Part shown: one piece after another, positions 1-63,054 of the stretch
Numbering within the stretch: position 1 is the first letter of the stretch
How the letters are laid out: each line of letters starts with the position of its first letter
Assembly: GCA_944386655.1 (NCBI GenBank)
Contig: CALXBX010000055.1
Span: 1-63,054 of the forward strand
Length of the DNA: 63,054 nucleotides
Source: an uncultured Clostridia bacterium
GTDB lineage: Bacteria > Bacillota > Clostridia > TANB77 > CAG-508
Reading direction: 5' to 3'
Position numbers and translations under genes: made by a program
Notes under the pieces: model-generated
The model's input: the letters and a program-made list of their open reading frames with translations, nothing else
Told to the model about the DNA's origin: nothing
Databases searched by the model: none

Positions 1-148
1 TATTCATAATTTTTATATTCTATTATTTTAAAGTTTTTTGTTAGAGGATACTTATTTATTATTCTTATTTTTTGGTTTTGTATGCTAACGGTTTTTCATT
101 ATGACCATGCGCCAGCATTTAGTACTACTTTTAGCAATTGAAAAAATT

Positions 149-1288
149 TTATAATGTAATGTTATCTCTATTGGTTTGCTTTACTATATCTTGCAATATC
201 AAGCATTCTCCTGTTAGTTTAATTTTACAACCCTCATTTGTTGCAGCATTGTAAAAAATATTAAAATAATCATTTTCTTCGATTTCTGTTATTTCAGCTC
301 CTGAAATATTAGCATTTATTATTATAGTTCCATTTAAACTAGAACATCCATAGAACGTTCTGTTCATATTTATAACACTACTAGGTATAGTTGGCACTGT
401 TTCTAATTTACTACAGCCATAAAAAGTAGAAGACATATTAGTTACACCATCTGGTATTTCTATTGGTGCTAAAATTAAATTTGTGCAATCTGCAAAAGTG
501 GATGCCATAGTCGTTACATTAACAGGAATATTAGGTGCATTCTCTAAACTACTGCAACCATCAAATGTATTATTCATATTAGTAACGCTGTTTGGAATAT
601 TAAAATTTACATTTAATTTACTACAACCAAAAAAAGTACATACCATATTTATCAATTCATCTGGTAAGACAGAAATTGACTCTAAATTTGAGCATCCTCT
701 AAATGTAAATTTCATACTTTTTACTGTATTTGGTAATTTGTTTATCTCTATCAAGTCAGTACAATTAAAAAATAGCCAATCTAAATTTGTAACTGGTTTC
801 CATGTTTTTCCGCTGTCATCGCTTATATATTGTGGGATAACAATATTATCAAAATTTGTTCCATTATATCCTTTAGAAGCACTTGCAGATGATGATGTTG
901 CTAGTGATGCACTATCATTTAATCCATATCCATTAGTTACATCATCAAAATTATATTCCCACAAATCCATATTAACAGCTCTACCATCAGTTCCAACACC
1001 TATTGCAGTACTTGTTTTTTGGTCTGGATGTTTTTGTGCATTAGCCAATACTGTATCCCAATCTATCCCTGCATATTCATTTATTTGATCTTCATAACTA
1101 TTTAAAATATTTTGTTCTTCCTTTTGAGTCTGTTCTGTTTTATTCTTTGCTTCCTGTGCTCTTGTAAGTATTCCGTTGTTTCCTGTAAGTGTGGCAATTG
1201 TTATTCCTGCTAGTATTAGTAAAACAATCATAGTTACGACAAGCGCTATTAGAGTAATACCTGTTTGTTTTTTTACAATATTTTTCAT
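149..1288 (-). CDS. Surface protein: prepilin-like leader and hydrophobic N-terminus fused to BspA-type leucine-rich repeats (LRR_5-like)
   Basis: From ORF 149..1324. Start moved to ATG 1288 (MKNIVKKQTG/ITLIALVV...) because AGGAGG lies about 8 nt upstream. The MENIR extension matches the 5' UTR of the paralogs. The C-terminal half has repeated ~23-aa units (NMVCTFFGCSKLN, MNNTFDGCSSLE, MASTFADCTNL, MSSTFYGCSKLE, MNRTFYGCSSL) typical of BspA/TpLRR repeats. Confidence 0.8.
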   Translation of the reverse strand: MKNIVKKQTGITLIALVVTMIVLLILAGITIATLTGNNGILTRAQEAKNKTEQTQKEEQNILNSYEDQINEYAGIDWDTVLANAQKHPDQKTSTAIGVGTDGRAVNMDLWEYNFDDVTNGYGLNDSASLATSSSASASKGYNGTNFDNIVIPQYISDDSGKTWKPVTNLDWLFFNCTDLIEINKLPNTVKSMKFTFRGCSNLESISVLPDELINMVCTFFGCSKLNVNFNIPNSVTNMNNTFDGCSSLENAPNIPVNVTTMASTFADCTNLILAPIEIPDGVTNMSSTFYGCSKLETVPTIPSSVINMNRTFYGCSSLNGTIIINANISGAEITEIEENDYFNIFYNAATNEGCKIKLTGECLILQDIVKQTNRDNITL

Positions 1289-1465
1289 GTTCTCTTCTCC
1301 TCCTATTTTTCTTATGTTTTCCAAATTTCTCTTAACTTATTCACTTTTTCAATTTTTAATTTATGTTAATAAGTTATTATAATTATATTTTATATCTTAC
1401 CATACTTTTAAATATTGTACAGTGAGTATCATTCACGGTTGCGAGCCAATTTTCGTTTTTCCCAA

Positions 1466-1496
1466 ATGCACTTTAAAGACTGTCCCCAAAGTGCAT
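1466..1496. repeat. Diverged copy of the palindromic intergenic element family (ATGCACTTTAAAGACTGTCCCCAAAGTGCAT)
   Basis: 8-nt outer inverted arms (GCACTTTA/AAAGTGC-type) around a GACTGTCCCC core, the same architecture as the GAACTTTAAGGAACGTCCCTAAAGTTC copies. It lies just 3' of the minus-strand gene ending at 1519. The minus-sense RNA pairs fully if G-U pairs are allowed. Confidence 0.55.
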
Positions 1497-1518
1497 TCCT
1501 ACGTTTCACCTGAATGTA

Positions 1519-2109
1519 CTATTCATAATCTTCTATGGTTGCATTTAATTCTTCTTTTCCTACTACTTTAATTCCTTCTTCTAATCTTAATATATCTGTT
1601 TCTGGCAAATAGTTGGTAACAATTCCTGTCATCTCTTTTAATGTTTCTGTTCCGTCTTCTCCTACTTGATAAATAGCTATATATCCATCTTTTTCTCTTA
1701 TCATATAATGTTCTGGACATATACCTTGTTGCTCACAATACAGTGTGATTTCTTGATTTGTAAATTCTCCTATATCCCAATCTTTGTACTTTTCTGCTAC
1801 ATCTTCTCTTGTTTTATTTACTAATTCTTCTGGTACATCTATTGTTTCTGTTGTTGTATGTTTACAACTTGCATAATAAGTTTTAAAATAAATAACTGCA
1901 TTAGGAGAAATTTTATCTTCTCCTGTAGTGCTAGTCATAGCTAATTCATTTTCTACTAGTTCTCTATTTTCTTCTTCCTCTTGCACTTCTGCTCTTTGCT
2001 GATAAATTTCTTGCTGTGAGTTTTCTTCTAGAATAATTTGCACTGTAATTGTTAAAACAACGGCTAAAATGATGGTTCCTATTAGCCCTATAACAAACCA
2101 CTTTTTCAT
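1519..2109 (-). CDS. Membrane-anchored protein with BofC C-terminal-like domain (sporulation-associated)
   Basis: N-terminal TM (WFVIGLIGTIILAVVLTITV). The C-terminal segment EKDGYIAIYQVGEDGTETLKEMTGIVTNYLPETDILRLEEGIKVVGKEELNATIEDYE resembles the BofC_C pattern as I recall it. Confidence 0.45.
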   Translation of the reverse strand: MKKWFVIGLIGTIILAVVLTITVQIILEENSQQEIYQQRAEVQEEEENRELVENELAMTSTTGEDKISPNAVIYFKTYYASCKHTTTETIDVPEELVNKTREDVAEKYKDWDIGEFTNQEITLYCEQQGICPEHYMIREKDGYIAIYQVGEDGTETLKEMTGIVTNYLPETDILRLEEGIKVVGKEELNATIEDYE

Positions 2110-2228
2110 TTCATTCCCACCTTTTTCCTTAATAATATGTATTTTATATTTGTCTTGTAATTTAAAACTCTTAACTATTGCATTCTATTTTGTTATTAGT
2201 ATGGGATTTTTTTCTTATTTTTATACAA

Positions 2229-4652
2229 TTATTTTCCAATTTTGGTATTTATTTTTATTTTTCCTTCTTTGTTTACTTTTAGGCTAATTTCTCCGTTTTT
2301 ATCTGTTCTATAAATTTTGGCACCTATCTTTTCTAATCTTTCTAGAACACCTTCATTTGGATGCCCAAAGGTGTTAGTTTCTCCCACACCAATTAAAGCA
2401 ATTTTTGGTTTTACCATTGTTAAAAAAGACTGTATACTAGAGGATTTCGAGCCATGATGGGCTACTTTTAGTACAGTTGCTTTGCATAATTCTGTATTTT
2501 GATAACATTGCAGGATTTCTTTTTCTGCTATTTCTTCTATATCTCCTGTGCATAATAGGCTAAATTTCCCATAATGTAAGTTCGCTACAATAGCGTTATT
2601 ATTTACCGCATTTTCTGCTATCCATTCTGTTTTTGGCCACAAAATATCTAAGGTTACTCCTTTTTCTAATACAAGTCTATCTCCTTGTTTTATCCATAGG
2701 ATTGGTATATTTTTTTGTTTTACGAGCTTCATAAATTTTTGATAATTTTCAGAATCTACTTTTTGTTCTGCTACAATTACCTTTTTTACGGTTAGCTTTT
2801 CTAAAATAGTCAATAGACCTTGCACATGGTCTTCGTCAAAATGAGATGGCATCATATAATCGATTGTTGTAATTCCTTTATTTAATAAGTAAGGAAGTAG
2901 CGTTTGCTCTCCCACATCAAAACTTGTGCTTTTACTCCCTCCTCCATCTACTAGCAAAGTTTTCTTTTGTGGTGTTATCACTAGCATACTGTCCCCTTGC
3001 CCCACATCTATAAAAAAGATTTGTAATTCTCCTGGTAGTTTATATAAAAATGTTAGAAGAATAACCATGAGTAGAAAACTTACCAAAACGATCTTTCTCT
3101 TTTTCTGATACATTTCTTTTATTTGTGTTTTTCTTCTTTGGGATAATCTGCGATATCCTATCCATAAGAATAGTAGTAAATAATAGAAAAGTATTCCTAC
3201 TATAGGTGGTCTTATCACGCTGATATTAGAAAAAGGCAGGTCTGCACATACTTTTGCTACTAGCAGTAATAATTGTAACAGGCATTTTAATGGCACAGCC
3301 AGTAGTATTGCTAAAGGCATGCATAAATAGACACTTGCCAAGAATGCAATACCTATGAATATAATTCCTTCCATGAGCGGTGTCGCTAGTAAATTACCTA
3401 TCCAAAAGGTAAAAGATAAAGTATAAAATAAATACGCCATAATGGGAAGTAAAATTAAGTTGGCACTAATGGTAATCATAAAACTTTCCTTTAGGTAGTT
3501 TTTACACTTTTCTAATAGTTTATGATTTTTCTCCTTGTTTGGATTTTTCTTTTTCTGAAAAAGAGGAATAAATAGTAAGATTCCTATTGTTCCTCCATAA
3601 GACAAAATAAGGGAGGTATCCCATAAGCTATACGGATTTTCTAACAATATCCACCACAAACTAAAGCAAATACTACCTAGCCAATCTATTTTTTTATGAC
3701 ATAAATTCGCTACTATGGCGTACATTGCCATAACACACGCTCTTACTACTGATGCAGTTCTATCTGTTAATTCCATGAAAAAGAATAGAAATAAAATGGT
3801 TCCTATTTTCCCTATTTTTTTGTCTCCTTTTAGCTGCGTTACAGCAAAGGTAACTCCCATCAAAATATAAGCTACATGAGAACCTGAAACGGCTAGAAGA
3901 TGAGTTAAACTACTATTTTTAAAATTCTCTTCTATTTCTTCTTGTATCCCTTGCCTCTCTCCAATTAATATGCCTATAAATAGCTCCGCTTCCTCTTGTG
4001 GCAATACTTCTTTTACTTTATCCATAACAGACTGCTTTACTGTTATTACTAGCTTTTGCCACAAATTGTTGTTTTCGTTCTTTAAAAGAGTAACATTTTC
4101 TTCTTTGCCTGTAGCAATTGCATAAATTTGCTTTGTTTTTAGATAAAAACTATAATCAAACCCTCCCGTATTTCTAGCTTCTATTGGCATTTTTAATTCT
4201 ACTTTTACTTTTATTTTATTTCCATAAGCTAAATTCTTTTGTGCTTGTTTTCCCCTTTTTAGCTGTAAGAAAATTCTGGTATTCCTTTGCAAAGTTTGTC
4301 CATTTATGCTCTCTACTTGCATGGTATAATCCGTTCTATATTCCTTTTCTTTTGGCATACTTACAATGGTACCTATCACTTCTGCTTCTCCCATTACCTC
4401 TGTATATCTTTGGCTATAATCTCTTTCTTTTTCTTGTATGAGTAAAAAGGCTAGGATAAAACTTATTGCCATTAAGATAATTTTTTGATAGGAAATATGC
4501 CTTTGTACAACCCTAAGCACGCTATATTTTTTCTTTACCTTTTTTAATAATAGCATTCCTAATAAAGAGCATAGAAAAAAGACTATACTTAATTTTGGTA
4601 AGTATAGTCCCCCTATTAATCCTAATATCCAACCAAATAGAGCAATTTGCAT
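2229..4652 (-). CDS. comEC: DNA internalization-related competence protein ComEC/Rec2 (polytopic channel + metallo-beta-lactamase domain)
   Basis: 807 aa with many TM helices. Has an LLAVSGSHV competence-domain motif and a C-terminal MBL fold with HFDEDHVQG and AHHGSKSS motifs. Confidence 0.9.
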   Translation of the reverse strand: MQIALFGWILGLIGGLYLPKLSIVFFLCSLLGMLLLKKVKKKYSVLRVVQRHISYQKIILMAISFILAFLLIQEKERDYSQRYTEVMGEAEVIGTIVSMPKEKEYRTDYTMQVESINGQTLQRNTRIFLQLKRGKQAQKNLAYGNKIKVKVELKMPIEARNTGGFDYSFYLKTKQIYAIATGKEENVTLLKNENNNLWQKLVITVKQSVMDKVKEVLPQEEAELFIGILIGERQGIQEEIEENFKNSSLTHLLAVSGSHVAYILMGVTFAVTQLKGDKKIGKIGTILFLFFFMELTDRTASVVRACVMAMYAIVANLCHKKIDWLGSICFSLWWILLENPYSLWDTSLILSYGGTIGILLFIPLFQKKKNPNKEKNHKLLEKCKNYLKESFMITISANLILLPIMAYLFYTLSFTFWIGNLLATPLMEGIIFIGIAFLASVYLCMPLAILLAVPLKCLLQLLLLVAKVCADLPFSNISVIRPPIVGILFYYLLLFLWIGYRRLSQRRKTQIKEMYQKKRKIVLVSFLLMVILLTFLYKLPGELQIFFIDVGQGDSMLVITPQKKTLLVDGGGSKSTSFDVGEQTLLPYLLNKGITTIDYMMPSHFDEDHVQGLLTILEKLTVKKVIVAEQKVDSENYQKFMKLVKQKNIPILWIKQGDRLVLEKGVTLDILWPKTEWIAENAVNNNAIVANLHYGKFSLLCTGDIEEIAEKEILQCYQNTELCKATVLKVAHHGSKSSSIQSFLTMVKPKIALIGVGETNTFGHPNEGVLERLEKIGAKIYRTDKNGEISLKVNKEGKIKINTKIGK

Positions 4653-4718
4653 TTTCTTTACACTTCTTTCTAAAAGGAAAATATTTTCCTTTTCTGCATT
4701 GCCCCATTTTTTCTTTTT

Positions 4719-6065
4719 TTAAATAACTCTTCTTGCTGTTTCATACCTTGTAGCATAACTACCAGATAACAAAGTAGAGATTTTTACACAATATCCTGTT
4801 CCAGAAGAAGCATGAATAAAGTTGCCATCTCCTATATAAATACCACAGTGACCTATTCCGTCCATGGTCTCGTAATCTTTAAAAAATACTAAATCTCCTA
4901 ATTGTAAGTTTTCTTTTTCTACTGCTGTTCCTACCTTGGATTGTGCTCTAGCAGAATGGCTAAGTGTTACTCCAAATTTTTGATATACATACATGGTAAA
5001 TCCGGAACAATCGAATGTATTTGGTCCAGAACCTCCATAAACATATTTGCATCCTAAATAGTTTTTCGCATAATCAACAATTTGCTGACCAGTACTTGTT
5101 TGCGCTACTGTCTGTTCTGCCTGTGTATTTTCTTCTGATGATGTACTTGTTTGTTCTTCTTCGTCTTGCGTTCTAGAGGTTTCTGTACCTCTAGATGTAG
5201 TTTCTGGTCTTGTAGTAGATACTAAACTTTTAGAAATATAGCCAGTTTGTCCATTTACTTCTACTTTATACCACTGGCTTGTTTCTGCAACTGCCTTTAC
5301 GGAACTTCCTCTAATAAGAGAGGTAACAATTTCATAGTTTGTTCCAGGTCCTGATCTTACATAAACAGATGAGCCTGTTACATACATAGTTGTTTCTTCT
5401 ATTGCTGTTTCTTGCTCGGTTGTAGCTGGAGTCTCTTCTGTAGTTGGTGTAGTTTCTTCTGGAGTAGTCGTTTGTGGTGTTTCAGTTTCTAAAGCATCCT
5501 GTCTTACCCATCCATTTAGATTTTCTGTCGCAATGTAACACCAATTTCCAGCCGTTGTAATTATTTCTACACTAGTTCCTTTCTTTTCTGTTCCTATTTT
5601 ACTAGCTTGTATTAATGGTAATATGCTAATTTGTGTGTCTTCTTTTAATACATTTTGTGTAGCTGTTTCTTCTGGCTGGGTAACTTCTGCACCAGTAGTT
5701 TCTGTTGTTGTATTTGTGGTAGTATTCTCTACTACATTTTGTGTTGGTGCTTGCGTTGTTTCATTTACTTGTGTATTCGTTTGTGTCTCTTCTTCCTCTT
5801 CTACTTTCATATATTGCTTGCTTACATAACCTGCTGTTCCCTCATGTACTACACTGTACCAGTCGCCCTCTTCTCCTGTTATTTCTAACTTTTCATTATA
5901 ATCTAGTAAGTCTAATATTTCTGAACTAGTAGAAGGGCCTTTTCTTAATTTCAATGTTTCTGTATTCACAATTCCTGTTGTAGCATAGCTACTAGCTGTA
6001 CATAAAAGTATAAAAATGCTTGCCATTCCTAATAGTAGCATAAATTTTTTTGCTTTCGATAACAT
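4719..6065 (-). CDS. Secreted cell-wall hydrolase: SH3b repeats + NlpC/P60 (C40) endopeptidase
   Basis: Signal peptide present. Three SH3b-like segments (e.g. LKLRKGPSTSSEILD, VYVRSGPGTNYEIV) are separated by T/E/P-rich linkers. The C-terminal domain has DCSGFTMYVY (Cys), GHCGIYIG (His) and FIHASS. Confidence 0.9.
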   Translation of the reverse strand: MLSKAKKFMLLLGMASIFILLCTASSYATTGIVNTETLKLRKGPSTSSEILDLLDYNEKLEITGEEGDWYSVVHEGTAGYVSKQYMKVEEEEETQTNTQVNETTQAPTQNVVENTTTNTTTETTGAEVTQPEETATQNVLKEDTQISILPLIQASKIGTEKKGTSVEIITTAGNWCYIATENLNGWVRQDALETETPQTTTPEETTPTTEETPATTEQETAIEETTMYVTGSSVYVRSGPGTNYEIVTSLIRGSSVKAVAETSQWYKVEVNGQTGYISKSLVSTTRPETTSRGTETSRTQDEEEQTSTSSEENTQAEQTVAQTSTGQQIVDYAKNYLGCKYVYGGSGPNTFDCSGFTMYVYQKFGVTLSHSARAQSKVGTAVEKENLQLGDLVFFKDYETMDGIGHCGIYIGDGNFIHASSGTGYCVKISTLLSGSYATRYETARRVI

Positions 6066-6162
6066 GTATCATCTGCTCCTTTTTTTCTTTCATTTCGGAC
6101 TTAAGTATATACTAAAAGAAGATAAAAAGTCAACCGTTTTGCTTTCTTTTTCAAGATAATGT

Positions 6163-6191
6163 TTGACATATCAAAAAAAATGTAGTACTAT
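6163..6191 (+). promoter_or_regulatory. Sigma-A-type promoter (TTGACA-17-TACTAT) with no downstream ORF, convergent on the small peptide gene
   Basis: TTGACA at 6163..6168, 17-nt spacer, TACTAT at 6186..6191. The next ~150 nt have no SD-preceded ORF and end at the 6317..6350 hairpin. Confidence 0.4.
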
Positions 6192-6197
6192 ATCTGT

Positions 6198-6350
6198 AGT
6201 GAATAACAAGTAACTTTCATTGCTATTGGTATTCACAATATATTAATATTTGGTCTATATTAATATATTGATTTTGTATTCATAGCTCTATTAAAGAGAT
6301 AATACAAGGAACAAAAAAAGAGTAGGAATCCACAACATTTCCTACTCTTT
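6198..6350 (+). ncRNA. Putative small antisense RNA (candidate type I antitoxin), inferred only
   Basis: Bounded by the 6163 promoter and the bidirectional hairpin at 6317..6350. Contains a perfect 14-nt AT-only inverted repeat (6236..6249 / 6257..6270). No coding potential seen. Confidence 0.25.
6317..6350. terminator. Bidirectional rho-independent terminator
   Basis: Arms AAAGAGTAGGAA and TTCCTACTCTTT form a 12-bp stem. A-run 6312..6319 upstream gives a U-run for the minus-strand transcript. T residues follow on the plus strand. Confidence 0.7.
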
Positions 6351-6368
6351 TACTATGTACTATTGTAC

Positions 6369-6452
6369 TTAGTGTTGGTCTTTATGATTATTTCCATATA
6401 CTAATACTATTACTAATATTACTAAGAAAACAATCAAATCATTTGTATTCAT
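6369..6452 (-). CDS. 27-aa hydrophobic peptide MNTNDLIVFLVILVIVLVYGNNHKDQH (candidate type I toxin / small membrane peptide)
   Basis: Not in the ORF track because it is under 60 aa. ATG at 6452 is preceded by AAAGGAG 6 nt upstream. One TM-length hydrophobic core with a polar/charged tail. Own terminator at 6317..6350. Possible promoter TTGTTA-17-TATATT upstream. Confidence 0.5.
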   Translation of the reverse strand: MNTNDLIVFLVILVIVLVYGNNHKDQH

Positions 6453-6604
6453 ATCTGCTCCTTTCTGGAGGTAATAAAAAGGAACATTACTAATATATCA
6501 TATTGTATGTGATTTAACAATACTAATGTACAATCAGTTATTTTTCGACATCATTCGACTGACTTAAATGGACACCTGACCATTCGGTAGTTACCTAAAA
6601 TCTC

Positions 6605-6633
6605 TTGACATTTTTTGCCTCAAAGCATATACT
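6605..6633 (+). promoter_or_regulatory. Sigma-A promoter of the oxidoreductase operon (TTGACA-17-TATACT)
   Basis: TTGACA 6605..6610, 17-nt spacer, TATACT 6628..6633, about 60 nt upstream of the first por gene. Confidence 0.65.
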
Positions 6634-6693
6634 TAAGACTAGCAATATGTTTCGAAAAGAGTATGAAAGTACAAAGAGAAAGGAATGAATGTG

Positions 6694-7278
6694 ATGGATA
6701 ACATTATTGAAATTAGATGGCATGGTAGAGGCGGACAAGGTGCAAAAACTGCTTCTCTACTTCTTGCTGATGCAGCTTTTAATACTGGCAAATATATTCA
6801 AGGTTTTCCGGAATATGGTCCAGAGAGAATGGGTGCTCCTATTACTGCATACAACCGTATTAGTAGCTCTCCTATTCGTATTCATAGTAATATTTATGAA
6901 CCAGATTATGTAGTTGTTGTAGATGATTCTTTATTAGAGTCAGTTCCTGTAACAGATGGTTTGAAAGAAACTGGTGCCATTGTTATTAACACTACAAAAG
7001 ATGCTACTTATTTAAAATCTGTTTTACATGGTTATAAAGGAAAAGTGTATACAGTAGATGCTAAAAAAATATCAGAAGAAGCACTTGGCAAGTATTTCCC
7101 AAATACTCCAATGCTTGCAGCTATTGTTAAAGTCTCTGGCATTATGACAGAGGAAGAATTTATAAATGATATGCAAGGTTCTTTTAAGCACAAATTTGCA
7201 AAAAAACCTGAAGTGATTGAAGGTAATATGAAGGCTTTAGAAATGGCTTTAAAAGATGTTCATGAAGTAGAAATGTAA
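6694..7278 (+). CDS. porC: 2-oxoacid (pyruvate/ketoisovalerate-type):ferredoxin oxidoreductase, gamma subunit
   Basis: IEIRWHGRGGQGAKTA motif. Subunit size matches PorG/PorC. Start set to ATG 6694 (SD GAAAGGA 9 nt upstream); ATG 6685 is an alternative. Por versus Vor cannot be resolved by eye. Confidence 0.85.
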   Translation: MDNIIEIRWHGRGGQGAKTASLLLADAAFNTGKYIQGFPEYGPERMGAPITAYNRISSSPIRIHSNIYEPDYVVVVDDSLLESVPVTDGLKETGAIVINTTKDATYLKSVLHGYKGKVYTVDAKKISEEALGKYFPNTPMLAAIVKVSGIMTEEEFINDMQGSFKHKFAKKPEVIEGNMKALEMALKDVHEVEM

Positions 7279-7293
7279 AGGAGGAAATAGAAA

Positions 7294-7590
7294 ATGGCTG
7301 ACGTAAAAATTAATAAAGATACTCCATGGCAGGAAATGACACCAGGTGGAGATATCTACGAAGCTGGTAATTCTGTTTGTTTTAAAACAGGTGACTGGAG
7401 AAGTGTAAAACCCGTTTTTATTCCTGAAAAATGTAAACAATGTGGTCTTTGTTTCCCAGTTTGCCCAGATAATGCCATTCCAGTAGGAAAAGATCAAAAA
7501 AGAACGGATTTTAATTATGATTATTGTAAAGGTTGTGGCGTTTGTGCAAAAACTTGCCCATTCGGTGCAATTGAAATGAAAGAAATTTAA
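7294..7590 (+). CDS. porD: 2-oxoacid:ferredoxin oxidoreductase, delta subunit (2x[4Fe-4S])
   Basis: 98 aa with two Cys clusters, CKQCGLCFPVCP and CKGCGVCAKTCP. AGGAGG SD present. Confidence 0.85.
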   Translation: MADVKINKDTPWQEMTPGGDIYEAGNSVCFKTGDWRSVKPVFIPEKCKQCGLCFPVCPDNAIPVGKDQKRTDFNYDYCKGCGVCAKTCPFGAIEMKEI

Positions 7591-7610
7591 AGATAGAAAG
7601 GATGAAAAAT

Positions 7611-8801
7611 ATGAGTATTAGAGAACGTTTAAGTGGTAATGAAGCATCTGCTATTGCTATGAAGCAAATTAACCCAGATGTTGTTGCTGCTTTCCCTATT
7701 ACACCTTCTACTGAAATTCCACAATATTTTTCTACTTTTGTTAGCAATGGAACAGTAGACACAGAGTTTGTGGCAGTAGAAAGTGAACATAGTGCTATGA
7801 GTGCTTGCATTGGTGCAGAAGCTGCTGGAGGAAGAGCCATGACAGCTACTTCTTCTAATGGTCTTGCTTTAATGTGGGAGATGGTATATATTGCTTCTTC
7901 CTTAAGACTTCCTATTGTTATGCCTCTAGTAAACCGTGCTATTTCTGGTCCACTAAATATTCACAATGACCATTCTGATGCTATGGGTATTCGTGATAGT
8001 GGATGGATTATGTTGTTTTCTGAGAACAACCAAGAGGCTTATGATAATTTAATTATGGCACATCGTATAGCAGAGCATAAAGATGTAATGCTTCCTTTAT
8101 GTGTTTGCCAAGATGGATTTATTACTTCTCATTCTATTGAAAATATTGAATTAATAGAGGATGACAAAGTAAAGAGTTTTGTAGGAGAATACAAACCAGA
8201 GCATTATCTTTTAAATGATAAAGAACCAATTGCTGTTGGTCCAATGGATGTGCAAGCTTATTTATTTGAACACAAATATCAACAAGCAAATGCTATGCGT
8301 GCTGCTAAAAAAGTAATCTTAGAAGTAGCAGAAGATTTTGAGAAAATGACTGGTAGAAAATATGGTTTCTTTGAAGAATATAGACTAGAGGATGCAGAAA
8401 TTGCTATTATTTGTATGAATTCTACTGCTGGAACAACTAAAGTAGTAGTAGATGCTTTAAGAGAGCAAGGCGTAAAAGCTGGTCTTTTAAAACTTCGTGT
8501 ATTTAGACCATTCCCTGCTGAAGAAATTGCAAAAGCTGTTTCTCATGTAAAAGCTCTTGCTGTTTTAGATAAAGCAGAAAGTCTAAATGCTTGTGGCGGA
8601 GCTTTATTTACAGATGTCACTTCTGGTTTATATACAAATGGTGTGCAAGTTCCTACTGTAAGTTATGTTTATGGTATTGGTGGTAGAGATACTACTACAA
8701 AAGAAATTGAAGGTGTATACCATGATTTACAAGAAATTGCATCTACTGGAAAAGTAGAAAATCCTTATCGTTATTTTGGATTAAAAGGAGGTGCTAACTA
8801 A
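7611..8801 (+). CDS. porA: 2-oxoacid:ferredoxin oxidoreductase, alpha subunit
   Basis: N-terminus LSGNEASAIAMKQINPDVVAAFPITPST is typical of the PorA/VorB family. Start moved to ATG 7611, since the SD is adjacent to the 7602 ATG. Stop overlaps the next start (TAATG). Confidence 0.85.
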   Translation: MSIRERLSGNEASAIAMKQINPDVVAAFPITPSTEIPQYFSTFVSNGTVDTEFVAVESEHSAMSACIGAEAAGGRAMTATSSNGLALMWEMVYIASSLRLPIVMPLVNRAISGPLNIHNDHSDAMGIRDSGWIMLFSENNQEAYDNLIMAHRIAEHKDVMLPLCVCQDGFITSHSIENIELIEDDKVKSFVGEYKPEHYLLNDKEPIAVGPMDVQAYLFEHKYQQANAMRAAKKVILEVAEDFEKMTGRKYGFFEEYRLEDAEIAIICMNSTAGTTKVVVDALREQGVKAGLLKLRVFRPFPAEEIAKAVSHVKALAVLDKAESLNACGGALFTDVTSGLYTNGVQVPTVSYVYGIGGRDTTTKEIEGVYHDLQEIASTGKVENPYRYFGLKGGAN

Positions 8802-9766
8802 TGGCTTATAATTTAAAGGAAATTGTTGCTAATAAACCAGCAAGATTTACTGCTGGACACAGAATGTGCGCAGGTTGTGGTGCTCCTCCTGTTGCTAGAA
8901 TGATAATGAGAGCATTAAAAGAAGAGGATCATGCAGTGGTTGCAAATGCTACTGGATGTATGGAAGTATCTACTTGTATTTACCCTTATACTTCTTGGAC
9001 TACTTCTTATATTCACACAGCTTTTGAATGTGCAGGTGCTACTTGCTCCGGCGTAGAGGCTGCTTATAAAGCTATGAAAAGACAAGGAAAATTACCAGAA
9101 GATAAGCATACGAAATTTATTGCTTTTGGTGGAGATGGTGGAACTTATGATATTGGTCTTCAATCTTTATCTGGTGCCATGGAAAGAGGTCATGATATGA
9201 CTTATGTATGCTATGATAACGGTGCTTACATGAATACGGGTATCCAACGTTCTTCTGCTACACCTCGTTTTGCAGATACTACAACATCTCCAGCAGGTGA
9301 TGTTATTCCTGGAAAAATGCAATCTAGAAAAGATTTAACAGAAATTATGGCTTCTCATCATTTGCCATATGTAGCTCAAACTATTGGTGTAAATAACTTC
9401 AAAGATTTATATGAAAAAGCTGAAAAAGCCATTTACACAGAAGGTCCAACTTTCTTAAATGTACTTGCTCCATGCCCTAGAGGATGGGGATATCCAACAG
9501 ATATGTTAACACAAATTAATAAGTTGGCAATAGATACTTGCTATTGGCCTTTATATGAAGTAGTAGACGGTAAATATAAAATTACTTACAAGCCTGCTAA
9601 AAAACTTCCTATTGAAGAATTTTTGAAACCACAAAGAAGATTTAAACACATGTTTAAACCTGGCAATGAGTGGATGATAGAAGCTTTCCAAGAGGAAGTA
9701 GATAAGAGATGGCAAGAATTATTAGATTTAGAAGAAATGTCTAATAAAAATAACGAAAACGCTTAA
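8801..9766 (+). CDS. porB: 2-oxoacid:ferredoxin oxidoreductase, beta subunit (TPP-binding)
   Basis: Has the CAGCG Cys motif and the TPP motif GGDGGTYDIG...NGAYMNTG. Confidence 0.85.
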   Translation: MAYNLKEIVANKPARFTAGHRMCAGCGAPPVARMIMRALKEEDHAVVANATGCMEVSTCIYPYTSWTTSYIHTAFECAGATCSGVEAAYKAMKRQGKLPEDKHTKFIAFGGDGGTYDIGLQSLSGAMERGHDMTYVCYDNGAYMNTGIQRSSATPRFADTTTSPAGDVIPGKMQSRKDLTEIMASHHLPYVAQTIGVNNFKDLYEKAEKAIYTEGPTFLNVLAPCPRGWGYPTDMLTQINKLAIDTCYWPLYEVVDGKYKITYKPAKKLPIEEFLKPQRRFKHMFKPGNEWMIEAFQEEVDKRWQELLDLEEMSNKNNENA

Positions 9767-9794
9767 ATGCATTCTAAATAGAATGTTTCAAAAA

Positions 9795-9826
9795 ACAGAG
9801 AGCACTTAAATGCTCTTTGTTTTTTT
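9795..9826 (+). terminator. Rho-independent terminator of the por operon
   Basis: ACAGAGAGCA-cttaaa-TGCTCTTTGT stem (10 bp with one G-T) followed by TTTTTT. Confidence 0.75.
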
Positions 9827-9909
9827 ACACACTATTCACATAGATTTATAGTAATTTCGGTTGATTTATGATATACTATTAGTAAATTTTTGAGAAAGGA
9901 GTTAAAAAA

Positions 9910-10122
9910 ATGGCAAATGTAAAACAAAGAATGATAGATATTGTTAATTCTGTACCTGATGATTATTTCGATGGTTTAAAACCAACGGAAATGGTATTTA
10001 AACTTATGATGGAATATATAAAAAGATATGGCGAAGATGAAACAACTATTATTCCAGGTACCAATAAGCATTTAAACTATGAAACATTAAAAGAAATACT
10101 TGAAAACAAAAGTCCAAATTAA
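9910..10122 (+). CDS. Hypothetical 70-aa protein, first gene of a three-gene cassette with the ParE module
   Basis: ORF with AAAGGAG SD. No recognisable motif. Confidence 0.5.
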   Translation: MANVKQRMIDIVNSVPDDYFDGLKPTEMVFKLMMEYIKRYGEDETTIIPGTNKHLNYETLKEILENKSPN

Positions 10123-10138
10123 AAGGAGGTTGATATCA

Positions 10139-10336
10139 ATGGATTTTATAAAAAAAACTTTAAATCAAGTAAATGTACAGGAAAATACTTTATATGATAT
10201 TATTTATGATTTATTTTTCTTTGCTGAACTTCAAGAAAGTGAAGATGATATTAAGAATGGCAGAGTTTGTACATTGGAGGAATTAGAAGCTGAAATGGAG
10301 GCGAGATATGAAAGTTATCGTAACTCAAAGAGCTAA
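10139..10336 (+). CDS. Putative antitoxin of the ParE-type module
   Basis: Start moved to ATG 10139 (AGGAGG 10 nt upstream). 65 aa with an acidic C-terminus and an ESEDDIKNGRVCTLEELEAEM segment like short addiction-module antitoxins. Overlaps the toxin gene by 29 nt. Confidence 0.55.
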   Translation: MDFIKKTLNQVNVQENTLYDIIYDLFFFAELQESEDDIKNGRVCTLEELEAEMEARYESYRNSKS

Positions 10337-10649
10337 GCATAATTTATTAGATTTGTTTGATTATCATGCAAATATATCCTTAAATTATGCAATTAGAATT
10401 GATGAAAAAATTCGTTCCTATATTGAAGATTTACAATATTCCCCGTATATAGGTAAATATGTTCCAGAAATATCGGACAAGCATTATCGAGAACGAATTT
10501 GTGAAAAATTTAGAATTATTTATTTTGTTTCTGAAAAAGAAAATACCGTTTTTATAAGATACATTTTTAGTTCAAGACAAGATAAGAAAACATTTTTTGA
10601 AGTACATAAAAGTGAAATTTATAATTTTTTTAGTCAATATTTATCTTAA
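10308..10649 (+). CDS. parE: Type II toxin, RelE/ParE superfamily (ParE-like)
   Basis: 113 aa. The pattern A..DL..I..Y......YA.....I...I..L...P.IG......YRE......RIIY resembles the plasmid-stabilisation/ParE family. Confidence 0.7.
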   Translation: MKVIVTQRAKHNLLDLFDYHANISLNYAIRIDEKIRSYIEDLQYSPYIGKYVPEISDKHYRERICEKFRIIYFVSEKENTVFIRYIFSSRQDKKTFFEVHKSEIYNFFSQYLS

Positions 10650-10748
10650 ATTCTTATTGAATAGATTCCAAACACATCCCCTTTGAAAAATCTAAAGCAA
10701 AAAATAAAGATAGCAAGTCTTGCCTACCATCTTCATTTTTTCTAATAA

Positions 10749-12305
10749 TTATACAATTCGCTGATACATTGCTGTTTCATAGAAAAGTACTTCAGGTGCT
10801 GTATAACTTTCATTTCTTCTTGTATATTCTCCTCCATTACTTGCAAATGTTGTAACTAATGTTCCATCCACTACATATTGGAAAGAGAAATTTCCATATC
10901 CTGTTCCTGAACTATATCCCATATTAATAACTATATTACTTCCTGTTGTTTCGTCTACTACAGAAAACATAGGATTGGTTATTGGTATTGAATACACCGA
11001 ACCACTAAAAGTTTGTGTTCCTAAACTTGTTCCATCTTTATTAAACGTTAAAGAACCACTCATAGCTGCTCCACTTACACTAGTAGAAAAATCAAGTGTA
11101 TATCCTTGTAACTTAGTAAATGTAGCAACATTTACTTTGCTTTCTGCCATATATCTATACATACCACCATCATAAATTACAACTGCTGGTGCTGTATAAC
11201 TTTCATTTCTTCCTAGATATTCACCATTATTACTTGTAAAAGTAGTAATTTCCACTCCGTCTACCTCATATTGAAAAGAAAAATTACCATATCCCGTTCC
11301 AGAGCTATAGCCCATGTTCACAAGTACTCTATGCCCAGTATCTTTGTCTATTAAAGAAAACATTGGATTGGTGATACTTAGCGAATATACTGTTCCACTA
11401 AAAGTTTGTGTTCCTATTGTCTCTCCATCTTTGTATAAAGTAAGAGAACCAGTTAGCCCTACTCCACTTACGCTGGTATTAAATTGCAGAGAATATCCAT
11501 TCAACTTAATACCTCCGGAAAAATTTGTTCCCGTTCCAACTACTTTTTCTCCATTTACATAGGCTATTTTCCCTTCTGCAATATCATCTGCAGTTGCAGT
11601 TCCTTGTGTTTGACTTGCTAAACTATTGGCTGTTACTTTTCCACTTCCATTATGATAACCTGCTGGAATAGTATAACTTTCTCCTGCATTTAATGTTTTA
11701 TTCACTGCTCCATTATTTGCCATTGTTCCTACTAGCAATTTTCCTCCACTGTAGGCTTTATAATTTTTTAAAATATGTGCTGCTGTTGCATTTGTCTGTG
11801 CTAATTGGCTATTTAAACTATCTAGTTGTCCTTGCAAATTATTAATGGTTTCTTGTTTTAAAGCTACCTCTTCTTTTAAATCTGCTATTTCTATATCTTT
11901 TTCCGCTACTTCTGCTTTTAAGTCATTTATTTGCTTATTTAATTCTTCTATTTGACTGTTTAAATTTGATACTTGTTCTTGTAATTCTGTATTTTCACTT
12001 TGTAAATCCGCTACTTGTTGTTTTAATTCTTCTACTTGTTTTTGTAATAATTCTATCATTTGATCCTTTTTGGCGTCTTCCTCATCTTCTGTATAACTTC
12101 CATTTTGTTCTAATTCCCAAAATAATTGATTTAATTGTTCTTGCTCTTCTTGTCCTGCATATAAAATGTTTTCCCTAGCTTGTTTTGCTTTTGTAATAAT
12201 GCCATTATCCCCCACCAAGGTACTAATACTAATTCCTGCTAATATAATTAATACGATGATAGTCACCACTAAAGTTATCATTGTAATTCCATTTTCTTTT
12301 TTCAT
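10749..12305 (-). CDS. Surface protein: prepilin-like leader/hydrophobic module + ~100-aa coiled coil + duplicated C-terminal beta-rich domain
   Basis: From ORF 10749..12335. Start moved to ATG 12305 (MKKENG/ITMITLVVTIIVLIILAG...; SD AGAGGAGAG upstream). Heptad-rich region at about aa 95-180. Two ~131-aa tandem domains. Confidence 0.8.
   Translation of the reverse strand: MKKENGITMITLVVTIIVLIILAGISISTLVGDNGIITKAKQARENILYAGQEEQEQLNQLFWELEQNGSYTEDEEDAKKDQMIELLQKQVEELKQQVADLQSENTELQEQVSNLNSQIEELNKQINDLKAEVAEKDIEIADLKEEVALKQETINNLQGQLDSLNSQLAQTNATAAHILKNYKAYSGGKLLVGTMANNGAVNKTLNAGESYTIPAGYHNGSGKVTANSLASQTQGTATADDIAEGKIAYVNGEKVVGTGTNFSGGIKLNGYSLQFNTSVSGVGLTGSLTLYKDGETIGTQTFSGTVYSLSITNPMFSLIDKDTGHRVLVNMGYSSGTGYGNFSFQYEVDGVEITTFTSNNGEYLGRNESYTAPAVVIYDGGMYRYMAESKVNVATFTKLQGYTLDFSTSVSGAAMSGSLTFNKDGTSLGTQTFSGSVYSIPITNPMFSVVDETTGSNIVINMGYSSGTGYGNFSFQYVVDGTLVTTFASNGGEYTRRNESYTAPEVLFYETAMYQRIV
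10752..11507 (-). repeat. Intragenic tandem duplication (2 x ~393 nt) encoding two copies of an unknown ~131-aa domain
   Basis: KLNGYSLQFNTSVSGVGLTGSLTLYKDGETIGTQTFSGTVYSLSITNPMFS...MGYSSGTGYGNFSFQYEVDG... is repeated as KLQGYTLDFSTSVSGAAMSGSLTFNKDGTSLGTQTFSGSVYSIPITNPMFS...MGYSSGTGYGNFSFQYVVDG... Confidence 0.85.
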
Positions 12306-12357
12306 CACGTTCTCTCCTCTTCTTATGTTTTCCATTTTTTCTATTCCTTATACTTTT

Positions 12358-12386
12358 ATTATATATTACCTTTTGGTTAATTTCAA
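12358..12386 (-). promoter_or_regulatory. Sigma-A promoter (TTGAAA-17-TATAAT) of the 518-aa pilin-like gene, inside a block conserved with 14527..14650
   Basis: Minus strand: TTGAAA (12386..12381), 17-nt spacer, TATAAT (12363..12358). A 42-nt stretch TTATTATATATTACCTTTTGGTTAATT[T/A]CAATATTTCTTT recurs upstream of the 13717..14526 gene. Confidence 0.65.
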
Positions 12387-12590
12387 TATTTCTTTATTTT
12401 ATTTTCCGTTTATTCCTTTTACTTTTCAATTTATTTTATGTAACTAAGTTTTTACTATTATCTATATAACTAATTTTTACTATATTTTCCGCTTTCCCAA
12501 TATTTTCAAATTTCATGAAGATTTTCTTATTTTCATTGACTTTTCTTCTATTTTCTTATATAAATAATGGGATAATAAAAGGAGGCCTAT

Positions 12591-13679
12591 ATGGACAAAA
12601 ATAGCAATTTTCAAACTGAAACAGAAGAACCAGAAATTAAAACTACTAGCAAGAAGGTAACTATTTTTAATTTTATTTTAATTGCAGTTATTTTTATTGG
12701 ATTATTTATCTATATGCTTGCTGTAGATGGTATAGATAATATTATTTTAGTGTTAAAACAAGTAGATTACACTTGGGTATGCTGGGGGCTTCTTGCTCTA
12801 CTTGGACTTTGGTTTTGTGATACTATGTGTTTGCATATTCCTTTAAAAAAATTATACCCTACGCAAAGATTTACTAATTCTATTAAAGTAAATATGATTG
12901 GACAGTTATTTAATAACGTAACTCCATTTTCTTCTGGTGGGCAACCTATGCAAGCATATGCTCTTACTAAAACAGGGAAAAGAGCTAGTGAATCCATGTC
13001 TATCCTAACTATGAAGTTTATCGTAACACAAGTGGCTTTATTAGTCTTTACAGTTATCGTTGTGTTATTTGAATTACAATTTTTTATGGACTTATTTCAA
13101 GATTTTTTATGGGTTGCTATTTTAGGTTTCGTTGCTAACATTGTTTTGGTAATTGCTATTATTTTTGCTGGAGTTTATCCTAAATTAATTATTATGATTA
13201 CCCTACCATGGGTAAGGCTTTTAGCGAAACTAAAAATTATAAAAGACTTTGATAAAACGAAAGAAAAAGTAAGCAATAGTATTATTCATTTTAGCGATCA
13301 ATTTAAATTTATTTATACACAAAAGCAAATTATCTTGCAAATTTTTATATGGGCTACACTGCAAAGTTTATGCTATTACGCCATTACTTATATGGTATAC
13401 CGTGCTTTTGGTAATTCTGGCATTAGCTATTGGCAAATTATTCCGGCTCAAGCCTTTTTATTAATGATTATGACTATAACCCCTACACCTGGAGCTGGGC
13501 TTGGTGCAGAAGGTGGATTTTTGCTTATCTTTCAATCTATTTTTAAAAAAGGAACTATCAACTTAGCTATTTTGTTTTGGCGTATTTATACTTTCTATCT
13601 TCCTATTATTGTAGGAGCATTATTCTTAATACCTACAAAGAAATCTAAGCCTACGAAAAGAGTGCAAGAAAAAATGTAG
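12591..13679 (+). CDS. Flippase-like / lysylphosphatidylglycerol-synthase TM-region family membrane protein (UPF0104)
   Basis: 362 aa with about 8 TM helices and the motif TPFSSGGQPMQAY characteristic of this family. Confidence 0.7.
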   Translation: MDKNSNFQTETEEPEIKTTSKKVTIFNFILIAVIFIGLFIYMLAVDGIDNIILVLKQVDYTWVCWGLLALLGLWFCDTMCLHIPLKKLYPTQRFTNSIKVNMIGQLFNNVTPFSSGGQPMQAYALTKTGKRASESMSILTMKFIVTQVALLVFTVIVVLFELQFFMDLFQDFLWVAILGFVANIVLVIAIIFAGVYPKLIIMITLPWVRLLAKLKIIKDFDKTKEKVSNSIIHFSDQFKFIYTQKQIILQIFIWATLQSLCYYAITYMVYRAFGNSGISYWQIIPAQAFLLMIMTITPTPGAGLGAEGGFLLIFQSIFKKGTINLAILFWRIYTFYLPIIVGALFLIPTKKSKPTKRVQEKM

Positions 13680-13710
13680 CAAGAAAGCATTGCTACATTT
13701 TTCTTTTTTT
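13674..13710 (+). terminator. Rho-independent terminator overlapping the stop codon of 12591..13679
   Basis: ATGTAGCAA-gaaagca-TTGCTACAT (9-bp stem) followed by TTTTCTTTTTTT. Confidence 0.7.
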
Positions 13711-13716
13711 ATTTTA

Positions 13717-14526
13717 TTATTGAATTTTTATGTTTAAGTTTGCTTGCACAATACGGGTATATCCTGCATATACTCGTATTGTAAGCTTACTGTAACTAGA
13801 TATGTCATAAGTTAAATTTATATTACTATTATTAGTTATAGCACTTGACAAAGCCACTCCATCTGCCAATATTTGTAAAGACCCACCATCTGATTGGCTC
13901 GAAAAACTACCAGTAATTGTTAAAGTTCTATAGTTTTCTATTCCTAGATTTTGTATTGGGTAAGCATTGGCTCCTGATGTTACATTTGGAGCCGTGTATA
14001 TACTCGTTGAAAATTCAAGTCCACTTCCTCCAAGTCCTGCTTCATAACCATCATTATATCCTGCGTCATACCCTTTATTAGTTCCGGTTATTTTTTCACC
14101 ATTTACATATGCTATTTCACCTTCTAGTATATCCTCCGCTGTAGCCGTGGCATCTTTTGTTCTTTCCTGCAATATTTTAGCTATATTCTCCGCCATTGTT
14201 TCTGCTGTATCTGTCTCTGCTGTAGCAACTCCTTCATTGGTTATAGCTGTTGCTATTATCTTTCTAAAATTTTCTAGTTTTTCTATAGCATCTGCCATAG
14301 AGTCATCGAAAATTCCTTCCCCTCCATTTGCTAATTCTTCATATAAACTATTTAGTTGTTGTTCTTCTTCTACTCTTGCTAGCTCCATATTCTCTCTTGC
14401 CTTTTGTGCTTGCGAGATAATTCCATTCTCTCCTATCGTTGCATTTAAACTAACCCCCGCTAATATAATTAATACAATGATAGTCACTGCCAATGTTATC
14501 ATGGTAATTCCATTTTCTTTTCTCAT
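13717..14526 (-). CDS. Surface protein: prepilin-like leader/hydrophobic module + short variable C-terminal domain
   Basis: MRKENG/ITMITLAVTIIVLIILAGVSLNATIGENGIISQAQKARE. Shares the AEDILEGEIAYVNGEKITGT motif with the 10749 gene (ADDIAEGKIAYVNGEKVVGT). Confidence 0.8.
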   Translation of the reverse strand: MRKENGITMITLAVTIIVLIILAGVSLNATIGENGIISQAQKARENMELARVEEEQQLNSLYEELANGGEGIFDDSMADAIEKLENFRKIIATAITNEGVATAETDTAETMAENIAKILQERTKDATATAEDILEGEIAYVNGEKITGTNKGYDAGYNDGYEAGLGGSGLEFSTSIYTAPNVTSGANAYPIQNLGIENYRTLTITGSFSSQSDGGSLQILADGVALSSAITNNSNINLTYDISSYSKLTIRVYAGYTRIVQANLNIKIQ

Positions 14527-14578
14527 GTTTCCTGTCTCCTATTCTTATGTTTTCCTTTTTTTCTATATTTATACCTTT

Positions 14579-14607
14579 ATTATATATTACCTTTTGGTTA
14601 ATTACAA
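14579..14607 (-). promoter_or_regulatory. Sigma-A promoter (TTGTAA-17-TATAAT), paralogous to 12358..12386
   Basis: Minus strand: TTGTAA (14607..14602), 17-nt spacer, TATAAT (14584..14579), in the conserved block. Confidence 0.6.
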
Positions 14608-14700
14608 TATTTCTTTCTTTTATTTTCTATTTATTTTTTTCATCTGACAATCTATTTTATGTAATTTTCTATTTACAATCACACTTTTATTAAAAACCTC

Positions 14701-14744
14701 AAAAAAAGTAGCCGTCTTTCTTTCGAAATTTTGCTACTTTTTTT
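14701..14744. terminator. Bidirectional terminator-like hairpin 3' of yoeB
   Basis: A7-AGTAGC ... GCTACT-T6, with a large 20-nt loop. Confidence 0.5.
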
Positions 14745-14747
14745 ATT

Positions 14748-15014
14748 TTATATATTTTCATAATGCGTCCATAAACTAATAATCTTAACTATTTTTTCTT
14801 CCTCATAAACCTGATATACTAATCTATGTTTTATATTAATTCTTCTAGAATATAGTCCTTGTAAAACACCTACTAATTTTTCATATGGCGGTGGAGTCTG
14901 GAATGGATTATTCTTTATTACTTCTATCAGTGCTAATGCTTTTTTATCTAAATGATTAGATTTCAATTTTGGTATATCTTTTGTTGCCATTTTTGTATAA
15001 ACTACTTTATACAT
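14748..15014 (-). CDS. yoeB: Type II toxin, YoeB/Txe family
   Basis: ...NPFQTPPPYEKLVGVLQGLYSRRINIKHRLVYQV....IVKIISLWTHYE matches the YoeB/Txe signature. Start set to ATG 15014 (TAATG overlap with yefM stop, GAGGTGG 8 nt upstream). Confidence 0.85.
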   Translation of the reverse strand: MYKVVYTKMATKDIPKLKSNHLDKKALALIEVIKNNPFQTPPPYEKLVGVLQGLYSRRINIKHRLVYQVYEEEKIVKIISLWTHYENI

Positions 15015-15262
15015 TACCATTCCACCTCTTCTTCTGAAACGCAATCTTCTATTTTTTCTTCTTTTCCTTTTATTAGTTTTTCTTTCATTCCTTGTATATT
15101 TAATAAATTTACAGTTTCTATTAATCCATTGTAATCTTCTTCAGACAATACAATAGCATTTCCATTTTTTGTAGAAACGTTAATTGGTTCATTATACTTT
15201 ATGGTTGTTTCCAATAATTCATAAATATCTTTTCTAAAATTTGTAATATTTATATTTGTCAT
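15014..15262 (-). CDS. yefM: Type II antitoxin, Phd/YefM family
   Basis: The N-terminus ITNFRKDIYELLETTIKYNEPINVSTKNGNAIVLSEEDYNGLIETVNLL is a classic Phd/YefM fold sequence. Confidence 0.85.
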   Translation of the reverse strand: MTNINITNFRKDIYELLETTIKYNEPINVSTKNGNAIVLSEEDYNGLIETVNLLNIQGMKEKLIKGKEEKIEDCVSEEEVEW

Positions 15263-15285
15263 GACTTAACACCTCCTATAATTTT

Positions 15286-15314
15286 AGTATAACGTACGTT
15301 TTTACGTTTGTCAA
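15286..15314 (-). promoter_or_regulatory. yefM-yoeB promoter (TTGACA-17-TATACT) with palindromic spacer, a likely autoregulatory operator
   Basis: Minus strand: TTGACA (15314..15309), spacer AACGTAAAAACGTACGT containing the ACGTACGT palindrome and AACGTA/TACGTT arms, then TATACT (15291..15286). Confidence 0.6.
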
Positions 15315-15325
15315 TATTTTATTTT

Positions 15326-15371
15326 AAAAAAGCACTATCATTAAGTTTTTCCTTAATTTTTAGTGCTTTTT
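15326..15371 (-). terminator. Terminator 3' of the ferredoxin gene (bidirectional shape)
   Basis: AAAAAGCACTA ... TAGTGCTTTTT arms with flanking A/T runs. Confidence 0.55.
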
Positions 15372-15401
15372 ATGTATTTCTATTTCTTTATTTTCTTTGC
15401 C

Positions 15402-15572
15402 CTAAGCTTCTTCTGGTGCTCCCACTGGACATACATTTGCACAGTTTCCACAGCTGATGCATTGTTCTGGGTCTATTACATATCTATCATCTCCCTCAGA
15501 AATACATCCTACTGGACATTCTGCTGCACAAGCTCCACATTTAATACATTTTTCTGTTATTTTATATGCCAT
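15402..15572 (-). CDS. Clostridial-type 2x[4Fe-4S] ferredoxin
   Basis: MAYKITEKCIKCGACAAECPVGCI...CISCGNCANVCPVGAP, two CxxCxxCxxxCP motifs. Start at ATG 15572 (GGTGGTG SD). Confidence 0.95.
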   Translation of the reverse strand: MAYKITEKCIKCGACAAECPVGCISEGDDRYVIDPEQCISCGNCANVCPVGAPEEA

Positions 15573-15671
15573 TTTTATCACCACCTTTCCATGCTACCTT
15601 TATTTTTATGTTTTTTCTTGCTGCTATTCTACTTTTACTGCTATTTACTATTTGATTGCATCTTCTTTTTG

Positions 15672-16598
15672 TTATTCTATTTCATCTTCCATCATCGTAT
15701 TCTTTTCTAACTTTTCTAAGTTTTCCAATTCTTCTAGTTCTTGCAAATGTTCCTCTTCTTCTGGGTCAATCGTCTCTGTTTCTGTATTTTTTATAATTTT
15801 TACTTCTCCTGCATCATATTTTTTATAATAAAAATCTCCTGCATCATCTTTTAATTTTACTCTTACTTTTTCTTTTAAGGTTTCTACACTTTCTACTGTT
15901 CCTTCTCCTTCTGGTGTTTTTACAATGGCTCCTATTTTAGGAAGTTTTTTTAATTTTTCTTCGTAAACTTCTTGTTCGTACTTTAAACAACACATTAATC
16001 TTCCGCAATTTCCTGAGATTTTAGATGGGTTTAGAGATAAGTTTTGTTCTTTTGCCATTTTAATAGAAACGGTTTCAAAATTACTTAAGAAAGAGCAGCA
16101 ACAAAGTTCTCTTCCACATACGCCATTTCCACCTATTCTTTTTACTTCGTCTCTTACTCCTATTTGCCTTAATTCTATTCTTGTTCTAAAAATAGATGCT
16201 AAATCTTTTACTAATTCTCTAAAATCAATTCTTCCATCTGCTGTAAAATAAAATAATACTTTGCTATTATCAAACTTAAATTCTACATCGATTAATGTCA
16301 TTTCCAACTTGTGTTCTTTAATTTTTTTCTCACAAATAGCAAATGCTTCTTTTTCTTTTTTCTTATTTTCTTCATAATGTTTTTTATCTTTGTAGGTAGC
16401 AACACGAAGTACTTTTTTTAATGGTTTTACAATTTTATCTTCTGGCATCTGGCGATTAGCAATAACTACTTCTCCATATTCTTCCCCCTGTAAGGTTTCT
16501 ACTACTACAAAATCTTTTGTGCTAATTTTTAAATTTCCTGGATCAAAAAAATAAATTTTTCCTGGTTTTTTAAATCTAACACCTATTATATTTTTCAT
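15672..16598 (-). CDS. yaaT: PSP1-domain stage 0 sporulation / RicT (YaaT) protein
   Basis: Cys-rich core GRELCCCSFL...GNCGRLMCCLKYE typical of YaaT/PSP1. Conserved position downstream of holB. Confidence 0.9.
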   Translation of the reverse strand: MKNIIGVRFKKPGKIYFFDPGNLKISTKDFVVVETLQGEEYGEVVIANRQMPEDKIVKPLKKVLRVATYKDKKHYEENKKKEKEAFAICEKKIKEHKLEMTLIDVEFKFDNSKVLFYFTADGRIDFRELVKDLASIFRTRIELRQIGVRDEVKRIGGNGVCGRELCCCSFLSNFETVSIKMAKEQNLSLNPSKISGNCGRLMCCLKYEQEVYEEKLKKLPKIGAIVKTPEGEGTVESVETLKEKVRVKLKDDAGDFYYKKYDAGEVKIIKNTETETIDPEEEEHLQELEELENLEKLEKNTMMEDEIE

Positions 16599-17475
16599 TG
16601 ACTTCCTCCCATATTTTTATCCACAAATAATCTAGTGTCATATCGTAATTACTATTTGCTATTATCCTTTGTTTTGCGTCTTCTACATAAGAAATAGCAT
16701 TTATTTTTGCTCTGTCTTTAGAGTGATATAAAACAACTAACATGTAGTCCAATAAATCTAATATATGTTCCTTCTCTTTATATAAAAATTCTGCTTTTTG
16801 AAAAACATCTAATAAATCTTGTTTTTCTATATTTTGAATCATTTCTTCTATCTGTCGATATTGTGGTAATAATTCTTGCATTACCAATGCTTTTCCTATA
16901 CTTCCTGCACAAACAGCTAATTCGTTTTCAGACAATTCCATCGAATAGTTTTTTTGCATATATTGTTTTATTTCTTCTGCCTCTATCGGTAAAAAAGGAA
17001 TTTTGATGCATCTAGATTTGATGGTATTTAATAATTTGTTTTCATTACTTGCCACTAATATGATTCTTGCATAAATAGGTGGCTCTTCTAATGTTTTTAA
17101 TAAGCTATTTTGTGCCTCTCTTGTCATAGTATCTGCATCTTTTAGAATATATACTTTATAGTTTGATTTAATGGGTTTTTCTGCTATTTTTTCTTGCATA
17201 TATCGAATTTGTTCAATTTTAATTGCTTTTCCATCTGGCTCTATCTGCATAAAATCTGGGTGATTATTTTCCTCAAAAGCGATGCAAGACCTACATTTAC
17301 CACATGGCTTTTCTTTCTGTTCTTCGCATAAAAGTGTTTTGGCAAATCTTCTTGCAAAAAGTGTTTTTCCAATTCCTTCTATTCCAGAGAATAAATAGCT
17401 ATGGGCCACTTTTTGGTTTTTTATCATGTTTTGTAATGTTTCTTTCACCTTATCGTTTCCAAGTAATTCTTCCAT
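16576..17475 (-). CDS. holB: DNA polymerase III delta' subunit
   Basis: AHSYLFSGIEGIGKTLFARRFAKTLLCE, CGKCRSC zinc module, and NSLLKTLEEPP. Start set to ATG 17475; the track start at 17502 is a GTG without SD. Confidence 0.85.
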   Translation of the reverse strand: MEELLGNDKVKETLQNMIKNQKVAHSYLFSGIEGIGKTLFARRFAKTLLCEEQKEKPCGKCRSCIAFEENNHPDFMQIEPDGKAIKIEQIRYMQEKIAEKPIKSNYKVYILKDADTMTREAQNSLLKTLEEPPIYARIILVASNENKLLNTIKSRCIKIPFLPIEAEEIKQYMQKNYSMELSENELAVCAGSIGKALVMQELLPQYRQIEEMIQNIEKQDLLDVFQKAEFLYKEKEHILDLLDYMLVVLYHSKDRAKINAISYVEDAKQRIIANSNYDMTLDYLWIKIWEEVNEKYNRC

Positions 17476-17509
17476 TTTGCCTTCTTCACTCCTTTGCTGC
17501 ACTCTTATT

Positions 17510-18127
17510 TTATTCTACTTCTCCCCATAAATCAAATGGCCAGAAACGTATCCATACTTTACTTTCTATTTTTTCTAACGGAACACAACCAAAACTTCTA
17601 CAGTCTGAACTTTGCTGTCTATTATCTCCCATGGCAAATACACAATCGTCTGGTACTGTAAAGTCTGTTAAATTTGGATTTTTACTATCTGTGGTTACTC
17701 CCTCTTGCAAATAATCTTCTTCTAGAAGCTCTCCATTAATATATACTTTTCCATCTTCTATTTTGACATGTTCTCCTGGAAGAGCAATTACTCTTTTAAT
17801 GTAACTTTTTTTCCCGATTTCTAGTACATAATAAACAAAACTAGAAAAAATATTAGTTGGCTCATTTTCATATTCCGCTCTTACAGAGTGTGCATAAGAA
17901 TTACTAGGAGCTTCAAAGGTGATAATATCTCCTCTTTGAGGTACTTCATGGAATGTTCTCACCATTCTATTTAAAATTAATCTTTGTCCTTGTTTTAGTG
18001 TAGGATACATGGATGGTTGTTGCACTACAGTTGGCGTTCCTATATAAAAACGAATTAATAACGCAAGTACAATAGCTATTACAAAACAAGCTATCCATTC
18101 TAATATATTTTTTGTTTTTTCACTCAT
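17510..18127 (-). CDS. lepB: Signal peptidase I (S26)
   Basis: SMYPTL (Ser box), KRVIALPGE (Lys box), GDNRQQSSDCR. Start set to ATG 18127; the track start at 18175 is a GTG lying in a TATAAT-like sequence. Confidence 0.9.
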   Translation of the reverse strand: MSEKTKNILEWIACFVIAIVLALLIRFYIGTPTVVQQPSMYPTLKQGQRLILNRMVRTFHEVPQRGDIITFEAPSNSYAHSVRAEYENEPTNIFSSFVYYVLEIGKKSYIKRVIALPGEHVKIEDGKVYINGELLEEDYLQEGVTTDSKNPNLTDFTVPDDCVFAMGDNRQQSSDCRSFGCVPLEKIESKVWIRFWPFDLWGEVE

Positions 18128-18198
18128 TGAATAAGGTCTCTTCCTCTCTTTTTTATCTACCCATTTATTATACACAATTTTTGTGTATATGTCTACCT

Positions 18199-19620
18199 CT
18201 ATTTTGTAGGAATACGAATGACTACCTCTGTTCCTTTGCCTTTTTCACTCTTAATATCTATGCTTCCATGGTTTTGGTTTAATATTTCTTTTGCAATAGA
18301 AAGTCCTAAACCACTTCCTCCCATTTCTCTAGTTCTTGCTTTATCTACACGATAGAATCTTTCAAAAATACGATTTAAATCTTCTTCTGGAATTCCTATT
18401 CCATTATCTATTACTTTAATATAGGCATCATTATATACAAATCCTACATAGATTTTAATAATACCTCCTTCTGGAGTGTATTTAATACTGTTAGTTAGTA
18501 TATTTAATACCACTCTTTCTATTCCATCTTTGTTGGCATATACTGGTGGAACATTTGCTGTCACAAAACATTCTACATGATGATTTTTTCGATTGATTTC
18601 TAACTGTAATTTTTCTTGACATCGTTTTACCAAATTACCCAAATCAAATTTTTCTCTTTCTTGTTTTGCTTTGTTATTGTCATAACGAGAAAGTGTTAAT
18701 AAGTCTGATACTAATTTTGCCATTCTTCTTGCTTCTCCTGCAATTACGTTTAAAAATCTCTCCTGTGTCTCTTTGTCATATTCACCTTCTAACAAAGTAT
18801 CTGCATAACCCATAATAGATGTAATTGGTGTTTTTAATTCATGAGACACATCTGCCACAAATTCCTTTCTCATATTGTCCAATTTTACGTGCTCGGTAAT
18901 ATCTTGTATCACTGCCATAACACCCGATGGTCTATCTTTTTCGTCCTTAAAAGACGCAAATAAAATATTCAAATATTTATCTCCCACACGAATACGTTGT
19001 TCAGAAGATGTCCAATCCTCTAAATAAATGGTTTTCTCTAAATTAATATCGATATTTAATTTTTCAAATATTTTATCAAAAGAATTATCATTTTGTGTTA
19101 GTTGTAGCATTTCTGTGGCTGCAGGGTTAATATGTGTAATTTCTCCTTCCATATTAAAAGCAATGATACCATCTGTCATATGTAACAAAATTGTTTCAAT
19201 TTGCTTTTTTTGTCTTTGTACTTCATTTAAATTTTCTTGTACTTCATTTGTCATTCTATCAAAAGCATTGGTAATTTCATCTACTTCTTTTTTCTTTCTG
19301 CCTTGTTTTTTTTCTTCTCCCTCTGCAATGTTAGGTGCAGCCTTTATCATTTTAGAAATTGGATTTAATATAGAATGGGACATAAATAAGCTAATAACAA
19401 TAGATGCTACTCCGTATAATATAATTAAAATCATGGTGATAATTCCTATATTCTTCAACTGCGTTCCTACTTCTGCTATTTGCATTGTATCTTGTACATT
19501 TACCATTTCTAACATTACATCTTTCATATTCATCATTCCTAAAATTCCCATACCTAAAATAAGGCAAATTCCTAAAATGGAAAATAACAAAATTATTTTA
19601 AATTGTACATTTTTTAACAT
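18199..19620 (-). CDS. Sensor histidine kinase (2 TM, HAMP, PAS, HisKA, HATPase_c), WalK/PhoR-like
   Basis: H-box SHELKTPITSI, N/G1 box DNGIGIPEEDLNRIFERFYRVD, G2 box GGSGLGLSIAKE. Confidence 0.9.
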   Translation of the reverse strand: MLKNVQFKIILLFSILGICLILGMGILGMMNMKDVMLEMVNVQDTMQIAEVGTQLKNIGIITMILIILYGVASIVISLFMSHSILNPISKMIKAAPNIAEGEEKKQGRKKKEVDEITNAFDRMTNEVQENLNEVQRQKKQIETILLHMTDGIIAFNMEGEITHINPAATEMLQLTQNDNSFDKIFEKLNIDINLEKTIYLEDWTSSEQRIRVGDKYLNILFASFKDEKDRPSGVMAVIQDITEHVKLDNMRKEFVADVSHELKTPITSIMGYADTLLEGEYDKETQERFLNVIAGEARRMAKLVSDLLTLSRYDNNKAKQEREKFDLGNLVKRCQEKLQLEINRKNHHVECFVTANVPPVYANKDGIERVVLNILTNSIKYTPEGGIIKIYVGFVYNDAYIKVIDNGIGIPEEDLNRIFERFYRVDKARTREMGGSGLGLSIAKEILNQNHGSIDIKSEKGKGTEVVIRIPTK

Positions 19621-19692
19621 AGTATTCCCTTCTTTTCTATGAAAAATATGCCTTATAGGAATTCCTAAAAGGCATACTCTTTCTTCTTTATT

Positions 19693-20436
19693 TTATTTGG
19701 AAGCTATATAATAACCAACGCCTCTTTTTGTAATCAATATTTTTGGATTAGACGTATCTTTTTCTATTTTTTCTCTAATTCTTCTAACAGTTACATCTAC
19801 TGTTCTTATATCTCCATAATATTCATATCCCCATACTTTTTCTAGTAGCACCTCTCTTGTTACTACCTGTCCTGGTTGATTTGCTAAATATTTTAATACT
19901 TCAAATTCTCTTAAAGTTAAATCAATTACTTCTCCTCTTACCTTTACTTCAAATCTATTTAAGTCTAAGCTTAAATCTCCCACTACAATGGTATTGGTTT
20001 TTGCCTCTTCCTGCTTGCTTTCTTCTTTTGGCTCTCCTGCTGTTTTTGCTGTAATTTCTGCTTTACGTAAGTTTGCCTTTACTCTTGCCATTAGTTCTCT
20101 TACGCTAAAAGGTTTGGTAATATAGTCATCTGCTCCTAGCTCTAGTCCTAATATTTTATCTATTTCCTCATCTTTAGCGGATATCATTAAGATAGGAATG
20201 TTTAAAGTTTGACGAATTCTTTTGCAAACCGTTAGTCCATCCATTTTAGGAAGCATGATATCTAGCAAAACTAAATTGGGCTTTTGCTCTAATGCGATTG
20301 CTACTGCTGTCTCCCCATCATTTGCCTCCAATGTTTTATATCCTTCTTTTTCTAAATTATAGCGAAGCATATCTACAATTGTCTGTTCGTCATCCACTAT
20401 TAATACCACTTTTTTATCTTCTTCATTTTCGTTCAT
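19693..20436 (-). CDS. OmpR/PhoB-family response regulator
   Basis: Receiver: VLIVDDE...LVLLDIMLPKMDG...KPF. Winged-helix output: LTLREFEVLKYL...VDVTVRRIREKIE. Start set to ATG 20436 (AAAGGGTGA SD). Confidence 0.9.
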   Translation of the reverse strand: MNENEEDKKVVLIVDDEQTIVDMLRYNLEKEGYKTLEANDGETAVAIALEQKPNLVLLDIMLPKMDGLTVCKRIRQTLNIPILMISAKDEEIDKILGLELGADDYITKPFSVRELMARVKANLRKAEITAKTAGEPKEESKQEEAKTNTIVVGDLSLDLNRFEVKVRGEVIDLTLREFEVLKYLANQPGQVVTREVLLEKVWGYEYYGDIRTVDVTVRRIREKIEKDTSNPKILITKRGVGYYIASK

Positions 20437-20527
20437 AGAAAGTTCACCCTTTCTGTTATGACTTAACACTTTGTACTATTTATATCACATTCTCGGCTTA
20501 AGTACAAGTATTTTTTTGCAAAAGAAT

Positions 20528-20554
20528 GAACTTTGGGGACGTTCCTCAAAGTTC
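20528..20554. repeat. Palindromic intergenic element GAACTTTGGGGACGTTCCTCAAAGTTC
   Basis: Same family as 21526, 34728, 34765, 59974 and 60089. Lies 7 nt 3' of the stop of the 20562..21443 gene. Confidence 0.8.
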
Positions 20555-20561
20555 ATAAAAT

Positions 20562-21443
20562 CTATTCTCTTTCTGTTTCATTTTCCATTGTTTGTTCATT
20601 TATTTCTATTAGGTTCTCTGCTGCTTTCTCGAAGGACTCTCTTTTCTTTTCTCTGTCTTGTTCTCCGGCATATTGGGAAGCATATTCCTGTTGCAAATTT
20701 TCTGCCTCCTTCACCAATGGAACTACTTGTTGAAAATACTTGTCATTTTCTATATCACTTTTTATTTCTACTCCCTCGGCATCATATCTTGCCACTACCA
20801 CACCATTTATTTTAAATTCATAATATTGTTTTTGCATAGTTTCTGGCTGAGCTTCTTCTTTCGCTGCTACTTGGTAATTTGTAATATTTCCTAATCTATC
20901 TCTTTGCACTTCTACTTGTTTATTGACTGCTGTCCAATAGAAATCTCCCTCACCAATAGCTTCTTCTGGATTTTGCTTATTATATCCTGCTACTACTACT
21001 TTTTCTGCAAAGTCTCTAATATTTTGGTTTCTTATTTCATCATTATTTTCTTTATCTAACTCTTCATAAAAAGCTTCAAAATCCTCTTTTGTCACATTAA
21101 CTTCTTCTATTCTTTCTGAGGAGGTATTCTCTGTTTGTTCTATTGTCTTCGTATTTTCTTTTGGTATCTCTTTATGACCTGCTAAGGAATAAATACCGCT
21201 ACCACCTATAGCAAGTGTTGCCACTACACCAGCAATAGCCATTCTTTTCCTCGTTCTTTTGATACGCTCATAACTTTGAGCAATGTTAGGATGCTCCTTT
21301 AAATACTGTTTCGTTAGTTCTGTTTCTTTCATTTTAAAGATTTGGTTTGCTGTTTTTCTATCAGCACTGCTTCCTGCTTTATTTATAAAATCTTTATACA
21401 CTAATTTTCTTAATTGTTTTTCTGGGCTTTCTAATATACTCAT
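20562..21443 (-). CDS. Hypothetical single-pass membrane protein
   Basis: 293 aa with one TM (MAIAGVVATLAIGGSGIYSLAG) and a charged extracytoplasmic part. No motif recognised. Confidence 0.6.
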   Translation of the reverse strand: MSILESPEKQLRKLVYKDFINKAGSSADRKTANQIFKMKETELTKQYLKEHPNIAQSYERIKRTRKRMAIAGVVATLAIGGSGIYSLAGHKEIPKENTKTIEQTENTSSERIEEVNVTKEDFEAFYEELDKENNDEIRNQNIRDFAEKVVVAGYNKQNPEEAIGEGDFYWTAVNKQVEVQRDRLGNITNYQVAAKEEAQPETMQKQYYEFKINGVVVARYDAEGVEIKSDIENDKYFQQVVPLVKEAENLQQEYASQYAGEQDREKKRESFEKAAENLIEINEQTMENETERE

Positions 21444-21525
21444 TTAATTTCATCCTTTCTTATGTGAAATCACCTAAGTTTATTATACTACTTTTTGTAT
21501 TTGCTGTCAAAATTTGTGCTATATT

Positions 21526-21552
21526 GAACTTTAAGGAACGTCCCTAAAGTTC
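21526..21552. repeat. Palindromic intergenic element GAACTTTAAGGAACGTCCCTAAAGTTC overlapping the stop codon of the glucan synthase gene
   Basis: On the minus strand the element reads GAA CTT TAG GGACGTTCC..., so it encodes the last two codons (E, L) and the TAG stop of ORF 21544..29859. Confidence 0.85.
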
Positions 21553-24500
21553 AATTTGAATTTCGTAGATACCACCTTCTTTAGATAATTTGATTTGTTT
21601 ATCTTCTTTTTCTACTCCATTGACAAGGAATTTTTCAACTTTTCCATTGGTTTGCATATTTTCTTTTGCTGTACTTTTTCCGTTTGGATTTTCTACCTTT
21701 ATATGGTAGATGCTATTTCCATAACGATATTCTATTTTATATTCTCTCCACTTACGTGGTATGCATGGTTCTATTTTTAATATTTCATTTTCTATTTTTA
21801 GTCCCAAGATGTATTCTATTCCCGCTACTTGCATCCAACTGGCAGAACCTGTATACCATGTCCAACCACCTCGTCCTGCTAGGTTTCCTCTAGAATAAAT
21901 ATCTGCTGCTATGACATAAGGCTCTACTTTATATTTTAATGCCATTTCTTTTGTTCTTGCATGTTCTATTGGATTTATCATTCTAAATAGCTCTAAGGCT
22001 TTATCTCCAAACCCTAACATACTAAAGGCTATAATTGCCCAAATGGCTCCATGTGTATATTGCCCTCCATTTTCTCTTGTTCCAGGAAGATATGCTTTGA
22101 TATATCCTGGTTCTAAATTACTTTTATCGAACGGTGGATCTAGCAAACGAATTAACCCATTTTCTTTATCTACTAAATGATTTTCTAAGCTTTCTAAAGA
22201 AATATATTTTTTGTCGTTATCCCCCGCTCCTGAAATAGTAGCCCAACTTTGGGATATTCCATCTATTTTACATTCCTCGTTTTGAATGGTCCCTAATATT
22301 TCTCCATCATCACAAAAGGCTCTTCTAAACCATCTTCCATCCCATGCATTGGTGTTTAGGGCTTTTTTTAGCATTTCCATGGTTTTCTTATATTCTTCTT
22401 GGTAGGCTTCTTCTCGTTCTATTAGTTCTCCTTTTCTAGTTTGTTTGCTTTCTCTTACTTGTACATTTTCTCCTTCTTGTTCATCTTTTCTTTCTCCTAA
22501 TTCTATTTTTCTTTGTATTTCTCTTATTCCCTGTTTTTCTCGTTCTTCTTCTTTCCATTTTTCTATTTGTTTTTCTTGCAGAGGAAGCCATCTTTGCAGA
22601 ACATCATATAGGAAAAATCCAAGCCATACGCTTTCTCCTTTGCCTTTATTGCCTACTGTACTTAGTCCATCGTTCCAATCTCCAGAACCTATTTTAGGTA
22701 AGTTATTTTCTCCAAATTGCATTGCTCTTCTAATAGCTCTCGTGCAATGTTCATAAATACTAGCCGTCTCTTCTGTCTCTAAATATAGGTCATAGCGTTC
22801 GTCTTCCCCTTCTTCTAAAGGTGCTCCCTCTAGAAACGGCGTTTGTTCTTCTAACAAACTCGTATCTCCTGTTACTTTACAATACTCTTCTGTAAGGTAT
22901 ACCAGCCACAAAAGGTCATCCGAAAACCTAGTACGAATTCCTCTTCCTGTTTCCTCATGCCACCAATGTTCTACATCTCCTTCTCGGAACTGATGTCTAC
23001 TATGCTTAATAATTTGATTTCTCATTTTTTCTGGCATAGTGTATTTTAGTCCTAGTGTGTCTTGCAGTTGGTCTCTAAATCCTAATGCTCCTCCTGATTG
23101 CTGATAAGCTGACCTTGCCCAAAGTCTACTAACCATTGCTTGATAAATCATCCAACCATTCATTAAAATGTTAAAAGATTCTAATGGTGTTTCTACTTGT
23201 AATTTTTGAATGGTTTCTTGCCAATATCTTTGTACTTCTTCTAATGCTTTTTCACAATTTTGTATACTACTATATTGATAAGCTTTATCCAAACATTGTA
23301 TTTTGTTTTCTTCCATCCCAAAGACAAGAGAAATTTCTTTTTGTTCTAAAGCCTCTAAATTTACTTCTATTTCTATTGCTATAATGCCCTCTTGTCCTAG
23401 GCTATTCTCTTCGTTTAATCCTTTTTTGTGCATCGCCTCTGGATTTTGCAAACTGCCATTTCCTATAAAAAAGCTTTTGCTTCCTGTATAGGATTGTATT
23501 TCTTCGCTACTGGTCACATAAGCAAAACCTGGAATGATTTCATCTCCATAATTTTTAGCAAGAATGGTATTGGCTTTTTTTATAAATTCTATTCCTATCC
23601 AACCTTTGGTTTGTTCTTCATCCTCTCCTAATACTGGTTTGATATAGTAAACTAATTTTATTTTTTTCTTTTGTGGTGCTAAATTTTGCAGATGTATTAT
23701 ATAAATTTTGGCTTTATCTTCTCGTGGTACAAATATTGTGGTTTCTTGTTTGATAGTAGAACTTGTATGCATAAATCTGCTATAGCCAAATCCATAAATT
23801 GCATCATAATCATTATCGTCTGGCATAGGATTTAATCCCAAAGAACATACCTTTTTGCTTTCTTCGTCCTTCATATAAATAACTTCTGATGGGATATCTT
23901 CTACAGGTGTATTTGCCCAACTGGATAATCGATTTAGCCTACTATTTTCACACCAAGTAAAACCTCCCATACTATCTGTTACTAATGTTCCAAAATGCTC
24001 ATTTGCCATCATATGACTCCATACATTTGGCAGGCGTTTGTCTTTGTTTTGTTTGATGTGATATTCTTTTTGAGAAGGTAAAAATCCTCCAAATTCATTA
24101 TCATATTTTAATTTTTCTGCCTCTAAACTTTGTCTTTGTACCTCTTCTTGTAATAAATATGGTACTTGTTCATCCTTCATAACGTCTTGTTTATTGTCCG
24201 TATATTCTTCTTCTCTATCTTTTAAATTTCTGGCTACTGGTCCTTTTTTACTATCGATAATTAAATTGGCTCTTGCTTCTAATACTTCTTTTTCTTCTAT
24301 ATTTTCTAGTACCCAAATGCCCCCTTTTTGATTTTGCATATAGGCTAGATTTTCGTTATAGATACAATTTTGAATCTCTTCTCTTACATAATTTTCGTAG
24401 CTATTTTCTTCTTCGTTTAAAATAACTAAATCTATGGCAATATGTTTACTACGATAAAAGTTATATGCTTTTAATATATCTTTTAATACGTAACTATCGC

Positions 24501-27500
24501 CTACTTGCTCTATTTTTAAAAGTAGAATTGGTAAATCACCGGAAATACCATATTTCCATAATTTGCTTTGGAAGGCTTCTTCCTCTTTTTCTACTAGTTT
24601 AGGCAAACTCTGTGTTTTTAATGGATTTTGGAAAAGTAAATAAGAAAGCATATTTTGATACTCTTCTATTTGTTTTGCACTTACCCCTAAATAGCGATTT
24701 TCCGCTTCTACCCTTGCTCTAGATAACTTAAAGGCTGCCTCTAATTTTGCTTTATTTTGATACTCTTTTATTCTTTCTATTACTGTTTCTCTGGTCTCTC
24801 CTACTGTTAAAACATAATAAATTTCTGTTTTTTCTTCTTTGGCAAGGGTAATGGTTCTTCTCATTGCTAAAATAGGATCTACTGCAAAATCTAATTTTTT
24901 TGAAAAAGGTTTGGAACTTTCTATTTTCTCTGGAATACCTAAATTACCCCTTCCGTTTAGTTTTTCTTTATCTACTTCAAATTCTAAATCTCCTTTTCCT
25001 CCTTCTATTTGCATTGTTACTGCCATATACCTATCCTGCTCTTCTTTTGTATGTTTTCTTCTTTTTACCACAAAAATGTCGTCTTCTTTTTCTATTCTAA
25101 GGAAAAGATTATTAAAAGCAGGATGGGCATTGTCTTGCCTACTTTGAGAAATTACCGGCTCTAATACACTACTTATTTCAATAGTTTCTTCCTCCGCCCC
25201 TCTATTTTCTAAAGTAACTCTTCTAATTTCTACTGGGCTATCGCTACTAATGGTTACTTCTGTTATCGTTTCTATACTACCATCTAGTCTTACAATTTTA
25301 TCTCTATCCTCTGAAAATAGGATTTGATATTTATCCGGCTTTCCTAAATCATTACGAAAGCCAGAGGTCCAAATTCTCTTATTTCTAATATTTTTAAAAT
25401 AGAACAAAATTCCTTGCACGGTATCTTTTGTTTCTTTAAAACGATTCACCAAAATATCTTTATACTTGCTATATCCTTGCCCTTTTTGATCCATTACAAT
25501 GAGATAGTCGTTACTGCTAATGGCATTGATTCTTTTGAGTGGCATTTCTGGTTTTTCATAAATTCTTTCACAATAATCGGCATAATCACGATATTTTATT
25601 TTTGTTGGTTTTTCTTTTTGTTCTTTAGTAATAATCATGCTCTCCGGCATTCTTTCTTGCAGTAAAATATCGATTGCTTCTATTTCTGGATTTTCTTCGA
25701 ATCTTTTTTGTAAAATTCCATCTGAAAATAGATTGTTAATAGAAAGTAAAATTAGTGCTTGGTGATGTGCCATATAGGTTTTAACGACCGCATAATTTTG
25801 CCCTCTATGAAGCCTTGCTGGAGTGTAATCAATTGACTCATATAACCCATATTTTCCTCTCATGTGGCTTTGTTCTAATCGTTTTATATTTTGCAGTACT
25901 TCTTTAGGCTGGTCTGGTAATGCTAGCAAACTGGCATAACTTGCTACTACAATATCATCCTCTAATCCTCTTTTTAAGCCTAGCCATGGTATTCCAATGG
26001 CTTTGTATTGATAATTATTGCTAAAATCTTTTACATGAAAAGCCGTCTCCGAAAAGCCCCAAGGTACTCCTAATTTTTGACTATACTCTTTTTGACTCAT
26101 TAGCATAAATAAACAAGATTCTTCTAGTAAACTTCCCTTATATTTTTTCATATTTATATTAGGCATTAAATACTCAAAAGCCGTACCTGACCACGAAACT
26201 AGTCCTTTATATCCATTTAAAGAAGTAAGGGTTCTGCTAAGAGCAAACCAATGCTTTGGAGAGACATCTTTTTTGGCAATAGCCACAAAACTGGTTTGTC
26301 TTGCCTCTGAAGCTAATAAATCATAATAAGAATCGGTTAGCTGATTGTTATCTACATGAAAACCAATGCTAAATAGTTTTTTCTCTTCGTCATATAATTT
26401 GCTAAAATCTGCTTTTGCAATTGGAATTTCTCCAATTTCTCCTTTTACCCATGCTGGAATTTGTTCTAGTAAATCCTCACTTACCTTTCTTTTTTCTAAC
26501 ACATCTGCTAAGAAAGTTTTTACAATATACACATATCCTACAAAATTTCCACTATCTACTGTGGAGACATATTTAGGAGTTAAAGATTGGAGAGTATGAA
26601 TATCATACCAGTTATATAAATGTCCATTCCATTTTGGCATCTCTTCTACTGTAGCAATCATGTGTAATAACAGCTCTACCGTGTCCTCTAAAGATTCATA
26701 TCCCAAATCATAACTGGATATTACGGCTAACATGCCAAGCCCAATATTGGTAGAAGATGTACGATTTACTACTATGGGTGACCTATCTTCTTGATAATTA
26801 TCTGGTGGCAAATAATGATTTTCCGCTGTTAAGTAGGTTTTAAAGAATTGCCAAGTTTCTTTTCCCAGTTCCGTCAAATATTGTGTTTCTTCTTGAGATA
26901 GTGTTTCCTTTTGTGTTTTTGCTTTTGGTGTTTTACTCATATACCATAAAATTCCTGGCGCTATTAGCCAAACAATAGCAAGTAGAAAGAAGAGAATACT
27001 AAGTGGTTCTTGTTTGGTAATACATAAATATACTATCACTCCTACTGAAACTACTATATTGGCAAGCATGTTTTTATAATAAGAAACTAGAGAGGTTTTT
27101 GCTAACTTTTCTGCTTCTTCCGAGGTAATCCACTCTAACATATGCTTTTTGCTAACCCATAGACGATAGCATGTCTTTACAATAGCATTAGCAGAGGTAT
27201 ACGCCTTGTCTGGAAGAGCTCCCAAGCTTAAGACCCCTCTACTAACACTTGCCATGCCCATACTAATACTAGAGTCAAAACTCTTTCTACTACCTACATT
27301 TTCTTTGCGATAAATAATTTTGTCTAAGATATCTAGCAAAGTAGGTGTTAATAAAGAAATGAAAAACAACCAAGCAAATCCACTGGAGAAGCAAAGAGTA
27401 TACAATAAACCTAAAAGCACAGTAATAGGGAAAAGTGCTCTGATACAGTTATCAAATATTTTATATTTCGATAACGCATTTAACGGATTTTGTTTTTCTT

Positions 27501-29859
27501 CTCCCTTTTTGTTGAAAATTTTACTCTTTAGCCAACCTAAAATTTGTATATCTCCTCTTATCCAACGATGCATTCTTGCTTTAAAACTTTGATAACCGGT
27601 TGGGTATCCATCCATGAGCATAATATCAGATACTAAGCCACACCTCAAATAGCTTCCTTCTAACAAGTCATGACTTAGTACTTTGTTTTCTGGGATTTCA
27701 TTTGCTAAAACAGTAGAAAAAGTGGCTAAATCATAAATGCCTTTCCCTGTAAAAATACCTTCGTCAAATAAATCCTGATAAAAGTCGGAAATAGCATTGG
27801 TATAGGAATCGGTTCCTCCACTGCCTGCAAAAATTTGCGTAAATAAATTTTTTCTACTAATTTCTAAATCAATTCCTACTCTTGGTTGCATGATGCCATG
27901 TCCTTGTACAACAACATCTTTTGTCTGATTTAGAATAGGTCTATTTAAAATATGAGACATGGCTCCAACTAGTTCTAACCCTGTTCCAATAGGTAGTTTG
28001 GTATCTGCATCTAGAGTGATAATATAGCGTATTTTCTCTTGCCACTTTTTCCCTTTTTCCTTTTCTTTCTCCATGGAATTATACAAAAACATATCTTTTT
28101 CATGTTCTAATAAATATTCATTTAGTTGGTTTAATAAGCCTCTTTTACGTTCCCATCCTAAATAGCACTCTTCTTTTCCATTCCAAAAACGCTTTCGATA
28201 AATAAACTGGAATTTTCCGATTCCTTCTTGTGGATATTTTTGATTAAGACGTTCTACTTGTAATTTTCCTTCTTCTATCACTTCCTCGTCATAGGCTTCC
28301 CTTTCATTTTGGCTACTGCTACAATCTCCTAACAGTGTAAAGTAGAGATGCTCACTTTTGTTAGCCAAATACATCACTTCTAAATTATGCATTAATTCTT
28401 TTACTTTTTCTCTGCTTTTCATTATAGTTGGAATTACCACCATCGTAGCATTTTCCTGTGTGATGCCATTTTGGAAATCTAGTTTTGGAATTAATTTTGG
28501 TTTTACTTTTTTGCTAGTAACATGATGCACCACTTGGCAAACAATTTCTTGTATTGGTAGAATAGCTAATATGCCAAATAGGATAGTAGCTAAAACAGAA
28601 TGAATTTGTATATAGAAGAGAGTACTAACTAAAATGGTAAGGATAAAAGTACCCAGCCACATACCTCCAATGATGCTATATACTTTTGCTTGAGGAGAGA
28701 AAAATCTTCTTTTCTTTCCTGTATTTAAACTCTCATATAGCTTTGGAGTTCCTTCGTCTATTAAAAAATACCCAATATGTGTTTTTCTTTCTTCTGCTCC
28801 CGCTTCTTTTTCTTTCGTAGCAAGTTCTAACACTTTTTTCGCAATATATAATTCTGAAATTTTAGTTTTTCTTCCTATTTCTTGAATGGTATTTCTATAA
28901 TATTCTTTTGTTTTATAATCCATTTTTTCATATACCTTTGCAGGATCTTTTCTTAAAATTTCTTCTACCCCATTAATTTTTTCAAAAATGGCTAAAAAAT
29001 CTACTCTCGCAAGTTCCTTCATCGTGGTAATACAATTTGCCATACTTACCTTTTTTACTGCTATATCAAAATGCTCTTTTTGAATAACCTCTTCCACACT
29101 CGTTCCCATTTTATTTACTTGCTCTTCTAAAACAGCCATAAAGCCATACGCAGACTTTCCATACTGTTTTAAACGATAAGACATATACTCTATAAAAGGG
29201 TACTTCATTTCTCCATACCCTTTTACCCTTGCCTTATATTCTGTTAAATTTTTATACTTCAGTTCTTCTTTATTTTCTACTAATCTTTCTATGATGTTTT
29301 CTACACGATATTTTTGCATTTGGCTAAAATAAATTTTTTCGCATATTTCCCTTATATTTTGTAAAATAGCAATCTGAATAAAAGTACCAATATTCCAAAT
29401 TTCTTCCATACTTAGTGTTTTTTTACGCTGATATGCTTTTAAATATTCTATTAAATTCTGAGCATCTATTTTATTATCTGTATAAGCTACAATTTGTGCT
29501 GCTAGCACATAAATGCGGGCAAATCCTTGGTAACTTCCTGTGCGAATTCCCGGAAAACTTTTATACTTTTGCAAACTCAAATCTTTGCAAATATTTTTTA
29601 CCGTTTCCTCTATAATATAGAAATTATCCAGTAACCACTCTCCTGCTGGGTGAATAGGTAATCCTAGCTTAATATGTTCATCTAACAAAAAATAAACTTC
29701 TTGAATTAACTCAAAATTTTCTTTTACTTTTGGAATAGGATACGTATTCTTTTTACTACTATCTTGCAACACTTGGTCTGATGCTAGCTTTTCCAAATAA
29801 TTTTCCAGTTGCAGACTCTCCACTCCCACACCTTTTATCGTAAGTTCTTTATATTCCAT
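21544..29859 (-). CDS. Cyclic beta-1,2-glucan synthase-like giant protein (GT84 glycosyltransferase + TM segments + alpha/alpha cyclisation-type domain + C-terminal GH94 phosphorylase domain)
   Basis: 2771 aa. Motifs: IITLDADTKLP (DxD), QPRVG, HRWIRGDIQ (QxxRW-like), NRTSSTNIGLGMLAVISSYDLGY (NdvB/Cgs mid domain), FRDQLQD, GSGDWNDGLS and GGWTWYTGSASWM (GH94). Size and order match Cgs/ChvB/NdvB. Confidence 0.85.
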   Translation of the reverse strand: MEYKELTIKGVGVESLQLENYLEKLASDQVLQDSSKKNTYPIPKVKENFELIQEVYFLLDEHIKLGLPIHPAGEWLLDNFYIIEETVKNICKDLSLQKYKSFPGIRTGSYQGFARIYVLAAQIVAYTDNKIDAQNLIEYLKAYQRKKTLSMEEIWNIGTFIQIAILQNIREICEKIYFSQMQKYRVENIIERLVENKEELKYKNLTEYKARVKGYGEMKYPFIEYMSYRLKQYGKSAYGFMAVLEEQVNKMGTSVEEVIQKEHFDIAVKKVSMANCITTMKELARVDFLAIFEKINGVEEILRKDPAKVYEKMDYKTKEYYRNTIQEIGRKTKISELYIAKKVLELATKEKEAGAEERKTHIGYFLIDEGTPKLYESLNTGKKRRFFSPQAKVYSIIGGMWLGTFILTILVSTLFYIQIHSVLATILFGILAILPIQEIVCQVVHHVTSKKVKPKLIPKLDFQNGITQENATMVVIPTIMKSREKVKELMHNLEVMYLANKSEHLYFTLLGDCSSSQNEREAYDEEVIEEGKLQVERLNQKYPQEGIGKFQFIYRKRFWNGKEECYLGWERKRGLLNQLNEYLLEHEKDMFLYNSMEKEKEKGKKWQEKIRYIITLDADTKLPIGTGLELVGAMSHILNRPILNQTKDVVVQGHGIMQPRVGIDLEISRKNLFTQIFAGSGGTDSYTNAISDFYQDLFDEGIFTGKGIYDLATFSTVLANEIPENKVLSHDLLEGSYLRCGLVSDIMLMDGYPTGYQSFKARMHRWIRGDIQILGWLKSKIFNKKGEEKQNPLNALSKYKIFDNCIRALFPITVLLGLLYTLCFSSGFAWLFFISLLTPTLLDILDKIIYRKENVGSRKSFDSSISMGMASVSRGVLSLGALPDKAYTSANAIVKTCYRLWVSKKHMLEWITSEEAEKLAKTSLVSYYKNMLANIVVSVGVIVYLCITKQEPLSILFFLLAIVWLIAPGILWYMSKTPKAKTQKETLSQEETQYLTELGKETWQFFKTYLTAENHYLPPDNYQEDRSPIVVNRTSSTNIGLGMLAVISSYDLGYESLEDTVELLLHMIATVEEMPKWNGHLYNWYDIHTLQSLTPKYVSTVDSGNFVGYVYIVKTFLADVLEKRKVSEDLLEQIPAWVKGEIGEIPIAKADFSKLYDEEKKLFSIGFHVDNNQLTDSYYDLLASEARQTSFVAIAKKDVSPKHWFALSRTLTSLNGYKGLVSWSGTAFEYLMPNINMKKYKGSLLEESCLFMLMSQKEYSQKLGVPWGFSETAFHVKDFSNNYQYKAIGIPWLGLKRGLEDDIVVASYASLLALPDQPKEVLQNIKRLEQSHMRGKYGLYESIDYTPARLHRGQNYAVVKTYMAHHQALILLSINNLFSDGILQKRFEENPEIEAIDILLQERMPESMIITKEQKEKPTKIKYRDYADYCERIYEKPEMPLKRINAISSNDYLIVMDQKGQGYSKYKDILVNRFKETKDTVQGILFYFKNIRNKRIWTSGFRNDLGKPDKYQILFSEDRDKIVRLDGSIETITEVTISSDSPVEIRRVTLENRGAEEETIEISSVLEPVISQSRQDNAHPAFNNLFLRIEKEDDIFVVKRRKHTKEEQDRYMAVTMQIEGGKGDLEFEVDKEKLNGRGNLGIPEKIESSKPFSKKLDFAVDPILAMRRTITLAKEEKTEIYYVLTVGETRETVIERIKEYQNKAKLEAAFKLSRARVEAENRYLGVSAKQIEEYQNMLSYLLFQNPLKTQSLPKLVEKEEEAFQSKLWKYGISGDLPILLLKIEQVGDSYVLKDILKAYNFYRSKHIAIDLVILNEEENSYENYVREEIQNCIYNENLAYMQNQKGGIWVLENIEEKEVLEARANLIIDSKKGPVARNLKDREEEYTDNKQDVMKDEQVPYLLQEEVQRQSLEAEKLKYDNEFGGFLPSQKEYHIKQNKDKRLPNVWSHMMANEHFGTLVTDSMGGFTWCENSRLNRLSSWANTPVEDIPSEVIYMKDEESKKVCSLGLNPMPDDNDYDAIYGFGYSRFMHTSSTIKQETTIFVPREDKAKIYIIHLQNLAPQKKKIKLVYYIKPVLGEDEEQTKGWIGIEFIKKANTILAKNYGDEIIPGFAYVTSSEEIQSYTGSKSFFIGNGSLQNPEAMHKKGLNEENSLGQEGIIAIEIEVNLEALEQKEISLVFGMEENKIQCLDKAYQYSSIQNCEKALEEVQRYWQETIQKLQVETPLESFNILMNGWMIYQAMVSRLWARSAYQQSGGALGFRDQLQDTLGLKYTMPEKMRNQIIKHSRHQFREGDVEHWWHEETGRGIRTRFSDDLLWLVYLTEEYCKVTGDTSLLEEQTPFLEGAPLEEGEDERYDLYLETEETASIYEHCTRAIRRAMQFGENNLPKIGSGDWNDGLSTVGNKGKGESVWLGFFLYDVLQRWLPLQEKQIEKWKEEEREKQGIREIQRKIELGERKDEQEGENVQVRESKQTRKGELIEREEAYQEEYKKTMEMLKKALNTNAWDGRWFRRAFCDDGEILGTIQNEECKIDGISQSWATISGAGDNDKKYISLESLENHLVDKENGLIRLLDPPFDKSNLEPGYIKAYLPGTRENGGQYTHGAIWAIIAFSMLGFGDKALELFRMINPIEHARTKEMALKYKVEPYVIAADIYSRGNLAGRGGWTWYTGSASWMQVAGIEYILGLKIENEILKIEPCIPRKWREYKIEYRYGNSIYHIKVENPNGKSTAKENMQTNGKVEKFLVNGVEKEDKQIKLSKEGGIYEIQIEL

Positions 29860-30010
29860 TCCAATTCCACTCCTTGCTCCCTATGTTTTACACATATTGT
29901 TTGCAAATTGTGGAAAATTATGCATCCCATACCAAAAATGTCCCAAAAATGTCAGGGATAAGTGTGACATGTCTCATTTATTCCTGACTTAAATGGACAT
30001 TGTGAAAAAT

Positions 30011-30039
30011 TTGACGAATTTAGGAATCTATTGTATAAT
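30011..30039 (+). promoter_or_regulatory. Sigma-A promoter (TTGACG-17-TATAAT) of the DUF4190 gene
   Basis: TTGACG 30011..30016, 17-nt spacer, TATAAT 30034..30039. Confidence 0.6.
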
Positions 30040-30124
30040 AAAATTATGTAATGTATTAATCCATTTTAGGTATGACGTATTCACAAAATACATATATATA
30101 AGATAAAATGAAGGAGGAAATTTT

Positions 30125-30529
30125 ATGGACGAAAAAGATGAAAATATTATAGAAAATCCAGCTGAAGAAGAAAAGAAGGATACTTCCACAAACGAAGCTC
30201 CTATAGAAGCAAAAGTGGAAACTCAAAATGAGCAAACTTCTACTTCAGGACCTGCTGTAGAAGGAGAAATTTTAGAGGAAGACAAACCTGGTTTAAGTAT
30301 TGCTGCCATGATACTTGGTATTGTTTCTTTGGTATTCTGGTGTTACTGGCCAATTTCAATTATTTGTGGTATTCTTGCTCTTATTTTTGGTATTATTCGA
30401 ATGAAGAAACCAAATGGCAAAGGAATGGCAATTGCTGGTTTTGTAACAGGACTAGTCGCTGTAGTTTTCTGGGGAGCAATGTTTGGTCTTGCTTTCTTAG
30501 GTGTGGCTATGTACAGCTTAGTAATTTAA
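30125..30529 (+). CDS. DUF4190-type small membrane protein
   Basis: Acidic N-terminus followed by GLSIAAMILGIVSLVFWCYWPISIICGILALIFGIIRMKKPNGKGMAIAGFVTG, the typical DUF4190 pattern. Confidence 0.7.
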   Translation: MDEKDENIIENPAEEEKKDTSTNEAPIEAKVETQNEQTSTSGPAVEGEILEEDKPGLSIAAMILGIVSLVFWCYWPISIICGILALIFGIIRMKKPNGKGMAIAGFVTGLVAVVFWGAMFGLAFLGVAMYSLVI

Positions 30530-30547
30530 AGGAATGATTTTAGAGCT

Positions 30548-30583
30548 AAAAAAATTGCAAACGTAACAGTTTGCAATTTTTTT
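30548..30583 (+). terminator. Rho-independent terminator
   Basis: A-run, ATTGCAAAC-gtaaca-GTTTGCAAT, then TTTTTT. Confidence 0.8.
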
Positions 30584-30648
30584 GATTAATTTTTCTCCAA
30601 AAGTCATAAATAAAGAAAACCTTCATACTTTATACAAAGGAGTTTTGT

Positions 30649-31362
30649 ATGATTGTTATTAGTAGAAAAAGAATTCTTTTAATTGCTACCATTTTTTGTG
30701 TTTCCGTATTTGCTTTTTCTTTAAGCACTTATTCTTCTCCCAAAACAACAGAGACAGTAGCACTTCCTGTTAGCAATAAAGTAATTGTAATTGATGCAGG
30801 GCATGGGAAGCCGGATGAAGGAGCAGAGTCCAGTAATGGTACTACCGAAGCAGAAACTAACTTAAAAATAGCATTAAAGGTACAAAATTTATTAGAGCAA
30901 AGCGGTGCCACAGTTTTATTAACTAGAAGTGATGAAAATGCCATTTACGATTTAGATAGTAAAACATTAAAGGAGAAAAAAATATCCGATATTCATAACC
31001 GTGTAAAAATAGGCAATGAGTCTAGCGCAGATATTTTTGTTTCTATCCATTTAAATAAAATTCCCCAAGAGCAATATTGGGGATGGCAATGTTTTTATAA
31101 AAATGGGGATGAAAAAAGTATTGCTCTAGCCAAAAGTCTACAAAGTAATTTAAATGAAGCTATTCAAAAAGAGAATAAAAGACAAGTTATGAAACTCGAT
31201 ACCGTTTATTTAATGAAACACGTGGAAATTCCTATTTCCATTGTAGAATGTGGTTTTTTATCTAATGCAGAAGAGGAAAAATTATTACTAACAGACGAAT
31301 ATCAAGATAAATTAGCATGGGGAATTTATAATGGCATTATGGACTATTTTTATGCTTCTTAA
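30649..31362 (+). CDS. cwlD: Germination-specific N-acetylmuramoyl-L-alanine amidase CwlD
   Basis: VIVIDAGHGKPDEGAES..GTTEAETNLKIALKVQNLLEQSGATVLLTR...ADIFVSIHLN...VECGFLSN. Size (237 aa) and N-terminal TM are typical of CwlD. Confidence 0.85.
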   Translation: MIVISRKRILLIATIFCVSVFAFSLSTYSSPKTTETVALPVSNKVIVIDAGHGKPDEGAESSNGTTEAETNLKIALKVQNLLEQSGATVLLTRSDENAIYDLDSKTLKEKKISDIHNRVKIGNESSADIFVSIHLNKIPQEQYWGWQCFYKNGDEKSIALAKSLQSNLNEAIQKENKRQVMKLDTVYLMKHVEIPISIVECGFLSNAEEEKLLLTDEYQDKLAWGIYNGIMDYFYAS

Positions 31363-31423
31363 TATTTTACGTTTCTCGTTTCAACGGTTTTATGGAAATT
31401 TCTTTTACAGTAATGAGCTTTTG

Positions 31424-31804
31424 TTAGATATTTCTTATGACAGTAAATGCTAACAAAATGATAATAAATGCTATCCAAAATTTTTCTTTTGGATAAATCC
31501 ATGTCGCTATTTTTTTCTTTTTCCCTACATTGATTAGATAAACTAGATTGGCGATTAGTAAATATACTCCTGTTAGAAAAAATACAGGATGATAAAAAAA
31601 GGCATCTTTAAAATTGCCATGTACTATTTCTATTACACATCTTGTACCACCACAACTTGGACATAAAATACCAAAATGTTCATACACAAAGCAAGTTGGA
31701 ATAAATTTTATGAGCCACCCTTGCTGAATTCCTATGAAAATAAGTAGAGCTAGAATAATCATTCCTAGCTCTATAAAAATTGCTTTTTTATATTCTTCTT
31801 TCAT
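31424..31804 (-). CDS. DUF2752-family membrane protein
   Basis: The CPSCGGTRC motif after the first TM is typical of DUF2752. Confidence 0.65.
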   Translation of the reverse strand: MKEEYKKAIFIELGMIILALLIFIGIQQGWLIKFIPTCFVYEHFGILCPSCGGTRCVIEIVHGNFKDAFFYHPVFFLTGVYLLIANLVYLINVGKKKKIATWIYPKEKFWIAFIIILLAFTVIRNI

Positions 31805-31809
31805 TCTCT

Positions 31810-32778
31810 CTACCTTTTTTCAGAAACAGAAGAATGGTGGTCTGCTGTTTCTGTTTTTCTTCTATCAATTACATAGGTACTTCCTTGAATAGTTTTTGCC
31901 AAATGTTTTACACTAGCACCTGCTTCTCCTATTTCTAAAGTATTCGCAAATCTTCCTTTTTCTACTTCTACTACTGCAATGGAAATAGAAGTAAGTGGGA
32001 ATTGCTCTATAATTCCTTTTCGATTAGCCACTTCTATGTAACCTCTTTGAGCATCTTGCTCTGTAAAAAATTTTGTTACATTGGTATCAAAATCAGTGAT
32101 AATATTTTGGCATACTTTTTCATAATCGGTTTGAGAAAGTATCGCTACAAAATCGTCTCCTCCAATATGTCCTACAAAACTATCTTCGTATTGCTCTGTA
32201 TGTACATTTTTTAAGATTGTTTTTGCCGTAAATTTTATAATTTCATCACCTTTTAAAAATCCATATACATCATTATATGCCTTAAAATTATCTAAATCGA
32301 TATACATCATGGCGAAAGTTTCTTTACTTAGCCATCTCTTTTTCACTTCTGCTTGTATTTGCACATTCCCTGGTAAACCTGTTAGTGGACTTACTCTACG
32401 ATTGACATACATTAGTTTTATAATATTTTTGATTGTATAGTATAAAAATTCTTGATCTATCGGTGCTACAATATAATGAGATATGCCTAACTTCAACATT
32501 TCTATACGATGTTTATGGTCTTTATTAGAAGAGATAACAAGTATTGGAGTTATAGTATTATCTTCATCTTCTCTTATTCTTTTACAAATTTCTATGGCAT
32601 CCTGATGAATATTATCTTCGTGAATTATAATTAAATTAGGAATATTCTTCAATGCTTGGTCTACTTTGTCGGAGTGTACATTTGTAAAACGATATTCTCT
32701 ATCTGTATGAAATAACTCTTTTAATGCATTTACTAAATTTGTTTGATCATCAATAATATAAATTTCTTGTAATAACAT
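31810..32778 (-). CDS. Receiver-like domain + GGDEF-family domain with GGDDF signature (atypical diguanylate cyclase-like protein)
   Basis: The N-terminal CheY-like fold keeps DD (IIDDQ), but His occupies the expected phospho-Asp position (LIIIHED) and AP replaces the KP motif. C-terminal: DLDNFKAYNDVYGFLKGDE...HIGGDDF (nt 32149..32163). No RxxD I-site upstream. Confidence 0.75.
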   Translation of the reverse strand: MLLQEIYIIDDQTNLVNALKELFHTDREYRFTNVHSDKVDQALKNIPNLIIIHEDNIHQDAIEICKRIREDEDNTITPILVISSNKDHKHRIEMLKLGISHYIVAPIDQEFLYYTIKNIIKLMYVNRRVSPLTGLPGNVQIQAEVKKRWLSKETFAMMYIDLDNFKAYNDVYGFLKGDEIIKFTAKTILKNVHTEQYEDSFVGHIGGDDFVAILSQTDYEKVCQNIITDFDTNVTKFFTEQDAQRGYIEVANRKGIIEQFPLTSISIAVVEVEKGRFANTLEIGEAGASVKHLAKTIQGSTYVIDRRKTETADHHSSVSEKR

Positions 32779-32787
32779 AGTTTCTCC

Positions 32788-33594
32788 TTACTTTTCTTTT
32801 TTCATGGCTTTTTTTAGTGTTTCTAAATCAATTTTCTGATTTAAAAATTTTGTAATACTTTCTGATTTCATACTTGGAAAGGCTAGTTTTAACCTTCTTG
32901 CTTGCCTATATACTTTTAATTTTAATTTTGCCTGTCTAAATTTCAAATTTCTTATCATTTTTTCTATATTTTCTGTTGTTGCTGTATTTTTCTTAGGAGT
33001 TAAATCTTTCATATGTTTTAATTCTTCTAGTTTTTCTTTAATATTGTCTCCTAATTCATTTACTTTTTCCATAGCTGTTTCCATATGGATAACTGCCATA
33101 GCACTAAAAGCAATATCTACAATAAAAATACTATACAAAATAATATTTATATATGTTAATAAATAAGTAGAAACTTGTCCTAATTGTGCCTCTACCCATG
33201 GATGAATATATCGAATAAATAAAACACCTAACACTCCCCAATATAAAGAATTTTTTAAACAAATTCTTCCCTGAAAATTAAATTTTAAATGGGAATAATC
33301 CCAATATTTTGTTTTAAAAACTTTTTCTAAGAAAATACCCACAATGTATTCCCAAAAAGATAACAAAACAAAAGCTGCTAAAAATAATAAAATTATATTG
33401 TCTTTTAAAGGTGTTAGTACAACAATCATTAAAACGGCGCCTAGTCCATAAATGGGACATATGGGGCCATTTAAAAACCCACTATTGACCCATTGTTTTT
33501 CCCAGAAAGTCTTTGATACAGACTCCAACAACCAACCGCAAAAGGAATAAATCATAATATAAGTTAGCATATAAGTAATTATTTCTTTTGTCAT
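32788..33594 (-). CDS. CmpB-like membrane protein (PF06541-type, the so-called putative ABC-transporter type IV family)
   Basis: FCGWLLESVSKTF....NSGFLNGPICPIYGLGAV signature. Multi-TM, with a basic coiled C-terminal tail. Confidence 0.6.
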   Translation of the reverse strand: MTKEIITYMLTYIMIYSFCGWLLESVSKTFWEKQWVNSGFLNGPICPIYGLGAVLMIVVLTPLKDNIILLFLAAFVLLSFWEYIVGIFLEKVFKTKYWDYSHLKFNFQGRICLKNSLYWGVLGVLFIRYIHPWVEAQLGQVSTYLLTYINIILYSIFIVDIAFSAMAVIHMETAMEKVNELGDNIKEKLEELKHMKDLTPKKNTATTENIEKMIRNLKFRQAKLKLKVYRQARRLKLAFPSMKSESITKFLNQKIDLETLKKAMKKEK

Positions 33595-33610
33595 TGTCCC
33601 TCAATCTCCT

Positions 33611-34543
33611 TTATTCTACTGTTACTTCTCCTGTTCCTTCTTGTGTTAGTCCGCTAATATTATATGCTGTTACTGAAATTGTATTCGTTCCTGCATTTAA
33701 CTTTTGTCTAATTTCTACTTCCTTCATATTCAAAGGTGTTCCTGTATTTTCTGGATCAGTAGAATAAAATGCTCCATTTAATGTAAATTCTATTTTTTGT
33801 ATATTTTCCTCATCTGTTACTTTAATAATTAATTCGTCTCCATCCCTTGATAAATTAATTTGTGGCTTTGTTGCTCCTTTGTAAGTTTGCACCTCTGTAG
33901 TTTCGTTTCCAGCAGCGTCCACTGCCACTACTGTTAAGGTATTTTCTCCTTTTAACACAGTTAATCTTTCTTCAATTAAATTTGGAGACTCTGCTCTTGC
34001 ATCTAATCTTGTTTCATCTTCGTTATTCCAATAATATAAGATATAAGCTATTTGCGTTTCATCTTTTGCTGAAATTTTTACTCTTCCATCTTCCAATATT
34101 AATTCAATTTGTGGTGGAGTAGTATCCCCTTCTTCTACAGAATAAGTTCCATCATAACTTACCTCTTTTCCAGCTAAGTCTAAAACAGTTAAATGAATAG
34201 TATTATCTCCTACTTCTAGTGGAATACTCTCTTCTATTTGGGTTCTTCCTCTTCCCTGCAATACTACTTCTTGTTCACCATTTAAACTGTATACAATTCT
34301 ATCTATTGCTTTATCATGCTGCACGGTTACTTTTAAACTATTTCCTTCTTGTGCCATTTGTACAACAGGTACACTCGCTTGTTGCTTTTCACTTTCTTCT
34401 CCTGCAAACATAGCCCATGAGCCTTGACCTACTAAAATAACGCCAAAAAGGATGATAATAACAGCAAAAATTCTAGTTATTGTTTTTATATTAAGTGGCT
34501 CTTTTGATTTTTTCCCACTACTGGTTGACAATATTTGGTTCAC
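33611..34543 (-). CDS. Membrane-anchored protein with three Ig-like repeats
   Basis: GTG start with GAGGTG SD. N-terminal TM, then three ~80-aa beta-rich repeats (each ending ...GxNTIxxTAxDxAGN-like). Confidence 0.6.
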   Translation of the reverse strand: MNQILSTSSGKKSKEPLNIKTITRIFAVIIILFGVILVGQGSWAMFAGEESEKQQASVPVVQMAQEGNSLKVTVQHDKAIDRIVYSLNGEQEVVLQGRGRTQIEESIPLEVGDNTIHLTVLDLAGKEVSYDGTYSVEEGDTTPPQIELILEDGRVKISAKDETQIAYILYYWNNEDETRLDARAESPNLIEERLTVLKGENTLTVVAVDAAGNETTEVQTYKGATKPQINLSRDGDELIIKVTDEENIQKIEFTLNGAFYSTDPENTGTPLNMKEVEIRQKLNAGTNTISVTAYNISGLTQEGTGEVTVE

Positions 34544-34727
34544 TTATTTTCACCTCTATGTTTTTCTTTTTCCTGCTCTGTATAAAACTGAATTTATTAT
34601 ACCATAACCATTTTTCAATGTAAACACAAAAATTGGTAAAATTTTCTTAAGATATTACTTACACACCCATAAGAATTTCCTATAATAAAAAACTTTCAAC
34701 TTTTTCATCCGAAACTTTATAGCTTGT

Positions 34728-34754
34728 GAACTTTAAGGAACGTCCCTAATGTTC
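34728..34754. repeat. Palindromic intergenic element GAACTTTAAGGAACGTCCCTAATGTTC
   Basis: First of two tandem copies 3' of the adhesin gene. Confidence 0.8.
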
Positions 34755-34764
34755 ATGAAAAAAA

Positions 34765-34795
34765 TTGCAATTTAAGGAACGTCCCTAAATTGCAA
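34765..34795. repeat. Palindromic element variant TTGCAATTTAAGGAACGTCCCTAAATTGCAA, probably also the adhesin terminator
   Basis: Same TTAAGGAACGTCCCTAA core, but both outer arms are changed in a compensatory way (TTGCAATT/AATTGCAA). Flanked by A7 and T7 runs, so it has rho-independent terminator shape on both strands. Lies 10 nt 3' of the stop at 34806. Confidence 0.75.
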
Positions 34796-34805
34796 TTTTT
34801 TTATA

Positions 34806-37800
34806 TTATAATACGAATTTTTTAATGAAGATTACTCCTGCTGCTAAGATTATTATGCTTCCTCCTATTAGTCCTATATATTCTGCTTTTATTCCTGCTA
34901 CACCTGTTTTAATAGATAGAATCACTGGTGCATCGTCTATATCGTCTTCGCCTGGTACTTTATTATTTGGAGTAGAGTCTATATCTGGAGTATCATATTC
35001 GTTATCATCCTCACTGATTTCTGCTGTATTTACTTTTAATCCCATATTGTTTGCATTATTTATCCATGTTAATACTATCTCTACTTCTGCACTTTCTCCT
35101 GGTTGTAATAAAGTATCTTTTAGTGCATCTGTTGTAATAACTCCGTTTTTTTCTGTCCATCCTGGGTTATCTGCTGCTACAAATTGTAATCCTTCTGGTA
35201 CGTAGTCTGTAATTTCTTTTACATAACCTGCTATTTCACCTTCGTTGGTTACTCTTATTTTGTATCTAAATTTTACCACTACTTTATTTAATTTTCCACT
35301 TGGTATTTCTACTTTTACTGGTGCCTCTGGATCATCTTCTGCTTTATGTCCTGTATCTGTTACAGTCTCTTTTCCATTTTCGATTACAATTGCTTGGGTT
35401 ACCCATTTTCTTAAGGCTAAATCAAAATATTTTACTTTTACTTTTTCAATATCTTGATCATCTTCTCCTTCTATCCATTCGTCTGGTGTAGAATCTTTAT
35501 CTACTACATCTTCTCCTTTTTCATTTTGGTCATCTGCTATTTGTGCTTGGTTAATTAGGATTCTATCGGATGTATTTGGTTCTGTTACTTGGAATGCGAT
35601 TTGTATATCTCTATGGTCTGGCTCTTCCATCGTTTCTCTATCAAAAGCATCTAGTAGATTATCTCTTCCTGTTTGGTCTTCTTGCTCTTTAGATAGATAA
35701 TCTGTTTGTACGACTACTGCTTCTTCTACGTTTTCTGTCACATTTCCATTTTCATCTAACATTACCCATCTATATTCTACATTTGTTTCATGTTCTGGTA
35801 AGAATAATAATCCTTCTGGTAAATCATCTTTTACTAAAGATGCATACCCTGCCTGTGTTCCTTCATTGTAAATTCTTAATGTATAAGTAACGATATTTCC
35901 ATTTGCTACTTCTACTGGCTCTTTCGTATGTTCGTATACGTAATTTCCATTTTCGTCTATTGTAAAGACTGGTACTCTATTCGTTACTTCTGTATTGTCT
36001 ACTTTCGTAATGAATTTTCTTAATGCTAAATCGAAATATTTTAATTTGATATGCTCTTTGTCAATATCGTCTTCTGTTTCGTCTCCATTATCTGGTGTAG
36101 AATCTTTATCCTCTACTTCGTTTCCGTCTTCATCTGAATCGTCTGTAATTTCTGCAATATTGGTGATAATTCCTTCATAGGAATTTGCTGCTACTACTCT
36201 AAAGGCTACTTTTACTTCTTTATAGTCTGGTGATGTCATGGTGTCTGGATCAAATCCTTCTAATAAATTTTCTCCTGGTGTTTCTTCTTGTTCTTTTGAT
36301 AAGTAGTCTGTTCTAATAGCTACTGCTTCCTCTGGATTATCTGTTTCATTTCCATTTTCGTCTACCATTACCCATCTATATTCTATATTGGTTTCATGGT
36401 CTGGTAAAAATTCTAGTCCAGTTGGTATATCATCTGTAATTTCTTTGGCATATCCTGCTATATTTCCTTCGTTATATACACGGATAGTATATTCTACTAC
36501 ATCCATTGTTTCTACTTCTACTGGGTCTTTCGTATGTTCATAAATGTAATTTTCATTTTCATCTTTTACATTTGTAAATACTGGAACCCTATTAGTGACC
36601 GGATTTTCATCTACTCCTGTAATAAATTTTCTTAAAGCTAAGTCAAATTCTTCTAAGATTAATTTTTCAAAATCGTCGTCATCTTCTTGTCCTTTATAGA
36701 AATAGTTTTCATCATCTAAGATAGATTTATTACTGTCATTTCCTTTATAATCTGGTAAATTTTCATCACTTGGTAAATTTACATTTGCTTTTTCAGAATC
36801 TCTATCAGTAACTGTATTTCCATTTTCGTCTGTAGAATCTGTTATTTCTGCTATATTTGTAATAACTCTATCTAAATCTGCTGTGGATTTTACTCTACAT
36901 TTGATTTGAATATCCACATAGTCTGGTTCTGTCATAGTATCTGGGTCAAATGCTTTGATTAAGTTCTCTTCTGGGTCTATTTCTGATTTTGCAAGCTTTG
37001 TAGTAGTTGCTTTTCTTAAACTACTATCAATTAACCATCCTTGTGTGCTATTAAAGTTTTCTTCATCATCCATCACAAATTCTAGTTGTGGTGGTAGATA
37101 ATCAGTAATAGAGCTTGCATAACCATCTAATTCTCCTTCGTTATAGATTCTTAATGTGTAAATAACAATATCTCCTACAGATACTCCTACTGGATCCTTT
37201 GGATGTCTATAATTTGCGGTTGTACCACTTCCGTCTACTAATGGTGTTACATCTACTGTTGGAGCTCTTAAATAATTTCCGTCTGTATCTACTAATTCTT
37301 TTCCATTAATACTGGTTATGAATTTACGTAGAGCTAAATCGAATTCTTTTCCTGGAATAACTAATTCTTCGTAATCATCGTCATCTTCATAACCCCATCC
37401 TTGCTCTGAGGAACCTGGATTATAGTTTTCTTTTTGATCTTCTGTCAAATTGTCTGGTGTAGAGTCTCTATCTGGTATACTTTCATTTCCAGTATCGTCA
37501 CTATGTACGGTTATTTCTGCAATATTCTTTAAATGATGTTCTGTTTGTATATTGTCTAGTGAAACCACACATTCTACCTGCACATCTGCGTAGTCTAAAC
37601 TTGTTCCATTAAATTTTTCAATTAATGTGTCTGTTAATTTTGTGGTTACTATGGTTCTTCCATCACCTGATGGATTTGTCCATCCATTTTCTGTATTAAT
37701 TGTGCTATTTGATGCTAAAATTAGTCCTTCTGGTAAAATATCGGTTATTTCTTTCGCATAACCATCTACATTTCCTTCATTGTAAACACGAATTGTATAA

Positions 37801-39773
37801 ACAACAGTATCTCCATTTTCTACTTGAATAGGTGTTTTGGTATGTTGTTTTATTGCTGTACTAACTGTTCCATTTGCAAGTGCTGTTACATCCACTTGAG
37901 GTTCTCTAGATGGTTCTACTGGTGTTCCATTTACTGATACAATAAATTTTCTTAATGCTAAATCAAAAATTTTTCCTGGAATAATTAGTTCTTCATAGTC
38001 ATCATCATCCTCATAACCCCATCCTTGTTCTGAAGTTCCTGGATGATAATTTTGCTTTTGCTCATCTGTTAAATTATTTGGTGTAGAATCTCTATCTGTT
38101 ACACTCTCATTTCCATTACTATCACTATGTTTTGTAATTTCTGCTACATTCTTAAAATATTGTGCCATTTCATTATAACTTGCACTTACTACACACTCTA
38201 CTTGCACATCTTTATAATCTAAGGTAGTTCCATTAAACTTATTAATTAATGTATTTGCTAATTTTGTAGTTACAATGGTTTTTCCGTCTCGTGATGGATT
38301 TGTCCAACCATTTTCTTGGTTGATAGTGCTATTTTCTTTTAATGTTAATCCTTCTGGTAAAATATCGGTTATTTCCTTGGCATAACCATCTATATTTCCT
38401 TCGTTATAAATACGAATGGTATAAAGAACGGTGTCTCCTATTGCTACTTCAATAGGTGTTTTTGTATGTTGCTTGATAGCTGTTTCAGCTGTGCCATCTG
38501 CTAATTGTGTTACGTCTACTTGTGGTTCTCTAGATGGAGTTACTGGTGTATCATTTACTGATACAATAAACTTTCTTAATGCTAAATCAAAAATAGGGTT
38601 ATAATCTATGTCTGCACTAATATCATATTCTATTTTCTTTCTTACAACTTCTGCTACTGGTTGATCTATCTTTAATGCTTCTGTTGTAGATCCATTCACA
38701 GACCAATAAGTTACATTTGTTGTATATTCAGTTACATTTATTTTAAAGGTTAATCCATTGATATTTTCTGTATTTGGTATAGATAAGTAAAAATCTTGTC
38801 CAATTAGTTGGCTTGTCCCCTCATTTTTTTCATTTACTAAAGTATAAGAAATTGGTTGTCCTTCTTCGTTTTGCAAACTTGTAATAAAGGTAAAATCTTC
38901 TTTAATTAAACCATCTATATGATATGGTCCTACAATATAATTATTTCCTTGTACTTGTACTGTTGCATTTTCACTATTTAAAACAAATCTATCTGAATTA
39001 TTTATAACTGGTGCAGTATTTTTATTAGCTTCTCCTTGAGCTACAAGATATTGATATAATGCTACAGTATCATCATTTCTATCATCTCCATCAGCGAATT
39101 TATCTCCTATAGCTTCATAATCTCTCTCTCCTGTTTGTTTTACCCAAAGATAGAAAGTAGCGTCTGCATCTAATTGATATACATCATCATTTGTAAAATG
39201 CCATATTGCTAATTGTTGTGCAATATCTATCTCATCATCACTAATAGTACTATTTGCTAGTCCAGCATTTGTTAGTAATTCTTTTCTGTAATTCTGTGCT
39301 ACTTCTGTTTCTGTGTCTGTTGGGTTTTCTGTTGGCGCTGGTACATAACAATGCTCTAATACCCATACTAACGAATTATATCTTTCTCCTGTTGGAAGGA
39401 CATCTTTATATGGTGAAGGAATTGCATCTAAATTTTTTAAATCAAAATATTCTGTATAATTACGCTTTTGGATTACATTTCCCATGTCTGTAGAACCAAA
39501 CCCTGGTCCTCCTTTTAAACAGTATATGGCTCTATCTCTGTTTGGAATCGTTCCTGTTTGGTCATAAGCTGTAATTTTCCATAACACCTTTTCAGAAGCA
39601 TTTAATCCAGTTTTATAGGCATAACCTGAACTACGAAATTCTTCCAATCCTAAATATAGTCCTCCATTGCTATCTGTTGTAGCATATGTAAGAGAAGGTA
39701 TTATCATTCCTGCTCCTAAAACGACGGCCATTATTACCATCCTACAAGATTTTTTTAATTTCTTCCAATCCAT
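34806..39773 (-). CDS. Large surface adhesin: signal peptide, putative thioester domain (TED), six DUF11-type repeats, C-terminal hydrophobic anchor
   Basis: 1655 aa. SP ends ...LTYA. Cys85 lies in AIYCLKGGPG and Gln186/187 in IAQQLAIWHFTN (TQxA(I/V)W-like thioester motif). Six units start FDLALRK(F/W) and carry GDTVxYTIRIYNEGNxxGYAKEITDxLPEGL, the TIGR01451/DUF11 signature. The tail GLIGGSIIILAAGVIFIKKFVL is a TM with basic end. Confidence 0.75.
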   Translation of the reverse strand: MDWKKLKKSCRMVIMAVVLGAGMIIPSLTYATTDSNGGLYLGLEEFRSSGYAYKTGLNASEKVLWKITAYDQTGTIPNRDRAIYCLKGGPGFGSTDMGNVIQKRNYTEYFDLKNLDAIPSPYKDVLPTGERYNSLVWVLEHCYVPAPTENPTDTETEVAQNYRKELLTNAGLANSTISDDEIDIAQQLAIWHFTNDDVYQLDADATFYLWVKQTGERDYEAIGDKFADGDDRNDDTVALYQYLVAQGEANKNTAPVINNSDRFVLNSENATVQVQGNNYIVGPYHIDGLIKEDFTFITSLQNEEGQPISYTLVNEKNEGTSQLIGQDFYLSIPNTENINGLTFKINVTEYTTNVTYWSVNGSTTEALKIDQPVAEVVRKKIEYDISADIDYNPIFDLALRKFIVSVNDTPVTPSREPQVDVTQLADGTAETAIKQHTKTPIEVAIGDTVLYTIRIYNEGNIDGYAKEITDILPEGLTLKENSTINQENGWTNPSRDGKTIVTTKLANTLINKFNGTTLDYKDVQVECVVSASYNEMAQYFKNVAEITKHSDSNGNESVTDRDSTPNNLTDEQKQNYHPGTSEQGWGYEDDDDYEELIIPGKIFDLALRKFIVSVNGTPVEPSREPQVDVTALANGTVSTAIKQHTKTPIQVENGDTVVYTIRVYNEGNVDGYAKEITDILPEGLILASNSTINTENGWTNPSGDGRTIVTTKLTDTLIEKFNGTSLDYADVQVECVVSLDNIQTEHHLKNIAEITVHSDDTGNESIPDRDSTPDNLTEDQKENYNPGSSEQGWGYEDDDDYEELVIPGKEFDLALRKFITSINGKELVDTDGNYLRAPTVDVTPLVDGSGTTANYRHPKDPVGVSVGDIVIYTLRIYNEGELDGYASSITDYLPPQLEFVMDDEENFNSTQGWLIDSSLRKATTTKLAKSEIDPEENLIKAFDPDTMTEPDYVDIQIKCRVKSTADLDRVITNIAEITDSTDENGNTVTDRDSEKANVNLPSDENLPDYKGNDSNKSILDDENYFYKGQEDDDDFEKLILEEFDLALRKFITGVDENPVTNRVPVFTNVKDENENYIYEHTKDPVEVETMDVVEYTIRVYNEGNIAGYAKEITDDIPTGLEFLPDHETNIEYRWVMVDENGNETDNPEEAVAIRTDYLSKEQEETPGENLLEGFDPDTMTSPDYKEVKVAFRVVAANSYEGIITNIAEITDDSDEDGNEVEDKDSTPDNGDETEDDIDKEHIKLKYFDLALRKFITKVDNTEVTNRVPVFTIDENGNYVYEHTKEPVEVANGNIVTYTLRIYNEGTQAGYASLVKDDLPEGLLFLPEHETNVEYRWVMLDENGNVTENVEEAVVVQTDYLSKEQEDQTGRDNLLDAFDRETMEEPDHRDIQIAFQVTEPNTSDRILINQAQIADDQNEKGEDVVDKDSTPDEWIEGEDDQDIEKVKVKYFDLALRKWVTQAIVIENGKETVTDTGHKAEDDPEAPVKVEIPSGKLNKVVVKFRYKIRVTNEGEIAGYVKEITDYVPEGLQFVAADNPGWTEKNGVITTDALKDTLLQPGESAEVEIVLTWINNANNMGLKVNTAEISEDDNEYDTPDIDSTPNNKVPGEDDIDDAPVILSIKTGVAGIKAEYIGLIGGSIIILAAGVIFIKKFVL
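37344..38591 (-). repeat. Intragenic tandem duplication, 2 x 624 nt (DUF11 repeat units 1 and 2)
   Basis: Units starting at F395 and F603 are colinear over 208 aa. I counted 47 differences by eye, about 77% identity. This is much closer than either is to units 3-6. Confidence 0.85.
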
Positions 39774-39960
39774 TTTTCTACCATCCTTCTTTTAAACTGT
39801 TTCTTTTATTTTCTAATTACTCTATTCTTATTTTAAAGCCCTTTTCTGGTTTCGTCAATAGCAAAATTTAACAGCTTTTCTACTCTCTGCTAATTGTATT
39901 TTTTTGCTCTACGGAAGCACCTTTTTGCTCCCTGTTCTTTTTTATTACCTTTACATTACA

Positions 39961-39989
39961 ATTATATTACATTTTTGTTACAAAATCAA
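39961..39989 (-). promoter_or_regulatory. Candidate promoter of the adhesin gene (TTGATT-17-TATAAT) giving a ~180-nt leader
   Basis: Minus strand: TTGATT (39989..39984), 17-nt spacer, TATAAT (39966..39961). Confidence 0.4.
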
Positions 39990-40383
39990 GGTTTTAGGGC
40001 AATTTTACTAGGAAAATAGGGAGTTTGCCGCATGAGAATTTTTAAAATTTTTGTATGCGATTTTTTAATATAATAATCAAAAATAATAATAAAAAAACAA
40101 TAGACCTATATTAAAATCTATTGTTTTTTCTAGTTCTTGGAGGCGACAGTCAGAAAACAAGCAGATTTAAAGCCTCTATTTCTGCATAGTTTCGGACATC
40201 TACTGTTTAGATTTATCGCAATTTTACTGCAACGGCTCAAATTGTATTTTATAAATGATATCTATTTATACTGAAAATTAATTGTAAATTTTTGGTAAGT
40301 TTGCTTGTTTTCTAAAGAAGATAATACATAATAGTATTGTCAAAACAGGATAGAATGTTGTGGTCTATCCTGTTTTTATATAA

Positions 40384-40416
40384 TAAAAAAGTATGTGTAG
40401 TTGTGATACACATACT
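40384..40416 (-). terminator. Rho-independent terminator of the tRNA pair
   Basis: Minus strand: AGTATGTGTA-tcacaac-TACACATACT followed by TTTTTT. Confidence 0.7.
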
Positions 40417-40517
40417 AGCACAAATGACATTCGCAGAACTTTGAATGTTTTGTTTATTTAATGTAAATATATAATAATATTTTTTTATATATTTGTCAAA
40501 TATTTTTTTATTAAAAT

Positions 40518-40591
40518 TGGAGGCGCCACCCGGATTTGAACCGGGGATCAGAGTTTTGCAGACTCGTGCCTTACCACTTGGCTATAGCGCC
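40518..40591 (-). tRNA. tRNA-Cys (GCA), CCA encoded
   Basis: Minus-strand sequence GGCGCTATAGCCAAGTGGTAAGGCACGAGTCTGCAAAACTCTGATCCCCGGTTCAAATCCGGGTGGCGCCTCCA folds as a cloverleaf. Anticodon loop CTGCAAA, T-arm CCCGG/CCGGG. Confidence 0.93.
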
Positions 40592-40604
40592 GAATATAAT
40601 AATA

Positions 40605-40680
40605 TGGAGCGGAAAACGGGGCTCAAACCCGCGACCTCTGCCTTGGCAAGGCAGCGCTCTATCAACTGAGCTATTTCCGC
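40605..40680 (-). tRNA. tRNA-Gly (GCC), CCA encoded
   Basis: Minus-strand sequence GCGGAAATAGCTCAGTTGATAGAGCGCTGCCTTGCCAAGGCAGAGGTCGCGGGTTTGAGCCCCGTTTTCCGCTCCA. Anticodon stem CTGCC/GGCAG, loop TTGCCAA. Confidence 0.93.
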
Positions 40681-40813
40681 ATTTCTATCTTCTTTGTACA
40701 TAATTTCCTGTGTTAGTTCATATACTTCTTCCAAAAAACAATTATTATGATAACAAAGTTTGATAGAAAAGTCAAGGTTTTCTCTAAATTTTTATAGGAA
40801 ATCTACTCTCCTT

Positions 40814-42046
40814 TTATGGAAAAACCGCTAAAAATTCTTGTATATAGGACCATATATCTTTTCGTTCTATTCTATCTTCTATTAATATATCTATATATTC
40901 TATTACTTCTTCTTTATATTTTATAACAATGTTTCCTATTTTTGTATTTTCTCTAACCGGTGCCTCATATTGATAAATACAATGGAATTGTATTTCTATT
41001 TTATTCTCTTCTCCTTTTGTTATACTTAAAGTTTCTTTTTCTATATTTCCTAAACTTAGTTTTATTGAATTGTTCTTTGCTTTATATATGTATATGCGTT
41101 TTTGATTAATTTGTTTCCATTTTTCAAATTCTTTTTCTATTTTTGTTTTTAAATCTATTGTTTCGAAGTTTTCAAATGCATATTCTATTAGTTTAATACT
41201 ATCTTGTGTTCTTTGCTTTTTCGTATCTGCTCCTAATACTACTACAATTATCTGTTTTCCATTTCGAGTAGTAGATGTTACTAAACACCTTCCTGCATTT
41301 CCTGTAAAACCTGTTTTCACACCATCTACACCATTCAAATTTCCTAATAATTCATTGGTATTATATAGTAGCCTTGCTACTCCATTAATAGAAATCGTTG
41401 CAGTCTTACTAGCCACAATTTTCCTAAATGTTTCATTTTCCAAAGCATAATCTGTTAGCACTGCTAATTCGTATGCCGTTGTATAATGATTTTCATCATC
41501 TAATCCATGTGGTGTTACGAAATGTGTATTTTCTAAATTTAATTCTTCTGCTTTTTTATTCATTAATGTTGCAAATCCTTCTATATTTCCACCCACATAT
41601 TCTGCAAGTGCTACTGCGGTATCATTTCCAGATCGTAATAAAAGTCCATATAATAAATGAAGCACTGTAATTTTATCTCCTGTATTCACATGCAAACAAG
41701 ATCCTCCTGTATTCGCTGCCTTTTTGGATATAGTAACTACATCTGATAAATTGGTGTTTTCTAAAACTACAATGGCTGTCATTATCTTAGTAGTAGATGC
41801 CATGGCTCTTTTTTGTGTTTCCTTTTTTCCCCACAATACTTGTTTTGTTTCTCTATCATAAATAACTGCAGCTCTACTATTGATAACGGGGTCATTTACT
41901 GTTTCTCCCGCTGTTTCTACCACAATTTGTTGTATTTCATTTTCTTGCCATTCTTCTTCCTCTACATCATCTGCATAAACTACCTTTGCTTGTAGCAACA
42001 CACAGACAATTAAAATTACACACCACGTTCGTTTGATTTTTTGCAT
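40814..42046 (-). CDS. D-alanyl-D-alanine carboxypeptidase (S11, PBP5-like with C-terminal beta domain)
   Basis: Signal peptide present. Motifs SxxK (ASTTKIMT), SxN (SGND), KTG (KTGFTG). Confidence 0.9.
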   Translation of the reverse strand: MQKIKRTWCVILIVCVLLQAKVVYADDVEEEEWQENEIQQIVVETAGETVNDPVINSRAAVIYDRETKQVLWGKKETQKRAMASTTKIMTAIVVLENTNLSDVVTISKKAANTGGSCLHVNTGDKITVLHLLYGLLLRSGNDTAVALAEYVGGNIEGFATLMNKKAEELNLENTHFVTPHGLDDENHYTTAYELAVLTDYALENETFRKIVASKTATISINGVARLLYNTNELLGNLNGVDGVKTGFTGNAGRCLVTSTTRNGKQIIVVVLGADTKKQRTQDSIKLIEYAFENFETIDLKTKIEKEFEKWKQINQKRIYIYKAKNNSIKLSLGNIEKETLSITKGEENKIEIQFHCIYQYEAPVRENTKIGNIVIKYKEEVIEYIDILIEDRIERKDIWSYIQEFLAVFP

Positions 42047-42098
42047 TTAAAATCACCTTTTATATTATATTTTAAAAGGTGATTTTTATGCTAATGTT

Positions 42099-43676
42099 TT
42101 AGTATCTTCCATCTCTTTGATGTCCTAACTCTTCTTCTAATTCTTCTGTAACCAACTCTATAACTTCCTTTGTATCTTTCTGAGGATTTTCCTTCCTTTT
42201 TTCTGCAAATATTTGCTTTGCCTTTTCTGCATTAGGCTCTCCTTGTTTATAATATCCCCATTTTATTGCTAATGCCTCATAGTTTACCCTATCATGTACA
42301 TGCGATTTTGTATCTCTTTCTCCATCAATGTCTTCTGTTTTCATTTTATCTTCTTTTATCAATTTTCCAGATTTGTTTTCATGTAGTTTTGCTTCTTGAT
42401 AACTTTCTTCTACACTTCTATATCCGTCTCCATATTCTTCTGCTAAATCTCTTTCTTCCTTTTTTATCTCCCATACGTTATCTGTTTCTAGTTCTCTATC
42501 TAAGCTTTTATTTCCTTCTATTCCTTTTCCTCCTATTGTTTTTCTTGGTGAATGATATACTTTTATCTCTCCATATTTTCCATTTTTTATAGCCAGACTT
42601 CCTTCCCCTAACTTAAATCTAGATAATACATCATCTTTTTGAACAGTACTATTTTGACCCACTTGATAATTTTGCTCTCGTGGATTATTTCCTTCTGCAT
42701 GGTCTTGTTCCAAGTTTAATGGCACCACACTGCCGTCTTTTGCTATTGCTACCATGGAATACCTTGTTGTATTTGTTTTCGCCTGCTCTCCTTTATGGTT
42801 TAATAAATTGTCTCTTTCGTCTGATTCTATAATTCCTATTTTTTCAAAGCTTTTTCCTTCCATTTGTGGTAATTTTCCTGTATCTTTCAGCAATTTTCCT
42901 AAGGTTTTCATATCTGTTACTTTGTTATCTACATCCATCTCTTGTTTGATATTAACATCTTTTATACTACTCTGCTTTTTCTGAAGAAATATTGGCTGCT
43001 TTTGCATAATTTGTATATTTTGCTTTCTTTCCGCTTTTTCTTTTTTTGTTTCTATCTCTTCTTGTAAATCTATTGTAGCTATCCTAGTAATTTCTCTTCC
43101 TTTTTCTAGTTGTAGAGCTTTTTCTATTAAATGTTTTTGTTCTTCTTGTTCTTGTCTTAAAGATATTTCTTTTCTATTTAAATCAATAGATTGTACAATA
43201 TCTTTTATTTGTTTAGCTAGTTCATTTTCTATACTATTTTCTTTAAAAATGATAGGATTTTCTTTTAATTTTTTAATAAAAGTTCCTATTTCTTCTGTTC
43301 CTAAATAATACCTACCTGTTTCACCTTCATCTACTAAATACAAACCTTCTATTTTAGAACCAATTCGCAAGCGTTCTATTAGATAAATATCTTTTACATT
43401 TACTAATTTTCCAGCTTGTTTTAAAAGTTTTGCTATTCTTTTTAAATCATTCATAAATTTGCGATTATTTAAAAAACAGCCTATTAGTTTATTTTGTTTT
43501 ACTTCCATGATAAGGCATTTTTCTATTTGCCCTATTAATTCTTCTGGTGCAAAATCTTTGGTATCTTCTATAGATACCATTTGTTCCATATCTAAAATTT
43601 TAGCAATGTACCAATTTTCTTTTCGCTCTATTATTTTTACTCTATATACTTTTCCTACATATTTTTCTAAATCCAT
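42099..43676 (-). CDS. Hypothetical soluble 525-aa protein, highly charged
   Basis: No TM and no P-loop. Internal recurring motif (A/G)KLLK(Q/D)(A/T)GKL appears twice. Separated from the upstream operon by an 18-bp hairpin. Confidence 0.6.
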   Translation of the reverse strand: MDLEKYVGKVYRVKIIERKENWYIAKILDMEQMVSIEDTKDFAPEELIGQIEKCLIMEVKQNKLIGCFLNNRKFMNDLKRIAKLLKQAGKLVNVKDIYLIERLRIGSKIEGLYLVDEGETGRYYLGTEEIGTFIKKLKENPIIFKENSIENELAKQIKDIVQSIDLNRKEISLRQEQEEQKHLIEKALQLEKGREITRIATIDLQEEIETKKEKAERKQNIQIMQKQPIFLQKKQSSIKDVNIKQEMDVDNKVTDMKTLGKLLKDTGKLPQMEGKSFEKIGIIESDERDNLLNHKGEQAKTNTTRYSMVAIAKDGSVVPLNLEQDHAEGNNPREQNYQVGQNSTVQKDDVLSRFKLGEGSLAIKNGKYGEIKVYHSPRKTIGGKGIEGNKSLDRELETDNVWEIKKEERDLAEEYGDGYRSVEESYQEAKLHENKSGKLIKEDKMKTEDIDGERDTKSHVHDRVNYEALAIKWGYYKQGEPNAEKAKQIFAEKRKENPQKDTKEVIELVTEELEEELGHQRDGRY

Positions 43677-43720
43677 AGTTCACCTCTTGCTTTATGATAG
43701 CATATACATCATCTAAAAGT

Positions 43721-43774
43721 AAAGAAAATCACAAGAAATCTCTGTAAATAAGAAGTTTTCTTGTGATTTTCTTT
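43721..43774 (-). terminator. Strong hairpin (perfect 18-bp stem) ending the T4SS-like operon
   Basis: AAAGAAAATCACAAGAAA (43721..43738) pairs perfectly with TTTCTTGTGATTTTCTTT (43757..43774). It starts 4 nt 3' of the stop at 43779, and the 3' arm is U-rich on the minus strand. Confidence 0.65.
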
Positions 43775-43778
43775 AGGA

Positions 43779-45011
43779 TTATTCTACTTCAAATGACATA
43801 ACAAAGTCTGTTCCATCTAGGAGTTGCATAAAAAATATTTTTTGCCTCTCTTCTGCTGCTGCACTTGCTCTTTCTTTGTATGGTACTGTAATAACATAAA
43901 TATTACCTTGTTGAATTGCTCTCATTTCTCCTAAATAGTTAGTTTCAAAGAAAGTATTTCTGGCATATTCTTCAAATTGTTCTATTGTTGGAAAATTATT
44001 TTGTTTAAAAGTATTATCTAAATGAGAATACACTTGTTCATAGTCTTGATTGTCTAACATTGTAAAAATATTTCTTATATTTCTAGCTACTTTAGAATCT
44101 GAACTTAGTTCATTGTATTCTTCTACTATTTCCTCAGATTGTACCGTATAATTATCTAATAATATGCTATACTGCATAAAATCAAATTCTTTTATAATAA
44201 AAGTTTTACCATTTGCTGTTTGTACTTCATATTTTGTATATCCCTCTTCTTCCTGTTCTGTATAACTTGTGACACTATCTGCCCTCATATCTTCTATGTT
44301 TAAGTTCAAATAATCCACATAAGTTTGTATATCATTATTAAATTTTTCAAGTCTATATTCTTCATCTAGCATATCAAATGATTCTTGAGGGTTATTTATG
44401 GATATATATACATATTTTTCATAATACAATGAAAGGATGTCTTCCTCTACTACATTTAATGCTTCTTGAAATTGATTATACTGATTTTTCTCTATAGTAT
44501 TATTTTCTCTATCCATTTCTTGAATTCCCTGTTCTAATGCCGTCTCATAATCTGTCTGATTTACTTGTTCTATTTGAAATGTTTGATTTTGAAAATCTAG
44601 ATAAATTTTAAGATAAAGAGTGTTGCTTGTATTATTGGCGTCTGTATATGCTGCTTCTATATATCCTATACCATTTTCTAATAAATCTGCATAATATATA
44701 TCTTTTACTATAAAATTATCCGTATTTGCTAATTCTTGTATATTTTGAGATTCTTTCGCAGTAACAGCCTGCAAGGCTTCTTGATTTGCATTTCGTGAAT
44801 AATAATAGTATCGGCTTACTATATTTTTTATTGTTATATAAAAGTTTGCACGATCTACTTTTTCCAATTCATAAGAAGCTTCTAAATTTATTCCTTGTTG
44901 TTCTACTACTTCATCTATATTAGATTGCATCAATATGATTATAATTCCTATTGCGACGATTGCTAATACCAGCAATAGAATAATGATAATTTTAAAACTC
45001 TTTTTATTCAC
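43779..45011 (-). CDS. N-terminally anchored hypothetical protein, in the position of the VirB8-like component (Tn916 Orf13/TcpC)
   Basis: GTG start with AGGAG SD overlapping the end of the upstream gene. One TM (FKIIIILLLVLAIVAIGIIIILM) plus a ~380-aa ectodomain. The VirB8-like assignment is from position only. Confidence 0.35.
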   Translation of the reverse strand: MNKKSFKIIIILLLVLAIVAIGIIIILMQSNIDEVVEQQGINLEASYELEKVDRANFYITIKNIVSRYYYYSRNANQEALQAVTAKESQNIQELANTDNFIVKDIYYADLLENGIGYIEAAYTDANNTSNTLYLKIYLDFQNQTFQIEQVNQTDYETALEQGIQEMDRENNTIEKNQYNQFQEALNVVEEDILSLYYEKYVYISINNPQESFDMLDEEYRLEKFNNDIQTYVDYLNLNIEDMRADSVTSYTEQEEEGYTKYEVQTANGKTFIIKEFDFMQYSILLDNYTVQSEEIVEEYNELSSDSKVARNIRNIFTMLDNQDYEQVYSHLDNTFKQNNFPTIEQFEEYARNTFFETNYLGEMRAIQQGNIYVITVPYKERASAAAEERQKIFFMQLLDGTDFVMSFEVE

Positions 45012-45022
45012 AATATTTACTC

Positions 45023-48000
45023 CTATTCACTAACATAAATTACTTTTTTATTGTCTTCTAACACTTTATCTACTGGATACCAACCAGTATCCTGATTATC
45101 TCCTACGTTAGAAACGTATACCTGATTTCCCTTTGCTTCTAGTGCTACAAAATAATGACCACTTGAATTACTCCAATATCCATGTCCTGCATTAATAATA
45201 GCTACATTTCCTGTATTTAAATGATTTAATAACTCTTCTGCTGTTACAGGACTTCCTGTGTCCACCGCTGTTAATCCATAATCTTGTAATGTACCTGCTA
45301 CAGGAATTCCACCGCTATTGCCTAATTTCCTGATATCTTCTGGAGTAGCATCGATTCCATAACCAGACAATACCACTGCTACTGATGTTGCAGAACATCC
45401 ACTACTTTTCATAGTTCCCCCCGCAAATGGGCTGTAGGCATAACTTCCTAAAAATTGTTTATATTCTTTAAATCTTCTTCCATTCGCTGTTACATATACT
45501 TTTGAATATCCATCTCCACTTTCTGAAACTCCAAATCCTTCTTCTATGTCTCCGCTAGAATTTCCTGATGTATTATCTTCTATATTTGCTCCCAATAAAG
45601 AATACATTTTCTTAACTGTACTTGTTACATTTTTTACCCAACCATCGCCTTGTGTAGGATATTTATCTGTATTAGGACAATAGGTAAGTCCTATTTCTTT
45701 TATTGTATATTTTCCTTGTGTAAAGTAATAACTTCCTGTTGCAATTCCTCTTATTGTTGTTCTTACATTTTCTTGTGGTGATGAATACTTTGTTCCTAAA
45801 TTCCAACTTGCCCAGTTGTTGTCTCTATTTACGTAATTCGTATTAGCTGTTCCCATAGAGGTTTCTTGCTGTACAAATGCTAGTACAAATAAGGCATTTA
45901 CATGATATTGCTCTTGTCCCTCTATTAAAACATCTACTAGGCTTAGTGCATTTTCTCTTTGCTCTCCATAATATTTAGCATTAATGACGTGAAGCAATTG
46001 TTCTTCTGTTACAGGAGTTGCTGCATTAGCTTCATCTGTTTTTACAATAATATCTTCCACTCCAACAATGATATCTGTAATTGTATCTTTTATATCATCT
46101 ATTACTTCTCCAATTCCTTCTAGTAATAAATCCTTTACTGTATAGACTTCATTTGGTGGAAATGTCATTAAATAACGCATATGTTCTACAAGCCCTTGCA
46201 TTTCTACTACATATGCACTTTCATAATCTTCCTCTGCTAAGTAATCTTGTTGTACATTATATGCATCATCTATATTATTCACCAATTTATCTTCTTCAGT
46301 ATATCCACTTGTATTAGATTGCAATAATGCATATAACATTTCTAAACCACTTTCTAATTTATTTAGTGGCATTTCATATCTATCCATATTAGGAATTCTA
46401 TAGGATACATTAATTCCTTCTTCATCAAATACCGCTTCTTCCGCACAATATTTAGCGTTATCCCATGTATTTTTTTCATAGCAATCATATGGACATTCTC
46501 CTGTTGAATTTCGTAGTAATCCTAAAAATTGTTTTGATTTTTCTACAGAATTTTTGATAGTTGCTGGATTATAAGTAGTTGTTGTATGAATTACTTGCGT
46601 CTTGGTTCTCGTCTGTGTTGTAAATGTATCATACCAGTATTCTGGTTGATCCTCCATAATAGGATCCCCATTTAAATATTCACCAACTTGTACTTCTCCT
46701 CCTTCATTATACCCAGATAAAGTATCTCTTACATTTCCCGCTCCAATTACTGGCTCTTCGTCTTCTTCTAATGTTCCTGTTATATTTTTAGTATACTCAA
46801 ATTCTTCATAGAAACTCCATGTATCTGCATACTCTACTAGTAATTGTGGCTCTTGTGTTGTTACAGTTTTTACAGTTCTTGTTTTTTCTGTCCTTTGATT
46901 AGAAATTTCTGCTCCTGCTGTAGAAGGGCTACTATTTTTATAATCTTGTTTATCTTCTTCTCTTTCTACCGCAGTTCTTACAATAGTCGTATCATCTTGT
47001 ATTGCTAAAACAATCTGTGTATTTCTTGATAATAAAGCTACATGGTAAACAAATTCTGGATTTTGTGTGATTTCACACAACGTAATTAAAAATTCGAACG
47101 GCATGGCATATTTAGAAACATAATCTTTGTATGGTAATCTTATTGTTTCCATTTCATAAGTAACTTGTCCTCCCATATTTTTATCTGCTAGCCATTCTCT
47201 TAAACCAGAAAACCATTGACCAATAATTCCTGATAGCTCGTTAGTATCCGACTCCACTACTCTTGTCTCTGTAATCTTGGCTACTAATAATTCATCGGTT
47301 TCTTTATCTATACTAAATTTGTAACGTACGTCTGGATTGTTATTCTCTATCATTTGCTGGAATTCTTCTATATCCACATATTCCATTTGTCTATAACTGC
47401 CATTATCTACTTTTACGTTATTTTCTGCATAGTTTCCATTTTCAAACTCACTTTCGTCAATACTTTCTTGTCTAGTAGTTCTATATAAATAAATACCCCC
47501 ATCTACTTTATTAATATTTTCATGACCATGTCCATCTGTTGCAATTAAATTTGTTCCTCTTGTTTTATGAAACTGTTGTGTAATAATATCTGCTCTTATG
47601 AATTCTGATATGTATTTTTCTACTAATTCCTTATTTTCTGTATCTGCCATTAGCTCATCAAAGTTTTTGCCATCACTACCATCTCCTAAAAGTCTTAAAT
47701 CTGAAATAGAAATTCCTTGGTTACCTAAATCTTTTATATAATTTTCTACGATGGTATATTTTCGTTTTTCTATAGAAATGGTATTACCTTCTTCATCTAT
47801 TGCAGTATTATTATCAATCCATCTTCCAGCTTCTTTTAACTCTTCTTCTGTTCCTAAAGTTTCTCCTGTTTCTGCGTTAATAAAATATTCTTGTCCTTCA
47901 CTTAAATCTATCCAATAATCATTCGTAATCCATTGCCACATTTCGGATAGACCAGTGCTTACTTTTGAACCTAATTCAATTAATGTATTTTTTATAGTAT

Positions 48001-48271
48001 TTCCTATTGCAAAGATAGTAGATGCGACAATAACAACAATAAGAACAGGTACTGCTATTTGCATCAAAAGATGTATAATCATTTTTCTTCTAAAACTTTT
48101 ACTTTTTAATAAATTTAATCCATTTTTAGCAGCACCAAGCCAATTACCAGATGCCGCATTAGCCCCTGCTTTTAGCGCTTCTTTTCCTTGATTAGCTGTC
48201 TCTTTTACTTCATTTCCTATAGGATTTCCTTGCCCACTCTTTTGTACTTGATTTTGCCCTTTGTCTTCCAT
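45023..48271 (-). CDS. T4SS-associated two-domain cell-wall hydrolase (GH73 glucosaminidase-like + C39-like papain-fold cysteine peptidase) with N-terminal TM and ~700-aa unknown region
   Basis: Start set to ATG 48271 (GGTGGTG SD); the track start is a GTG. NALFVLAFVQQETSMGT resembles the GH73 catalytic Glu region. The C-terminus has SSGCSATSVAVVLSGYG (Cys) and SGHYFVALEAKG (His), like Peptidase_C39_2. Analogous to CwlT/PrgK/TcpG. Confidence 0.65.
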   Translation of the reverse strand: MEDKGQNQVQKSGQGNPIGNEVKETANQGKEALKAGANAASGNWLGAAKNGLNLLKSKSFRRKMIIHLLMQIAVPVLIVVIVASTIFAIGNTIKNTLIELGSKVSTGLSEMWQWITNDYWIDLSEGQEYFINAETGETLGTEEELKEAGRWIDNNTAIDEEGNTISIEKRKYTIVENYIKDLGNQGISISDLRLLGDGSDGKNFDELMADTENKELVEKYISEFIRADIITQQFHKTRGTNLIATDGHGHENINKVDGGIYLYRTTRQESIDESEFENGNYAENNVKVDNGSYRQMEYVDIEEFQQMIENNNPDVRYKFSIDKETDELLVAKITETRVVESDTNELSGIIGQWFSGLREWLADKNMGGQVTYEMETIRLPYKDYVSKYAMPFEFLITLCEITQNPEFVYHVALLSRNTQIVLAIQDDTTIVRTAVEREEDKQDYKNSSPSTAGAEISNQRTEKTRTVKTVTTQEPQLLVEYADTWSFYEEFEYTKNITGTLEEDEEPVIGAGNVRDTLSGYNEGGEVQVGEYLNGDPIMEDQPEYWYDTFTTQTRTKTQVIHTTTTYNPATIKNSVEKSKQFLGLLRNSTGECPYDCYEKNTWDNAKYCAEEAVFDEEGINVSYRIPNMDRYEMPLNKLESGLEMLYALLQSNTSGYTEEDKLVNNIDDAYNVQQDYLAEEDYESAYVVEMQGLVEHMRYLMTFPPNEVYTVKDLLLEGIGEVIDDIKDTITDIIVGVEDIIVKTDEANAATPVTEEQLLHVINAKYYGEQRENALSLVDVLIEGQEQYHVNALFVLAFVQQETSMGTANTNYVNRDNNWASWNLGTKYSSPQENVRTTIRGIATGSYYFTQGKYTIKEIGLTYCPNTDKYPTQGDGWVKNVTSTVKKMYSLLGANIEDNTSGNSSGDIEEGFGVSESGDGYSKVYVTANGRRFKEYKQFLGSYAYSPFAGGTMKSSGCSATSVAVVLSGYGIDATPEDIRKLGNSGGIPVAGTLQDYGLTAVDTGSPVTAEELLNHLNTGNVAIINAGHGYWSNSSGHYFVALEAKGNQVYVSNVGDNQDTGWYPVDKVLEDNKKVIYVSE

Positions 48272-48288
48272 ATTCACCACCACTTCTA

Positions 48289-49230
48289 TTATATATTAAC
48301 ACTTATTCTGTATCTTGTTTGCATTTCTTCTGGATTATTGTTATATGTTTCACTATCCGGAACAATATCTGAAAATACAATTCCTCTTGTTTTTATATCT
48401 ACACTATAAATTTTATTAAATTTAATACGATAGATCCTGCTAAAGTGAGCTGGTATCTCATATAAATTGCTCGCTATTTCATGAATAAAAGAATTATAGG
48501 AAACATTGTTATCTCCCACTGCATATATACTCTTGGAACTCTTTCTCGTATCTATCAAAATAGGTGTATCTCTATTATTTTCTACTTTAATCTCGTATAT
48601 TTCATAATCTTTATAGATTTCTTGTGTCACAACAGTTATTTTTATGTCATTACTTTCTGCTTCTTTATTTACCTCATTTTTTTTGATAAAACTATTAATA
48701 TTTAATTTTCCGTTTTCTGACGATTGATCAACGGTTATATAGTCTTGATAATAATCTTCCTCTGTCCTACCTGTTGCTAGCATATTGTGATATAAGGTAA
48801 CCCTATACGTATATTGTTTCTCTTCACTAAGAAAATTCTCTATATCGGCTATTCTTTCGCTAGTAAAAATAGTATTATAATATCCATTTTGAAAATCTTC
48901 TTGCGTTGGAAATAATGTTTCTTTGCATTCTTCTGTTAGCATCCCATAGGCACTAGCAATATTTCCGGCATTACAATACGCAATAAATTCCTCTATCACT
49001 TCTACATTACTTTTCGTTTGCTCTTCACTTACGGTATCTCCCCCCACAATAGATTGTGTAGGCAGATTCTCATCATATGTATTGGTATCACGGTTTGCAT
49101 TTTCGCTTTCCCTTTGTGCTATTGCCATCTGATTTAATACTTGAATAATGATAATAAGAAAGACTATTACAGCAATAATTGTGATAATTTTTCTTCTATT
49201 TTGATTCCAATATCTTACTAAATTATTCAT
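48289..49230 (-). CDS. N-terminally anchored hypothetical protein of the T4SS-like operon
   Basis: One TM (IITIIAVIVFLIIIIQVL). The ectodomain begins EFIAYCNAGNIASAYGMLTEECK, possibly an NTF2-like fold. No firm motif. Confidence 0.4.
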   Translation of the reverse strand: MNNLVRYWNQNRRKIITIIAVIVFLIIIIQVLNQMAIAQRESENANRDTNTYDENLPTQSIVGGDTVSEEQTKSNVEVIEEFIAYCNAGNIASAYGMLTEECKETLFPTQEDFQNGYYNTIFTSERIADIENFLSEEKQYTYRVTLYHNMLATGRTEEDYYQDYITVDQSSENGKLNINSFIKKNEVNKEAESNDIKITVVTQEIYKDYEIYEIKVENNRDTPILIDTRKSSKSIYAVGDNNVSYNSFIHEIASNLYEIPAHFSRIYRIKFNKIYSVDIKTRGIVFSDIVPDSETYNNNPEEMQTRYRISVNI

Positions 49231-49260
49231 TGTAATAGTCCTCCTTTAATTTTCTATGTT

Positions 49261-51912
49261 TTAATTATTGGATTGTGATGGATTATTGTTTCCATTGTTG
49301 TTAGAATTATTAGATTGTGATGGATTATTATTTCCATTGTTGTTAGCATTATTTGCTGGTGCAGGTTGACGATTTGTATTACTTGGTCTTTTTACTGATC
49401 CATAACCTTGCTGTCTTCTTAATATATCAATTTGCCTATCCGCCATAGCCTCTGCTTGCTGTATTGATAGATTTTTATTTGCATTCCTAAAGTCATCTAC
49501 CATAGCATTTCTTGTTTGATCTACTGTCTTATCGTCTACTGTATAGCCTGCTTTTTTAGCATATGCTGCTGCTCTAGCAGACTCTTTGCTATCATATCCA
49601 AATTGTTCTGCTCTTTGTAATTTCGCAATTTCTTCTGGATTGGTATAGCCTTTATCTACATAATCGCTCATTCTGTCCATTTGTTCTTGTACCTGTGCAG
49701 AAGTTGGCAATTCATTCTCTTTTAATTCTCCATTGGCTTGTAAGATTGCTTTAGCTTGTTGTCTTGCAAATTCCCAATTTTCGTCGCTATTTTGAAATTC
49801 TTCTAACCTTTGTTTTTTTGCATATTCTTTATCTCCATAATATCCTTGTTTGAACCTTGTAGCAGTATTTCTAGCAACATTTCCAACTCCTTTTTCTATA
49901 CCTTGAGAGATACGTCCCCCTACTTTATTTCCAAAACCTGCTCCTGCTGTTGCTCCTGCTACCATACCTGTTACACCGTTTCCAGCTATAATACCACCAA
50001 CAAGTCCAACTGTTCCTCCAACTAATGCTCCTGCTGCTGTTGTTGCTGTACGAGTTGCTGTACGAGTTGCCAACTTCAAAGTTTTCTTTCCTGCTCCCCA
50101 AAGTCCTTTTCCAACAGCTCCCGCTATAGTTTTTACTGGCTGTTGTTTCAATTGCATTAATTTTCTATGAGTTCCTTTTTTAGGATGAAATACTCTTCCA
50201 AATCCTCTTTTTACACTTTTTTTATTTTGATCTTCATCTTGGTTTTGTGTTCTTATATTTCTCCTGCTATTTCCAGTTGCATTATTATCCGTGTTGTCTG
50301 TTCCTCCAGTATCAGCATTTCCAGTGCCTATACCCTGAGGACTTCCATCTCCTGTATCTGTTGGCGTTCCTGAACCTGATGCGTTTCCTCCTTGTTGATT
50401 TTGTGGATTACCTGTTCCTCCATCTTGCCCTTGGTCTAATCTTCTGTTTACTCCTTCTTCTGCATTTTCTCCATTAGTTCCTTGGCTTTCAGTTCCTGGA
50501 GTTCCATCTCCTGCTTCATCCGCAATAGAATTTAATTCTCCATTACCGGAAAATCTAGGTGGTTTTTCTGCATCTCCTGAACTATTGTTACCACTTCCTC
50601 CACCATCTTTTCCTCCAGAAACTTTACTACCAGCTTTATTAAATAATTTCGATGCTACTGTTCCTGCTACTGCTGCTCCAGTAAGTGCTCCTACAGTTCC
50701 TGCACCCGCCTTATTAAATCCAAATATATTTCTTAGAATCTTCTCTGCTGGTATTAAAAAGCCTATTGCTGCAATTGTATAAAGAATATTAGATTCTGCT
50801 AGTCCCATAGCCGAAGATACTAGCACTGTATATATAATTAGATGAAATGGTTGTAATAAAGCATTATACACATATTCTTTTAACCATGCGTTAAATGCTT
50901 GTGCTGTTCCATCACTTAGTTTATCTATTGGATAAGTAAGAGCTACCAATGGTGCAATAATGGTTAAAAATGCCATCATTAATAACCTCTTTAAATACAT
51001 CCATGTAAAAACACAAGTATATCCTACCAATATAATATATAAAATTAAATATGTAACCTTTGTACCTAAATCTGCGTATTGTGTTTTAAATCTTGCTTCT
51101 CCTAACAAGTTGGTTGTAAATGAGTTTCCATCAACATCTCCCCCTTCTAAGGTAATTTTTATAGTATCTGATCCATCTCCTCCAATTGCATCACAAATGG
51201 ATTCTGTCATAGTTAGTACAAATGACATAATATAATGTAAAAAGAAAACTAAACAAAGTGCTATTAACCAATCTTGAAACATTTGTTTATATTTTGCTTT
51301 ATCACCAGAAGTGCTAGAAAGTATCATTCTAATTCCAACATAAACTAATACGGAAAGTAATCCCACAACTGCTAAATTTCTCAAAGCAACATACCATTGT
51401 GCTATTGTATCTTGCAATTGCCCAGCGGAACTCAAAGGTTCCCCTTTATCGTCATAACCAAATCTTTCATTATTCGGTGAAATAAAATTAATATCTAAGC
51501 CTGCTACATTTCCTGCAAAAATTTGCTCTGGGCTATAAGTCGAAACTGGTATATGAAAGTCATCACTTAATCCTAACCACCCTTTGTCAAACTCATCCAC
51601 ATTCACGGTTCCTCCATCTGTTCTGGGGTTTCCTGTTGCCTGAGTTCCATATGTTGCAAAATAATCTTTACTTGACATTAAAAATGCTTGCAGTGAAGCA
51701 CTTTCTGTACCTACCCATTCTCTTGTCATAACTCCTTGCACTAAATTAATTACTATATCACCCAAACTTGCTATCAAATCTACAATAGGAGAAAGTAGTA
51801 TTCCTCCAATATCTGCTCTGGAATAAGTTGGTGTTATGAAGTTAAAAGATAACATTATCATAATACTTACTATTATCTTTTGTAGAATGCCTTTTTTAGT
51901 AAAAATTTTCAT
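49261..51912 (-). CDS. VirB6-like polytopic membrane protein (ConG/TcpH/Orf15 analogue) with Gly-rich and Asn-rich low-complexity C-terminal half
   Basis: At least 7 TM helices in aa 1-400, a G/S/T/N-rich segment at aa ~430-560, a second hydrophobic Gly-zipper patch (GALVGGTVGLVGGIIAGNGVTGMVAGATAGAGFG) and an Asn-rich tail. Sits directly after VirB4, as in Firmicute T4SSs. Confidence 0.6.
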   Translation of the reverse strand: MKIFTKKGILQKIIVSIMIMLSFNFITPTYSRADIGGILLSPIVDLIASLGDIVINLVQGVMTREWVGTESASLQAFLMSSKDYFATYGTQATGNPRTDGGTVNVDEFDKGWLGLSDDFHIPVSTYSPEQIFAGNVAGLDINFISPNNERFGYDDKGEPLSSAGQLQDTIAQWYVALRNLAVVGLLSVLVYVGIRMILSSTSGDKAKYKQMFQDWLIALCLVFFLHYIMSFVLTMTESICDAIGGDGSDTIKITLEGGDVDGNSFTTNLLGEARFKTQYADLGTKVTYLILYIILVGYTCVFTWMYLKRLLMMAFLTIIAPLVALTYPIDKLSDGTAQAFNAWLKEYVYNALLQPFHLIIYTVLVSSAMGLAESNILYTIAAIGFLIPAEKILRNIFGFNKAGAGTVGALTGAAVAGTVASKLFNKAGSKVSGGKDGGGSGNNSSGDAEKPPRFSGNGELNSIADEAGDGTPGTESQGTNGENAEEGVNRRLDQGQDGGTGNPQNQQGGNASGSGTPTDTGDGSPQGIGTGNADTGGTDNTDNNATGNSRRNIRTQNQDEDQNKKSVKRGFGRVFHPKKGTHRKLMQLKQQPVKTIAGAVGKGLWGAGKKTLKLATRTATRTATTAAGALVGGTVGLVGGIIAGNGVTGMVAGATAGAGFGNKVGGRISQGIEKGVGNVARNTATRFKQGYYGDKEYAKKQRLEEFQNSDENWEFARQQAKAILQANGELKENELPTSAQVQEQMDRMSDYVDKGYTNPEEIAKLQRAEQFGYDSKESARAAAYAKKAGYTVDDKTVDQTRNAMVDDFRNANKNLSIQQAEAMADRQIDILRRQQGYGSVKRPSNTNRQPAPANNANNNGNNNPSQSNNSNNNGNNNPSQSNN
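49264..49347 (-). repeat. 2 x 42-nt tandem repeat encoding (A/S)NNNGNNNPSQSNN at the extreme C-terminus of the VirB6-like protein
   Basis: Protein tail ...ANNNGNNNPSQSNNSNNNGNNNPSQSNN*. The DNA units are near-identical. Confidence 0.85.
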
Positions 51913-51930
51913 TTACTTTATGTCCTCCCC

Positions 51931-53913
51931 TTAGTATTCATTCTGGTTTCTATTTTGATTCATTTGTACTAATTTATTAATATTGGTTTCTACAAATTCA
52001 AACTCCTTAGCCGTTGGAGTAATTTGAATAATTGCAGAGTCAGCTCCTACTTTTAAAAGACCTTCACCTTTTAAACAAGTTACTAAAAAGTTAGCCTCTC
52101 CGGAACTTAGTTTAAATACTTCTTTTAAATACTCTATTTCTGATTTATCTTGTGCTAAAAATAATTTTGTATCGGAAGAAGTAAGAACTGCTTGTGCCTC
52201 TGGCTTTTCATAAAAGTCTTGAAATCTTTGAGAAACAATTGCCAAAGATACATTTCTTTTTCTAGCACGACGTGCCATTTTATTTAAGAAATCTACTGCT
52301 TCTGGATAAGGTAAAAGCATCCATGCCTCGTCTACAAGCACCCTTTTCTTTGATGCTCTTGTTCTATCTTCACTATTTTTCTTAACATATTTTTCCCAAA
52401 TCCAAGAAAGTAGAATTTGTTGTGCAAGTGGTCTTGCAAACCTTTCCTCTAGTTGAGAAATATCTAGATTTATAAATAACGTGCCATCTAATAAATCAAA
52501 AGTAGATTGTCCATCAAAATATGCCATTTGACCATCATATTCTCTTATGTATTGTTTCATAACTTTTAATAAATAACTATAATGGAATTGATAATCTACA
52601 TTAGTATTTGTCTGTGCTTTTCTCTGTATTCTTTTGTACCAAGAACCAATCGTTGGCATCTCTTTTCTTTGCCTTCCCAACGAATTTGTTGCAGTCATAT
52701 TATTAGAGGCAAATAAACTATTTGGGTCATTTGTAATTCCTAATGCACTATATTCTTCTGCTACTGATTCAGCAATAATTTGTTTTGTAAGCTCATTTAC
52801 TTCTGTACTTCTTGTACTACCTCTTGCCATAGTAAGCAATGCTTGTGTAACGTCTTCTACTTTATTTTCCACATTCACTACTGATCTAGATTTACCTGTA
52901 ATTTCGTCTTTTACTACTTCTGGTTCTATATCAAATAGATTAATAATTGTTTTGGAGGTAGGGCTTAGTACTACATTCGTTCCTCCCAAGCTTTCTGCTA
53001 CAATACTATATTCCCCCTCAGCATCTAGTGCCAAGCTTTGTATTCCCATTAAAACTGCCGACCTAGATATAAGCGTTTTCATTGTAACGGATTTACCAGC
53101 ACCAGACTTTGCAAAAATTACCATGTTGTAGTTGGAAAGTGATGAGTGAAAATTATCAAATAAAATTGGTACTCCTGTTTGTTTATTAAATCCTAATGGA
53201 ATACCTGTTGGATGTCCCACCTCAGAAGTTGTAAAAGGAAATACTGTTCCCATGGATCTACGATCAAATATATGTGTTTTTTTAATTTTATCTTGCATTA
53301 AAGGAACATTACTTTGAAATGCTTCTTCCTGCATTCCCCATGCACTTTTTACTCCTACTAAAGATTTTGACATTTCTGACGCCAATAATTTTGTAAATCT
53401 ATTTAAATCCTCTAAACTATAGGCAAATAATGTAGATACAATCGATGCTTCAAATAATTTATTATATCCTGCCGCAATTTCATCTCTTAATTGCTCAGCT
53501 TCCCATCTTTTTTGTCCAAGGGTACTTTCTCTGTTGATATTTCCTCTATCTGCCGCTACTATTCTTTCTGTTTCCAACTCATTAATAGTTCTATTTAATT
53601 CATTTTGTGATCTAGATTCTGCTATTGGATTGATATAAATAGAAGTATTAATATCACCAAATAAATACATATCTCTGAACAGTTCTGGGAAAGTAGCCAT
53701 TCTTGGAAGAGTAGAAACAAAGAAACTTCTTGCATATCTTGTTACATTAGAAATAATTTCCAAGTGGTCAATATTACTTGCATCCACCCCTGAAGGAGCA
53801 ATTAGTTCTTTTATCGTTTTTTTCTTTAAAATTTGATATTCATCTGGTTGCGTATAATCATTCTGAAACTGTCTTTGGCTTTCTGCCTCTTCTTGTTTTC
53901 TTTTCTTGAACAT
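51931..53913 (-). CDS. VirB4-family T4SS ATPase (Firmicute ConE/TcpF/Orf16, CD1110-like type)
   Basis: N-terminus KELIAPSGVDASNIDHLEI...YARSFFVSTLPR is typical of this family. Walker A AKSGAGKS (nt 53089..53112). Walker B RVLVDEAW. GAAGGAGGA SD 9 nt upstream. Confidence 0.85.
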   Translation of the reverse strand: MFKKRKQEEAESQRQFQNDYTQPDEYQILKKKTIKELIAPSGVDASNIDHLEIISNVTRYARSFFVSTLPRMATFPELFRDMYLFGDINTSIYINPIAESRSQNELNRTINELETERIVAADRGNINRESTLGQKRWEAEQLRDEIAAGYNKLFEASIVSTLFAYSLEDLNRFTKLLASEMSKSLVGVKSAWGMQEEAFQSNVPLMQDKIKKTHIFDRRSMGTVFPFTTSEVGHPTGIPLGFNKQTGVPILFDNFHSSLSNYNMVIFAKSGAGKSVTMKTLISRSAVLMGIQSLALDAEGEYSIVAESLGGTNVVLSPTSKTIINLFDIEPEVVKDEITGKSRSVVNVENKVEDVTQALLTMARGSTRSTEVNELTKQIIAESVAEEYSALGITNDPNSLFASNNMTATNSLGRQRKEMPTIGSWYKRIQRKAQTNTNVDYQFHYSYLLKVMKQYIREYDGQMAYFDGQSTFDLLDGTLFINLDISQLEERFARPLAQQILLSWIWEKYVKKNSEDRTRASKKRVLVDEAWMLLPYPEAVDFLNKMARRARKRNVSLAIVSQRFQDFYEKPEAQAVLTSSDTKLFLAQDKSEIEYLKEVFKLSSGEANFLVTCLKGEGLLKVGADSAIIQITPTAKEFEFVETNINKLVQMNQNRNQNEY

Positions 53914-63054: not shown

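Follow-up and report, generated by a model that had tools for sequence, protein, structure and literature searches.

Genes A, B and C and their upstream DNA

The window, by which we mean the whole 63,054-nucleotide stretch of DNA that was analyzed, contains three minus-strand genes, here called A, B and C (Table 1), that share a basic leader with a terminal Gly, a 24-residue hydrophobic stretch and a (T/V/I)GxNGI(L/I) motif. The open reading frames begin as the original prediction had described, with MKNIVKKQTG/ITLIALVVTMIVLLILAGITIATLTGNNGILTRAQEAK in A, MKKENG/ITMITLVVTIIVLIILAGISISTLVGDNGIITKAKQAR in B and MRKENG/ITMITLAVTIIVLIILAGVSLNATIGENGIISQAQKAR in C (the slash marks the end of the leader), and position +5 is Ala in A and Thr in B and C, as was also claimed. 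BLASTP aligned residues 1-91 of B and C at 52% identity (E 5e-25) and 59 residues of A and B at 56% identity (E 1e-16), beyond which A and B diverge. Within the window, the module is better conserved as protein than as DNA (nucleotide identity 64-76%), and a looser six-frame scan revealed no fourth module gene there.

Table 1. Coordinates of the module genes and their associated features in the window
Feature	Position	Strand	Description	Source
Gene A	149..1288	-	379 aa; prepilin-like leader and alpha1N module, short helix, BspA-type leucine-rich repeats	ORF
Module of A	1145..1288	-	leader MKNIVKKQTG, hydrophobic ITLIALVVTMIVLLILAGITIATL, then TGNNGILTRAQEAK	repeat family D2
5' leader 14-mer before A	1309..1322	-	GGAAAACATAAGAA, directly upstream of ribosome-binding site GGAGGAG	exact-copy count
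Gene B	10749..12305	-	518 aa; module, coiled coil at ~residues 50-185, two hairpin motifs, two copies of a ~100-130-aa domain	ORF
Hairpin motif in B	11533..11600	-	TATADDIAEGKIAYVNGEKVVGT; weaker second copy at 11725-11792	family D5
Module-coding 140 nt of B	12166..12305	-	76% identity with 14387-14526, 64% with 1137-1276	repeat family D2
5' leader 14-mer before B	12320..12333	-		exact-copy count
Promoter and 5' UTR block of B	12329..12458	-	common with C; TTGAAA-17-TATAAT at 12386..12358	repeat family D4
Gene C	13717..14526	-	269 aa; module, helical stalk to ~residue 167, beta-sandwich head at residues 170-268	ORF and AlphaFold2
Hairpin motif in C	14081..14148	-	TATAEDILEGEIAYVNGEKITGT; at the boundary of conserved stalk and variable head	family D5
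Module-coding 140 nt of C	14387..14526	-		repeat family D2
5' leader 14-mer before C	14542..14555	-		exact-copy count
Promoter and 5' UTR block of C	14550..14679	-	common with B; TTGTAA-17-TATAAT at 14607..14579	repeat family D4

Behind the module, A matches Pfam LRR_5 (45.5 bits) and DUF285 (35.5 bits), and B has Pfam matches of coiled-coil type only, together with an internal DNA duplication (10764-11063 versus 11157-11456, 72% identity, family D1). In another strain, IS66 occupies the place of B. The AlphaFold2 check for a pilin fold after the helix, proposed with the original prediction, was run on C (mean pLDDT 74.9) and gave a helix at residues 5-31, a break at GENG, a helix at residues 36-67 and then a jelly roll; further helices and the jelly roll follow alpha1 without a pilin head, and no pilin head is apparent in A, B or C, of which C is the one modelled. 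Foldseek returned only weak matches for this model, to jelly-roll, lectin and carbohydrate-binding-module folds. The 65 homologs of C retain its stalk but carry swapped heads (median identity ~66% at residues 1-150 and 12% at residues 151-269). B and C additionally share a 68-nt internal motif that had escaped the original prediction, TATA(D/E)DI.EG.IAYVNGEK..GT (family D5), which forms a beta hairpin at residues 138-147 of the C model and at which contigs of other strains end.

The upstream blocks of B and C had been described as near-identical, and they are 79% identical over 130 nt. Each contains the predicted TTG(A/T)AA-17-TATAAT, and these are the top two sigma-70-like sites of positions 10600-14900, with 11 of 12 matches in B (the best) and 10 of 12 in C. 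The UTR sequence attributed to these two genes is indeed shared by them but not restricted to them, as its 14-mer also precedes A: exactly three copies occur in the 63-kb window compared with 0.13 expected by chance, one before each gene, which makes it a leader motif common to all three. A promoter in common, together with a conserved leader motif rich in purines, suggests joint expression of the family as a set.

The module in a large family and in pilus operons

A search with the module profile returned 22,126 protein clusters at E<=1e-10, with the module N-terminal in all of them; it is near-invariant between species, and the remainder of each protein is unrelated. Among the 120 best relatives, position -1 is Gly in 115 and Ala in 5, position +1 is Ile in 117 and Val in 3, and position +5 is Ala in 87, Thr in 18, Ser in 15 and Glu in none, behind leaders of 5-30 aa with a median net charge of +3. 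The census of C-terminal domains, run on 66 representatives, yielded LRR_5 in 10, Glug in 7, DUF285 and FGE-sulfatase in 5 each, GDSL lipase in 3, and a single GH5, GH18 and polysaccharide deacetylase. Genomes carry several to many paralogs, some of them in tandem arrays, and most family members lie remote from pilus genes. NCBIfam has no name for any of A, B and C.

In a class III signal, a hydrophilic leader, always with Gly or Ala as its last residue, precedes 20-25 mainly hydrophobic residues; Glu5 is present "often, but not always" and helps subunits dock into the filament (PMC10191384). In the proposed HMM searches (PF07963 and TIGR02532), Pfam N_methyl was the best and by far the commonest family match for module N-termini, with 50 of 58 hits at E<=1 and a best E of 4e-5. 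Among the window proteins, A scored 15.6 bits, under the cutoff of 21.2, B and C had no match, and TIGR02532 matched none of the three. When a profile of the short pilins was run against the PDB, all hits were type IV pilins, namely MshA (E 0.0034) and two geopilin chains, and the alignments kept register from the leader up to and including Gly-1; one homolog bears the JGI name 'Tfp pilus assembly protein PilE'. At the level of sequence, we showed that the module is homologous to the prepilin signal.

In five related gut Clostridia bins (L038, L044, L067, L070 and L085), a complete type IV pilus operon encodes a 136-180-aa protein that bears the module, and metagenome loci L093-L095 likewise have such a protein in a pilus operon. 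The operon runs PilM/N, PilO-like, membrane protein, pilin, PilD-like gene, two minor pilins, PilB, PilT and PilC, with Pfam scores of 102.5 bits for A24_N_bact, 342 and 147 bits for T2SSE (PilB and PilT, respectively) and 92.6 bits for T2SSF (PilC); the second catalytic Asp is missing in the PilD-like protein. The operon pilin exceeds the N_methyl cutoff (23.2 versus 21.2 bits) and is without Glu5, and one minor pilin has Asp at +5. The L070 pilin starts with MMKNQKG/ITLIALVITIIVLLILAGISIAMLTGDNGILT and is 54% identical to A over 72 aa (E 1e-20). Modelled, the short operon pilin has a long alpha1, laid out as in C, and a three-stranded sheet, and Foldseek found no significant pilin match for it. 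Since the module sits on the pilin inside pilus operons, it is the N-terminus of this lineage's own pilin, namely the prepilin signal followed by the alpha1N helix. Its parts are a class III signal, a hydrophobic alpha1N, a break rich in Gly and Asn (TGxNG) and the first portion of alpha1C. The alternative offered by the original prediction, a distinct, undescribed anchoring or export module, was therefore wrong in "distinct", as the module derives from the prepilin signal, and right in that the module is a cassette platform and unannotated.

Operons and long module proteins occur together in single bins: CALXFF01 holds operon L070 with 408- and 633-aa module proteins (L041 and L079), and CANQTU01 holds operon L085 with a 430-aa module protein and an A24 peptidase gene fragment (both in L032). 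A Peptidase_A24 gene (66-71 bits) is also found in related bins. No type IV pilus or A24 peptidase genes were found in the window, in the 10 kb past its right end or in the ~500 bp past its left end, which agrees with the earlier remark that pilB, pilC, pilD and comG are missing from the window and comEC is present. The window also encodes signal peptidase I (17510-18175).

Putative mechanism and competing readings

Overall, we interpret A, B and C, with a probability of roughly 65%, as modular type IV pilin-like proteins whose passengers are displayed by the pilus machinery. The original proposal, in which modular pilin-like adhesins rely on a type IV filament whose genes lie elsewhere, is favored by the module on the pilin of the five bins' operons, by the in-register alignment with solved pilins, by N_methyl as the best family, and by the operon and dispersed long module proteins in single bins. 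The precursor would enter the membrane with its leader in the cytoplasm, an A24 prepilin peptidase would cleave behind the leader Gly, and the mature protein would be held in the membrane by alpha1N. Because this alpha1N matches that of the pilin, PilB, PilC and PilM/N/O, presumably encoded elsewhere in the genome, could raise the protein into the filament, probably at or near the tip. Such lifting would expose the passenger outside the wall (the BspA LRRs of A, the coiled-coil stalk and tandem domains of B, the helical stalk and jelly-roll head of C), where it would probably act as an adhesin or ligand binder. No subunit of the lineage has Glu5; thus, packing of the filament core must manage without the salt bridge between Glu5 and the N-terminus. 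The "tip-type" label, which leaned on the absence of Glu5 and a comparison with GspK, did not survive, since the operon pilin equally lacks this residue, and its absence marks the lineage and not a filament position.

Several findings speak against the pilus: the missing Glu5 in A, B, C and all 120 relatives examined, the sub-cutoff or missing N_methyl matches of A, B and C and their lack of a TIGR02532 match, the want of a pilin head on these proteins, the short pilin model's lack of a significant Foldseek pilin match, the PilD-like protein without its second catalytic Asp, the absence of pilus and A24 peptidase genes from the window and its scanned flanks (10 kb and ~500 bp), and the position of most family members remote from pilus genes. 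Moreover, the family size, the many paralogs and the enzymes are beyond the obvious need of a pilus tip, and plain membrane display fits them equally. The proteins may instead use a pilin-type anchor without a filament, with the leader cut by prepilin peptidase and the product held by alpha1N in the membrane or in short pseudopilus-like assemblies, displayed on the surface and never in a long pilus. They would then be the bacterial counterpart of archaeal surface proteins with class III signals. This tentative and rather unlikely alternative draws on the 22,126 clusters (E<=1e-10), the several paralogs per genome, partly in tandem arrays, the enzyme passengers (GH5, GH18, GDSL lipase and deacetylase), the want of a pilin head on A, B and C, and the loss of the docking aid Glu5. 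A precedent exists in Sulfolobus sugar-binding proteins with class III signals, which depend on the bindosome assembly system (PMC3047682). However, from species to species the long proteins keep an alpha1N that hardly differs from the one in the operon pilin, a match that a mere anchor would not require, and pili are known to carry modular pilins with bulky passengers (PMC8179133).

We consider it very improbable that the module has no pilin function, being an uncleaved signal anchor or a Sec signal cut by signal peptidase I (e.g., after VSIA or ISIS) and kept only via recent paralogy. Small residues (SIA, SIS) behind the hydrophobic stretch could provide such a site in many members, the peptidase gene lies in the window, and the N_methyl scores of A, B and C are under the cutoff. 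Sec signals vary freely, whereas all 120 relatives have Gly or Ala at -1 and G/ITLIAL is near-invariant; the candidate sites are unconserved (SLNA in C, SINM in many relatives), the pilin of pilus operons carries the same N-terminus, and conservation over many species and 22,126 clusters indicates that the genes are not recent paralogs. Scarcely credible, and compatible with the pilin-like interpretation, is the idea that the 5' block (promoter, leader and module) is kept mainly as DNA, as a recombination landing pad for passenger-cassette swaps between paralogs and between strains, with protein function secondary: the elements common to B and C (promoter, leader, module and internal motif), the swapped heads of C homologs, IS66 in place of B, and assembly breaks at module/stalk boundaries and beside a tyrosine recombinase gene point that way, but the modules of A, B and C are kept better as protein than as nucleotides, a search for inverted repeats of an invertible promoter found none, and the operon context accounts for the protein-level constraint.

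Relation to known systems

Variable surface-protein families, to which the landing-pad idea is likened, have conserved 5' regions, carry lipoprotein signals and rely on defined inversion or slippage mechanisms for switching (e.g., mycoplasma Vsp/Vlp). The module genes resemble these in placing a conserved promoter, leader and signal-coding 5' end before divergent bodies and in their strain-variable content, and differ in that no inversion- or slippage-type switch was found here. Archaeal class III signals are without Glu5. As in archaea, many functionally diverse extracellular proteins would be processed by a prepilin-type peptidase (predicted here) and displayed on a one-membrane cell; in contrast, archaea use another branch of the peptidase family and another assembly system, and the signal here is of bacterial type (G/ITLIA compared with canonical G/FTLIE) and occurs on a T4aP-like operon including PilT.

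Cap minor pilins such as GspK, PilK and PilX also lack Glu5, can carry an extra domain and are thought to be tip-located (PMC10191384), but there only the cap subunit is without Glu5, whereas here the operon pilin is too and one operon minor pilin has Asp at this position. The minor-pilin 'tips' of the Myxococcus Kil Tad pilus are likewise alternative subunits with variable domains for one filament system; they form four defined complexes of the Tad/Flp type, unlike the possibly dozens of single-chain, T4aP-like candidates known here from sequence (PMC12075869). In the modular type IV pilins PilB (vWA) and PilC (lectin) of Streptococcus sanguinis (Raynaud et al. 2021, PMC8179133), as here, a class III signal plus alpha1N bears a grafted domain foreign to pilus biology in a monoderm host, with adhesin-type passengers (LRR, lectin-like beta-sandwich) and at times enzymes; our passengers match the modular-pilin concept. 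However, those pilins were found via IPR012902 with a canonical class III signal, whereas here Glu5 is missing and signature HMMs mostly fail; they retain a whole small pilin module with its beta-sheet, whereas in the model of C the passenger follows alpha1 and a pilin head is lacking; the module genes here are dispersed outside the pilus operon; and that survey covered ~1,200 proteins compared with 22,126 clusters (PMC8179133).

A, B and C belong to a very large family that is overlooked by standard annotation. Their N-terminal segment is the same as that of the main pilus subunit of related bacteria; therefore, the most likely role of the three is that of adhesins which a type IV pilus carries or handles.

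Genes A, B and C and their upstream DNA

The window has a G+C content of ~30% and carries ordinary Firmicute housekeeping genes. Among its genes, A, B and C were predicted to share an N-terminus followed by unrelated bodies, and BLASTP comparison agreed: residues 1-91 of B and C are 52% identical (E 5e-25), and A and B are 56% identical over 59 residues (E 1e-16). Past this N-terminal module the products diverge. The body of A consists of BspA-type LRRs (Pfam LRR_5, 45.5 bits; DUF285, 35.5 bits), that of B includes a coiled coil and an internally duplicated segment (10764-11063 versus 11157-11456, 72% identical), and C is a short protein. All three leaders end in Gly, and in A the hydrophobic stretch ITLIALVVTMIVLLILAGITIATL, 24 uncharged residues directly after the predicted cleavage site, is similar to those of B and C. 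Position +5 is Ala in A and Thr in B and C, as had been claimed. A looser six-frame scan found no fourth module gene in the window.

Coordinates of the features discussed (a slash marks the predicted cleavage site; L070 is a locus from a related gut Clostridia genome bin)
Feature	Location	Strand	Remarks
A	window 149-1288	minus	N-terminus MKNIVKKQTG/ITLIALVVTMIVLLILAGITIATLTGNNGILTRAQEAK
B	window 10749-12305	minus	N-terminus MKKENG/ITMITLVVTIIVLIILAGISISTLVGDNGIITKAKQAR
C	window 13717-14526	minus	N-terminus MRKENG/ITMITLAVTIIVLIILAGVSLNATIGENGIISQAQKAR
14-mer, A	window 1309-1322		just 5' of ribosome-binding site
14-mer, B	window 12320-12333		just 5' of ribosome-binding site
14-mer, C	window 14542-14555		just 5' of ribosome-binding site
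ParE-like gene and small upstream ORFs	window 10308-10649		beside B
YoeB/YefM	window 14748-15262		beside C
1086-aa protein	window 45023-48283		weak C39-like peptidase match, below cutoff
883-aa membrane protein	window 49261-51912		T4SS_pilin match
VirB4-like ATPase	window 51931-53913
PrgI-like gene	window 55074-55421
Three TrbC/VirB2-like pilin genes	window 55563-56944
PilM/N-like	L070 7099-8721		weak PilN match only, E 0.012
PilO-like	L070 8718-9443		named from position; no Pfam support
148-aa membrane protein	L070 9480-9926		no Pfam support
Pilin	L070 10007-10444		MMKNQKG/ITLIALVITIIVLLILAGISIAMLTGDNGILT...; N_methyl 23.2 bits, cutoff 21.2
PilD-like	L070 10541-11356		A24_N_bact 102.5 bits
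Minor pilin	L070 11386-11811		no Pfam support
Minor pilin	L070 11850-12284		N_methyl 16.8 bits, under cutoff
PilB	L070 12379-14016		T2SSE 342 bits
PilT	L070 14060-15157		T2SSE 147 bits
PilC	L070 15175-16521		T2SSF 92.6 bits

The common promoter/UTR block proposed for B and C also stood. The upstream segments 12329-12458 and 14550-14679 are 79% identical, and the region's two best sigma-70-like sites, TTGAAA-17-TATAAT and TTGTAA-17-TATAAT, both lie inside them. Furthermore, exactly three copies of the 14-mer GGAAAACATAAGAA are present in 63 kb, one ahead of each of A, B and C, against a chance expectation of 0.13. In 22 of 77 module genes from related loci (L007-L089), the purine-rich string ACA(A/T)AAGA stands no more than 45 nt ahead of the start; the same is true of 9 of 634 other genes at these loci, a cross-species enrichment with an odds ratio of 28 (p 3e-16). 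A kindred string, CAAAAGAA, precedes the pilin gene of three type IV pilus operons. We read ACA(A/T)AAGA as a putative family-specific, shared expression signal. The likely start of B is the ATG at 12305, after a ribosome-binding site; an in-frame ATG at 12335 lies upstream, inside the leader motif. No RNA element was recognized in the leaders, which are unstructured (~0 kcal/mol), the only Rfam matches being two tRNAs, and the search for an invertible promoter found no convincing inverted repeats around the shared block. A 151-nt gut metatranscriptome contig is a 100% match to 13813-13961, where the head of C is encoded; it offers weak evidence that C is transcribed, with DNA carry-over possible.

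Neither type IV pilus machinery nor a prepilin peptidase was found in the window or its reachable flanks. The left flank breaks at a recombinase gene, and A is followed downstream by a gene for the N-terminal part of a tyrosine recombinase/integrase (L090:11392-11673, just past window position 1). Assemblies extending downstream of A break off ~500 bp past it and may have run into a repeated mobile element. The window also contains a chromosomal type IV secretion-like cluster (42099-56944) with housekeeping genes on both sides. Neither a relaxase nor a coupling protein was seen in the cluster, and another strain shares its pilin-to-VirB4 end. We dropped this cluster as a partner of the module, because it showed no association with family members in other loci. 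Other very large surface or envelope proteins are encoded nearby as well: a 2771-aa GH94/glucoamylase-domain protein and a 1655-aa thioester (TED) and DUF11 adhesin in the window (21544-29859 and 34806-39773), and two ~1,700-aa adhesins with SdrD_B repeats just past its right end (L109:1-8140).

The module in type IV pilus operons of related Clostridia

Pilus operons were found by clustering the neighbours of module genes in 80 loci and by tblastn; a GPTGSGK-type Walker-A regular expression run over these loci was blind to PilB, which reads APTGEGKTT. In five bins (L038, L044, L067, L070 and L085), a module-bearing protein of 136-180 aa, the operon pilin, is encoded inside a complete type IV pilus operon. 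This context is the decisive evidence for the identity of the module as a prepilin signal. The same operon, set between rsmB and the S10 ribosomal operon, is seen again in metagenome contigs L093-L095. Long, dispersed family members and the operon occur together in the single bins CALXFF01 (L041, L070, L079) and CANQTU01 (L032, L085). In four metagenomes where the window is present there are also many contigs with 80-90% similarity to the operon, not assignable to the window's genome.

The relationship extends to the protein sequences. A and the L070 pilin are 54% identical over 72 residues (E 1e-20), and a profile of 105 short pilins matched type IV pilins and nothing else in the PDB (MshA, E 0.0034; geopilin, E 0.013 and 0.019), with alignments that keep the cleavage site in register and run from the leader across Gly-1 as far as about position 24-31. 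From the presence of the module on the operon pilin, these sequence matches and the co-occurrence in bins, we conclude that the module is the lineage's own prepilin signal plus alpha1N, the hydrophobic stretch, diverged from G/FTLIE to G/ITLIA.

Class III signals have a hydrophilic leader ending in Gly or Ala and 20-25 mainly hydrophobic residues after the cleavage site; Glu5 is frequent in them, not obligatory (PMC10191384). Judged as a class III (prepilin) signal (IPR012902), the module has the Gly/Ala-ended leader and the hydrophobic stretch and lacks Glu at +5, and 1.22 Mb of related loci yielded no canonical pilin with Glu5. Recognition by pilin signatures, which the original prediction had left to profile searches, failed for the three genes. 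Pfam N_methyl (PF07963) scored 15.6 bits on whole A and 18.9 bits on its N-terminus alone, below the cutoff of 21.2, and did not match B or C; NCBIfam TIGR02532 matched none of the three. On N-termini of the family, N_methyl was by far the commonest family match (50 of 58 at E<=1).

An A24 peptidase gene is present in related bins, and the prepilin peptidase appears to be divided between two genes. The PilD-like gene of the operon (L070:10541-11356; also in L044, L038 and L067) matches only the N-terminal zinc-finger domain A24_N_bact (~100 bits), keeping the first catalytic Asp without a GxGD motif. The other gene, separate from the operon, encodes 250 aa and is flanked by a yqeG-like HAD gene and pepP (L051:4158-4910; L050:19152-19904); it matches Peptidase_A24 at 66-71 bits and has both Asp residues without the N-terminal domain. 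Both kinds occur in the bin CANQTU01 (L032 and L085).

Two further features of these operons were observed. In each of four loci, one minor pilin carries Asp at +5 (GFTGID, GITNID, GFTTAD; L070:11386-11811, L044:11443-11859, L038:2176-2580, L067:2483-2926), so that the usual pattern is reversed, with Asp on the minor pilin and Ala on the operon pilin. After the operon come a ROK-family gene and a gene for an O-antigen-ligase-like (Wzy_C) membrane protein (L093:16663-19093; L070:16692-19072), and the latter could be a pilin glycosylase.

Size, passengers and structure of the module family

A search with the N-termini of A, B and C matched 5,402 proteins. When a profile built from 58 N-termini was searched against 1.84 billion cluster representatives, it gave 32,344 matches at E<=1e-3 and 22,126 at E<=1e-10. 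Among the 150 matches listed, the module is N-terminal in all but one, P0241, which has two copies. The census of relatives suggested by the original prediction revealed a very large family with many different C-terminal domains. Full-length members range from ~130 to 900 aa, and the passengers in 66 representatives include LRR_5 (10), Glug (7), DUF285 (5), FGE-sulfatase (5) and GDSL lipase (3), with single cases of GH5, GH18, polysaccharide deacetylase and an EndoS-like domain. The best 80 loci all come from uncultured gut Clostridia bins of human, rabbit, chicken and sheep (one genome per species scanned); some bins hold several of them, and some loci carry tandem arrays of two or three genes. 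Fragmentary homologs on long contigs have only scattered housekeeping neighbours. At L070:9882-10122, contig depth in four gut metagenomes was 250-700 on the module-coding 240 nt versus ~1-14 on the adjoining pilin body; module DNA is therefore many times commoner than any single gene bearing it.

The family consensus is KG/ITLIALVITIIVLLILAGVSIAMLTGENGILTQAQKAK. In the 120 best relatives, leaders are 5-30 aa long and basic (median net charge +3). Residue -1 is Gly in 115 of them and Ala in the other 5, residue +1 is Ile in 117 and Val in 3, and residue +5 is Ala in 87, Thr in 18, Ser in 15 and Glu in none. That the module is a generic Sec signal, or an uncleaved anchor, is very improbable, since Gly or Ala stands at -1 in 120 of 120 relatives, the core is near-invariant across species, the opposite of Sec (type I) signals, and the candidate signal-peptidase sites after the hydrophobic stretch (SIA, SIS, SLN, SIN) are not conserved. 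A phage origin was rejected on the near-absence of the module from such data, with zero matches in 50,697 phage records and just 12 relatives in 2.9 million viral contigs. Relatives are annotated as hypothetical by NCBI, and one as "Tfp pilus assembly protein PilE" by JGI. We found no paper containing the motif string and none on this family.

The AlphaFold2 model of C (66 sequences, pLDDT 74.9) has a helix at 5-31, a break at GENG, a helix at 36-67 and confident helices at 76-97 and 108-122, followed by a hairpin at 138-147 (an AYVNGEK motif common to B), a helix at 152-167 and, at 170-268, a beta-sandwich. For the operon pilin, the model (105 sequences, pLDDT 86.6, pTM 0.70) shows two helices, 6-32 and 37-74, then a further short one and a sheet of three strands. 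As both start with helix, break and helix, the models suggest that the alpha1 part is common to the two proteins. In the model of C, alpha1 with its break is followed by more helices and a jelly roll, and no classical pilin head is seen. In Foldseek, the C head gave weak jelly-roll matches to endospore-appendage subunits, YomS, TNF-like lectins and carbohydrate-binding modules; C had no pilin match, and the operon pilin model no significant one.

C also behaves as a cassette. Across 65 homologs, residues 1-62 and 63-150 have median identities of 66% and 67%, compared with 12% for residues 151-269, and in 42 of the 65 the stalk is at least 60% identical and the head less than 25%. In other strains, contigs break off where the stalk of C meets its head. 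B and C lie in a small variable island between toxin-antitoxin pairs (window 9910-10649 and 14748-15262), and a strain 99.5% identical elsewhere has IS66 in place of B (L002:12111-14531).

A putative pilus-linked display route

Overall, we propose, with a probability of roughly 0.65, that A, B and C are modular pilin-like proteins. An A24 peptidase would remove the leader, and alpha1N would anchor the protein. The pilus machinery would then take up the protein, because the alpha1N of the large proteins matches that of the pilin, and the passenger would be displayed on the filament or at its tip, where it might serve in adhesion. In the main competing scenario, held to be less likely, cleavage would occur in the same way and the proteins would stay in the membrane as a display system, analogous to archaeal class III signal proteins (PMC3047682). 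Membrane display is favoured by the family's size, the enzymes among the passengers and the missing pilin head; the match between the two kinds of alpha1N argues for uptake by the pilus.

Modular pilins are established, with >1,200 proteins in 264 architectures found via IPR012902 (PMC8179133), and tip caps are a known case of subunits that lack Glu5 (PMC10191384). A and C have the composition of modular pilins, an N-terminal pilin part, here alpha1 only, joined to a non-pilus domain (LRR_5/DUF285 in A, a jelly roll in C). However, unlike the known modular pilins and caps, this lineage lacks Glu5 throughout, including in the operon pilin. In contrast to the modular pilins of PMC8179133, signature models fail for most members, the pilin part is reduced to alpha1 in the sole modelled long member, C, the genes are scattered and the family is very large.

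We speculate further, and only tentatively, that an entire lineage of gut Clostridia has a type IV pilus functioning without Glu5 and employs the pilin alpha1N as a general address tag for much of its surface proteome. The tagged proteins, many paralogs in each genome, may comprise swappable-head adhesins, glycoside hydrolases and esterases, with the pilus system doubling as a display or secretion route. They may be co-regulated through the common purine-rich leader motif ACA(A/T)AAGA, and their processing may involve a split prepilin peptidase, made up of the catalytic A24 gene at a housekeeping site and the zinc-finger-only gene of the operon.

If modular, pilus-linked display is correct, >22,000 clusters of gut-bacterial surface proteins now called hypothetical would be united by one scheme of export and display. 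Pilin surveys via IPR012902 or Glu5 have missed this family. A pilus with an Ala+5 pilin would be a natural test of the role proposed for the salt bridge between Glu5 and the N-terminus in subunit docking, and the invariant 30-residue module would provide a handle for the surface proteome of these organisms in metagenomes. Variation between strains, the LRR or lectin-like heads and the stalk with its swappable head together suggest that the abundant, uncultured Clostridia of the human, chicken, rabbit and sheep gut have a variable repertoire for adhesion.
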